Source of the DNA: Squalus acanthias
Lineage: Eukaryota
Direction: 5' to 3'
DNA: 64,000 bases
Assembly: GCA_030390025.1 (NCBI GenBank)
Contig: CM059432.1
Span: forward strand, 35,094,001-35,158,000
The translations under genes and the position numbers were made by a program. Below, piece after piece: positions 1-64,000 of this stretch. The notes under the pieces are model-generated. The model saw only the letters and a list, made by a program, of their open reading frames with translations, did not search any database and had not been told where the DNA came from. Numbering within the stretch: the stretch's first letter is position 1; the number at the start of each line of letters is the position of its first letter.

Positions 1-689
1 CAACCTGAATAGGGCAAAAAGAAAATGCACAAAATTAGTCAGGAAGAATGGGGCAGAGGAAGAGAGACTTCTGGTTCAGATTCAGAGACCAGGGTCATCA
101 ATTTAAAATTGTCACTAAGAAAGTTGGAAACATTTCTTTACTCAGAGAGTTGTTGGAGCATGGAATGCTTTGTGATAGAGAGCATTGAATCTTTTATGGG
201 GAAATTGGATAAATATTTGAAGCAGAGAAGGATACAGGGCTATGGGGAGAGAGTGGCACAGTGGGATGGCTCCAGCAAAGAGCCAGTACAGACATGATGG
301 GCTGAATAGCCTCCTTCTCTGTTGTAAACCTCTATGGAATGTCACCAAGCCAGTATAAAAAGACACAGACAGGGCAATAATATTTTCTTCCTAATTTTCT
401 CTCCTCTCCTGAAGACGGTGGGGGTGGGGCTAGAGGTTGAGGGTCGGGGGCCAAGGGCCAGAGGTGGGGGTTCGGGGCCAGATCCACAGGTGCTGCGTTT
501 CCTCCTATATCTCGCCAATATGCCCATTCTGGATGTATGAGAGTTGACAGGCAAATAAACCATGGGGAGCATTACATCCGAACCCATTCCTGTCCTCGCC
601 TGACATCTTTATGCACACATTTGTCCAGCAGGGGTCACTGGACAGCAACCCATTCCCCTTTCTATTCTGAAAGAGAGTTTCTATAGTGC

Positions 690-1110
690 TTTATCATGTC
701 CTCAGGAGATCAAAAATTGCTTCACAACTAATCTTGAAGTGCTGTTCAAGGTAAACACATGCAGCAAGATTCCACATGTAACAAATGAGATCAGTTAATC
801 TGTTTTTTGGTGGTTTTGGTTGAGGAAAGAATGTTGCCCAGGACACCGGGAGAATTTTCTGCTCTTCCTCCGATAGTGCCATGGGATCTTTAACATCCAC
901 GTGATGTCAGCCGTGGCTCAGTGGTACCACTCTCGCCTCTGAGTCAAAAGGTTATGGGTTCAAGCCCCCGCTCTAGAAACTTGAGCACATAATCTTGGCT
1001 GACACTCTAGTGAAGCACTGAGGGAGTGCTGCATTGTGAGATGCCATCTTTCAGATGAGACGTTAAACCGAGGCCCTATCTGCCCTCTCAGCTGGATTTA
1101 AAAGCACTGG
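690..1110. mobile_element. Two Deu-domain SINE fragments (minus, then plus)
   Basis: Same Deu core. Further copies near 3730-4220, 4410-4620, 5130-5305, 7300-7490, 8028-8350, 18695-19005, 25830-26035 and 57355-57705. Confidence 0.8.
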
Positions 1111-1149
1111 GATGAAGAGAAGAATCATCTATCAGATGAAAAGCTTGTT

Positions 1150-1870
1150 CTTGTATCCTATCCAAGAGTAATATAAAACAGTCAAAGTTCTGGTCCCCTC
1201 ACATGATGGGTAATATAGAGCTCCTGGAAAAGGTTCATAGCAGGGCCTAGTTTAAAATTCTTAGTTATCACGGTATACTCAAGAAGCTGGGTCTTTTTAA
1301 TTCTAGAAAAGCATGGACTTCAGGGAGACATGATTGAAGTATTTAAAATGATGAAGGGACTAGACTGTATACATGTGAACAGACTATTTGAATCAGTGAA
1401 GTTATAGAGAACGAGGGGATGTATGTATAGAACTAGGTTAGACGGCGGGAGGTTTTTCCTTTCTCAGAGGATCATTGACCTTTGGAACAAGTTGCCGGCT
1501 CATGCAGTGGCTGCAGATTCACTGCACACACTCAAAAGAAAGCTGGACGAATTCCTGGAGGAGGCTGATGTCATTGTATACAAAAGGTAGGTGGGATATT
1601 GGGTGATGTACCTCGTGGTCACTGTTATCTCCTGGAACTCGTTTATGATCGTCTTCAGGGGTCAGGGGTTGGAGAGGAATTTCCCAGAATTCTTTCTTTC
1701 CCTGAATTGGACTAAGATTTTTATTAATCTGTTTTATTTGCCTGTCCCAGGGATTACATGGCTGTGGTGAGTGGGATGCATTGGGGTTCATGTTGCTTAG
1801 TTGAAACACGGCTGAATGGGACAGATCGGATGGACCACTCTGTCTTTTTTATATGTTCATATGTAAGATT
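1150..1870 (+). mobile_element. Degenerate CR1 3' fragment
   Basis: Decayed CR1 C-terminal coding sequence; same family as the inverted copy at 2995-3720. Confidence 0.65.
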
Positions 1871-1984
1871 GGTGATTGGTTGATCCACTAGATATCACTA
1901 GCACATTTGGTAAGTGCTTCTTCACATCACATTTATAAAGCATGCTAGAGACATCTAAGGACTCCTGGAAATTGAAGGCAGGTG

Positions 1985-2925
1985 ATTGCACAGTGTTCAG
2001 TTCCATTCGCAACTCCTCAGATAGTGAAGCAGTCCGTGACCGCATGCAGCAAGACCTGGACGACATTCAGGCTTGGGCTGATAAGTGACAAGTAACATTC
2101 GCGCCACACAAGTGCCAGACAATGACTATCTCCAACAAGAGAGAGTCTAACCACCACCCCTTGACATTTAACGGCATTACCATCGCCGAATCCACCACCA
2201 TCAATATCCTGGGGGTCAGCATTGACCAGAAACTTAACTGGACCAGCCACATAAATACTGTGGCTACTAGAGCGGGTCAGAGGCTGAGTATTCAGCAGCA
2301 AGTGACTCACCTCCTGACTCCCCAAAGCCTTTCCACCATCTACAAGGCACAAGTCAGGAGTGTGATGGAATCCTTTCTACTTGCCTGGATGAGTGCAGCT
2401 CCAACAACACTCAAGAAGCTCGACACCATCCAGGACAAAGCAGCACACTTAATTGTCACCCCATCTGCCACCTTAAATATTCACTCCCTCCACCACCGGC
2501 GTACCGTGGCTGCAGTGTGTACCATCTACAAGATGCACTGCAGCAACTCGCCAAGGCTTCTTCGACAGCACCTCCCAAACCCGTGGCCTCTACCGCCAAG
2601 TCGATACAGGGAGTCAGAATCCCGAAGACGCAGGCCTCCAGACCTCAGTCCGACAAGAAGGACAAGGGCCTGCAGGCACATGGGAACACCACCACCTCCA
2701 AGTCACACACCATCCTGACTTGGAAATATATCGCCGTTCCTTCATCGTCACTGGATCAAAATCCTGGAACTCCCTCCCTAACAGCACTGTGGGAGTACCT
2801 CCACCACACGGATTGCAGCAGTTCAAGAAGGCGGCTCACCACCACCTTCACGAGGGTAATTAGGGATGAGCAATAAATGCTGGTCTTGCAAGTGACGGCC
2901 ACATCCCATGAACGAATTAAAAGAA
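1985..2925 (+). mobile_element. Non-LTR retrotransposon 3' fragment (CR1/L2-superfamily RT C-terminus)
   Basis: ORF 2122-2718 ILGVSIDQKLNWTSHI..YKAQVRSVME. Related copies at 12640-13720(-), 44575-45030(+), 54390-54870(-) and 57860-58360(+). Confidence 0.85.
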
Positions 2926-2994
2926 AGAAACCTGAAAGGATTCCTAGTTTCAGAATCCAAGATCTAGGATGAGACCTCAGTGTAATACTGAGGT

Positions 2995-3720
2995 ACATAC
3001 AAACATACAAACAATGTCAGACAGGTAAAGACCCTCTGGTCCATCGAGCCTGTCCTACACAATTGCGATATTTTGTGTATCACAATATATACACTCCACC
3101 CCACCCCACCCAAAACCATGTGATCTCCTGGGAGAGGCAAAAAAACAAATAAAAAAACCCAGGGCAATCTGGGAAATTCCTCTTTAGCCCATCTAGGCGA
3201 TCAAAACTAGTCCAGGAGATCACACTAGTCCTGAATTCCCTGCAGTATCTACCTTCTGTAAGAGGTGATCTCCGCCCCAGCCAGAAACAGGTCCAGCTCT
3301 CGCTTGAAGGAATTCAGCAAATCAGCTTCCACCACACTAGACGGCAGCCTATTCCAGAGGTCCACTATTCTCTGGGAAAAGAACCACCTCCTGACATCGA
3401 ACCTAGATCTAGTCTTATACAACTTACATTTTTGACCCCTGGTCATCCCTAACCTATTTAATTGAAACAAACTGTCAACTGGAACACAATCTATTCCCTT
3501 CATCATCTTATAAACTTCAATCAAATCACCTCTAAGTCTACGCTTCTCTAAATTGTAGAGTCCCAACTCTTTTAGCCTATCTTGACAACTAGGATGCTTT
3601 AAACTGGGAATTAGTCTAGTGGCCCTCTCGGCACCTTTCCAAAGCCTCAATATCACCCACCATGTGAGGAAACCAAAACTGGACACAGTATTCCAAGTGC
3701 ATCCTGCTGTATGCAGCATT
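2995..3720 (-). mobile_element. CR1 3' fragment
   Basis: ORF 3249-3719 RLKELGLYNLEKRRLRGDLIEVYK..FFSQRIVDLWNRLP. Confidence 0.88.
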
Positions 3721-6700
3721 GTCAGGCATATTGTTTTTTGGGTGACATGTTAAGCTAAGATCCTCTTCTGCCTGTCCTATGGGATATTAAAGATTCGATG
3801 GCACACCTTTCATTCATGTACATACATTTAGCACCCTCATATCTCTAAGTACTTCACATACAATGAATTACTTTGAAATGCAGTGATTACTGTTATGGAG
3901 ATAAGTATAGCAGCCATTTTGCAGGATGCCACAAACAGCAAAGCCCAGTCATTCTGGATCTTTCAGTGCTATTGGTTGAGAGAGGAATATTGACCAGGAC
4001 ACCAGGAGAACAATGATTCTTCTTTGATTACATGGGATCTTTAATGTCCGCCTCAGCAGGCAGATGGTTTAACATCTCATCTGAAGGACGGCACCTCCGA
4101 CAGTGCAGCACTCCTGCAGTACTGCACTGAAGTGTCAGCCCAGATTACATGCTGAAATCCAGAAACGAGGCTTGAACCCATGACCTTCTGACTCAGAGGA
4201 AAGAGCCAAGTTGGCACTTTGTCAACAATAACAGTTGTCTCTTTTAAAGTTTATTAAGCAAGCAGGATTTTTTTTTCTGTGTTTTGTTTCTAAACAACAG
4301 CACAACTGACTGTCCGGTCAACTCCTGACTAATCAGTTGGAAACATTAATCGGAGCGTGCAGCCAAGGAATTCGTCACAGCTGCTGAGTTCTGAATCAAA
4401 AGAAAGAAAAAGAAAGACTTGCATTTATATAGTGCCTTTCACAACCTGAGGACATCGCAAGGCGCTTTACAGCCAATGAAGTAGTCTTGAAGTGTAATCA
4501 CGGTTGTAATGGAAACGCGGCAGCCAATTTGCGCACAGCAAGGTTCCACAAACAGCATTGAGATAATGACCAGATATTCTGTTTTAATGATGGTGGTTAA
4601 GGGACAAACATAGCAAGCAAAACCAAAAATGCTTTCATAGAATTATACAGCACAGAAGGAGGCCATTCGGCTTATCATGTCTGTGTTGGCTCTTTGAAAG
4701 AGCTATCCAATTAGTCCCACTTGACTGCTCTTTATCCATCGCCCTGCAAGTTCTTCCTTTCTAAAAATGTAATTTTTAGTGAATATCTTTCAGGTTACTA
4801 ATTGGACAATCCCGGCAGCTATGTTGAAATTGTTGCCTTGTTTTAATGATGTAAGTCCCACATGAACAGAGGCATGGAGGAAAGTTCCTCATTAAACTTA
4901 TTTAGATTTTATTGCAAATGGTGCTTGGAGGAAGATTGATGTTCAGGATCAGACTTGTTGCGTACCAATCTTCAGAAACCTCCTGAGCCCAATTACCATC
5001 TTAAGAGGACTGGATGGTGCAGTGGGTTAACATATTGACCTTTCACCTCTACATTTGGATCCAGCTAAGGCTGGTGGCTGGATTGAGTTTGATCGTATGA
5101 TGCAACAAGATCATAGCCAATACCACCTTAGAGGGCAGACTGAGGGCCTCAGTTTAATGTCTCATCTGAAACTGATATCTTCGACTGTGCAGCACTCCCT
5201 CAGTACTGCAGTGGAGTGCCAGCATAGATTATGTGCTCAACTCTCTAGAGTAGTGCTTGAACCCACAATCTTCTGACTCAGAGGTACCACTGAGCCAAGG
5301 CTGAAACCACGGGGGTAATTTTAACCTATATGTGGGGCGGGAAATCCATGGGATCGGGTGGAATGCTGGTTTTAGACCCCGCTCAGTGACTTCAATGGAG
5401 AATAAAATCAGGTGGGGTGTAAAACCAGCCCAATCCCATCAGATTTCCGACAGGCAGGTTATGTTAAAATTGTCCCCCTTCAAGTCAGAGGAGGTACTGA
5501 TTGAACTGTACAGGACTCTGGTCAGACCAAACCTTGAGTACTGAGTCCAGTTCTGGTCACCGAGACACAAGGGAGATTTATCAAGCATTGGAGGCAGTGC
5601 AGAGAGAAGCCACAGGCTGATCCCCAGTGTCAGGAGTCTGAATTATGAGGAAAGGCTGGAGAAATTTGGGCTTTTCAGCCTGGAAAGGAGGTATACAAGA
5701 TAGTTAACGGAATGGAAAAGGTGAATCTGGAATATTACTTTAATTTAATTTGTGAGAGTAGGACAGGTGGACACAGGTTCAAACTAGTAAAAATTATGAC
5801 TGATATCGGACAATTCCTCTTCACATGAATGTAGGATCTTCATGGATGGATGATTGGTTTGAGCCAAATGGGCCTTCCTCATCTGTAATTATGTTGTGAT
5901 CCTGAGACCTTCTTCTGATGGTGAGACCCTCTCCTGAGGGGGAAGCTCTTTCTTGATGGGGCGACTCCCTCTTTGATAGGAGTCCGATTATACAACTTCC
6001 CCCTTTCCTGTTAACAATTGCCATTTTAATACAGTGTTCTGTAAAGTAGCTTTTTTTAATTGAAGAGTCTCGGTGAAGGGTCGTAAGTCCACATGACAGG
6101 CAGTTGCACAAGGCCCAAAACAGCACACAGTGAGTGCCTTTAACTAACTTACAGGAGGAGGTTAGTGGAAGTTCATTCTTGTTACTTCAAAGGTGCCAGC
6201 AGCTAGCTGAAGAGAGCAATTGTTATCATGTGATTCTACACAGGGGATCTGTGAATCTTACAGGGAAAAGGGGGCCCTCATTTCAAAGTATTATCTTGGC
6301 TAATATCACTAGATTTCATTTGGGAAATTGGGCAGGGTAGTAACAGGGCAAGGGGTGAAAATCAGGCCACAGCGTAATGAAATTAGGCACAGGGCATGTG
6401 AAAATAAAGCCTTTGTCCAAAAAATGATAGTAGGTTTGAAAAGACTTCTTTGTAAATCGCGCCTTATCATATTTCTCAGAATATCTCACAACACTTCCCA
6501 TACAATCAATTACATTGAAGAAAAGTGATTGCTGTTATTTAGGTAAACATGGCAGCCATTTTGCACACAACAAAATCCCATAAGATTTCTACCAGTATTC
6601 CCTTTAACCAACAAGCAAGAGGTGTACTAATGGTGAGACTCACTCTTTAAAATGAGTCTCCCTCCGTTCTAAATTGATGCCCTGACCTTGACACACCAAT

Positions 6701-6794
6701 GAGATGAATGACCAGTTAATTTGTTTTGGTGATGTTGGTTGAGGAATAAACATTGGCCAGGACACCAGGAGATCTCCCTGCTCGCTTCAAATAG

Positions 6795-7302
6795 AAAAAG
6801 AAAATACTGCAGAGACTGGAAATCTGAAATAAAAACAGAAAATGCTGGAAATACTCAGCAGGTCAGGCAGCATCTATGAAGAGAGAAACAGAGTCAACAT
6901 TTCAGGTCGATGACCTTTCGTCAGAACTGGAAAAAAGCAGGAAATGTAACAGATATTTAAGCAAGTGTAGTGGCTGGGAAATGGGGGAGGGGATGAAAGA
7001 ACAAAAGGGAAGGCATGTGATAGGCTGGAAGGCAGGAGAGATTAAGAGATATTGAGAGACATTAAGAGATATTCAAGGCAAAAAGGGATGGTAATGGGAC
7101 AGGTTAAGAGGGAAGGGGTGTTGGGGGCGATAGAGAAGTGGACTAGGGTGTCGCGGAGGGAGCGGTCCCGACGGAATGCTGAAAGGGGAGGTGAGGGGAA
7201 GATGCGTTTGGTGGTGGGATCACGCTGGAGGTGGCGGAAATGGCGGAGGATGATACGTTGAATGTGGAGGCTGGTGGGAGAAAGGTGAGGACAAGGGGAA
7301 CT
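6795..7302 (-). mobile_element. Internally deleted Penelope-like fragment
   Basis: Same terminal repeat as 10430-10700, joined to a piece encoding HIQRIILRHFRHLQRDPTTKRIFPSPPLSAFRRD. Confidence 0.85.
6892..6928 (-). ncRNA. Minimal hammerhead ribozyme motif
   Basis: AGUU-CUGACGA-A-AGGUC(AUC)GACCU-GAAA-UG-UU-GACU. Confidence 0.6.
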
Positions 7303-10300
7303 CTTCAAATAGGATTCTTTTACATCCACCTGAGAGGGCAGATGGGGCCTCAGTTTAACGTCTCATCTGAAAAACAGCACCTCTAATAGCGCAGCGCTGA
7401 AATGTCAGCTACGATGATGTGTTCAAGTCATGGAGTGGGACTGGAACCCATGACCTTCTGAATCAGGGCTACCAACTGAGCCAAGGCTAAGACTTCCAAC
7501 CATCCCTGCCTCTTCCACCCAAAATCTGGGCCAAGTAATCAGAAGAAAGAAATCGCAAAAACAGAAACTTGAACTTTCTGTGTTTTCAAATTTAGTATCA
7601 GATGTCAATTACAAGTGAGCCCCGAGATTCTCGAGCCTCGTGCCTCCTCAGCTAATCTAAGCATTATGAACTGCTATTTCAATAAGTGCTTTTCAATGCA
7701 TTTAAGCTCAGAATTAATATTAATGACAGCCAAAGAAGGAAGCTGGTTTCCATTAACGGGTGACTCATCCATGCCTATCCCAAATGCTGTTAACTTGTCT
7801 GCAAGTCGGCTCTTGGGGGCTCTTCTGTCACCCACAGTGTGTCACTTCTTTGCAAGTCTACTTTAGACAGACCTTTTGACACATCCCAGCTTCACATCAC
7901 CTTTTGAATAGTGGCACTGTCTCCTGTGCTGTAAATCAGTTGTTGCTCTGCCAACCAGGCACTCTTCCCTATCAGTTCCAAAGTTCAGGCTGATTAAACT
8001 GTTTTGCTTTAGTTTTTTATCAGATCTTTCCGTCTTTCGGATGAGACGTTAAACCAAGGCCCCGTCTGCCCTCTCAGGTGGGCTTAAAAGATCCTATGGC
8101 ACTATTTTGAAGAAGAGTTATCCATGGAATCCTAGTCAATATTTATCCCTCAATCAACATCACTAAAAAACAGATTATCTGGTCATTATCACATTGTTGT
8201 TTGTGGGAGCTTGCTGTGTGCAAATTGGCTGCCACGTTCCTACATTACAACAGTGACTACACTTCGAAAAAAAGCACTTCATTGGCTGTAAAGCGCTTTG
8301 GGATGTTCGATGGTCGTGAAAGGCGCTATATAAATGCAAGTCTTTCTTTCTTATCTTTTTTTTGCTGATTTTTGGAAAAATTGAGATGAGGGATTATCCT
8401 GGGGAATAATTGCTTACCAATTCAATCCACTCCCGGGACAGGTACAGCATGGGATAGATACAGAGTAAATCTCCCTTTACACTGTCCCATCAAACACTCC
8501 CAGGTCAGATACTGCACAGATTAGATGCAGAGTAAATCTCCCTTTACACTGTCCCATCAAACACTCCCAGGTCAGATACAGCACAACCAGATAAACACTG
8601 AGCCGCTTCAAAATTATTATCCAATTCCAACCTCAGAAGAGGCCCTCCCCCAATGCACCATTTTCCATCCTGAGGGCCTCTCTAGTGAGATTGGCAATTT
8701 AGTCTCAATTAGTACAGCATTCAGGCCGGTTTAGTGCGACAGTTTCATGATCTCTTGGAACAGGGTTAAAGATGTTCCAAATCACTTCACATAGAACCCT
8801 ACAACCACCAGAGAGAGGAGCCCTTCATCCCATTGGGCTGGGCTGGATGTGAATCCTGGTCCAAAGAAAGAGCTGAAACATCTATGGACTTCTCACATAC
8901 TCCCGTCATTACTTCATCAGGAATGCGCTGGAAGGCCCAGATACACCGGAAACCAGGCAAACCGATCAAAGCATTGATGGCTGTGGCCCCATTTGGGTGT
9001 CCAGACCTGGAGCCTCAGAGATCTCTAAAGTCTCAGAAAGATATTTGAAAGCTGACAGAACAGGAATTCAAATCAAACAATTCTTTTTGTTGCTCTGATA
9101 CTGCCGTCCGACTGATTAATTGGGGTCCTATCAGTTAGATAATGCAATTATCTGCTATTTTAGTTGGAGGCCTGAGCTGCTTCCCCATCAGGCTAGGCCT
9201 GTTGGGACGTGGATCGTAGGCCAGAAGAGACCCAGGAGATAAGCTTTAAAATTTATTTTTAGGTTTCCTCTGAGCCCTACAAGGAATCCTTAGGCCTCCC
9301 TTACCCCGAGCTTCCCCACATCTCCCGCGATCACCTTTGACCCCCAACCCCTCCCGCATTTACCTGACTGCCGGGGACCGATCCCACAGGTTCCTGACCT
9401 CCTGCCTGCGCTCTTCCGCTCCTGCTCGCCACCCTGGTAGTGCATCATGGCCGGGTTTGGGCAGGACTCTGATGAAAGTTATGGTAATCAGGCCCGGCCC
9501 CTCCAAGTCCCCGGACTCCCCGGGTGTGTCACCTGCTTCGGGGTTCGTGCACATCGCACCCACCAACCCCTTTAAAACTGGTGGGGGATTCAAGAGCAGG
9601 AGGGCACAATCATAAAATTAGAGCTAGGCCATTTAGGAGTGAAATCAGGAAGCACTTTTTCACATAAAGGGTAGTTGAAATATGGAACTCGCTCCCCCAA
9701 AAGACAGTGGATGCTGGGTCAATTGAAATTTTCAAGACTGAAATCAATGGCTGTTTCGTTAAGTAAGAGGAATAAGGGATATAGCCTCCGCGCAAGAGTA
9801 ATCGAAAGACTTGCAGCTCAAAAGGGACTGATGGCCTTTCAAGGGCCTAAAGGACAGTATTTCCCTGGGGAAACCTAGGAATTTTCCTCCCGACTCACCC
9901 CCTTGATGTGGGGGAGGGGCAGGCGGTTGATCTACCCACTCTGATCAGAATTCAATGGACCACAGCACACAAACCAGTCTAACTCGATTCCTCCCCCAAT
10001 TGCAAGCACTCTTCTCCCCTCCCCCTCGGGGTAAATCAGGCTTCACACCCTCTCCAGCCCAAGGAATTTCAGATCCTTTCAAGAAGTGTTTGTCTTTCTT
10101 CCTTGTCTCCTTTGAATTAAAATTTGACACCACAGTTCAGTGTTCTAATTCCCGGTGCCCTGACTGAAGAATTCAATGAATTCACCCTTGTAGGAATGGA
10201 ATTGACTATCAAAAACAATAAATTTTCCTTTTGTAACAAGCTATTATTGACTTATTATAGTTTCAATAACATTTATAAGACGGTAGATGAAAGGATCTTA

Positions 10301-10429
10301 ATTCAAGTTCCTTCTTGGCCATCAGGCTATTTATCAGTCTATTCTCTTCAAACTTGTTTACATTACTTTTCAAGCCTCTCAAGGATCAGACCAAGAACAC
10401 ACTCAATAAAATGACACTTCAATTTATGT

Positions 10430-11850
10430 AAAATAACAACAGAAAACGCTGGAAAAACTCAGCAGGCCAGACACCATCCGTGGAGAGAGAAACAGAGTTA
10501 ACGTTTCAGGTCGAAACCCTTCGTCAGAACTGAGAAAAGAGCAGGAAATTAAACAGATAAAAATGCAAGGGGGAGGCTGGGGGGAGGAATAAAGGAACAA
10601 AAGGGGTGGTCTATGGTAAGTAGAGACATTAAGAGATGCTCAAGGCAAGACGAGATGGTAATAGGACAGGTTAAGAAACAAAAGGTGAAGTGTGAAATGC
10701 TGGCAGAATGAGAGACCGCTGCCGTAGGGGTAGAGAGAGGAAAAAAAAGGAAAAAGGCACGAATCAAAAGGGTGGATAAAATGTATACATATGTGGTAGG
10801 GGTCGAGGTTATGATCTGAAATTGTTGAACTCGATATTGAGTCCGGAAGGCTGTAAAGTGCCTAAACGAAAGATGAGGTGCTGTTCCTCGAGCTTATGCT
10901 GAGCTTCCATGGAACAATGCACGAGGCCGAGGACAGTGAGGTCTGAGTGGGCGTGGAGGGGTGAATTAAAATGACAAGCGACCGGAAGCTCGGGGTCACC
11001 CTTACGGACTGAACGGAGGTGTTCCGCAAAGCGGTCACCCAATCTGCGTTTGGTCTCCCCAATGTAGAGGAGACCACATCGTGAGCAGCGAATACAGTAT
11101 ACTAGATTGCAAGAAGTACAAGCAAATCGCTCTTTCACCTGGAAGGGGTGTTTGGGGCCCTGGAGAGTGGGAAGGGGGGATGAATAAGGGCAGGTGTTGC
11201 ATCTCCTGCGCTTGCACGGGAAGGTGCCGGGCGAGGGGGAAGGGGTGCTGGGGGTGATAGAGGAGTGGACTAGGGTGTCTCGGAGGGAGTGGTCCCTACG
11301 GAATGCTGAAAGGGGAGGTGAGGGGAAGATACGTTTGGTGGTGGGATCACGTTGGAGGTGGCGGAAATGGCGGAGGATGATCCGTTGAATGTGGAGGCTG
11401 GTGGGGTGAAAGGTGAGGACAAGGGGAACTCTATCGTGGTTCCGGGAGGGAGGGGCCGGGGTGAGGGCAAAAGTGCGGGAGATAGAACGGACACGGTCGA
11501 GGGCCGTGTCGACCACGGTAGAGGGGAATCCTTGGTTGAGGAAAAAGGAAGACATGTCGGAAGCACTGGTATGGAAGGTGGCATCGTCGGAGCAGATGCG
11601 GCGGAGACGGAGAAACTGGAAGAAGGGAATAGAGTCCTTACAGGAGGCGGGGTGGGAGGAAGTGTAGTCCAGGTAGCTGTGGGAGTCAGTGGGCTTGTAG
11701 TGAATGTTGGTCAATAACCTATCCCCAGAGATGGAGACGGAGAAGTCGAGGAAGGGGAGGGAAGAGTCGGAGATGGACCATGTGAAGGTGAGGGAAGGGT
11801 GGAAATTGGAGGCAAAGTGAATGAAATTGTCTAGTTCGGGGCGAGAGGCG
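10430..11850 (-). mobile_element. Penelope-like retroelement, 3' half (RT C-terminus and GIY-YIG endonuclease)
   Basis: ORF 10809-11876 with FLDFSV, HYKPTDSHSYL, CxxC motifs and VYCIRC..LYIGETKRRLGDRFAEH, ending GLN. Terminal repeat carries a hammerhead motif. Confidence 0.93.
10496..10531 (-). ncRNA. Minimal type I hammerhead ribozyme motif (Penelope terminal repeat)
   Basis: AGUU-CUGACGA-AGG(GUUUCGA)CCU-GAAA-CG-UU-AACU: intact catalytic core, stems I and II, palindromic ACGU stem III. Confidence 0.75.
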
Positions 11851-12639
11851 GGAGAGGCCATTAAAGCCCTTAACAAGCCCTAAATTGGCTCTGTAATGCC
11901 ATTTTGAAACGTTTTAGCTAGTTTAACCCTTTTCCCACGTGAAGCACGCCTGATCTGAAACACGCCAGTGAAACCTGGCGGGAGCACAAGTGAATAGCTG
12001 ACTATCAGCTGCAGGTCCACTATTACAACGGAGATGTGATGAAGGTAGTAGTAGTATTAGGTCTGAAAGTCGCCTCTGATGCTGCTGCATTGAATGTCTT
12101 CAGAGACTGCCTGGCCTTTGCTATAAGAGGACCTGGATGCAAAAAAAATTCATTCTCTCTCTCTCTCTCTCTCTCTGATGCTGCTCATTTTGCATCCAGG
12201 TCCTCTCACAGCAAAAGCCAGGCAGTGTCTGACCTGCAATGCAGCAGCAATGATGACATCATCAGAGGCGACTTTCAGACTGAAAACACTAATTGGGTCA
12301 TGGGTTCCCACATGCTGGAACTCAATTGCCCAATTAAGTGAAAATTGCATCAATCTCCCACATCCAATTGCAGTCGGGTGGATAACACGAAATGCGGATG
12401 ACACGACCCCAACCCGCCCCAGTATCAAAATCCAGCCCTTCTCTGGGCTTAGATTAAGTCTGGGTCTCTGGATTACTAGTCCAGTAACATAACCACTATA
12501 CTAACTTAACCCCAGTGATCTGAGATTGGGCAGCACCCATCCAGCTCCTGTCAAGTCCTCCGTGCAAAATTGTCAACTAAACTGGCATCTCTCTCACAGA
12601 TAACATGGAATGGAAAAATATCATGGTGGGATATGAACT

Positions 12640-13722
12640 CACATTCTTTTTTTATTGTTTCTTAGTATGAGTGTCACTGGCACGGCCAGCATTTATTACC
12701 CATCCCTAGTTGCCCTGAGAAGGTAGTGGTGAGCATTCTTCTTGAACCACAGCAGTCCGTGAGGTGAACACCGTGTGGTGTTCCCATGCACCTGCTGCCT
12801 TTGTCCTTCTGGGTGGTGGCGGTCACGGGTTTGGGAGCTGCTGCCAAAGAACCCTTGGTGAGTTGCTGGAGTGCATCCTGTAGATAGTACAGACTGCAGC
12901 CTTTGATGTGCCGGTGGTGGAGGGAGTGAATGTTTAAGGTGGTAGGTGCCGATCAAACGGACTGCTTTGTCCTGGATGGTGTCGAGCTTCTTGAGTTTTG
13001 TTGGAGCTGTACTCATCCAGGCAGGTGGAAAGTATTCCATCACAGTCCTGACTTGTGCCTTGTAGGTGGTGGAGAGGATTTGGGGAGTCAGGAGGTTAGA
13101 CACTCGCCACAGAATACCCAGCCTCTGACCTGCTGTAATAACCACGGCATTTATGTGGCTGGTTTAGTTCAATTCCTGGTCAATTTTTTTAATTCGTTTC
13201 TGGGATGTGGGCGTTGCTGGCAAGGCCAGTATTTATTGCTCATCCCTAATTGCCCTCGAGAAGGTGGCGGTGAGCCATCTTCTTGAACTGCTGCAGTCCG
13301 TGTGGTGAAGGTACTCCCATAGTACTGTTAGGGAGGGAGTTCCAGGATTTTGACTCAACGACGATGAAGGATCGGCGATATATTTCCAAGTCAGGATGGT
13401 GTGTAACTTGGAGGGGAACTTGCGGGTGATGGTGTTCTCATGCACCTGCTGCCCTTGTCCTTCTAGGTGGTAGAAGTCGCAGGTTTTGGAGGTGCTGTCG
13501 AAGAATGGTGACCCCCCCCCCCCCCAGGATGTTGATGGTGGGGGATTCGGTGATGGTAATGCCATTGAATGTCAAAAGGAGGTAGTTAGGCTCTCTCTTG
13601 TTGGAGATGGTAATTGCCTTGCACTTGTGTGGCCCGAATGCTACTTGCCACTTATCAGCCCAAGCCTGGATGTTGTCTGTGTCTTGCTGCATGCTGGCAT
13701 GGACTGCTTCATTATCTGAGGA
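12640..13722 (-). mobile_element. Two rearranged fragments of the same non-LTR family
   Basis: ORF pieces AGQRLGILWRV..YKAQVRTVMEY and TISNKREPNYLLLTFNGITI. Confidence 0.8.
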
Positions 13723-14744
13723 ATTCTCTGAATTATTAGCTCAGGCCTCTAGCAACATAACCACTACCCCATCGCACTGACCCTACTTGGTTTGGAAAGC
13801 ATTCTCACCAAGCAGCTGAGGCTTCAAAAAAATAGGATTTCCCAACAAACTAAGCAAATGTTGAGACATGTTTCTTGGAAGCAGTGTTCCCACCTCAACC
13901 GACTCAGGAATCTGGTTTTTCGGCGGTGATGTCCTTTTCCTGTTGCCGCAGGTAACCCTGGGATATAATGGAGTTGGGCCCTCTGCTCCACAGTTCCTGA
14001 CTGAAAACCTTGTCATAATTATCCCTGTGGTGAAGCTCATCGAAGGGAGAAATTCACTCCGGACAATTCTGTCAGTGTGTCAGGAATTAACCTCATCCCT
14101 TTTCCGTTAACAAATCCCAGAACAACTTCACCACAAGGATAATTTAGCTCTAATCCAGCATTTTTTCCCCCCCCAGTTTTCTTCCCCACTTTCTTGAGGT
14201 CACTGATTCCCCCTCCCCTCCCCCCATCGACCCGGGTTACAATTCCACAAACGCCAGTTGCTCTCCGACATCTCGTTCACACGACTGCCAACTGCCTATT
14301 CAACTACAGAGGCCATCGCACCTTAGCCCGATCATCTTCTCACCTGACATCCACACACCCAAACACAGTTTCCAGCAAGAGTCAAGGGTCCACAGCCCAA
14401 CTGCCACACGGGCTGAGATCAGATACCTTTTACAGACAGTTTGCAGGACTCAAGACACATTAATCAGCTTGTTTCCACACTGATCCAATGAGGAACCTTA
14501 CTCCTGATCTTTTAAGATACACTTTTATAGCACGAGTGTTATGACTGGACTTATTAGTGAGCATGAGGTATAACGTAGAGAGTGTTACAACTGAGACATA
14601 ATGAGAGTGGGATATAACGGAGATTTTGCTAAGTTTGATATTAAGAGCGGGGTGTAACAGAGTGTTATAACCGAGAGCCTTACAAAAGAGCAGATCCACT
14701 TTCACGATCGTGTAAATCTCGAGGCATTTACCGGTTATATAAAA

Positions 14745-15062
14745 TCCATTACTCGTGCACCATTTACACAATTCTGCCAATCACATTAAATGTGCATTTA
14801 TTTACAGTTGTGTAAATCTCATTTCCCACGTGCATTTACACAGTTGTGTAAATCTCCTTACCTGTGCATTTATTTACACAATTCTGTCAATCACATTACT
14901 TGTGCATTTATTTGCACGTGCATTTGCACGGTTGCGTAAATCATGTTACTCACGTGCATTTACACAACCGTGTAAATGTTGTTACTCGTGTATTTGCACA
15001 ACTGTGTAAATCTTGTTACTCACGCTCATTTACAAGAATGTGTAAATCACATTACTCAAACA
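14745..15062. repeat. Degenerate ~35-40-bp tandem repeat with palindromic core
   Basis: About 8 units built on gtgcATTTACACAgtTGTGTAAATc..ttact. Confidence 0.75.
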
Positions 15063-15744
15063 CGTGGCGTCAAACGACTTTTTACGTTTTCATTTTTCCA
15101 GCTCTCTCCCTCCTCTCTGGTAGATGCAGCCTCTTTCTGACGCTCTGATCCACGGATGCTGGCTTCCCAGCAGCACCTCACGCAAGTGGCCAGTCATCAT
15201 TTGACCACGGGTCTCCATCACAGCTGAGCTGGCTCCTGTTCTTACCCGACATCCATACAAGGAGAGAAGAAGGGGTGGAATTTAAACTTTGGCGGGGGCA
15301 CAAAATGGGCGGTAGTGAATTGGCCGATTGTTATAAACCGTGCCCAATTGGAGTCAACGGAAAGATAAATCGGGCATGGTATATAATGGGCGCCCAATCC
15401 GCTACCACCATTTTGTGCCACTTGCTGAAGTTGAATTTCACCGCTATTCCTAGCCGAGGTTATGGATAGCAATCAGGAGCAGGAACCCAGGCTGATCTTT
15501 TCCTCCCTCTCCTTAACCCAGGGGCACTGAGGCCAATTGTAGCAACCCCCAACTGCTGCACTGGCTGTGATCAGTTACCTCATGCACACGTCATGGATTC
15601 ATTTGGGGACTTCCTCATTCATACAGCTCAGTACCACACAGGGCAGTGCACTCATCCGTGGTGTCATCCAGAGAATTGGACTGTGGCTGTTCGGCCCTCA
15701 ATTTATTTAAAAAAAGAACCACTTAGCAATAATGAAGAGTATTA

Positions 15745-16136
15745 AAAGAAAGAAGTTGCATTTATATAGCGCATTTCACGACCTGCGGAAGTCCCAAGTG
15801 CTTTACAACCAATTAATTACTGTTTTTGAAGTGTAGTTACTGTTGTAATGTAGGAAACGTGACAGCCAATTTGCGCACAACATGGTTCCACCAACAGCAA
15901 TGAGATTAATGACCAGACACTCTGTTCATTGGGGATGAATATTCAGCAGGACACAGGCAATTTCCCTGATCTTCTTCAAATAGTGCTGTGGCATCTTTCA
16001 CGTTCCCCTCAGAGGGCAGACGGGGCCTCAGTTTAATATCTCATCCAAAAGACGTTACCATTCACAGTTTAGCACTCCCTCAGTACTGCACTGGTGTGCT
16101 AGCCCGGATTATGTGCTCAAATCTCTGGAGTGGAGC

Positions 16137-16177
<41 letters not shown>

Positions 16178-16187
16178 GACTGAGCCT
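15745..16187 (-). mobile_element. Deu-domain SINE, near full length
   Basis: Reverse complement of tRNA head, Deu core and tail. Another copy at 16852-17190. Confidence 0.85.
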
Positions 16188-19011
16188 TTGCAGGGTTATC
16201 GTTAGAATTTTCTGGAACATTTGAAGAGTGGGGTTTAAAAACAAATGCGAGTGAAGTCATGCACTAACCCACACTGAAAATAATTTGCCCGTTGCTAAGG
16301 GTTTAGAAAAGTAATGAGTCTAGAATATCCTGGTGAAATTTTCAGAGGGACGTGTTAACAGAATATTTATAGCCTCCCTCTTTACACCAGATCATCCAGT
16401 CTCTGCTGGAGTAATGGAACTGTATTTTGGTTAACTATCAGATGACTGTATAGAACAGGATTCCACTGTATTGGCTGTGTTGTGTACTATAATGTACACA
16501 CTTTGTACAGTTGATTTAGTGCCGGACTAGGCCTCTTCATCAATTGACAGAAAAAGGGTGTGAGCCAGAGCAAGGAGTTCAGATAAATAAATACAGGGCC
16601 TGTTTGAAGGCTCTGGCAAAAATTTTATTGGATACTGGATGTTTGTTGAGTGAAGCTGCTTTACGGGGAAATGCCAAAAGAAGTAACCGAGGTAAGGTTT
16701 AAACCTGCAACTTGAATGGCACTGATTCTAAATTTTGAGAAGATTGGTAGCACTCTACCACAGGCTCTTTGACAGCCGAACAGCCAACCCACCAGGATTG
16801 TTCTGGAGTCCCCAGGAATTAAAAATGAATCTCCCGGACAGTGCTGCGAGAAAGAGAAAGAACTTGCATTTATATAGCGTCTTTCACGACCACAGGACGT
16901 CCCAAAGCACTTTACAGCCAATGAAGTACTTTTGAAGTGTAGTCGCTGTTGTAATATAGGGAAATGCGGTAGCCAATTTGCACACAGCAAGATCCCACAA
17001 AAAGTGAGATAAATGACCAGTTTCAGTGATGTTGGTTGGGGGTTAAACACTGGCCAGGACACCAGGAGAACTCCCCTGCTCTTCTTCGAAAAGTGTCATG
17101 GGATCTTTTACATCCACCTGAGAGGGTAGATGGGGCCTCGGTTTAACGTCTAATCCGAAAGACGGCACCTCCGACTGTGCTCCCTTAGTACTAATCATAG
17201 TCTTTTTTTTTCATTGCCTTAGAACACTTTTTGTTTATTAGTTGTAAAAGTATCAGAGACGGGGGGAGAAAAGCTGGTGACGGACATCAAGAATCATCCA
17301 ATCGGATACTAAAGAGTCTGTTTGCTTTCCAACTGGGGGAGGAAGGCGATGTGCCGCTGGGCTAGACACGATGGTGACCAATGGCAGGAGTGTGTGGGCG
17401 GGGCGGTTGGAGGTTATATGATGAAACCTCCAGGGATAGGTCCAACCAGAGTTGGCAACCCTAGTACCACGTCTTGTTCAGAAGGTTGTGGGTCAAAGCC
17501 ACACTCCATGACTCCAAGCCCGGAAACTGCCGCCACCTTATGCCTTGGCAGCACTTTGGTGACGTGTCTGGTGGGCATTCCTGGGCTAGCCTGAGAATTC
17601 TGCCAGAAGCCCTCCCCCGATAGGCCCAACGGGACTCATGTGGGCTGAGAGCAAGCATGAGCTCCTATGGCAGCGCCTGAAGTTCAAAAGGCAAAAATGA
17701 AATCGATTCCAGAAGGATCGATTGTCATTTCAACAGGGCCTAAAGTCAAGACGGAGAATATAATTTAAAATGGCAACTTAATATCCTCAGCCTGAGCAGC
17801 TTTTGGATCCCCTCCTGCAGTGGCTCTGACGCTCCATGGTTCAGCTGCCTTCATAAGCACCCGCTCCCCCTTAATTAAATGACCCCATCCCCAGAATTTT
17901 AGGCCAGGGTTAGGCAGAGAGCAGTACTGAGATACTGCTGCATTATTGGAGAAGACAATAAACTGAGACCCCCCCCCCCCAACCCCCACCCCCACCCTAC
18001 CTCAGGTGCAGATGGATGTTAGAGCCTGTGGCACTATCCAATGAAAAGAAGGATGTTTTCCCGATGACCATTCAGTATTGAAGCAAAAGCAGGTCAGCCA
18101 TCTTGCGGCTGTCTGTGGGCAAAATGGTCGCTGTGTTTCCTTTTCCAACAACAATCCCTGAATTTCAAAATATTTTTATTATTAATTCTTGGGATGTGGG
18201 CATCACTGGCAAGGTCGACTGCAGTGCTGAGAGAAGTGCTGAGGTGCTGTATATCTTTTATCTCTAACCATGCTTTAGTCTGTTGATACAGAGAATTTTT
18301 TCAAAATGGCGTCCGCTTTAGTTCACCAAATTCACCCATTTGTGGCAGTTTACTGTATCCACTCCCCCCTCCACCACCCCCCCCCCCCCCCCCCGTTTTC
18401 TCCTCTACTCTCCAGACGATGCTAACCCTTGCTAGTTTATGGTTCTGCAGCACCTCTGGTATCTCACCCAAGTAACCAATCTTCATATGTTAACCTAGAT
18501 GGTGAGTGTCAGGAGGATATTCAATCGCAGGGGAAATCATAGCCAAGCCTAATCTTCTCTACAAACGCACACACATTCATCACACACACACACGTACATC
18601 ACACATGTGCACACACCCGCACTTACACACGCACAACACACGTGCACACACTCAACACACAAACATATGCACTCATACGCACACAAAGCAATATAATTAA
18701 TGAGCAGATAATCTGTTTTAGTGATGTTGGTTGAGGGCTCATTGTTGGCCAGGGCACCGGGGAGAACTCCCCTGCTCCTCTTCAAAATAATGTCATGGGA
18801 TCTTTTACGTCCACCTGAGAGAGAAAACAGATCCCCCGTTTAGCGTCTCATCCGAGAGGTGGCACAGCATCAATAAAACAGATTATCTGGTCTTTTATCT
18901 CATTGCTGTTTGTGGGATCTTGCTGTGTGACTGTACTTCAAAAAGTACTCCATTGGCTGTAAAGTACTCTGGGAAGTCCTGAGATTGTGAAAGGTTACTT
19001 TTAAAATGCAT

Positions 19012-19820
19012 GGGGGGAAAAATTGGGTGTCACCCATTTTGGGGCGCAAATATCGGCCGGGCGCTAAGTTTAACGCCCGGCGCTACTTATCGCCTCCGAC
19101 TGCAAAATTCGCCTCTAGCACCGGGAGGTGATTTGAGCGCTAAATCAGGCGCTACACACCTCTCTTAATGCGCAAACGTCAGGGAGCGAGGCGCTACCTC
19201 AGAACGCTACCGAAGCTCAGGCGATGTCAGTTACCATGGAAGCCAGACAGACTGGCGCCATCCAGTTATTAAAGGGGAGGGGCCATCTTGCTGGCCAGTC
19301 ACACCCTGCTCATTGCAGCCTTGAATCTCGGCCTGGAGAGACCTCTAAAGCAATTGTGTTGGAAGCACTAATGGATAGGCCCAGGGAAAGAGCTCGGCGC
19401 TTAGGAACCTCAAAAGTGATGGTGAGGACCAAAACTCCTCAAGACAGCGTTAAATCTCTCCAGACGTCTCTCTCCCTCTTAACCTGCGTGTACCAAAGAT
19501 TTTGCCGACAAGAAAGGCAGGAAGTGCCCGCCTTTAAATAGCGCTCCCCCAGCCCCTTCCCGACTTGAAAACGTTCCCCTCTACCTGTCGTTCCTAACGG
19601 CAGGCGTTAAGGCGCTACCGGGGCGTTGCACGCTCGACTGACGTCACGATCTGCGGGCACAGGAGATCATGGCAGTAGTGTTTAGCGCCGCCGCAAAATG
19701 ACAGGTCAATTTCGCGAGCAGCGCTAAAATCGCCGCACTCGGGCACTAAGTTCCTAGCTCCCTGTTAGCGCCCCCCGGAGGCGCTAATGAGAGGCGCTTA
19801 CCAACCGAATTTTTCCCCCC
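19012..19820. mobile_element. Non-autonomous TIR element (MITE-like), CpG-rich
   Basis: Terminal inverted repeats GGGGGGAAAAATTGGGT / ACCGAATTTTTCCCCCC; many internal GCGCTA/TAGCGC subrepeats; no transposase ORF. Confidence 0.75.
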
Positions 19821-20939
19821 TGATCTCTCTTTATATCATTTTTTTTAAATGCCGATGAACCCCTCTCCAATACAATGTGGGGGTAATTCTAACCCAAGCC
19901 ATTGAAGTCAGCAGAAAGTCAAATCAGGCAGAGTGTAAAATGGTCAGCCGGTCCAATCCCGTCAGTTTCCCACTGGAGGGAGGGTTGAGTTAAAATTACC
20001 CTCAATGTTTCCACGGACTTAATTAGCACTATGTGAAAAAATAAATCACTCGCACTCAGACCAACATAATAGATCCTCCGCTGTGTGTGTTGAGGCCCCA
20101 CAGTTTCACACAGGTAACTCTTCACAGCACAGAAATACTTCTTGGGAGCCTTCCAAGAGGTACAACTTAGTCTCTATAAATATTTCTATTGCAGCCGCTG
20201 GTAAACAGAGCCTGTGGAGCAAGTGTAGCAGATACACACAAGGGACCTACTGTGCCCAGTATGAGGCCTACTCGCCCATCAGCCCCCTCCCCCGACCTAC
20301 ACCAGCTCCCATCCCCAACGCTTTACATTTCAAATGTTAGTCTTTGTTTTTGAATCTCTCCGCGGCCTCGTTCCATCCTATCTCTGCAATCTCCTCGTGA
20401 GCTAAACCCCGACCCCACCCCCTCTGAACACCCCCTTCCCCTGTTAATGGCCTTTTATTATGTGTCTCCCTCACCCTTCCTTTGCCCAACAATTGACAGC
20501 CATGCCTTCAGCCACTTGGCTTCCCTTCTGCAAAATACCCTCTGCCTCCCCTTTATACACCTCTTGAAAACATTGCTCTTTCGGATGAGATGTTAAACCG
20601 AGGCCCCTCCCCTTCGCTCCGTGGCATCACCGGCTACCGCCGCAGAGAAACCTCCGGTATCGATGATATCACCCACAACCCCACACCCCCGCCCCCTCGC
20701 CATAGAGAGCTGGCACCCGCTTAGGGGTGGCCGTAAACTGGACCAGCTGGTGGAGAAGCAGCCGGCAGTCTGGGGAAGGGGAAGAGAGAGATGTTGGAGA
20801 GGTGCGGGGTTGGGTAGGAAGAGGGTGAACAGGGACTAGGATGTAGGGGATTGGAGCTCGAAGTGGGTGGAAGAGTAGGTGACCGAGAACTGGGGGTATT
20901 GGGGCTCGGGATGGTGGGAGAGAATGACAGCAGACTGGG

Positions 20940-21782
20940 GCCTGGGGGAGACGGAGATAGGAGTGGGGGTTAGGGGCTTGGCGATGGGGATTGCGATAGA
21001 GAGGGGGATTGGGGAATGGGGGAGACGGGGACAGGAGTCGGGGTGTGGGGGTTAGGGGCTTGGGTGATGGGGATTGGGGGAGAGAGGGGGATTGTGGAAT
21101 GGGGGGAGACGGAGACAGGAGTCGGGGTGTGGGGGTTAGGGGCTCGGTGATGGGGATTGGGGGAGAGAGGGGGATTGGGGAATGGGGGGAGACGGGGACA
21201 GGAGTCGGGGTGTGGGGGTTAGGGGCTCGGGCGATGGGGATTGCGGGAGAGAGGGGGATTGGGGAATGGGGGGAGACGGGGACAGGAGTCGGGGTGTGGG
21301 GGTTAGGGGCTCGGGCGATAGGGATTGGGGAGAGAGGGGGATTGGGGAATGGGGAAACGAAGACAGGAGTCGGGGTGTGGGGGTTAGCGGCTCGGGCAAT
21401 GGAGATTGAGGGAGAGAGGGGGATTGGGGAATGAGGGAGACGGAGACAGGAGTCGGGGTGTGGGGGTTAGGGGCTCGGGCGATGGGGATTGGGGGAGAGA
21501 GGGGGATTGGGGAATGGGGGAGACGAAGACAGGAGTCGGGGTGTGGGGGTTAGGGGCTCGGTCGATGGGGATTGGGGGAGAGAGAGGGATTGGGGAATGG
21601 GGAGACGGAGACAGGAGTCGGGGTGTGGGGGTTAGGTGCTCGGGCGATGGGGATTGGGATAGAGAGAGGGATTGGGGAATGGGGAGATGGGGTCAGGAGT
21701 CGGGGAGTGGGGGTTAGGGGCTCGGGTGATGGGGATTGGGGGAGAGAGAGGGATTGGGGAATGGGGAGAGAGGGAGACTAGG
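20940..21782 (+). repeat. G-rich minisatellite, ~83-bp unit, ~10 copies
   Basis: Unit gggggattggggaatgggggagacggggacaggagtcggggtgtgggggttaggggctcgggcgatggggattgggggagaga. Confidence 0.95.
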
Positions 21783-24282
21783 GAATGCTTTTGTTACCTA
21801 AAGACTTGACTATTCCAATGCTCTTCTGGCCGGCCTCCCGTCTCCCGCCCTCCATAAACTTGAATTCATCAAAACTCTGCTGACCGTATCCTAACACACA
21901 CCAAGTCCCGTTTACCCATCACCCCTGCACTCGCTGACCTACATTGGCTCCCGGTCCGGCAATGCCTCAATTTTAAAATTCTTATCCTCGTGTTCAAATC
22001 CCTCCATGGCCCCGCTCTCCCCTATCTCTGTAAACTCCTCCAGCCCTACAACCCTCCGTGAACTCTGCGTTCGTCCTATTCTGGCATCTTGTCCTTCACC
22101 CCACCATTGGCGGCCATGCCTTCAGCTGTCTAGAGGGAAGGGAGAAGGAAGGTATTTATACTCAGGGCTATTAGACCATGGGATGCTTCACCATAAGTGG
22201 TTAGTGAGGCATAAACTAGAACATTGTTTAAAAGGGAATGGGATAAGTATTTGAAAAGGAGGAATATCAATGGTTATGGGGGAATGGGCTTACAGGAGAG
22301 AGTGCCAGCACCGACACAGGCACTGGGGGCCGGATGGCCTCCCCCTGGGCTGTAATTTCTATGTAAAAGCTCCTTTATTGAGTCTGAGTCCAGGGAGTGG
22401 TTTAGAAATCTTGATGCTGAGCTGAGTTTAGGACGATGCGCCCTGTGAGAAGTGCCCCAAACACTGAGCCCACTGCCCTGTGTGTGATCTCTCGGTTTGG
22501 TTCAGGTCGGGCTGTGCCGACTGAATTTGAAGTGTAAAGTCCAAGTACAGATCAGCTCTGAATGAGGCTCCCCGTTCAGAGTTGTCACTTTCACACAGAG
22601 TCTGAGTCCAAACCAGATCCACGGAGATAGGGAGAGCGATGGAGCCTGTTGAAAGTAGCATTGACTCGGAAGCCTGACTGCACCTTGTGCAATGCTGGAG
22701 GAAGGATTCTGACTAGTTTTAGGGTGAATGTCAATGAGTTATAGGATTACTACTAGTTACAGGTAGGATATCGGGGCGTTATAACTGCATATAGACTATC
22801 GGTAAGTTATTGTATTTCTTTTGGTTATGAAAGGAATCTGAATGTTACAAGTATTGCTATTAGTTATCAGTACAATTTCAGTGAGTTACTATTAATTAAT
22901 GGTGGAATCAAAGTTCCTCCCACCTCTGGTTCCCCCTCTGCAAATCGTTCCACCACTTACGGTAGGTATCCCCTCTTCCCCAGCTTCGGTTTCCCCTCTC
23001 CCCCGGCCTCAGTTTCCCTTCGCCACCCGCTCTGGGGTGGCCTCCTGTTTCTCGAAGCTTCTCGCACAACAGCTGCTGGTGTGGAACCACGAGCAAAGAT
23101 GCTCAACTAAAGGGAGCCCAGCCTTTACAAGGTAAATGTAATAACAATTGCAGACATCACATGATCAGCTATCACGTGATCAGATATCACATGATCAATC
23201 CTCCAAGAATACCTCCAACCAGAGTTAGCAATCCTAGTGTCCTCGACGTCAGCCGCCATGAAGCGGGGTGGGGGAGGGGATGCTGGGCTCCTGTGTCACC
23301 TGCCTGCAGACTAATGGTTGGATGTGAAAAGCTTCCCTTTTTGCCTCTTCAGTCCTAGCAATGGCTACTAATGGGTTGAGATGCCCTTTGAGGCTGTCTA
23401 AGGGCTTTCAGAGTTTTTGCCACCCTGTTGTGACATTTCCCTTTAATTGTTCTCATCCCTTTACATTTCACTCATACGGAATTTTCCAGTCCCATGCACT
23501 CATGGTTGGGAGATGAAAATTGCTTGTGCATGAATATTACCCCCACTCAAATCTGAATTTATGCAAATGAGCTGACTCAGTGCTACTAACATATTTACGA
23601 GCTGACTGGATTAGCACCAGTTCGGAACCATATAAGACTGACTTGCACCACTGCACAAAAATTGAGTCCAATAAGCCACACCAACAACAACATGCAAATA
23701 TACACAGTGCAGAACCTGCTGACTGTTTGTTAATAAGATGATGGTATTGTTCCCATTTATACCTCGTAACAAGTTAACCCTTTGCTATCAATCTGGTGTT
23801 GTGACGGTTTGGTTCAGTTCCCCTTATAGAGTTAATTCAAGAACCAATGGTTGGATGAACTACTTATTAAGCTACTCGATGATTCATTCATTTGAGTTGT
23901 GAGTGTATTTTATTTATCTCATTCATTTCCTAAGAATACTGACACTTATGTTAACCCTCTCCATATTACAAATTGAACTTGTTTGCGCTAAGTTCATTCA
24001 ACAACAACTTACATTTATATAGCGCCTCTAACATAGGAAAACGTCCCAAGGCACTTCACAGGAGTGTTATCAGACAAAAAGTGATGCTGAGCCAAACATG
24101 AAGATATTAAGATGAGTGACTAAAAGCTTGGCCAAAATGGTAGGTTTTAAGGAGGGTCTCAGAGTAGGAGAGAGAGGTGGAGAGACGGAGAGGTTTAGGA
24201 AGGGAATTCCAGTGCTTAGGGCCTAGCTGCTTGAACGCACAGCCGCCAAGGGAAGGGAGGACTTGCCCAATGCATTGATAAC

Positions 24283-24712
24283 GGGCAACACGGTGGCATA
24301 GTGGTTAGCACTGGTGCCTCACAGCGCCAGAGACCCAGGTTCGAATCTGACCTCGGGTGACTGTCTGTGTGGAGTTTGCACATTCTCCCCGTGTCTGCGT
24401 GGGTTTCCTCCGGGTGCTCCGGTTTCCTCCCACAGTCCAAAAATGTGTGGGTTAGGTTGATTTGGCTATGATAAATTGACCCTTAGTGTTAGGGGGGATT
24501 AAATATGTGGGGTTATGGGGATAGGATGGGATATGTTAGGGGGAATTAAATACACGGGGGTAGGGTGGGATATGTGTACTGTGGGGATTAAAGCAGGGAC
24601 AGGGTACTGGATTTGGATGATCAGCCATGATCGTATTGAATGGCGGAGCAGGCTCGACGGGCCGAATGGCCTACTCCTGCTCCTAGATTCTATGTTTTCT
24701 ATGTTTTCTATA
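24283..24712 (+). mobile_element. V-SINE (HE1-type elasmobranch SINE)
   Basis: tRNA-like head (TGGCATAGTGG..GGTTCGAATC), V-domain ctgtgtggagtttgcacattctccccgtgtctgcgtgggtttcctccgggtgctccggtttcctcccaca, and a CR1-derived 3' tail. Confidence 0.88.
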
Positions 24713-26049
24713 ACCGGCAACGCTAGGGGACCTCCGAGCTGGTAAAAAAAGCAGTGGGTGTTCACAGTGGTTGCCTGGGTCCCTGCTTTCACAAGCACAG
24801 AGCCGAGAGAACTTCAGAAAGGACATCCCATCGGATCAAACAGCCCCCTGCTCCCGACAAACCACTTGAACTGTCAGTGGAGAGTTAAAAGGCATGTGAA
24901 TTCCACAGAACATCTGGAGTTACAGAATTAAAAACCCACGGCACCAGGCTTCAAAGGAAGACTAACTTTGGGTTCTAAAAATATAGCAGGGTTGTATCGA
25001 GCAGAAATTACAATGGGCCGTCTTTCTAAGTAATTAAACCAGCAAAGAGAAATCTGAACCAGAGACCAAAGCAGCCGACACACCGCAGTCATCGCCAGGG
25101 AAACGCCATGGCACTTAAACATCTTGTAAATTCTTTTCATTTCTCTGTCAGTCGTTGGAGATTTGTTTCATATTTTCCTTGTCGCAGTTCGTTACCCCTG
25201 TCCTGAAGGTGCTGTCTCTTGGGCTGAGAGTCTATTCCCACGGGTCCCCCAAGGTTCCCACCTCCCCCACCCCTCCCAATGCTGAAGGTGCTGTCTCTTG
25301 GGCTGGGTGATCCATTCCCACAGGTCACTCCAGCCGCCTTGCAGTCTCCTACCATTCTCAATGTGACCATTCTTCATATTATCTCTCCTACTTTCTTTGC
25401 TGGGTGTTTTCTTCTGTGGGTTCCGCCAGCCCTTCAGGGTCTCATGCAAGTGCTGATCTGCATGAGACCCATCTGCATCAGGCCTTCATCTGCACAATGA
25501 GTGACCCTGGGCTATTCTGCAATTGGGACATCGCAGATAATCTTGTTCTCACACACCAGGGGCAACTGGTCAGCAGTAAGGAGCAGGAGAACACTAACTG
25601 ATTAATTTTTTCCACCGAGGGGTGCTGAGTCTAATTGTACCACTCTTACCGTTGACCCGACTGAGATCCGCTAACTCAGCACAAACCAGGAATTCCAACC
25701 TGCGACCTTTCCACTCCGTGCAGCTCACTTTCACACTGGGTACTGAAATTGCCAATGGACCCATCAAGGGAGGTTCAGGAAGGCTCTAACTCAATGGTTT
25801 CTGATAAAAAATAAATGCCTAGGTGAGTCTTTCTGCCTGTGTGTGGTGTTAGTTGAGGGAGGAATGTTGGGCAGGACCTCACTGATCTTCCAATAGTGCC
25901 ATGGGATCTCTTACATTCACCTGAGAGGGCAGACAGGGCCTCGGTTTAAATTCACATTGGAAAAATGACATCTCCAACAGTGCAGCACTCCCTCAGCACT
26001 GCACTGGAGTGTCAGCCTAGATTATGTGCTCAAGTAGAAAAGATATCAT

Positions 26050-26360
26050 AAAAACATAAGAACATAAGACGTAGGAGCAGGACTAGGTCATTTGGCCCCT
26101 CGAGCCTGCTCCACCATTCAATAAGATCATGGCTGATCTGATCTTGGCCTCAACTCCACTTCCCTGCCCGCTCCCCATAACCCTTGACTCCCTTACCTTT
26201 CAAAAATCTGTCTATCTCCACCTTAAAAATATTCAATGACCCAGTCTCCACAGCTCTCTGGGGAAGAGAATTCCAAAGATTCACGACCCTCTTAGAGAAA
26301 TTCCTCCTCATTTCCGATTTAAAAGGGTGCCCCCTTATTCTGAAATTATGACCCCTCATA
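26050..26360 (-). mobile_element. CR1 3' end
   Basis: RGHNFRIRGHPF..VVNLWNSLP with CR1 tail. Similar short ends at 60-330, 9610-9790, 36640-37070 and 62800-63980. Confidence 0.85.
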
Positions 26361-26854
26361 GAGTTTTGAGGGTCCATGGAACCGAACTCCAGCATGAGCT
26401 GGAGAATAGGGCAGAAGATATTTTATTGTGGTGTGGCAAATTCCTCTTGTAAATTAGTGGTGATGGAGGTGGCCAAGCCAAAGCAGTACTCCCTCTTTTT
26501 TTCTCTTTACAGTTGCTGACCTGCCTGCTGTTTGTTTCTGGAATTTTTTGTTTTTATTTCAGATTTGATCCATTGATTTTTTTTTAATCTTTGTTCTTTA
26601 AATCAGACGCAAGGTCAGATTCCTGACAACCTTTTTCGTTCAGCCTTGATGTTTAATACCCCAGGGTTCTGGAGTCACTGCTGATTTCTAAACAATTTCC
26701 TTATATTCTCCTGCTGTTGAGATTGATTTTTCTGTCACTTATTTATCAAGACTGCGCCATATCCTTTCTTACAACACCAACGATCTCAATAGTTTGCTTG
26801 CCCTGAGGCTGCTGGTCACGGACTGTGTATTTTGTGTCAGCCATGAGTCAGTTG

Positions 26855-27245
26855 GTAGCTCTCATGCCTCTGATTCAGCAGGTCGTGGGTTCAAGCACCA
26901 CACTCCAGTGCTGCACTGTCAGAGGTGCCATCTTTCAAATGAGACGTTAAACCGAGGCCCCGTATGCCCTCTCAGGTGGTTGTAAAAGATCCCATGTCAC
27001 CATTCGAAGAAAAGCAAGTCCTCCCTGGTCTCCTGCCCAATATTTATCCCTCATCCATCATCACTAAAACAGATTATCTGGTTATTTATCTCATTGATGT
27101 TTGTGGCCTCTACCTGTGCGCAAATTGGCTGCTGTGTTTCCTATATTACAACAGTGACTACACTTCAAAAGTACTTAATCGGCTGTGAAGTGCTTTGGAA
27201 TGTCCTGAGGTCATGAAAGGCGCTATATAAATGCAAGTTTGTCTA
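26855..27245 (+). mobile_element. Deu-domain SINE
   Basis: gagacgttaaaccgaggccccgt..aaaagatcccatg..ggcgctatataaatgcaag. Confidence 0.85.
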
Positions 27246-27776
27246 TTCTCTCTTTACTGACGGACAGAGAGGGAAAGATTTCACATTCGACCTACAGTTA
27301 GTGCTGAGTTAACTGATCTCAGGTGTGATTGCCCGCAGTACCTCTGGAATGGGAAGGGCAGGGGAACAAAACAGTCAGTGCTCCCACACTGATGACGGCT
27401 CATTTGGGGGGGGGGGGGGTTGGGGGGGGGCGGCTGGGTTGCACATACGTGTGTGGGGGCATCAGGTGTGAACAGAATCAAGCTCAGCCATGAAGCCCCC
27501 CATGATCAAACAGCCTCCTCCATCTATACTTGTACACTCGGACAGCCACTCGGACGAGGTAGCAGAGGGGGAAGGGCACGTGCCTGTGGAACCCACAGTC
27601 ATGCCTACGGGAGAGGATGAAGGGAGGAAATAGCAAAAAAAAAAAAATTAAAAGCTGCTAACGGCAATGCATTTTCCAATATATTTTATGATGCGAAGAT
27701 GCCGGCGTTGGACTGGGGTGGACAAAAATGAGAAGTCGCACAACACCAGGTTATAGTCCAACAGATTTATTTAAAA

Positions 27777-27814
27777 TTACAAGCTTTCGGAGCTATCGCC
27801 CCTTCCTCAGGTAA
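27777..27814 (-). ncRNA. Minimal hammerhead ribozyme motif, second family
   Basis: UUAC-CUGAGGA-A-GGGGC(GAUA)GCUCC-GAAA-GC-UU-GUAA, inside a short repeat-like segment (27698-27820). Confidence 0.7.
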
Positions 27815-28031
27815 AGTGACAATATATTTTAGTTATTAAATAGTAATCTTTACTAAAATGAAAATGTTCCTACTAGCACCTCATGATCGGTGTCAGTTGA
27901 TAGATTAAGTAAGGGGAGTTTAATAAAGTGTTCAAAATGATGAGGGGTTTTGATAGAGTAGTTGGGGAGAAACTGTTGGAAGAGTTTGGTAACCAGAGGA
28001 CATAGATTTAAGTTAATTGGCAAAAGAACCA

Positions 28032-28525
28032 CATGCACACACACACTGGCACACACTTACACATGCACACAGACACACACTCACACAGACGCACACACAC
28101 TCACACACTCACACAGACAGACACACACTCACACAGACGCACACACACTCACACAGACAGACACACACTCACACAGACACAAACTCACACACACTCACAC
28201 ACACTCACACAGACGCACACACACAGACACACACTCACACACACAGACACACACTCACACACACAGACACACTCACACAGACGCACACACACAGACACAC
28301 ACTCACACACACTCACACAGACGCACACACACAGACACACACTCACACACACAGACACACACTCACACACACAGACACACACTCACACAGACGCACACAC
28401 ACAGACACACACTCACACACACTCACACAGACGCACATACACTCACACATGCACACAGACAGACACAGAGACATGGACACACCCACACTCACAAACAGAT
28501 GCACACACACAGACACACACGCACA
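28032..28525 (+). repeat. Compound (CA)n-derived microsatellite
   Basis: CACACAGACA/CACACTCACA runs, which produce the spurious His/Thr ORFs. Confidence 0.95.
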
Positions 28526-29594
28526 TAAAAACAAATAGACACAACAGCAACTGGCATTTATACAGCACCTTTAACTTAGTAAAAACGTCCCAAGGTGCTT
28601 CACAGGAGCATTATTGGACAAAATTTGACACCAAGCCACATAAAGAGATAGGAGAGGTGACCAAAAGCTTGGTCAAAGAGGTAGGTTTTAAGAAGCAACT
28701 TAAAGGAGGAGAGAGAAGTAGAGAGGCGGAGAGGTTTAAAAAGAGAATTCAGAGCTTAGGGCTTAGGCAGCTGAAGGCACGGCCACCAATGGTGGAGCGA
28801 TTAAAATTGGGGATGTGCAAGAGGCCAGAATTGGAGAAGTGCAGAGATCTTGGAGGGTTGTAGGGCTGGAGTCGGTTACAGAGATAGGGGCGAGGCCATG
28901 AAGGGATTTGAACACAGATACAAACACACACACAGAGGCACACACATATGGAACAGAGATGATGGAACCTACCAGTTAGCATTAGGTCTCACTAGAGGTG
29001 AGTTTGGTTGCAGGAGTGGGGTTACAATCTGTGACGCTGTATCTGACCTGCACTTAGGTCTAGCAAGACAGTGCAGTGAAACCGTGTAATGTCTATCCTA
29101 TAGTATATACACAAGTAGATGTTATATATAGTGTATACTCACACACGTATATATGTGTGCATGTATGTAAATATATATACATACAATATAAAGGAAAGTA
29201 TATATATATGTAATGAGAAAGAGAGTCTATGCATATATAGACTGCAGGCAGCAAAGTCTTTCAATTTCTGTCCTATGGGGCATGCACAATAATATATAGT
29301 ATATGATCACACTCATATATGCTAATGTGTGTATATATAGAGAGAGAGAGAGAGATCAGCTGATTTTGGAAATGAGAGCGACCAGCTTGTGAAGTTGTCT
29401 CTAGCTCCAGGTATACATTCATAAAATTGATCCTATAATATATAAATAATCTATAATACACACATGCATATATATAACAGCAGAAGCTAATATAAGAAAT
29501 ATGTGGTATCACCGAGCCGGAATAACCCAATAGAGGAATCTGTACACATGTCATTAAAACACGCTCTCCTCTTTAAATGAACACAGGCACTCAC

Positions 29595-29669
29595 CAGAGC
29601 GTAGACACTGCTGAGGACCGAGCAGTACAGCAATACTCCCAGGCTGCTGGAGACGGTGGCGGCTCCCAT
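29595..29669 (-). CDS. PTH1R: Parathyroid hormone 1 receptor, signal-peptide coding exon (exon S)
   Basis: ATG at 29669, then 25 codons MGAATVSSSLGVLLYCSVLSSVYAL and a phase-0 GTGAGT donor (29594-29589). Matches the PTH1R N-terminus (human [25 protein letters not shown]), whose first coding exon also ends after codon 25. Confidence 0.88.
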
Positions 29670-30930
29670 GTTCGACACCGGACGATGTCAGCCCAGTTCC
29701 TTCCTCATCCACTTTTCAAATTGCTTCTTTCAAACACTTTCCTCTCTTCCTTCACCTTCGGTAGTATCGAATCCACGAGTCCATTCCAACTCGCCCCCCC
29801 CCCCCCCGCCCCCCACCCACCAAAAAACAACTAATTGAAACTCTCGCTAACTTTTCTTCCTTCAGTTGTGGAGAGAGCAGAGTCTGGGGCAGTCACGACT
29901 GATGTTTGATTTTCTGTGCATACTGGTTAGGGAGCAACAACAAAAATCACATCCATATGACAGAACTCAGCTGCTTATTAACCCCCTGCCCTCAATTCAC
30001 TATTTGTCTCCTCCCCTTGGATCTTCCCCAGTGGCAAGAAACGAGTTAAAGTCCTGGGCTGGCGGTTTCTGTGCTGTCAGGTCAGGCGCCTTTCTGTACT
30101 TTCCTTACTCCAGCTCCAGGATTTCGGTGAGGGAAAAAAAAAGCCCACCTCTTGTGTGTGAATATCACCGCGTAAATTTCGTGTCAATTTCAACCCACTT
30201 CTGCCACTTTCACATTCTCCAGTATGCTTATTTTCTCGAAATTGTTCTGCAGATTAAAGTCTTATAAATTGAGAGTTCTATTTAAAAGAAAAGTTTCTTC
30301 AGCTTCATTTAAAGCCTTGAAATAGTTTCAATTATATATATATGCATATATATTTCATTTCAGCATTCCTACTCTCCTTATACACTCCTTCCCAGTCTTC
30401 TTGCCCACCAGCGGTGATGAGCCTGGAAATGATGGGATCGTATAGGATGATGTCCGTATAGCCCAGCTGTCTCTCTCTCTCTCTCTCTCTCTGTCCACTC
30501 TATGTGTGTTGGGCAGGTATCAGAGATGGGGTGAGGAAGTACAAAGGGTAGGCTGCCTACCATTGGCTCAGCCTCCACCCAGCCTGTGATTAAGAGGTGG
30601 GGGAGGAAATATTTTAAAAATGTAATATAATTACTCCCTAGCTAGCTCTGTCCCTCCTCAAACATGCAATGATCTCCAGTCTCTCTCCACGAGATGGTTT
30701 CCTGACTCCTGCTGGAATCTGTTAAGCTATTTTTTTTTCACTTGGCAGTCAATATCTAGTCCCAAAATAAACAGCAGGAATGCAAGACGGTAGCAATTTG
30801 AGCAAGAAATGTTGTGGGAATTATTACAGAATGTTTCAGAATCTTGTATTTTCATTATTATCAGATTACACCGATAATTCCCACCGATAATACTCAGTGT
30901 AATGGATTGAGGGAATTTTTTTATATGGGA
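29670..30930 (-). promoter_or_regulatory. PTH1R 5' UTR / promoter region
   Basis: Unique sequence with no recognisable TE, directly upstream of the PTH1R ATG. Contains a G-tract, CpGs, a candidate TATA-like TTTATAAG (~30268-30261), a candidate donor GTAAGG (30108-30103) and a CCAAT near 30562-30566. Confidence 0.45.
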
Positions 30931-31780
30931 CACTGGGGGGGTAAATGGTAATCATTCATTCCTGTCTCGTACTGTACGGCTTGTGAGTGTCTCAGTGTCA
31001 GCTCCAGTACAGGTACAGTACACAGCGGGTAAAAGGGAACGATTCACTCCCGTCTGGTACTGTACCGCTCGTGTGTGTCTCAGTGTCAGCTCCTGTATAT
31101 GGACAGTACACACTGCGCCATTCTGACCTGGTACTGTACCGATCATGTGCGAGATGAATTTCCCACTGCAAAGTCTCAGTCGCCAGGAGTCAGACTGAAG
31201 AATCAGGTCTTGGTGTTGTTGTCCACAGTTCCCTATCTGGAGCCCATTCCAGTGTTAATCACTGTCTCTGTGAGGTGCTCCCTGACACTGGGCTGTATTT
31301 CCCTTTTACCAGTTTGCACCCACATCCCTTTTTCTCCTGCAGTCGAAGTTCAACTCGACATAGTGCTTCATATTAAGCTTTTCTATTGCATTTAGTATCT
31401 TATCTCTCTATAACGTCACCTCTCATCTGCCGCCTTTCAAGGCTGAAGAGTCCAAGCTTTTCTAACATTTCCTCATGACCCAGTCCGCTGAAACTAGGGC
31501 TCAGCATCACGTTCCTTTCCAGCTCCGTTTCCATAGCTTTGAGAAACCAGAGCTGAACTCAGTATGAAGGTGTGGCCCCACCAAGCTATGAATTGGTACA
31601 CGATAGCAGTACAAAGTGACTCTCCCTCCCATCTTTACCTCCCTGTCTGCTGGGAAGCAACTGGTGTCTACTCTGTGCTTCCTATTAACGCAGTCTAGGC
31701 CCTACCACTCTGAGACAGTCTGAAGCTTTTGCTTCGTGGATTTGGAGTATAAGAAACTGCCCATCTATCTCTCTAGTATT

Positions 31781-32670
31781 ACATAAGAACATAAGAAATA
31801 GAAGCAGGAGTAGGCCATTTGGCCCTTCGAGCCTGCTCCGCCATTCAATAAGATCATGGCTGATCTTCTACCTCAACTCCACTTTCCTGAACTATCCCCA
31901 TATCCCTTGATTCCCTTAATATTCAAAGATCCCTCGATCTCTGTCTTGAATATACTCAACGACTGAGCCTCCACAGCCCTCTGGGAATCCAAAGATTCAC
32001 CACCCTCTGAGTGAAGAAATTTCTCCTCATCTCAGTCCTAAATGGCTGACCCCTTATTCTGAGACTGTGACCCCTGGTTCTAGACTCCCCAGCCAGGGAA
32101 AACATCCTCCCTGCATCTATCCTGTCAAGCCCTGTAAGAATTTTGTTTGTTTCAATGAGATCACCTCTCATTCTTCGAAACTCTAGAGAATATAGGCCTA
32201 GTCTACTCAATCTGTCCTTATAGGACAATCCCCCCATCCCAGGAACCAGTCTGGTGAACCTTCGTTGCACTCCCTCTATGGCAAGTATATCCTTCCTTAG
32301 GTAAGGAGACCAAAACTGTACACAATACTCCCGGTATGGTCTCACCAGGGCCCTATATAATTGCAGTAAGACGTCTTTACTCTTATACTCAAATCCTCTA
32401 CTAATAAAGGCCAACATACCATTTGCTTTCCTAATTGCTTGCTGTGCCTGCATGTTAACTTTCAGTGATTTGTGTACAAGGACACCCAACATTTCCCAAT
32501 CTCTCATCATTTAAAAAATACTCTGCTTTTCTATTTTTCCTACCAAGTGGATAACTTCACATTTCTCCACATTATATTCCATTTGCCATGTTCTTGCCCA
32601 CTCACTTAGCCTGTCTATATCCCCTTGAAGCCTCCTTGCATCCTCCTCACAACTTACATTCCCATCCACC
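31781..32670 (-). mobile_element. CR1 3' fragment
   Basis: ORF 31956-32510 YCVQFWSP..LEFRRMRGDLIE; (TTCTTATG)n tail. Confidence 0.92.
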
Positions 32671-32974
32671 TATCTACCTACCTATTTACCATCTGTTATC
32701 TATTAGATATTAATTTATTTATTTATATGCTTCTCTATCTATCTATATCTATATATCTATCAATATCCATGTATTTGTTACCTATTTAACCATCTCTTTC
32801 TATTTATCTAATATCTATGTACATGTCCACTATCTTTTTGCACATCTATGTTTATTCATCCATCTATCTATATCGATTATTTACCTATCTCTATCAATCT
32901 ATTATTTATCTATCTATCATCTATCGAGAAACATACGAACAGGTGCAGCCCATTAAACTGGCTCCAGCCAGATT

Positions 32975-34420
32975 TCCTATCCTAAATCAAGGACAGTCAG
33001 CATGGATTTGTTAAGGGAAGGTCGTGTCTGACTAACTTGATTGAAATTTTTGAGGAAGTAATGAGGACGGTCGATGAGGGTAGTGATTTTGATTTGGTCT
33101 ATATGGATCTTAGCAAGGCTTTTGACAAGGTCCCACACAGCAGACTGGTCAGAAAAGTAAAAGTCCATGGAATCCAAGGGAAAGTGGCAAGTTGGATCCA
33201 AAATTGGCTCAGTGGCAGGAAGCAAAGGGTCATGGTTAATGGTTAATTTCTGACGAAAGATCTTCGACCTGAAACGTTAACTCTGTTTCTCTCTCCACGG
33301 ATGCTGCCTGGCCTGCTGAGTTTTTCCAGCGTTTTCTGTTGTTATTTCGGATTTCCAGCATCCGCAGTATTTTGCTATTGTGTTGTAATGGTTAATGGGT
33401 GTTTTTGTGACTGGAAGACTGTTTCCCGTGGGGTTCTGCAGGGCTCAGTACTAGGTCCCTTGCTTTTTGTGGTATATATCAATGATTTAGACTTCAGTGT
33501 AGGGGGCATGATTAAGAAGTTTGCAGATAATACGAAATTTGGCCGTGTGTTTGATAGTGAGGAAGATAGCTGTAGAATGCAGGAAGATATCAATGGACTG
33601 GTCAGGTGGGCAGAAAAGTGGCAAATAGAATTCAATCTGGAGAAGTGTGAGGTAATGCATTTGGGGAGGGCTAACAAGGCAAGGGAATACACAATAAATG
33701 GTAGGATACTGAGAAGTGTAGAGGAACAGAGGCACCTTGGAGAGCATGTCTACTGATCCCTGTAGGTAGCAGGACAGGTAAATAAGATGGTACTTTCCTT
33801 TATTAGCCAAGGCTTAGAATATAGGGAGGTTATGCTTGAACTGTATAAAACACTAGTTAGGCCACAGCTAGAGTACTGCGTACAGTTCTGGTCACCATAT
33901 TACAGGAAAGATGTGATTGCACTAGAGGGTGTACAGAGGAGATTTACGAGGTTATTGCCAGGACTGGAGAATTTTAGCTATGAGTAAATATTGGATAGGC
34001 TAGGGTTGTTTTCTTTGGAACAGAGGAAGCTGAGGGGCGCCTTAATTGAGGTGTATAAAATTATGAGGGGCCTAGATAGAATGGATAGGAAAGACTTATC
34101 TCCCTTAGCAGAGAGGTCAATAACCAGGGCGCACAGATTTAAAGTAATTGGTAGAAGGATTAGAGGGGAGTTGAGGTGAACTTTTTTCACCCAGAGGGTG
34201 GTGGGAGTCTGGAACTCACTGCCTGAAAGGGTGGTAGAGGAAGAAACCCTCATCACCTTTAAAAAGTACTTGAATATGCACTTGAAGTGCCATAACCTGC
34301 AGGGCTATGGACCAAGAGCTGGAAAATGGGATTAGGCTGGATAGCTCTTTTTTGGCTGGCACAGACACAATAGGCTGAATGGCCTCCTTCTGTGCCGTAA
34401 ATTTCTATGATTCTATGATT
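32975..34420 (+). mobile_element. CR1 RT/3' fragment with stops and frameshifts
   Basis: YMDLSKAFDKVPH, QGSVLGPLLF, FADN and LEYCVQFWSP; TTCTATGA tail. Confidence 0.92.
33246..33380 (+). mobile_element. Short Penelope terminal-repeat insertion with hammerhead motif, inside a CR1
   Basis: CTGACGAAAGATCTTCGACCTGAAACGTTAACT interrupts the CR1 RT frame at KQRVMVNG; ATGGTTAATGG is present on both sides. Confidence 0.8.
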
Positions 34421-34489
34421 TCTACATTTCTTAATACTCTCACTTGCCAAGTAAGTATCTACCTCCCTTTTAAGTCTCAATTGATGGAT

Positions 34490-35490
34490 CTTACAATCTA
34501 CATTAATGACTTGGATGAAGGGACCGAGTGTAATGTAGCCAAGTTTGCAGATGATACAAAGATGGGTGGGAAAGCAAGTTGTGCAGAGGACTCAAAGAAC
34601 CTGCAAAGGGATATAGACAGGCTAAGTGAGTGGGCAAACATTTGGCAGATGGAGTATAATGTGGGAAAGTGCGAGGTTATACACTTTGGCAGGAAAAATA
34701 AAAAAGCAAATTATTATTTAAATGGAGAGAGATTACAAAATGCTACAGTTCAGAGGGACCTGGGAGTCCTTGTGCATGAAACACAAAAAGTTAGCATGCA
34801 GGTACAGCAAGTAATCAAAAAGGCAAATGTAATGTTGGCCTTTATTTCAAAGGGGTTGGAATATAAAAGCAGGGAAGTCCTGCTACAACTGAACAGGGTA
34901 TTGGTGAGACCACACCTTGAGTACTGCGTACAGTTTTGGTCTCCTTATTTAAGGAAGGATATACTTGAATTGGAGGCAGTTCAGAGACGATTCACTAGGT
35001 TAATTCCAGAAATGAGGGGGTTGACTTATGAGGAAAGGTTGAGCAGGCTGGGCCTATACTCATTGGAATTTAGAAGAATGAGAGGTGATCTTATTGAAAC
35101 ATATAAGATACTGAGGGGGCACGACAAGGTAGATGCAGAGAGGATGTTTCCCCTCATGGGGAAATCTAGAATGCGGGGGCACAGTTTTAGAATAAAGGGT
35201 CGCCTTTTAGAACTGAGATGAGGAGGAATTTCTTCTCTCAGAGGGTCGTAAATCTGTGGAATTCTCTGCCCCAGAGAGCTGTGGAGGCTGGGTCATCAAA
35301 TACATTTAAGGTGGAGATAGACAAATTTTTGCAAGATAAGGGAGTGAAGGGTTATGGGGAGCGGGCGGGGAAGTGGCTTTGAGCCCAAGATCAGCCATGA
35401 TCTTATTGAATGGCGGAGCAGGCTCGAGGGGCCAAGTGGCCGATTCCTGCTCCTATTTCTTATGTTCTTATGTTCTTATGTTCTTATCTT
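34490..35490 (+). mobile_element. CR1 3' fragment
   Basis: ORF 34379-35221 IYINDLDEG..KFADDTK; (TTCTTATG)n tail. Confidence 0.93.
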
Positions 35491-38400
35491 ATGTATAGCA
35501 GGCGTTATGTCTTAAATCTGTCACTCACAATTGTAAACTCTGACCCTCACACTTTAATAATGGGCTTCAGTCACCAGAATCTGTTCCTAATGCCTGAATG
35601 ACACTTCCATTTTTAACACTAGCCATTCTTGGGCCTCTTTGACCAGAATGTTAATTTAGTGGTTATTGTTGCTGCGTGACTTGTATATTTCTCATTGTGT
35701 TTCTCACAGATAAAGAATTCTCTATCCCTGCGACATCCTCCTGATGCCGACCCATCTATTCCTGACCTCCCAGTATGACTCCCAGCTCCCACTGGGTTCC
35801 AGATTCAGCCCAATGGTCACTGGCCATCTAACATAGCCCCAATTCCCACTGGCCTTGCGACGTGGCCCCAGCTCCTTCTGGTTTCCCCGATGAGGCCATA
35901 GCTGCTGTGGGCTTCCTAACGTGTGTCTGGCTCTGGGTGCGGCCTAGGGCTGCCTATATGACTCTGGCTCCTACTGATTCCCAATGTAGCCCGAGATCCT
36001 GCCAGTTGCTTGACATTGCATCAGGTTCCCATTGAACTCCCAAAGCAGCAGAAAATTGCATGACCAGAGTCCATATACCGGCACAGAGTAGGCAGTGGGA
36101 TTGGGTTCCAGGGGCGGCTCACGGGGGGTCTCATGTACGTGTAATTGGGGGGATGGGCCTAAGCTTTCCTTTTCCGGCCTCTACCTCGGACTGCTCTTCT
36201 TCTGTTCCAGGTTGGCCTGGCAGGAAAGCCTGGCAGAAAAGCCGCAGCCACTTCGCCGCTCAGGCCCAAGTTAAAATCGCAGTTGGGTCCTGATAACTTC
36301 ATTGGGACCTGACATGCATCTGTAAAGAAGGATCCCATGGCTTTGGACGGGTGTCCTTGCTGTCTGCTCAGGAGAACTGGTTAAAACCATGGATGGTGGA
36401 ATCCTGGCACGTAAATAAACTAGGCAATTTCAACTACCTGCCCACCAGGAGGGTAGGGTTAAAATTGTGCCCCTTATCACAGTACTTAGGGAGTGCTACA
36501 TTGTTAGAGGTGTCATCTTTCAGATGATACATAAAACTAAGGTCCTGTCTCCTATTCAGGTGGATGTTAAAAATGCCCTTTCACTGTTAAGACCTGACCA
36601 ACATTCTGCCTTCACCCAACACCGCCAAAAATGTATTAACATAGGAACATTCAGTCCCTCGAGCCTGTTTCGCTATTCAGTGAGATCATGGCTGATCTGT
36701 ATCCTAACTCCATCCACCCGCCTTGGCTCCATATCCCTTAATACCTTTGACTAGCAAATATCTATCGATATCAGATTTAAAATTATTAATTGAGCTATTA
36801 TCTACTGCTTTTTGTGGGAGAGAGTTCCACATTCCTACCACCATTTTGTGTGAAAGAGTGTTTCCTAACTTCTCTCCTGAATGGCCTGACTCTGATTTTA
36901 AGGTTATGTCCCCTTGTCCTAGACTCCCCCCACCAGCGGAAAAAGTTTCTCTCTATCTACCCTAACAATCCTTTTCAAAACCCTAAAACTCAATCAAATC
37001 ACCCCTTAACCTTCTATATTCCAGGGAATACAAAACTAGTTTATGTAATCTCTCCTTGTAATTTAACCCTTGGATTAGTCATTCACCGCTGCTGTTTGTG
37101 GGATCTTGCAATGCACAATCCAGCTGCCGCATTTGCCTACATATGAATGTAAGATTTGCTGGACAAAAAAAGACTAAGGTTCATCTAGTTGGCTTTCTAC
37201 CATCCTGGTGTTTGCACGATACAATGATAATGGAGTTGTTGACTAACCTTAACAATCAATCTCTATCAATCAGTTTACAACAGACCCAGACATGAGGCGA
37301 AGAAACCCCCAGTGGTGGAGAGCTTTGGGAACCAAGACCAAAGTCACCTGATCCTCGCAAGCATGCTACATTTACCACATGTCATATCTCAAATTACTCA
37401 TAAAATTTAACAAAACAGCATTCACTGAACTCCAAAGTAATAAATTATATGTGAAGCGTTTTGGGACAGAGTCACAGGGCGGGGTGGGGGGGTGGGGGGA
37501 ATGAAATTAGTCTTGGACAGTAGCAAAACTGATCACCTCACAACGACTCGTGTGGCTGCTGAGTGAGGAGATGTTTCTGCTGACACGTAGACGGAATCTC
37601 AGCGCATAGATGATGAGTTAAGGAGCTTCTGGTCACAAAGGCTTCAATTTCTTTTGTTGAAAATACCTTATTAGCCTCTGCTACCCACCTTAAATGGGAA
37701 TGTTTCATGGGACAGTATAGAAGACGATTTACTCTGTATCTAGCCTGTGTTGCATTTGCCCTAGCAGTATTTGATGCTGACTCTGGGTGCCTGAAATAAA
37801 AAGTTGTTACATTTCCCAAAACTAACATCCCTTACCTTAAAGAATTCAAAAAATTATAAGAATTTTTTTTTAAAGTACACAGTGTTTCCCAGCACTCTGT
37901 ACTTAAAGCAGACAATCATAGGGTTTTTATACTGTGACCTTGAAGTAATAGAATTTCAAAAGGAATAAAATTGACCAGGTAAATTATTCCCTGTGGCAAA
38001 GCACACATGTTAAAAATGAGGAAGTCTGGAGTGAGAGGGAAGGTCAAGGTGAACCTGGGTAGTGGTGCTGTGGAATGAGTAGCCAGGGGATGAGGCTAAA
38101 GTGCACAGTATAAATGGGGTCAAGAGACAATTAGATGCATTTCTGCAGAGAGAAGGAATTGAGGGAGATGGTGAGATGGGGTTGATGTATGAAGAAGGGA
38201 AAAGCTCGTTGGGGGATAATGGCCTTCTACTACTTCGAAGGATCATTAAAGCTAAATAATGATAGCTGTATTAAATTAGTACTGTGAGGAAATTACACAG
38301 CCAGTTAAATCTCTACCATATGTCGAGGTTAGTAAAGCATCTATTGCAAAGTAATTCAAAGCAGTCCTAGGCCATTTTTTCTTTTGGCTAAAATAAGCTG

Positions 38401-38747
38401 CTGGGTATTCCACACCTGTTTGCCCGATAGGGGGGCGCACACTTTCTTTGTAGGTTGCACTCCACTTCACCAAGATCAAGTGAGCTTAGATGTAGGCTGG
38501 CAGAACCAAGGTCTGGAGCTTACAGAGTGTGAGGGGGCGGTATTAGGGCCATGCAATTGTACCTGAGCCGGCTCAGCTCTTGGCCTAACTCACTTCGTTT
38601 CCACGCTGCTGGTCCATATGGATCTTCCCCCCATCACGAGTGAAGACTCTCAGTCACCACTCTCTATTGCAACGGTTGCCTTGGAACATCTCCAGGAGCT
38701 GGGTGACTGAGTTCCGGGCCGGTCCTGCCATAATCACGGTTACTTAT

Positions 38748-41700
38748 ATAAGAACATAAGAAATAGGAGCAGGAGTAGGCCATTCGGCACTTCAAGCCTG
38801 CTCTGCCATTCAATGAGATCATGGCTGATCTTCTGCGTCAACTCCATTCACCGGCCCTATCGCCATATCCCTTGATGCCCTTACTAGTCAGAAATCTATC
38901 GACTTCTGTTTTGAATATACCCAATGACTGAGCCACCACAGCCCTCTGGGGTAGAGAATTCCAAAGATTCACCACCCTCTGTGTGAAGAAATTTCTTCTC
39001 ATCTCAGTCCTGAATGGCCTACCCTTTATCTTGAGGCTGTGGCCCCTGGTTCTAGACTCCCCAGCCAAGGGAAACATTCTCCCAGCATCCATCCTATCAA
39101 GCCCTGTAATAATTTTGTATGCTTCAATGAGATCGCCTCTCATTCTTCTGAATTCAAGAGAATACAGGCCTAGTTTACTCAATCTCTTCTCATACGACAG
39201 TCCCGCCATCCCAGGAATCAATCTCGTGAACCTTCGTTGCACTCCCTCTATAGCAAGTATATCCTTCCTTAGGCAAGGAGACCAAAATTGTACACAGTTC
39301 TCCAGGTGTGGTCTCACCAAGGCCCTATATAATTGGAGTAAAACTTCTTTACTCCTGTACTCAAATCCTCTTGTAATGAAGGCCAGCATACCATTTGCCT
39401 TCCTAATGGCTTGCTGCACCTGCACATTCACTTTCAGTGACTCATATACAAGGACACCTTTGAGCATCTGCATTCCCCAATCTTTCACCATTTAGGAAAT
39501 ACTCTGCCTTTCTGTTTTTTCTACCAAAGTGGATAACTTCACATTTATCCACATTATATTCCATCTGCCATGTTCTCGCCCACTCACTGAGCCTGTCGAG
39601 ATCCCCTTGAAGCCTCATCACATCCTCTTCACAACTGACACTGCCACCTAGCTTTGTATCATCAGCAAATTTGGAAATGTTACATTTAGTCCCCTCATCC
39701 AAATCATTGATATAGATTGTGAATAGCTGGGGCCCAAGCACCGATCCTTGCGGTACCCCACTAGTCACAGCCTGCCATCCTGAAAAAGACCCGTTTATCC
39801 CTACTCTTTGTTTTCTGTCTGTTAGCCAATTCTCAATCCATGCTAGTATATTACCCCCAATTCCATGTGCCCTAACTTTATTTACCAACCTCTTGTGTGG
39901 GACCTTATCGAAGGCCTTCTGAAAATCCAAATACACCACATCTACCGGTTCCCCTTTGTCTACTCCACTAGTTACATCCTCAAAGAACTCCAATAGGTTT
40001 GTTAAACAGGATTTCCCTTTCATAAATCCATGTTGACTCTGCCCAATCTTACTATTAGTTTCTAAGTGCCCAGTTATTGCATCCTTTATAATAGATTCCA
40101 GCATTTTACCAACTACTGATGTGAGGCTAACAGGTCTGTAGTTCCCCGTTTTCTCTCTCCCTCCTTTCTTAAATAGCGGGGTTACATTTGCTATCCTCCA
40201 ATCTGCAGGAACCGTTTCAGAATCTATAGAATTTTGGAAGATGACAATCAACGCATCCACTATCCCAATGGCCACCTCTTTCAAAACCCTAGGATGCAGG
40301 TCATCCGGTCCTTGAGATTTATCGACTTTTAGTCCCATTAATTTTGCTAGTACAGTTTTTTTACTAATAATTTCTTTAAGTTCCTTATTCTCACCACACC
40401 CTTGGTTTTCTCATATTTCTGGGAGGTTTTTTGTGTCTTCCTCCGTGAAGACAGAAACAAAGTATTTATTTAATTTCTCTGCCATTTCCTCATTCCCCAT
40501 TATAAATTCTCCCATCTCTGACTGTAAAGAACCTACATTTACCTTCGCCAGTCTTTTCCTTTTCACATACCTATAGAAGCTTTTACAATCTGTTTTTATA
40601 TTTTTCGCTAGTTTATGCTCATATTCCATTTTCCCTTTCTTTATCAATTTCTTGGTCCCCCTTTGCTGATTTCTAAAAAGATCCCAATCCTCAGGCTGAC
40701 CGCATTTTCTGGCAACTTTATAAGCTTCCTCCTTTGACTTAATACTAGCTTTAATTTCTTTTGTTAGCCATGGTTGGATCACTTTTCCTTTTGGGTTTTT
40801 ATGCCCTAGAGGAATATATGTTTGTTGCAAATTATGCATTATTTCCTTGAATGTTAGCCATTGTATGTCCACCTTCATACCTTTTAGTGTAGTCTCCCAA
40901 TCTACCTTGGCCAACTTGTCCCTCATACCCTTGTAGCCTCTTAACCTCTGTTTAGATTGAAGACCTTAGTTTCAGATTGGACTACATCACTCTCAAACTT
41001 AATGTAAAATTCAATCATATTATGGTCACTTGTCCCTAAAGGCCCCTTTACCACAAGATTATTGATTAGCCCTTTCTCATTACACAGTACCAGATCCAGA
41101 ATTGCCTGTTCCCTGGTTGGTTCCTCCACATACTGATCCAGGAAACCATCTCGCATGCATTCCAAGAATTTGTCCTCCACGCCATTAGTGGTAATTTGAT
41201 TTGCCCAGTCAATATGTAGATTAAAGTCCCCCATGATTACCGTATTGCCCTTGTTACATGCACTTCTAATTTCTTGATTGATAGTGTGCCCTACACTACC
41301 ACTACTGTTTGGTGGCCTATACACAACTCCCACCAATGTTTTCCGCCCTTTGCTGTTTCTTAGCTCCACCCAAACTGATTCCAGTTCTACATCACGATCT
41401 GCCGAGCCAAGATCTTTTATCTCTACCGTACCGATCTCATCCCTTATTAACAGCGCTACACCACCTCCTTTTCTTTTTTGTCGGTCTTTCCTAAATGTTG
41501 AGTACCCTGGAACATTCAGTTCCCAGCTTTGGTTACCCTGCAACCATGTCTCTGTAATGGCAATTACATCATACCCATTTACTTCTATTTGTGCCATTAA
41601 TTCATCCACCTTGTTGCAAATGCTATGTGCATTTAGAGAAAGTGCCTTCAACTTTGCCTGTTTAATATTTTTCAGCACTTTGATCCTCTTTACTGTTGGC

Positions 41701-42960
41701 CTTTGTTTCTGCTCCCTACTAGTTTTGCTGACTACTTTTCTAACTTGCACTTCCAGCTTTGTTTCTCTCCATTCTGGGCCCACACTTAGGTTCCCAGCCC
41801 CCTGACAAACTAGTTTAAATCCTTCCCAACAGCACTAGCAAACCCCCCTGCGAAGGTATTGGTCCCAGTTCTGCTGAGGTGTAACCCGTCCAGCTTGTAC
41901 AGGTCCCACCTTCCCCAGAATCGGTCCCAATGCCTCAGGAATTTAAATCCCTCCCTCCTACACCATCTCTCCAGCCACGCATTCATCTGGTCTATTCTCC
42001 TATTTCTGCTCTCGCTAGCATGTGGCACTGGGAGTAATCCTGAGATTACTACCTTTAAGGTCCTGCTTTTTAATTTATTTCCTAGCTCCCTATATTCTGC
42101 TTGCAGGACCTCGTCCCTCTTTCTACCTATGTCGTTGGTACTGATATGGACCATGACCTCTGGCTGTTCACCCTCCCCCTTTAGAATGTCCTGCAGCCGC
42201 TCAGTGACATCCTTGACCTGGCACCAAAGAGGCAATATACCATCCTGGAGTCACGTCTGCGGCCACAGAAACGTCTATCCCTTACAATAGAATCCCCTAT
42301 CACTATTGCTCTCCCACTCTTTTTCCTCCCCTCCTGTGCAGCTGAGCCACTCATAGTGCCACGGACTTGGCTCTTGCTGCATTCCCCTGAGAAACCATCT
42401 CCCCCAGCAGTATCCAAAACGGAAAATCTGTTGGAGAGGGAGATGGACCCAGGGGACTCCTGCACTACCTTCCTAGTTCTTTTATTCTGTCTGGCGGTCA
42501 CCCATTCCCTTTCTGCCTGTGCACTCTTTACCTGCGGTGTGACCACCTCGTCAAATGTGCTCTCCATGTAGATCTCAGCCTCGCGGATGCTCCACAGTAA
42601 CTCCAGCCACAGCTCCAGATCCGAAATGCGGATTTCGAGTAGCTGCAGCTGGAGTCACTTCCTGCACATGTGTTCGCCCTGGACACCGAAAGTGTCCCTG
42701 ACTTCCCACATAGCACAGGAGGAGCACTCCACGCTGCCGAGCTGCCCTGCCATGTCCTACCCTTAATTTACTCCCTTTACTTCCTCTAAACTAAAGAATA
42801 TTAAATACACTAGGGACCTTACTTCACTTTACACACTACTTACTCTAAACTAGAGACCTTACTTTTACTTTAACGACTGGACTGTAGAAATACTCACCAG
42901 GTCCTACTTACCAATCAGCTCCTTCCCTGGTTGTGACTTGTATAAATGTTTGCCCCGACC
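38748..42960 (-). mobile_element. Near full-length CR1 LINE (ORF1 zinc finger and SGNH esterase; ORF2 APE endonuclease and RT), frameshifted
   Basis: ORF1 pieces 42753-41810 (CxxC finger, VHISTNDI esterase). ORF2 pieces 41783-40941 (ITETW, GDFN, SDH), 40926-40411, 40338-39442 (GVPQGSVLGP, FADD) and 39491-38838. 3' tail (TTCTTATG)n. Confidence 0.95.
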
Positions 42961-42985
42961 TTTAATCCCATTGCATTATATAGTG

Positions 42986-43440
42986 TCGGCCATGGCTCAG
43001 TGGTAGCACTCTCGCCTGTGAGTCACACTCCAGGCACTTGAGCTCATATTCCAGTCTGACACTTCAGTGCAATACTAAGGGAGTACTGCATTGTCATAGG
43101 TGCCGTAGGTGCCGTCCTTTGGATGAGACGTTAAACCGAGACCCTGTCTGCCCTTTCAGGTAAGCGTAAAAGATTCCATGGCACTGTTTGAAGAAGAATA
43201 GGGGAGTTCTCCCACTGTCCTGGCCAACATTTATAACTTAACCAGCACTATCAAAAGCAGACGATCTGGTCATTTATTTCATTGCTGTTTGTGGGACCTT
43301 GCTGTGCACAAATCAGCTGCTGCATTTCCCTATATTACAACAGTGATTGCACTTCAAATAAATAATTTAATTGGCTCTGAAGTGTTTTAGGATGTCCTGA
43401 GGTAGTGAACAGTGCTATATAAGTGCTATATCTTTCTTTC
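42986..43440 (+). mobile_element. Deu-domain tRNA SINE (SacSINE1/AmnSINE1-like), near full length
   Basis: Head tggctcagtggtagcactctcgcc, Deu core ggatgagacgttaaaccgag..ctgccct..cagg..aaaagatcccatggcac, L2-like tail. Confidence 0.85.
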
Positions 43441-45039
43441 TTTCTATCTTTCTTTTTTTTTCTTTATTTCTCTCCTTTCTTTCTTTTCTTTTTTTCTTTC
43501 TCAGTATATTCATGAGAAAGACTGAATCCAACCAACTGTTGTCCCAATATCAAAAAAAGGAGCCAGACTTTAATTGGGAAATCACAGATAAATTTATCTA
43601 GAATCTGTAAAATGCTTGAGAATATGGTACGAGATGTTATCAATGTTTATCTAAAGGGTGCAGAGGCCATAAGGAGTACTCGGCATGGATTTAGAAGCAA
43701 TATGTCATGCGTCACGAATCTAATGGAATTCTTTGAGGGGGTAATTAAGTTAGCGTAGGAGATATGTCCAGTGGATGTTATGTATGTGGACTTTCAGAAG
43801 GCACTCTATGGAGTTCTGCATCTTTTAAAGGTGCACTATATGCCACTCATCACTCAACAAGTCTAACCACCACAGAGCATCAAGCAACAAAGCAAATAGA
43901 CTGTGGAACCAGACAGCCAGAACATTCGAGTACAAGTCAGAAGATATCCTGCTGTAATGTACAGTGCTCTGGTCATAGGAACATAAGAATTGCTAGATGA
44001 AAAAAGACCAAAGTCCATCTAGTTCAGCATCTACCACACTGGTAGTTGCATGATACAACAATAATGGAGTTGTTGACTAACCATAGCAATCAACCTCGAT
44101 CAATGGTTCTACAAGAGACCCCGAAATGACATGAGGAAACCCCCAGTGGTGAAGAGCTTTGGAAACCATATTTCCAAAGTCCCCTGTTCTCCCCAAGCAT
44201 GCTACACTTACTACATGTCACGTCTCAAATTACTCATATACTATATATTTAAATATTTTCTGATAGAAATCTATCGAATTTATATTTTAATGGTCGTTGA
44301 GTACTTTGTCCAGGTCTGGTCACCTAGTCACACATTGGATTTTCAGGCTGCAGAGGCCATGCAGAGATAAGTCACGGGACTGAGTTATGAGGAAAGACTG
44401 AAGAAATTTGAACTTTTCAGCCTTGAAATGAGGCAACTGAGAGGTGACCTTATAGCGCTATAAGAGTGTATGCTACAGAAAAGATGGGGTAGATTCAACT
44501 TCACAGCCTGGGCAGTAATCAGGTGAAGCAGATCACCCACCATTTATGGAACCCATCCAATTTGCATTCCAGTTATTTTACAACACTCAAGAAGCTCGAC
44601 ACCATCCAGGACAAAGCAGTCAGCTTGAGCAGCCACCCGTCCAACACCTTAAGCATCCACTCCCTCCACCATTGGCGAACCGCCGCTGCAGTGTGTAGTA
44701 TCTACAGGATGCACTGTAGCAAATCATGAAGGCTTCTTCAACAACATCTCCCAAACCCGCGATCACCACCTAGAAGGACAAGGGCAGCAGGCGCATGGAA
44801 ACACCATCACCTCCAAGTTCCCCTCCAAGTCACACACCATCCCGACTTGGACATATATCGCCGTTCCTTCATGGTCACTGGGTCAAAATCCTGGAACTCC
44901 CTGCCTAACAGCACTGTGGGACTGCAACGGTTCCAGAAGAAGGCTCACCACCACCTTCTCAAGGGAAACTAGTGATAGACAATAAATGCTGGCCTTGTTA
45001 GCAATGCCCTATCACCAGAATTAATGAAAATAAAATTGG

Positions 45040-46062
45040 ATAAGCTAATTGAGGTGTTTAAAATGATAGGGGAAATGCAGGGAAGTTATTTCCTTTGCTA
45101 GGGTATTTGGCAGGGGAATGGGCACCAGGATGTAGCATTAGAAAGGAGAAACAAAGTGCACAAAGGATGGGGTGAGACAGATAGCACTAGAGTAAGAAAT
45201 AGTAAGGTGTTAGGTGGAGTCAGACTAAGAGAGAATACAAGAAGGTCTAAGAGAGGTTTACAGTGCATGTGTGTAAACGCACGAAGCGTGGTTAATAAGG
45301 TTGGTGAGCTGCAGGCGCAAATAGCCACATGGGAATATGATGTCGTGGTGATAACGGAGACCTGGCTCAAAAAAGGGCAGGATTGGGTATTAAATATTCC
45401 TGGATATGAGGTGTTCACGAAAGATAAGGAAGGAAAGAAAGGAGGTGGGGTGGCAGTATTGATTAGGGAGATTAAGGAGAATGTTACAGTGCTGGAGAGA
45501 GAGGATGTCCTGGAGGGGTCAAGGACAGAATCTATTTGGTTAGAGTTAAGAAATAATAGAGGTGTATTCTATAGGCCACCAACTAGTGGGAAGGATATAG
45601 AGGAGCATATTTGCAGGGAAATTACTGAGAGGTGCAAGAACTATAGAGTAGTCATAATGGGGTACTTCAACTATCCTAATATAGACTGGGATAGTAATAA
45701 TCTAAAGGGCAGAGAGGGGGAAGAATTTCTGAAGTGTGTTCAGGAGAACTGTCTTGATCAGTATGTTTCTGGCCAGGGGTACAATCTTAACATTAGAGTT
45801 AAACCATTCAGGAAGAACTTTTTCACACAAAGGGTGGTGCAAATCTGGAACTCTCTCCCCAAAAAGGCTGTGGATGCTGGGTCAATTGAAATTTTCAAGG
45901 ATGAGATCGACACATTTTTATTCAGTAAAAGTATCAAGGGATAGGGATCAAAGGCGAGAAAATGAGGTTGAGTACAGATCAGCCATGATCTAATTGAATG
46001 GTGGAACAGGCTGGAGGGACTGAATGGCCTCCTGCTTTTCTCTATGATTCTCTATGATTCTC
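45040..46062 (+). mobile_element. Composite CR1: endonuclease fragment joined to a CR1 3' end
   Basis: ORF 45156-45944: NARSVVNK, ITETW and YRPP (APE domain) run directly into FFTQRVVQIWNSLP (C-terminus). Confidence 0.85.
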
Positions 46063-46329
46063 TCTGAGTGCTTTACTCGGCCACTTCAGAGGGTAGTTAA
46101 GAGTCAATCACGTTGGTGTGGGACTTGAGTCGCGTACAGGCCAGATCGGGTAAGGACGGCAGGTTTCCTTCCCTAAAGGACATTAGTGAACCAGTTGGCT
46201 TTTTACGACAATCTGACAGCTTCATGGTCACTTTAACTTTTTTATTTCCAGATTTTTTTTTTAAAGCTGTATTCAAATGATCAAACTGCCATGCTGGCAT
46301 TTGAACTCACATTCTCTGGATTATTTGTC

Positions 46330-47420
46330 CAGGCGTCTGGATTACTGTTGGCTGTAAAATCAGAAATGACATCCTCTGACCATGGTGCACTATCCTATCT
46401 CATTCATCTCAATCTCTCTGCAGTGTTTGACTCTAACCTATGCGATCATAGCCAGAACATCTCCAGCAATGCCTTCACTTCCTGCCCCAGCAGTGTTACC
46501 GGTGGAGTTCCCCAATGATCCATCTTTGGCACTCCTGCTCTTCATGGGATCGGCTTCCACGTGTACACTGACAACACCCAGGTCTACCTCTCCACCACCT
46601 GTCTCGACCCCGCCACTGCCTCTCTGTTGTCAGACTGTTTGTCCAACATCCAGTCCTGGATGAGTCACAATCTTCTCCAGTTAAATATTGGGAAGACCGA
46701 AGCCATTGTCTTCGGCCCCCGGCACAACCACTTGCCATTGATTTCATCGCCCTGCCGAGACATTCGACATTTATTGGACCCTGAGCTGAGCTTCCAGCCC
46801 CATGTCATCTCCATGACAAAGACTGCCTATTCCCACCCGTAACATCGCCCGTCTCCGCCCCTGCCTCAGCACATCTGCAGCTGAAACCCTCATCCATGCC
46901 ATGCCTTTGTTACCTCCGGACTCGACTATTCCAATGCCCTCCTGGCCAGCCTCCCACCTACCACCCTCCATAAATTTCTGCTCATCCAAAACTCTGCTGC
47001 GCATATCCTAACCCACACTAAGTCCCATTCACTCATCACCCCTCATCACTGACTTACATTGGCTCCCGGTCCCCAATGGCTCAAATTTAAAATTCTCATC
47101 CTTGTGTTCATATCCTTTCATAGTATCACCCCTCCTTATCTCTGTAACTTCCTCCAGCCCTGCAACCCGCTGAGAACTCTGCCTTATTCCAACTTTAGCC
47201 TCCCATGCATCCCCCACTCCCTTCGCCCCACCATTAGCGGCCATGCCTTCAGCCATCTGGGTCCTACGCGCTGGAATTCCCTCCCTAAATAACCTTTGCC
47301 TCTTTCTCCCTACCTAAAATGCAGCTCTTTGACAGAGCATTTGCTCACCCCTCCTAATATCGCCTCCTTTGGGAAGGTAATGATTTTTCTCCGATTACAC
47401 ATCTGTACAGCACCTTGGGA
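46330..47420 (+). mobile_element. Degenerate L2 LINE fragment
   Basis: YTDNTQVYLS..IQSWMSHNLLQLNIGKTE and FKILILVF. Shorter L2 pieces at 20330-20560(+), 21790-22130(+), 24000-24270(-) and 28540-28910(-). Confidence 0.85.
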
Positions 47421-47987
47421 TATTTCTTTAAAGTCACTGAGACCCATCAAAAGAGGTGCTCTTCACCAGCACCAGCTGAGCCACCATATACACCACCAGC
47501 GGTAGAGGCAGCCCCCTCTTCTGACTACTGGCAAGGCCAAACACCACGATCGGCCCATTCAAGCCAGCAATGCGGCTTGACCCTCGCTGGGGTGGGTGGA
47601 GGGAGGGAGGGAGGGAGGAGGGAGGAGGAAGGATGGAAGGAAGGAAGGAAGGAGCCCTGGGGAAACACCACAGAGATCACTTCTTAAAATAAAGGCACAG
47701 AAAGAATTATGTACTTATTTGTTAATTCACCAGGTAGTGAGGTTTAAACGGCCTGCCACTGGATTGAGTCTCAGCTGTTTAGTACATAACTAACCCTTAG
47801 AGACTGCGACTGACAAGGCAATCATTTACAGGGCAGAAAATCAATGGCGCAGGCTGCAAATATCAGGAGCTGCTGTAGCGAATCTCGAGTCTTGTGACCT
47901 CAGCTCCCTGACTGATGCTTCACTCACTGCTAGTTGAGATTTTATTCCCTCCGAAGTTCCCATCTTCTCCTCCTCTCCTTTGCTAAT

Positions 47988-50157
47988 GTACATAAGAACA
48001 TAAGAACATAAGAAATAGGAGCAGGAGTAGGCCAATCGGCCCCTCGAGCCTGCTCCGCCATTCAATAAGATCATGGCTGATCTGATCCTAACCGCCAATC
48101 TACTATCTATCACAGAACCATCTCCTGCATCTAACAGAATTGCACACACGAAGTAGGAGCAGAATCAGGCTACACGGTCCCTGGGCCCGCTCCACTACCC
48201 ACAGGGCCATGACCGATCCGAACCTAGACTCATGTCCAAATTCCTGCCCGCTCCCCGTAACCCTTAATGCCCTTTACTTCTAGGAAACTGTCTATTTCTG
48301 TTTTAAATTTATTTAATGATGTAGCTTCTACAGCTTTTTGTGGCAGCATATTCCATGGACCTACCACCCTCTGAGTGAAGTAGTTCCTCCTCATCTCAGT
48401 TTTGAAAGAGCAGCCCCTTATTCTAAGACTATGTCCCCTAGTTCTAGTCTCACCCGTCATCGGGAACATCCTTCCCGCATCCACCCGATCCAACCCCTTC
48501 ACAATCTTATATGTTTCAATAAGATCGCCTCTCATTCTTCTGAACTCCAATGAGTAGAGTCCCAATCTACCCAACCTCTCCTCATATGACCACCCCCTCA
48601 TCCCCGGGATTAACCGAGTGAACCTTTTTTGCACTGCCTCGAGAGCAAGGATGTCTTTCCTTAAGTAAGGACACCAAAACTGTATGCAGTATTCCAGGTG
48701 CGGTCTCACCAATACCTTGTACAACTGAAGCAATACCTCCCTATTTTTATATTCTATCCCCCTAGCAATGAAAGCCAACATTCCATTTGCCTTCTTAATC
48801 ACTTGCTGCACCTGCATACTAACCTTTTGAGTTTCGTGCACCAGGACCCCCAGATCCCTTTGCACTTCAGTACTCTCCAGTTTCTTGCCATTAAGATAAT
48901 AAATTGCTCTAGGATTTTTCCTGCCAAAGTGCATCACCTCACACTTTCCAGTGTTGTATTCCATCTGCCAAATCTCTGCCCACTTACTTAGCCTGTCTAT
49001 GTCCCCTTGCAGGTTTTTTATGTCCTCCTCACTCACTACTTTCCCTCCCATCTTTGTATCATCTGCAAATTTTGATATGTTACACTTGGTCCCTTCCTCC
49101 AAATCGTTAATATAGATTGTAAAGAGTTGGGGACCCAGCACTGACCCCTGTGGAACACCACTAGTTACTGATTGCCAGTCTGAGAATGAACCATTTATCC
49201 CAACTCTTTGCTTTCTGTTAGATAGCCAATCCTCTATCCATGCCAGAATATTACCCCCAATCCCGTGATTTTTTACCTTAAGCAATAATCTTTTGTGTGG
49301 CACCTTGTCAAATGCCTTTTGGAAGTCTAAATACACTACGTCCACTGGTTCCCCTTTATCCACTCTATATGTTACTTCCTCAAAGAACTCCAGCAAATTT
49401 GTCAAACATGACTTCCCCTTCGTAAAACCATGCTGACTTTGTCCTATTAAATTATGATTATCCAAATGTCCTGTTACTGTTTCCTTAATAATGGACTCCA
49501 AAATTTTACCTACCACAGATGTTAGGCTAACCGGTCTATAGTTACCAGCCTTCTGTCTACTGCCCTTTTTAAATAAGGGTGTTACATTAGCAGTTTTCCA
49601 GTCTGCCGGGACCTTAGCGGAATCCAGGGAGTTTTGAAAAATTATTACCAATGCATCTACAATCCCTACCGCCACTTCCTTCAAGACTCTAGGATGTAAG
49701 CCATCAGGTCCAGGTGATTTATCCGCCTTGAGTCCCATTATTTTACCGAGTACCACTTCCTTAGTGATTTTGATCGTGTTTAGCTCCTCTCCCCCTATAG
49801 CCCCCTGTTTGTCCAGTGTTGGGATATTCTTAGTGTCCTCTACTGTAAAGACTGATACAAAATATTCATTCAGTGTTTTTGCCATCTCCATATTTCCCAC
49901 CATTAATTTCCCGGTCTCATCCTCTAAGGGACCAACATTTACTTTAGCCACCCTTTTTCTCTTTATATAACTATAAAAACTCTTACTATCTGTTTTTATA
50001 TTTTTTGCTAATTTACTTTCATAATCTATCTTCCCTTTCTTAATCAATCTTTTTGTTATTTTTTGCTGCCTTTTAAAGTTTTCCCAATCCTCTGTCCTCC
50101 CACTAGATTTCGCTACCTTATATGCCCTTGTTTTTAGTCGAATACTATCCTTAATTA
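47988..50157 (-). mobile_element. 5'-truncated CR1 LINE with uninterrupted RT ORF
   Basis: ORF 48230-50227 (665 aa) with NYRPVSLTS, YLDFQKAFDKV, GVPQGSVLGP and FADD; (TTCTTATG)n tail at ~47990-48012. Confidence 0.95.
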
Positions 50158-50669
50158 CAACTCTACAAAAACCCTCATCCAAGAGGCCATTCTCTATGTG
50201 TGAGCCTGGATAGTGGGTGGGGTCCAAATATTTTTTTAATTTGTTTATGGGATGTGGGCGTCGCTCTCAAGGCCAGCATTTATTGCCCATCCCTAATTGC
50301 CCTTGAGATTTGACCATGATAGGCATCCTAGATGAACCGCATCCTGTCCTCAACCAGAGTTTCCATACATCCACTCATTGCAAAGCGATCAGGATCATGA
50401 CCCCTCACTGGTTTCTTCCTTCCTCACCCCTGAACTCAATCATACCAACCCACCCTGAATTTAATAACTTACAAATTGATTTCTTTGCCTTTCTACAATG
50501 TTACACATGCACTAAATAAAGGAGAGTTAGTGTGAGATAGGAGACCGTGTCCACAGCACCACCTCTGGAGGTACAATCAACTCTTCAAACACAGTGCTTA
50601 TAGGAAGCACGCAATCTGGTTGTATTTTAATTGTTTATATACAATAACAGATATTCAAAATGAGTTACA

Positions 50670-50990
50670 AGCTAGGATCCAACCAAGGAGTTCAGATGGT
50701 TTATATAGAATAACAGATACGTGGGAGTGAGTTGCAGACTGGAATCTAATTGAGGGGTTTAGATGGTTTATATATAGAATAATGAATACCCGGAAAGAAT
50801 TACAGGCTGGAATCTAATCGAGGGGTTCAAATAAGTTATATATAGAATAATAGATACCTCAGAGAGAATTACAGACTGAAATCTAATCAAGGAGTTCAGA
50901 TGGTTTATATATAGAATAATGGATACCCAGGAGTCAGTTACAGGCTGGAATCTAATTGAGCATTCAAATGGTTTCTATATAGAACAATGG
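50670..50990 (+). repeat. Minisatellite, ~67-70-bp unit, 4-5 copies
   Basis: Unit resembling atggtttatatatagaataacagatacccgggagtgagttacagactggaatctaatcgaggggttcag. Confidence 0.88.
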
Positions 50991-51984
50991 ATAATTCACA
51001 GTTACTTTATCCAGGTGGGATTTCCTAGTTCCAAGCAGGACAGTAACCATAGGATAAACATCAGAACAAACAATCATACAGGAGGTTGCAGCATTGCCCC
51101 CAAATAGAATATTAGAAATGGCCTTTAATTCTGTCTGAATGGCGCCTCTGAATGAAGCGCACTGTTTCTGTGGAGACCAGTGAGTCTGACAGATGGAGAA
51201 TGTCTGCCACCTGCTGGACATTGGAGAGTGACACAAGGGCCAAACATCACATTGCAACATGCTATGCTGGGTCTCTGATGAGGACTTTGAACCTGTATAG
51301 CATAGTTTTCCTTTTTTAGGGGCGGCTTCTTTATTACTCCCATCATTGCTTCCCCAAATGCACATATACATTCTCTGGGACCACTCTGCGCAATACAGGC
51401 TCCCTGTGGGATCTCTCCACCTTGTGCCCCATTCCAACTGCGAAACAATGCCCTAGGTAAGGTGATGCTGGCTAGTCATCAATGGGTTGGGTGGTCCTGT
51501 CTGGAAAGTAATGGGTAGCGTAATCCTAGTTGGAAGTATGTTGTAATCAACTTTGGATCCAAAGCCTACAGGGTTAAATAATGAGAACAGGTTGCATAAA
51601 CCTGGTTTGTATTCCCTTGAGTATAGAAGAGTGAGCGTCATCTAATCAAGCTGTTTAAAAGGATTTAATACTGGGCCAGAGAGGTGCACCATGGAAACTT
51701 TGACAGAAATGTGGCAAGGTCCTGGCACAACCGGGTCCCATCCAAAACTTCACTCCAGTCCCGCTAACACCAGTTTCCCAATGCAATACTGGAGGAATTT
51801 CAAGTTTATAGTTAGTAGCACAGGGTGCCTGGGGGAGAGGTTACTGAGTGACGGTGTGAGGGGGCCGGATTAACATCAGTAAAGATACAGTCAGGAGAAC
51901 AGGGCTCTTTTAATGCTCATCGGTGTGCCTATCTGTTAATTCAGCTCTTGAGTGTAGGGGGCAGTGTTGTCCACACTTAACATA

Positions 51985-52032
51985 AAACAGACATAGAATC
52001 AGACGGAGGTTTAGTATTGATTATAATTTATT
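51985..52032 (-). terminator. Probable polyadenylation site of the cathelin-like gene
   Basis: Minus-strand AATAAA at 52032-52027, followed about 25-50 nt later by GT/T-rich tctatgtctgttttatgtt. A second AATAAA lies at 52304-52299. Confidence 0.5.
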
Positions 52033-52396
52033 GTAACAGGATCAGATGATTCAGACAGTGCGACTCACTCTTTAAATGGAATCCAGTTTACCGGCTGCCT
52101 TATGATACCACTTAGAGGAATAGCTGTAATTGGTTGGGCTGCTCAGCTCCACTTACTATTGGTCTGGAGAAATGATTGGCAGACGGTCTGAAGAAAAGGG
52201 GGCGAGGCCCGATGTCAAGGATTGAATACAATGCAGATTGCAAATTTTACCCTCAAATGTCTCATTTTAAACAGTTTCTGGAGAGTCCAAAGCCAATTTT
52301 TATTTTAAACGTGTGACTTCCGACAAAAGATGGCTGCCTTGGCAGTTCGTTCTGCCCACTATGCTGCTGGCCAATGTCCTCTTCGAAACTCCTCAC

Positions 52397-52405
52397 TCAA
52401 TTTTG
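52397..52405 (-). CDS. Cathelicidin/cathelin-like gene, probable terminal exon 4 coding part (Q-N-stop)
   Basis: Strong acceptor gtgttttgcttttgccttttcag at the start of the first unique (non-TE) block downstream of exon 3. Frame 0 reads CAA AAT TGA, followed by a 3'UTR-like stretch with AATAAA signals. Confidence 0.55.
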   Translation of the reverse strand, partial: QN

Positions 52406-52474
52406 CTGAAAAGGCAAAAGCAAAACACACGGATTGAACGCAGCGCTCGCAAATCTCGACCGTCCTTTTCCCTC

Positions 52475-53612
52475 ATAGGAATATTAGGAACAGGAGTGGG
52501 CTATTCAGCCCCTCGATCCTGCTCTGCCATTCAATTAGATCACTGCTGATCTGTACCTCAACTCCATTTACCCGCCTTTGCTCCATATCTCTTGATACCC
52601 TTACCCAACAAAAATATATCGATCTCTGTCTTGAAAGCTTTAATTGCCCCAACATCCACAGCCTTTTGGGGGAGAGAGTTCCAGATTTCCACTACCCTTT
52701 GTGTGAAAAAGTGCTTCCTGATTTCACCCTTAAATGGCCTAGCTCGAATTTTAAGATTATGTCTCCTGTTTCTGACTTCCCCCACCAGAGGAAATAGTTT
52801 CTGTCTAACTACCCTACCCTATCAAATCATTTTAACATTTTAAGCATCTCGATCAGCCCTCAACCTGCAAGCGACACCCACATCCCATGCACCTGCTGTC
52901 CTTTGTCGTTCTAGCCACCGACTCCATCCCTCTCAGCAAGTAATTAGGAAGGCTAATGGAATGTTGGCCTTTATTGCAAGGGGTATGGAGTATAAAAGCA
53001 GGGAAGTTTTCATGCAACTTTACAGGGCGCTGGTGAGACCGCACCTGGAGTACTGCGTACAGTTTTGGTCTCCATATATAAATAAGGATATACTTGCATT
53101 GGAGGCAGTGCAGAGAAGGTTCACTATGTTGATTCCTGGGATGAAGGGGTTGACGTATGACGAAAGGTTGAGCAGGTTGGGCCTATACTCATTGGAGTTT
53201 AGAAGAATGAGAGGTGATCTTATTGAAACATATAAGATTCTGAGGGGGCTTGACAGGGTAGATGCTGAGAGGAGGTTTTCCCCTCATGGGGGAATCTAGA
53301 ACTAGGGGGCATAGTTTCAGAATAAGGGGTCGCCCATTTAAGACGGAGATGAGGAGGGATTTCTTCTCTCAGAGGGTCGTGAATCTTTGGAATTCTTTAC
53401 CCCAGAGAGCTGTGGAGGCTGGGTCATTGAATATATCCAAGGCAGAGATTGACAGACATTTGAACTACAAGGGAGTCAAGGGTTATGGGGAGAGAGCGGG
53501 AAAGTGGTGTTGAGGCCAAGATTGGATCAGCCATGATCTTATTGAATGGCGGAGCAGGCTCGAGGGTCCGATTGGCCTACTCCTGCTCCTGTTTCTTATG
53601 TTCTTATGTTCT
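52475..53612. mobile_element. Divergent pair of CR1 3' fragments (52475-52860 minus, 52935-53612 plus) in cathelin intron 3
   Basis: ORFs 52558-52785(-), 52961-53299(+) and 53262-53513(+) with CR1 C-terminal motifs and tails. Confidence 0.9.
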
Positions 53613-54390
53613 ATCCCTAGCATCTGTCTGAGGCTGAACCACACTGTTCGCAACCTTGGTGTCTTATTTGACCTTGAAATGAGCTTCCGACCACATATCC
53701 GTGCCATCACTAAGACCGCCTATTTCCACCTCCGGAACATCGCCCATCTCTGCCCCTGCCTCAGCTCATCTGCTGCTGAAACCCTCATCCATGCCTTTGT
53801 TACCTCTTAACTTGACTATTCCAATGCACTCCTGGCTGGCCTCCCACATTCCACCCTACGTAAACTTGAGGTCACCCAAAATTCGGCTGCCCCATGTCCT
53901 AACTCGCATCAAGTCCCGTTCACCCATCACCCCTGTGCTCGCTAACCTACATTGGCTCCCGGTTAAGCAACACCACGATTTTAAAATTCTCATCCTTGTT
54001 TTCAAATCCCTCCATGGCCTCGCCCCTTCCTATCTCTGTAATCTCCTCCAGCCCCACCACCCCTCTGAGATATCTGCGCTCCTCTAATTCTGCCCTCTTG
54101 AGCATCCCTGATTATAATCACTCAACCATCGGTGGCTGTGCCTTCAGCTGCCTCGGCCCTAAGCTCTGGAATTCCCTCCCTAAATCTCTCCGCCTCTCTA
54201 CCTCTCTTTACTCCTTTAAGACGCTCCTTAAAACCTACCTCTTTGACCAAGCTTTTGGTCAGCTGCCCTAATTTCTCCTTATGTGGCTCAGGTGTCAAAT
54301 TTTTTGTCTTATAATACTCTTGTGAAGCGCCTGGGGACGTTTTACTACGTTAAAGGCGCTATATAAATACAAGTTGTTGTTGTTGTTGTA
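53613..54390 (+). mobile_element. L2 LINE 3' fragment
   Basis: VRNLGVLFD..AYFHLRNIA..LIHAFVTS and ITPVLANLHWLPV; (TTG)n tail. Confidence 0.9.
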
Positions 54391-54946
54391 GGTGGTGGCG
54401 GTCATGGGGTTGGGAGATGCTGCCAAAGAAGCCTTGATGACTTGCTGCAGTGCATCCTGTAGATAGTGCACGCTGCAGCCACAGTGCGCTAGTGGTGGAG
54501 GGAGTGGATGTTTAAGCTGGTGGATAAAGTGCAAGTCAAGCGGTCTGCTTTGTCCTGGATGCTGTTGAACCTCGTGAGCGTTGTTGCAACTGCACCCATC
54601 CAGGCAAGTGGAGAGTATTCCATCACACTTCTGACTTGTGCCTTGTAGGTGGAAAGGCTTTGGGGAGTCAGGAGGTGAGCCACTTGCGAAAGAATACCCA
54701 GCCTCTGACCTGCTCTAGTAGCCACGGCATTTATGTGGCTGGTCCAGTTGAGTTTCTGGTCAATGGTGACCCCCAGGATGTTGGTAGGGATTTGGCGATG
54801 GTAATGCCACTGATTATCAAGCGGAGGTAGTTAGGCTGTCTCTTGTTGGAGATGGTCATTGCCTGACAGTAATTATATCTGGTCTGTCCATTCACTGTCC
54901 CTCTTTGTGAAGTAGTCACCAAAAAGGAAAGAAGGAGATTGCTTAC

Positions 54947-55027
54947 CTGTGTGCAGGTGACTACAGTTCTGATTGGTAGAGGGATGTTGAATCTAATTGT
55001 AATGACCGCGTTGCAGGTCAAGATGGT
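54947..55027 (-). CDS. Cathelicidin/cathelin-like gene, exon 3
   Basis: Acceptor attttcccaacag, 81 bp TILTCNAVITIRFNIPLPIRTVVTCTQ, donor CAG|GTAAGC. Supplies Cys3 and Cys4 of the cathelin domain; phase 0/0. Confidence 0.85.
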
Positions 55028-56108
55028 CTGTTGGGAAAATGGAACAATCATTGGAACAAATGGTCATGTTCAGAATTTTTAGAAGATATTCACAGTTCGA
55101 AGCTTATTGCACTTCATAACCTAGGTTCGGATCGAGAAGCCCCTTCAGCCTATTTGACCTCTTTCCAGAAGACCAACCCCACGGTCTCCTCATTACATCA
55201 TCCAGCCTCGTTTTAAATAAGTCCAGTGTCCTGGCCTCAACCACCCTTTCTAGTGGTGAATTCTGGTGAATCTGTGCTGCACTCCCTCCAAGACCAATAT
55301 ATTCTTTCTGAGGTGTGACAAGAGGTCTTCAATTTATAATTGCCACTAAAAGAGTGAGAAAAAAGGTTAAAACATTTTTTTTTACACAAAGCCTGGAATG
55401 CTTTGTCCCAGGGAATGCCTGAGGCAGACACCATTGCATCTTTTAAGGGTAAATTGGATAAATATTTGAAGTGAATGAAGATTTAGGGCTATGAGGAGAG
55501 AGTGGGGCAGCGGGATTAGATTTGGTTTGCTCTAAAAAAGAGCTAGCACAGGCCTAATGGCCCGAATGGCCTCCTTCAGAGCTGCAAACTTCTAGGTTAA
55601 AAAAAAAGGTCTAGAATAAGTTGCATGGGAAGGACATTGATACAGACAGTAGAAATGGGTTCAAGAGGTAACTATGAACCAGGACAGGGACCTCCTGGCT
55701 TAGGGGGTCCCCTGCTTTGTTCCACCTCCCGTCCGCCATTTGCCTTGTTAAGAGCAGACAAAAGTTTCCCAATTTCCCTTCCCCCTCCCCTTACAAGGCA
55801 ACGAGGAAAATCCATTGTACAGTGGATACTTGGTGCAACCTGGTTTGGGATGGTTCTGTCACGTTCCCACTGGACTTACGGTGGGAGGTGACGGGACCCA
55901 TGAGGTATCTCAGGGTCGATAACATTCACCACTGCAGCACAACGGATAGACGACTCCCAGGGATGGAAGCTAGGCTCAGGCTCAGCTCTCCACGCCAACT
56001 GGCATCCTTTGATAAAAGGGAGCACCCGTGAATCACAGTTAATTCCACTGGGTCACCTTGCTCGACAGGCCCCCAACACACTCAGAAAGAGGACACCGGC
56101 ATACTCAC

Positions 56109-56216
56109 CCCATTATCCATGAATTCACACTCTTGCATTACATCCTCCATTCCCTTAGTGCACACTGTCTGCTTGAGGGCAAACCCAATCTCGTATTCTT
56201 TTCCTTGTGACATTTC
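56109..56216 (-). CDS. Cathelicidin/cathelin-like gene, exon 2
   Basis: Acceptor tctcctttctgcag, 108 bp EMSQGKEYEIGFALKQTVCTKGMEDVMQECEFMDNG, donor GTGAGT. Motif F-x-L-K-Q-T-x-C-x10-C-x-F-x3-G matches cathelin FTVKETVC-x10-CDFKKDG; size and phase 0/0 match CAMP exon 2. Confidence 0.88.
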
Positions 56217-56409
56217 CTGCAGAAAGGAGAGGTGATTAAGCCTTTATACACTTCCAGCAGTACATTCTAGGGAACCAGGCCTGTTGACATTCACAGATGT
56301 TTGCTTCTTTTTCGTCAGTGAATTTGTCTTCTCACAAGCTGAGGGATTTTACCCCTGAGAAACAGAATGCATTTCACACATCTACATACCAGTGTCATCA
56401 ACAAGGACT

Positions 56410-57206
56410 CCCATATCAGGTACAGCACGGGTTAGATACAGAGGAAAGCTCCATTTAAATAGTCCCATCAAACACTCCCTGGGCAGGCACAGCACCGTTT
56501 AAAGACGGAGTAAAGTTCCCTATATACTATCCATCAAACACACCCAGGGCAGGCACAGCAGGGGTTAGATACAGAGTAAAGCTCCCTCTACACTGCCCCA
56601 TCAAACACTCCCAAGTAAAGTGCAGCATGGATTGGATACAGAGGAAAGCTCCATCTACACTGTCCTATCAAACACACCCTAGGTAGGCACAACACAGGTT
56701 AGATACAGAGTGAAGCTCCCTCTACACTGTCCCATCAAACACACCCTGGGTAGGCACAACACAGGCTAGATACAGAGTGAAGCTCCCTCTACAGTGTCCC
56801 ATCAGACACACCCAGGGCAGGTACAGCACGGGTTAGATACAGAGTGAAGCTCCCTCTACACTGTCCCATCAAACACACCCTGGGTAGGCACAACACAGGC
56901 TAGATACAGAGTGAAGCTCCCTCTACGCTGTCCCATCAAACACACCCAGGGTAGGCACAACACAGGTTAGATACAGAGTGAAGCTCCCTCTACAGTGTCC
57001 CATCAGACACACCCAGGGCGGGTACAGCACGGGTTAGATACAGAGTGAAGTTCCCTCTACAGTGTCCCATCAGACACACCCAGGGCAGGTACAGCACGGG
57101 TTAGATACAGAGTGAAGCTCCCTCTACACTGTCCCATCAGACACACCCAGGGCAGGTACAGCACGGGTTAGATACAGAATGAAGCTCCCTCTACACTGTC
57201 CCATCG
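56410..57206 (+). repeat. Minisatellite, ~67-bp unit, ~12 copies
   Basis: Unit ggttagatacagagtgaagctccctctacactgtcccatcaaacacacccagggcaggtacagcacg. The same unit occurs at 8430-8595. Confidence 0.95.
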
Positions 57207-60200
57207 AGCATAGTTCAGTGACAGCCTCTTTGGGAAGGCGTAGTCTCCACATACAGGTTTTCTCCAGATGCCAATGTCTGGGCCTGTTGGCAGTTTAAGG
57301 AGGTGTTCTCATTGTTGTCCTTCTGTGATCCTCCTCCTCCAGTACCTGCAATTTAGAAGGAAAGAACTTGCATTTACACAGCGAAATGTAACATCCTCAA
57401 GATATCCAACCAATGACCTTCTTTTGAAGTGCAGTCACTGCTGTTATGTAGTTAAACGTGGCATCCAACTTATGCACAGCATGATCCCACAAACGGCAAA
57501 TGAAACGAAGGGCCAGTTAATCTGTTTTTCAGTGGTGTTGATTGAGGGAGGAGTGTTGATCAGGACACCAAGAAAACTCACCTGCTTCTCTTGGAACGGT
57601 GCCACGGGATCTTTTACATTTACCTGAACAGGCAAATGGGCCTCAGTTTAACATCTCATCATAAAGGACAGCACCTCCGACAGTGCAGTAGTCCCTCAGT
57701 ACTGTTCGGTTGGGAAACAATCTCAGATAACAGACAGGGTGCAGCTTTAAGAAGCTGTAAGTAAGGCTTTAATAAATCTCATTGACTTCCTTTCTCCCAC
57801 AACAGCAAGGAGAGGTGAGTGTAAGCTGCCCTCGCCATCAAGGCAGCAGTCAACCGAGAATGGCATTAATGATCCGAGCAAAACTGAGGTCACTGCTACT
57901 CAAAAGGGAAAACTCTCCAGTGGAGTCATACATGACACAAACGAAGATGCTTCTGGTTGTCAGAGGCCAATCACCTCAGCCGCAGGACATCGCTGCAGGA
58001 GTTCCTCAGGAAAGCATCTTCGACCCAGCCATATTCAGGTGCTTCATCAATGACCTTCCCTCCGTCACAAAGTCAGGAGCAGGACTGCTCACATGATTCC
58101 TTAGTGTTCAGCTTCACTTAGAACTCTCTGATAATGAAGCAGCCTGTGCCAGCCCACAGCAGGACCTGAACAACAGCCAGGCTAGAGCTGGCAAAGTGGC
58201 AGGTAACATTCGCGCCACATAAGTGCCATTGTGGGAGCACCATCGCCACAAGGACTGCAGTGGTCGAAGGAGAAGGCCTTAAACCACCTTCTCTGGGCAC
58301 CGAGTCAATAAATGCATCCTTGCCAACGTGGCCCACATCCCAAGAACAAAGGTGAAAAAACACAGATGCAGTGAATACAAACAGCTGCACAGAAATCTGA
58401 AAAACTGCAATACACCTTTAACAGCAAGGACCCAACTGAAGAAATGGGTGTCCATGCAGTGCCTATTTTCTGTAGAGTGCTCATTATGGGAGCGTCCTTA
58501 ATTTACATAAAAATGAGTGCCTTAATAAGCCTAGCTCACAAGTACGGAAGAACGTCAAAGCCTAACGCACACATTCACTGGGACTAAGTTACTTGAGGGC
58601 TGTTGCTAGTATCATGGCGGCTCAATCTTTAGCGATGCTTTGCCAGGCGAGCTGCCTCTTACTTTCAGTAGAAATGAGGCCCAAGGCCTAATAGGAATTG
58701 TAGCCTGCACCCAAAAATGGACGCGCCTGAATTTCTAGGCCAGAGAGTTGTGAGGTTGCGAAATTTTTCCAGGGTTAGTGGTTGAGGCAGAAACTATGTC
58801 AACATTCAAATTAGATTGGATATGTGGTGAAGGACAAGGGGCTAAAGGAATATGGGAACAGGGCGGGTAAATGTAATTGGAACTATCTGGTTACGTGGAG
58901 GGTAAATGTCAACATGGACTGGTTGGGCCGAATGGCCTGTTTCCATGTTGTAACTCCTATGTATTTCTATGTATGTCTTTTCAGTTGAGATATGATTTGC
59001 CCTGTGCTTTGGCCACTCCGAGGGCCTTAGGCCTCAGTGCCCCCTGCTGTAAGATGCCGGCACCTGATGCGCAAAAGCAAAGATCAAAGTATTGGCACCA
59101 GTACTTCACGGTTGAGGTGGCACAATCTGCCCACCAGCAAGATCAGTAGGCACTAAACTATATTTGATGCCTGCCAATGCCGAGGACAGCTGCCTCGCAG
59201 TCAACAGCGAGCCAGTTGCAGATCTTTGTCATTTTCAGCAAGGAGACCTGCACCTCCAGCCAACATTACCAGTGGTCGGCAAGGATGCCACTGCCATCCA
59301 GTGCTAACTTGCTCATTGCCAGTTAGCACTGCAGTATTAGTTAAGGTTCTGCACACATGTACTGTATCAACCATACCAGAATGTAGGTTGTTTCTATTTG
59401 TTCTTGGAATGTGGACGAAACTGCCAAGCTACTATTTATTACTCATCCCTAGTTGCCCCAAGGGCATTGAGAGTCAACAACATAACGTGGAACTGGAGTC
59501 GCAATGTAAGCCAGACCAGGTATGGGTGGCAGATTCCCTTCTCTGAAGGACATTAGTGAACCAGTTTAGTTTTTACAACAATCCAGCAGCTTCATGGTCA
59601 TTCTTCTGGTACCAGCCCAAAAGGTAACCAGATTTATTGAATTCACTTTCATAATTTACCACAGTGGGATTATGAACTCACAACCTTTGGGTTGCTAGTC
59701 CAGTGCTATAACCACTAAGCTACTTTGATCCACTTTCCTCACCTATCCCACTGAATGGGTTGATTCAGCTCACCAGTGACGCTACACTGCTACATTTCAA
59801 GGGGTCAGTGCAGGCTGCCATGTCGCCAAGCTGAAGAGCATCCTGGGGGGCAGTAAGTGACCGTGTTTGTGTTACAATAGTTTGATGTGTGAAATCCCTG
59901 GAAGATGCGACTGTGCCAAGGGTTTCAATTGTAAATTGCACCTGAAATGTGTGCCCTACTGAAGTTATTGGCATGCATGAGATCCAAAGTTCTGTGAGGT
60001 TATGTGAGAGCTTGACCTGGGTGCCAGCATTAAATACTGAACCAGTTGACGGTCAACACTTTGTGGCATGTGATCTTGGGCCATCTACTTGGGACCTTGC
60101 CAGGTTCCGTAAAGTGTTCTCCCTCAACTGTTCCCGGGTCCTGCAGGTACGTGTTGAGTCTGGTCACCACCTCCTGCTGCGTATGGCGCACGGCGGTCTT

Positions 60201-61859
60201 GCAGGCAGAGTACCCTGATGTGCCAAACAGGGTAAAACCGCCTCTCACCCATCCCATGCAGCAGTATATCCACTCCGCTAACCATCAAGCAGAGGGTCGC
60301 AGGGGGTGGGGGGAATGTGGCGTTCCACCACAATCTTTGTCTGATGTCTCATCATTGGGTTTACCATCCCTTCGCTTTTTTTCATTTGTGGGTGAGTCCA
60401 GAACAAGGAGCCATAAATATAAAACAGTCACTAACAGATCAAATCATTTAGAAAGGATTTCTTTACACAGAGCGTGGTGAGAATGTGGAACTCGTTGCCA
60501 CGTGAAGTGGTTGAAGTAGATAGCAGACTATTAGACCTTGGAGGGTATTATAACCAAGTTTGATCCTGCACTTGCCCGGCTTGATACATACATGAGAAGA
60601 GAAGGGAATAGAGGGATATGGGGGCAGCGTGGGAAGAGGGAATTAGAGTGGGAGCATAAACATCGGCATAGACCTGTTGGGCTGAATGGCCTGTTTCTGT
60701 GCTGTATATTCTATGTAATGTTGTCCTACTCTTTTAAACCTTGATCGTGTCCAGTGCCCTTGTCCTCGGCCCTGAATCTGGATTTATCAATAATAAAAAT
60801 AATCTAAGTTATAAACTGGGCTTCATCACTGGTACAATGGCTAACAACAAATTTGCAAGCATTGGAGACAATTCAACTGAAAAATAGCAACTGTCAAAAA
60901 TAGATATATATGTGTATATAGAATCTCCTCCATTGTCACAGTGAGTTACACCGACAGGAGGGTCCCGGCTCCTGTCCACAGCCAGTTCTGAGCTACACTC
61001 ATCCCGGGGTGAGAGGAGGGTGGTGCTGAGTGGGAGGGGATTAAGAACACTACAATTGTCCTTATCTCACCGGGGCTAGGGAGGGGGGAATTAAAATCAG
61101 CTGGGTGAATGCTCCTGCTCACTATCCAATAACTACCATTGGAAAGTGTGTATGGATAATGCCAGGCAAGTACAGGATCAGACTTGGTTATAATGTCTTC
61201 CAAGGTCGAATAGCCTGCCAAACAGGCACCCCGACACAGCTCACCGGATAGAGGCCTCAAGATCGCGCCTGGGCTGCTACCAGCAAGGTAAGTTGTTGGT
61301 GGTGGGGGGGGGGCGCGGTTTACGATCATGGAGGGTGGGGGTCTCGGGGCAGCAGCGTCCTAGATTATTTTTGTGAGTCCCAGAGGAGCACCCCTGCTCC
61401 TCCGGGGCCCACAGAAAGAATTCAACACTTACCTTTGGCAGGCCTCTTCAGTTCCCTCGGACGCAGAACTGGTCGGACTGAGCACGGTGCAGGCTCCGAC
61501 CAGTTCCAACCTAAAATGACAATTGGGGACCTATTTATGTCATGGACCCCGATTTCCATATTAAAACGGGCCTGTCGCCTGAAACAGGTGGGCTCTTTGG
61601 ACACCCGGCGAAAATGCTACCGACCCCATTTTGAGGCTGTTACTGTCCCTTTAATGCCAGGCAAAGGCAGTGAAAGTCGACCCCATTGCTTTTTTCTTGC
61701 TTCTCTTGCCTCTGGCTGGGTGCAGGAGGAAGCCTTACCCTGCGCCTCCCCCACTCACCCACCTCCTCCTCCCAATTCTGAGGCAATAAAAACAAGCCAT
61801 ACGCAGGCCCGCTGTGAATCCACTTTCGCAATTCCAGCAGTTCAATGACGTCTTTATAC

Positions 61860-62039
61860 CTTGATTGCGATGCAGTGGGCTCCCATGAGTTTAAAGAGGT
61901 TCAGCCGGCCGGACCCCGCGTTGTACTTGTAAATGGCGGCATACAGAGCGTCCTTGGACGTCGGTGTCCGTTGAACCGGGCCTCCGTGCCCCACCGCAAC
62001 CGCTCCGAAGCACACAAGGGCGGTCAACCAGGATCTCAT
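61860..62039 (-). CDS. Cathelicidin/cathelin-like gene, exon 1 (signal peptide and first cathelin helix)
   Basis: 180 bp: MRSWLTALVCFGAVAVGHGGPVQRTPTSKDALYAAIYKYNAGSGRLNLFKLMGAHCIAIK, then donor AAG|GTATAA. Hydrophobic leader; DALYAAIYKYN..NLFKL resembles cathelin EAVLRAIDGIN..NLYRL. Confidence 0.8.
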
Positions 62040-62099
62040 CCCGTCAGAGGTCTCCTGTGCAAAACTCCAGTCAAAACTGCTGCGACACACCAGCAGAAG

Positions 62100-62280
62100 C
62101 CTGTCTACCCCTAAGTTAGCTATTGGTCGCTGAGGTTAATTATTATCGCTGGCCTTGAATATCTCTGATGGTGAGGATGACCGGCTTTGTTTTTTTTGGA
62201 TAGATACTGTGCTTCAGTCGTGCGTGGCTGTCAACCAAAACAAACACTTACTGGCATCTGCCCTAACAAACACAGCTTTC
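62100..62280 (-). promoter_or_regulatory. Putative proximal promoter of the cathelin-like gene (CCAAT, HNF1-like, two FOXA-like sites)
   Basis: CCAAT at 62126-62122. GTTAATTATTATC at 62135-62147 has one mismatch to the HNF1 consensus GTTAATNATTAAC. TGTTTGT motifs near 62240-62246 and 62266-62272. Confidence 0.45.
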
Positions 62281-62896
62281 GGTTTTGTGAAGTTAATTTG
62301 TGTTTAGAAACTTTGAGTTAAAAAAAAGCAAACAGAAGGAATCTAACAATTAATATAAATTGGCCAACCAATGATTGGGTGGTGCCATGCGCTACCACAC
62401 TGCCCTTTCACCCCTATAGACCTGAGTTTTAATCCAGCTCAGACCGATGGGATGAAAGTCTCCTCGCTCCTTTGTCTGCTGACTGTCTGAAGTGACTTTC
62501 GATCAAGTGTTACCTCAGGTATTGTGCAAGATCCTTTGTTGTGTACCACAGCCTAACTACACATTACCTGAGGAAACACTCCTCTCCCTGATTGCAGACC
62601 TTGACACCCAAAACCAAGGAAAGTCAGTATAGTTTAGAATTGTCTTTCAACACTGTGTACTATGTTCAGTTCTGGGCACTGCACTTCAGGAAGAATATAT
62701 TGGGCTTGGAGGGGGTATAGCACAGATTCACCAAAATTATAACAGGGTTAAAGGGTTAAATTATATGGGCAAGTTGCATAAACTTGGCTTGTATTTCCTT
62801 AAACATAGGAACATATGAACAGGAGTAGGCCATTCAGCCCCTCGAGCCTGCTCCGCCATTCAATGAGATCATGGCTGATCTGTGACCTAACTCCAA

Positions 62897-63577
62897 GAGC
62901 TGGATTTTCATTGACCCGTGGAGGTGGGTTTGGAGGCGTATGGGGGGTTAAAATTGCGAAAACTGGCGGGCGGGCACAAGCCCGCCTCCATCTCGCCTCC
63001 ACGCAATTTTTATTAAATCGTGTCTGCTGGTCCCGACTCCATCCCGCCTCTAAGAGGCGGGATAGGCTGTTAAGGCCCTTAACAAGCACTAAATTGCCTC
63101 TATTATGCCATTTTGAAAGGCCTTTGTGATTTTAACCCTTGTTCTACGTGAAGCACGCCTGTTCTGAACCACATTGTGAAACCTGGCGGGAGCACGGCTG
63201 GCTGGCTGGCTGGCTGGCTGGATGGATGGATGGATGGATGGATGGATGACTATGTGGAGGAGACATATCTGAGAGTGGTGGTGTAAAAATATCTGGGAGC
63301 AGACTTAGGGCTGCTGCTGCTCATTTTGCATCCAGGTCCTCTCACAGCAAAGGCCAGGCAGTCTTTTAAGACCTTTAATGCAGCAGCAATGATGACATCA
63401 TCAGAGGCAACTTTCAGACTGAAAACACGAATTGGGTCATGGGTTCTCACATGCTGGAACTCAATTGCCCAATTAGGTGAAAATTGCATCAATCTCCCAC
63501 ATCCAATTGCAGTCGGGTGGATAACACGAAAAGTGGATGACACGACCCCAACCCACCCCAGTATCAAAATCCAGCCC
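62897..63577. mobile_element. MITE-like TIR element nested in a CR1 3' end
   Basis: Ends GAGCTGGATTTT / AAAATCCAGCCC split a CR1 3'UTR. A truncated copy of the same family lies at 11845-12438. Confidence 0.75.
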
Positions 63578-64000
63578 CATATATCCGCCTTTGGCCCATA
63601 TCCATTAATACTTTTGGTTAATAGAAAGCTATCAATCTCTGATTTAAAATTAACAATTGATCTAACATCAATTGCCGTTTACGGAAGAGAGTTCCAAACT
63701 TCTACCACCCTTTGTGTGTAGAAGTGTTTCCTAATTTCACTCCTGAAAGGTCTGGCTCTAATTTTTAGACTATGCTCCCTAGTCCTAGAATCCCTAACCA
63801 GCGGAAATAGTTTCTCTCTATCTACCCTATCTGTTCCCCTTAATATCCTGAAAACTTCGATCAGATCACCCCTTAACCGTCTAAATTTTAGGGAACACAA
63901 CCCTAATCTGTGTAATCTCTGCTCGTAACTTAACCCTTGAAGTCCGGGTATCACTCTGGTAAACCTACGCTGCACTCCCTCCCTTCTGAGTATAGAAGAT

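Follow-up and report, generated by a model that had tools for sequence, protein, structure and literature searches.

A four-exon cathelin-like gene without an antimicrobial tail in Squalus acanthias

The window analysed here is a stretch of 64,000 nucleotides of the Squalus acanthias genome (contig CM059432.1, positions 35,094,001 to 35,158,000 of the forward strand). Its minus strand carries a spliced cathelin-like gene and an exon resembling the signal-peptide exon of PTH1R:

61860..62039, minus strand: coding exon 1 (180 bp, 60 aa), with the predicted signal peptide of about 19 aa (judged by eye), a helix and strand beta2 with an invariant extra cysteine, Cys56
56109..56216, minus strand: exon 2 (108 bp, 36 aa; Pfam match and joints), with hairpin loop L1 (E-M-S-Q-G), strand beta3 and the first cysteine pair, C79 and C90
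54947..55027, minus strand: exon 3 (81 bp, 27 aa; joints and structure model), with strands beta4-beta5, the second cysteine pair, C101 and C121, and loop L2 without Trp
52397..52405, minus strand: coding portion of exon 4, limited to Gln-Asn-stop
50899..52396, minus strand: 3' UTR of exon 4; single RNA-type contigs reach about 50899
29595..29669, minus strand: PTH1R-like signal-peptide exon (25 aa), on the same strand as the cathelin-like gene

It is clear that the four-exon gene is real. Exons 1 to 3 lie in the window sequence where the original prediction had placed them, and all introns are GT-AG and phase 0. The three junctions for which it had proposed a search are all present in RNA-type contigs of four runs from two studies, although the RNA status of these runs is a guess made by the tool, none being recorded as RNA, and there was no DNA-run control. 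The joint 55027/56109 was found in contigs of all four runs, 56216/61860 in three, and 52405/54947 also in three, with matching loose ends in the remaining run. All joints are CT..AC on the plus strand. In run X1 exon 1 has no coverage, which on its own proves nothing. None of the exons falls in the self-repeated 43% of the window, and chance is excluded by an identity of 63-94% with 16 full-length orthologues.

Exon 4 begins at 52405 with CAA AAT TGA (Gln-Asn-stop), giving a product of 125 aa that consists of a signal peptide and one domain. The cationic exon-4 peptide of approximately 20-50 aa that antimicrobial precursors release by proteolysis is missing and, given that exon 4 encodes only Gln-Asn-stop, the release of an antimicrobial peptide is impossible. 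The same ending was observed in all 16 orthologues tested, which have only 1-4 residues beyond the last cysteine, and tails of 30-70 aa with a net charge of +5 to +15 are present on many other cathelicidin matches. Between exon 3 and position 31000, 33 acceptor-like sites offered no alternative cationic exon 4 apart from a single 64-aa frame within a repeat-derived stretch. The 3' UTR contains AATAAA at 52304, 52032 and 51335.

The gene is not hidden, as had been supposed. Its orthologues in 18 shark and ray species carry the automatic name 'cathelicidin-related peptide-like' in RefSeq/UniRef, and the accessible text of a 2009 survey (PMC2784779) tabulates cathelicidin in Chondrichthyes, the word itself being absent from its 11 supplements. 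A chondrichthyan cathelicidin-like gene as such is therefore not new. For the tail-less form, no paper was found in the literature searched, from which subscription journals were mostly absent. Among the orthologues named 'cathelicidin-related peptide Oh-Cath-like' are XP_067831302.1 of Heptranchias, XP_038664819.1 of Scyliorhinus canicula and XP_020370999.1 of Rhincodon. The elasmobranch proteins of this name are 122-128 aa long and 63-94% identical, their cysteine pattern and stop are the same, and they show no essential difference from the Squalus protein; their automatic names imply a peptide that is absent from all of them. Across 19 sequences 46 of 121 positions are invariant, including Cys56, and the domain is 68% identical between sharks and rays, versus 35% in a second elasmobranch cathelin-like family. 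No second cathelin-like gene was detected within the window by tblastn with the proteins collected by that stage. No holocephalan orthologue came up in the homologue searches, which is weak evidence given that 104 of the 124 new profile matches are unnamed.

By sequence, the protein is cathelin-like. The Pfam Cathelicidins profile (PF00666) was matched by nine of nine members (E 1.2e-9 for the first, above the cut-off), ahead of Cystatin (E 7e-6) and of Spp-24, which matched two of the nine (best E 0.024); exon 2 alone reached E 0.0025 against Cathelicidins, below the cut-off. The best sequence matches in the PDB are the human and pig cathelin domains. In a maximum-likelihood tree of 97 columns, built without named SPP2, chemerin, fetuin, NGP or hagfish rows, the protein groups with cathelicidins and apart from 28 cystatin and kininogen domains (support 97/90), while an AU test did not reject its union with two type-2 cystatins (p 0.112). 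The first three exons encode the signal peptide and cathelin domain, as in the four-exon genes by which cathelicidins are defined in the accessible text of PMC9604716 and PMC12006171. The proposed membership of the cathelicidin family is partly supported, by the cathelin-like sequence, and fails for exon 4, which lacks the antimicrobial peptide. The cysteine spacing had also been offered as a mark of cathelicidins (x10-x10-x16, with x19 as the last gap here); x10-x10-x19 was rejected as proof of identity because it occurs in a shark 'cystatin-like' protein and in other cystatin domains. In lizard cathelicidins the last cysteine gap spans x16-19.

The cysteines of the product are at positions 10, 56, 79, 90, 101 and 121. 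C79, C90, C101 and C121, the four of the cathelin domain, are invariant in the 19 sequences, and disulfides C79-C90 and C101-C121 are predicted by homology. Cys56, equally invariant, is a fifth; together with the missing tail, it had been overlooked in the original prediction.

A structure model was built on the Heptranchias orthologue, which is 94% identical (pLDDT 84.9). It shows a cystatin fold in which the expected cystatin-like hairpin is intact, with a continuous beta2 (47-62), a tight turn and beta3 (65-80). Cystatins came out slightly closer than the cathelins, with structural Z values of 14.3 for cystatin E/M (rmsd 1.8 over 97) and 13.7 for cystatin C, versus 13.1 for chemerin and 12.5-12.8 for cathelins, placing the predicted fold no farther from type-2 cystatins than from cathelins. 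The inhibitory motifs of type-2 cystatins are QxVxG (loop 1) and PW (loop 2). Both motifs are visible in the aligned shark cystatin row, and the hairpin aligns with the QxVxG loop of this cystatin and of cystatin F. The Squalus protein has E-M-S-Q-G in loop 1 and N-I-P-L-P in loop 2. In the 19 sequences, the Val position of QxVxG is always Pro, Ser, Thr or Ala and the Trp of loop 2 is always missing; position 61 is Gln in nine and Glu, Ala or Leu in ten, V-P is found at 111-112 in most, and Gly65 and Pro114 of the two loops are invariant. Among ESM Atlas look-alikes none reached 0.9. The top one (0.88), to be taken as a lead only, was the teleost zgc:194981 cluster, of cystatin type, for which no paper was found in the literature searched, and cathelicidin clusters came next.

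The adjacency to PTH1R that had been proposed was borne out by the signal-peptide exon at 29669-29595, approximately 21 kb beyond the end of the 3' UTR. The sole match of this exon is a Heptranchias PTH/PTHrP receptor-like protein (E 2e-4), with a tblastn match of 26/28 (E 1e-8). Motif scans detected no later PTH1R exons in the window, and a PDB sequence search with the signal exon gave no match. The Heptranchias orthologue and the receptor are on contigs of equal size (142,684,034). In the accessible text of PMC12006171, PTH1R flanks cathelicidin cluster C of monotremes. Of the PTH1R/KLHL18 region, the PTH1R side is found here, and the KLHL18 side falls outside the window.

The function that we favor, at roughly even chances, is an NGP-like one: a cathelin that lacks a tail and evolves slowly would work uncleaved, as a predicted secreted protein that binds a partner or modulates immunity. 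The product ends four residues past the cathelin domain, so no peptide would be released and the protein would work intact. Cleavage of the signal peptide near Gly19 would leave a nearly neutral chain of about 106 aa, the unpaired Cys56 would likely bridge the protein to another copy of itself or to a partner protein, and slow evolution would argue for a conserved partner in the host and not for microbial membranes as the target. With QxVxG and PW both worn, papain-family proteases are less likely to be tightly inhibited. The invariant Gly65 and Pro114 fit a retained protease-binding edge and count against the favored function. NGP is described as uncleaved and not antimicrobial in the accessible text of PMC12006171, and no active peptide is predicted for Komodo Cathelicidin2 (PMC6716921). 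The analogy is a loose one, given that NGP keeps an acidic C-terminal tail.

Rather less probable is that the protein still inhibits or modulates cysteine proteases. It would then be a member of the cathelin branch in which the cystatin wedge was retained and serves to control cathepsins outside the cell. The intact hairpin of the model, the top Z values for cystatins E/M and C, the alignment with QxVxG loops, Gly65, the Gln at position 61 in nine sequences and the frequent V-P all fit this function, and the first description of pig cathelin was as an inhibitor of cathepsin L (PMC10968335, accessible text). Nonetheless, the loss of the QxVxG Val and of the Trp is universal, position 61 is substituted in ten sequences, the N-terminal trunk would be short after signal cleavage, and cathelicidins have lost inhibitory activity according to the accessible text of PMC2784779. 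A direct antimicrobial or opsonic action of the intact domain, which would bind LPS or microbes in place of the missing peptide, is unlikely. Locus and ancestry are those of cathelicidins, and in one run the junction contigs have a depth of 25,169 versus about 5-20 on intron contigs, which may reflect an abundant product, although contig depth is a poor measure of it; yet the mature chain carries a net charge of -1 to +5 among 16 orthologues (+2 in Squalus) and evolution is slow, unlike that of an arms-race effector.

An SPP2-like protein, or another protein of cystatin fold whose role is not immune but lies in mineralisation or the binding of growth factors, is improbable, and SPP2 identity is disfavoured, although the tree had no SPP2 rows. 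This tree leaves room for it, as do a paralogous elasmobranch protein automatically named 'secreted phosphoprotein 24-like' and the expansion of spp2 in cartilaginous fish, with one copy away from the main locus (PMC13188829, accessible text). However, the Spp-24 profile barely scores and was the best family for none of the 91 profile matches scanned (of 124 new), there is no tail for phosphoserines, the spp2 locus in that text is sh3bp4/arl4c/nme9/vps8 and not PTH1R, and the accession of the catshark orthologue is missing from eight of its supplements. The least probable reading is that of an ordinary cathelicidin precursor, with a peptide exon that is missing from the annotation or translated by read-through of the stop. 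The 44 open codons behind the stop start with V-R-S, resembling the VRR/VTR before reptile peptides, and 498 weaker joints exist beyond those listed. Against this, 44 open codons arise by chance about once in eight, the frame has a net charge of about +2 (hand count), the stop is contained in spliced contigs (loose ends) and stands at the identical place in 16 orthologues, and an Rfam scan gave only a weak tRNA-like match, with no SECIS or similar element in the UTR.

As to origin, the gene may, tentatively, represent an elasmobranch 'proto-cathelicidin', a free cathelin domain with the hairpin and loop length of a cystatin at the cathelicidin locus, which never carried a peptide. Elasmobranchs may be devoid of any peptide-bearing cathelicidin, because the tails of the second family are all neutral (net -1 to +1 in four of four). 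Given that hagfish already possess peptide-bearing cathelicidins, it is just as likely that elasmobranchs lost the tail as that they kept a proto-cathelicidin. Were the latter true, the gene would be a natural test object for the role of the cathelin domain itself and for its origin from a protease inhibitor. This domain is usually viewed as a mere carrier of the peptide behind it; the strong constraint on a tail-less cathelin in sharks and rays suggests that it has a job of its own, which a small, easily expressed protein could help to find. The database names can also be corrected, given that the antimicrobial peptide they suggest is not encoded.

With classical cathelicidins (human CAMP, pig protegrin, and those of reptiles and ray-finned fish; PF00666), the Squalus protein shares the four exons, signal peptide, core motifs, four conserved cysteines and PTH1R-linked region, and it groups with them in the tree obtained. 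Unlike them, it has no exon-4 peptide or cleavage site, its C3-C4 spacing is x19 versus mostly x15-16, its cystatin-like hairpin is intact and Cys56 is added. NGP, Komodo Cathelicidin2 and lacertid CATH1 likewise combine a cathelin domain and a cathelicidin region with the lack of a cationic peptide, but they retain a C-terminal tail, either neutral or acidic. Type-2 cystatins (C, E/M, F; PF00031) have in common with it the fold (Z 13-14), the hairpin Gly and the x19 spacing; it differs from them in its lower sequence scores against them, its place in the cathelin clade of this tree and its worn QxVxG and PW. Type-2 cystatin genes have a three-exon layout. An amphibian and reptile family (XP_030052871.1 of Microcaecilia, XP_053568909.1 of Bombina, XP_060639459 of Anolis and K7GI21 of Pelodiscus) shares the x10-x10-x19 spacing, with x11 as first gap in one, and a hairpin that aligns without gaps. 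Its members have tails of 40-52 aa and no Cys56, the three best are 24-33% identical to the Squalus protein, and in the tree this family, too, falls outside the main cathelicidin clade.

The gene is encoded on the minus strand by four exons, and the three proposed in the original prediction are at the positions, and with the phase-0 AG/GT ends, that it gave. The coding features of the locus are as follows.

Exons of the cathelicidin-like gene and of its neighbor
62039-61860, minus strand: exon 1, AG/GT ends, phase 0
56216-56109, minus strand: exon 2, AG/GT ends, phase 0
55027-54947, minus strand: exon 3, AG/GT ends, phase 0
52405 (start), minus strand: exon 4, codes Gln-Asn-stop
29669-29595, same strand as the gene: PTH/PTHrP receptor-like exon (25 codons), matches the start of the Heptranchias protein

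When joined by script, the exons give a product of 125 residues with cysteines at 10, 56, 79, 90, 101, and 121. Two studies supplied four public runs, presumably of RNA, and in their contigs the exon 2-3 joint is present in all four and the exon 1-2 joint in three; the exon 3-4 joint is present in three, with matching loose ends, stop codon included, in the remaining run. All three predicted junctions are thus seen, each in at least three of the four runs, and they skip the GT-AG introns exactly, which is the pattern given by spliced RNA.

Exon 4 extends to about 50899 in single contigs and, given that its coding part is Gln-Asn-stop, is almost entirely 3' UTR. This UTR contains several AATAAA/ATTAAA signals, and the depth of its distal contigs is 40 in run X1, about 12 in X5, and about 500 in X2 and X3, so that both short and long 3' ends seem to be used (52405-50899, minus). 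Immediately after the stop are 44 open, weakly charged codons (52396-52262, minus) that begin with V-R-S, resembling the motif ahead of reptile cathelicidin peptides; this frame could have arisen by chance or be the remnant of a tail. For several orthologues (P0013/P0014, P0006/P0016, P0020/P0027), RefSeq lists a pair of isoforms distinguished by a single Gln where exon 4 begins, as would come from a tandem acceptor. The window reads CAG CAA at the 52405 acceptor, and therefore only one form is expected. In X1, exons 2-4 are joined at a depth of 900-2100, exon 1 has no coverage, and the exon 2 contig (56109-56443) continues into intron 1. A TATAAA lies at 56248-56243 (minus), about 30 bases ahead of exon 2, the second codon of which is ATG. 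An internal start would possibly yield a candidate short form without signal peptide, bearing in mind that contigs cannot reveal a transcription start and that coverage holes, such as exon 1 in X1, prove nothing.

The gene had been described as hidden, but it is of a known kind. Cluster look-ups and a profile search gave 18 species with annotated orthologues, and because these are already auto-named in databases, annotation pipelines evidently recognize the gene. The available text of PMC2784779 scores cathelicidin as present in Chondrichthyes, and that of PMC6795676, a fish immunity review, does not mention a shark cathelicidin. Exon 1 used alone as query gave nine protein matches among 37 candidates, all from sharks or rays and all auto-named cathelicidin-like. 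The orthologues have 122-128 residues, those of Heptranchias and Pristiophorus being 94% identical to the subject protein, which suggests that the source is a shark with some kinship to these two. Across 19 sequences, 46 of 121 positions, Cys56 included, are invariant. The variant features are the conserved total lack of a tail, the fifth cysteine, and the cystatin-type loops; no description of a tail-less, fifth-Cys cathelin variant was found in the literature searched.

Cathelicidins is the top Pfam family, ranked above Cystatin, with Spp-24 marginal, and the closest solved structures by sequence are the cathelin domains of human and pig (E near 1e-5), with cystatin F next. Searching 1.84 billion representatives yielded 126 matches, 124 of them new; in all 91 of these that were scanned, the best family was Cystatin or Cathelicidins. 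For the tree, 97 of the 226 domains past the coverage filter were chosen by group, and removing 18 that were partial or nearly duplicated left 79 rows and 97 columns; the outgroups are themselves matches of the shark profile, with no named SPP2, chemerin, fetuin, NGP (neutrophilic granule protein), or hagfish rows. The shark genes form a single clade (99/98), which is within a starred group (97/90) holding all cathelicidin-like rows but none of the 28 domains of cystatins and kininogens, and falls outside the ray-finned and tetrapod cathelicidin group (93/86). Against this probable cathelicidin placement stand the makeup of the outgroups and an AU test in which joining the shark genes to the two type-2 cystatins is not rejected (p 0.112). 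The x10-x10-x19 cysteine spacing, noted originally beside the x10-x10-x16 of cathelicidins, was rejected as proof of cathelicidin identity because a shark cystatin-like protein has the same spacing; x15-16 is usual in the remaining cathelicidin rows. An amphibian and reptile cathelicidin-like clade (P0055, P0069, P0070, P0075, P0115; 100/99) has x19 spacing and a cystatin-length hairpin, as in the shark gene, and is a candidate tetrapod counterpart.

The Heptranchias orthologue (63-row alignment, pLDDT 84.9) was modeled with a cystatin fold, in which an unbroken beta2 (47-62) leads through a turn of two residues into beta3 (65-80). Foldseek placed the human cathelin domain at the top and cystatin E/M a close second. 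VIA-align gave Z scores of 14.3 for cystatin E/M (rmsd 1.8, 97 aligned), 13.7 for cystatin C, 13.1 for chemerin, 12.8 for protegrin-3 cathelin, and 12.5 for human cathelin, gaps under 1 being ties. In line with the cystatin-like strand noticed originally, the protein has a cathelin-like sequence core, with hairpin and second loop of cystatin length in the model.

Cathelicidins consist of a cathelin domain and a cationic peptide in exon 4 (available text of PMC9604716 and PMC12006171). Since this peptide is missing, the protein is not a peptide precursor. The chain ends 1-4 residues past the last cysteine in 16 of 16 orthologues tested, a count that omits one Hemitrygon isoform with exons 3-4 replaced by other sequence and two cysteines lost, and a hidden peptide exon or stop read-through is very unlikely. 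The mature protein would be secreted as a domain of some 106 residues, holding two disulfides and a single free cysteine, the invariant Cys56, which likely joins the domain to itself or to a partner. Shark-ray identity is 68%, versus 35% for a faster sister family, whose members may not be strict orthologues, and this slow change is taken to point to a domain that stays intact and whose partner is conserved. By analogy with the role proposed for NGP, we give an even chance to such a domain, likely Cys56-linked, acting in innate defense or its regulation.

A retained cathepsin inhibitor is a putative, rather unlikely alternative: the loop 1 inhibitory motif is worn (E-M-S-Q-G in place of QxVxG) and the loop 2 Trp is absent in 19 of 19, though Gly65 and Pro114 are invariant in the 19 sequences. 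The secreted domain has a computed net charge of +2, and its being directly antimicrobial is improbable. An SPP2-like role is more improbable still; cartilaginous-fish spp2 genes occupy a different locus according to the available part of PMC13188829, in eight supplements of which the catshark orthologue is absent. For the intact-domain reading, precedents of non-antimicrobial cathelin proteins are NGP, Komodo Cathelicidin2 (PMC6716921), and lacertid CATH1 (PMC12278569), in the portions available, though all three retain tails. A bolder reading, in which the gene has survived from a stage before cathelicidins carried a peptide and its lineage may have no peptide-bearing form, is put forward only tentatively because hagfish possess peptide-bearing cathelicidins (PMC10968335, PMC9604716, available text).

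The predicted adjacency to PTH1R agrees with the receptor-like first exon inside the window, on the strand of the gene, and in Heptranchias the receptor-like protein and the orthologue are carried on contigs of equal size. Human CAMP and PTH1R are both in 3p21.31. A monotreme cathelicidin cluster is flanked by PTH1R in the available text of PMC12006171, which calls the evolutionary history of the family unknown. A unique stretch (28917-30938) with GA and G runs surrounds the PTH1R-like signal exon and is likely the promoter and 5' UTR of that gene. The faster-evolving second elasmobranch cathelin-like family (P0072/P0155, P0087, P0117, P0153), variously named cathelicidin-like, SPP24-like, or uncharacterized, has neutral tails of 23-33 residues. 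It was not found within the window; its contig sizes equal those carrying orthologues in Pristis, Cetorhinus, and two Chiloscyllium species, and it likely shares a chromosome with the subject gene.

The window is 43% self-repeated, with many LINE-like frames. Long, little-decayed frames at 48230-50266 and 39442-42654 (minus) and at 10809-11879 (minus) would appear, by resemblance, to be LINE reverse transcriptase/endonuclease (678 aa) and the end of a Penelope-type endonuclease (356 aa). A minisatellite with units of the 40-60-base type occupies about 20700-21750, and a run rich in CA spans about 28000-28550. Within intron 1, Rfam gave a weak match of 31.8 bits to a tRNA-like element (59657-59729, minus), probably a SINE head.
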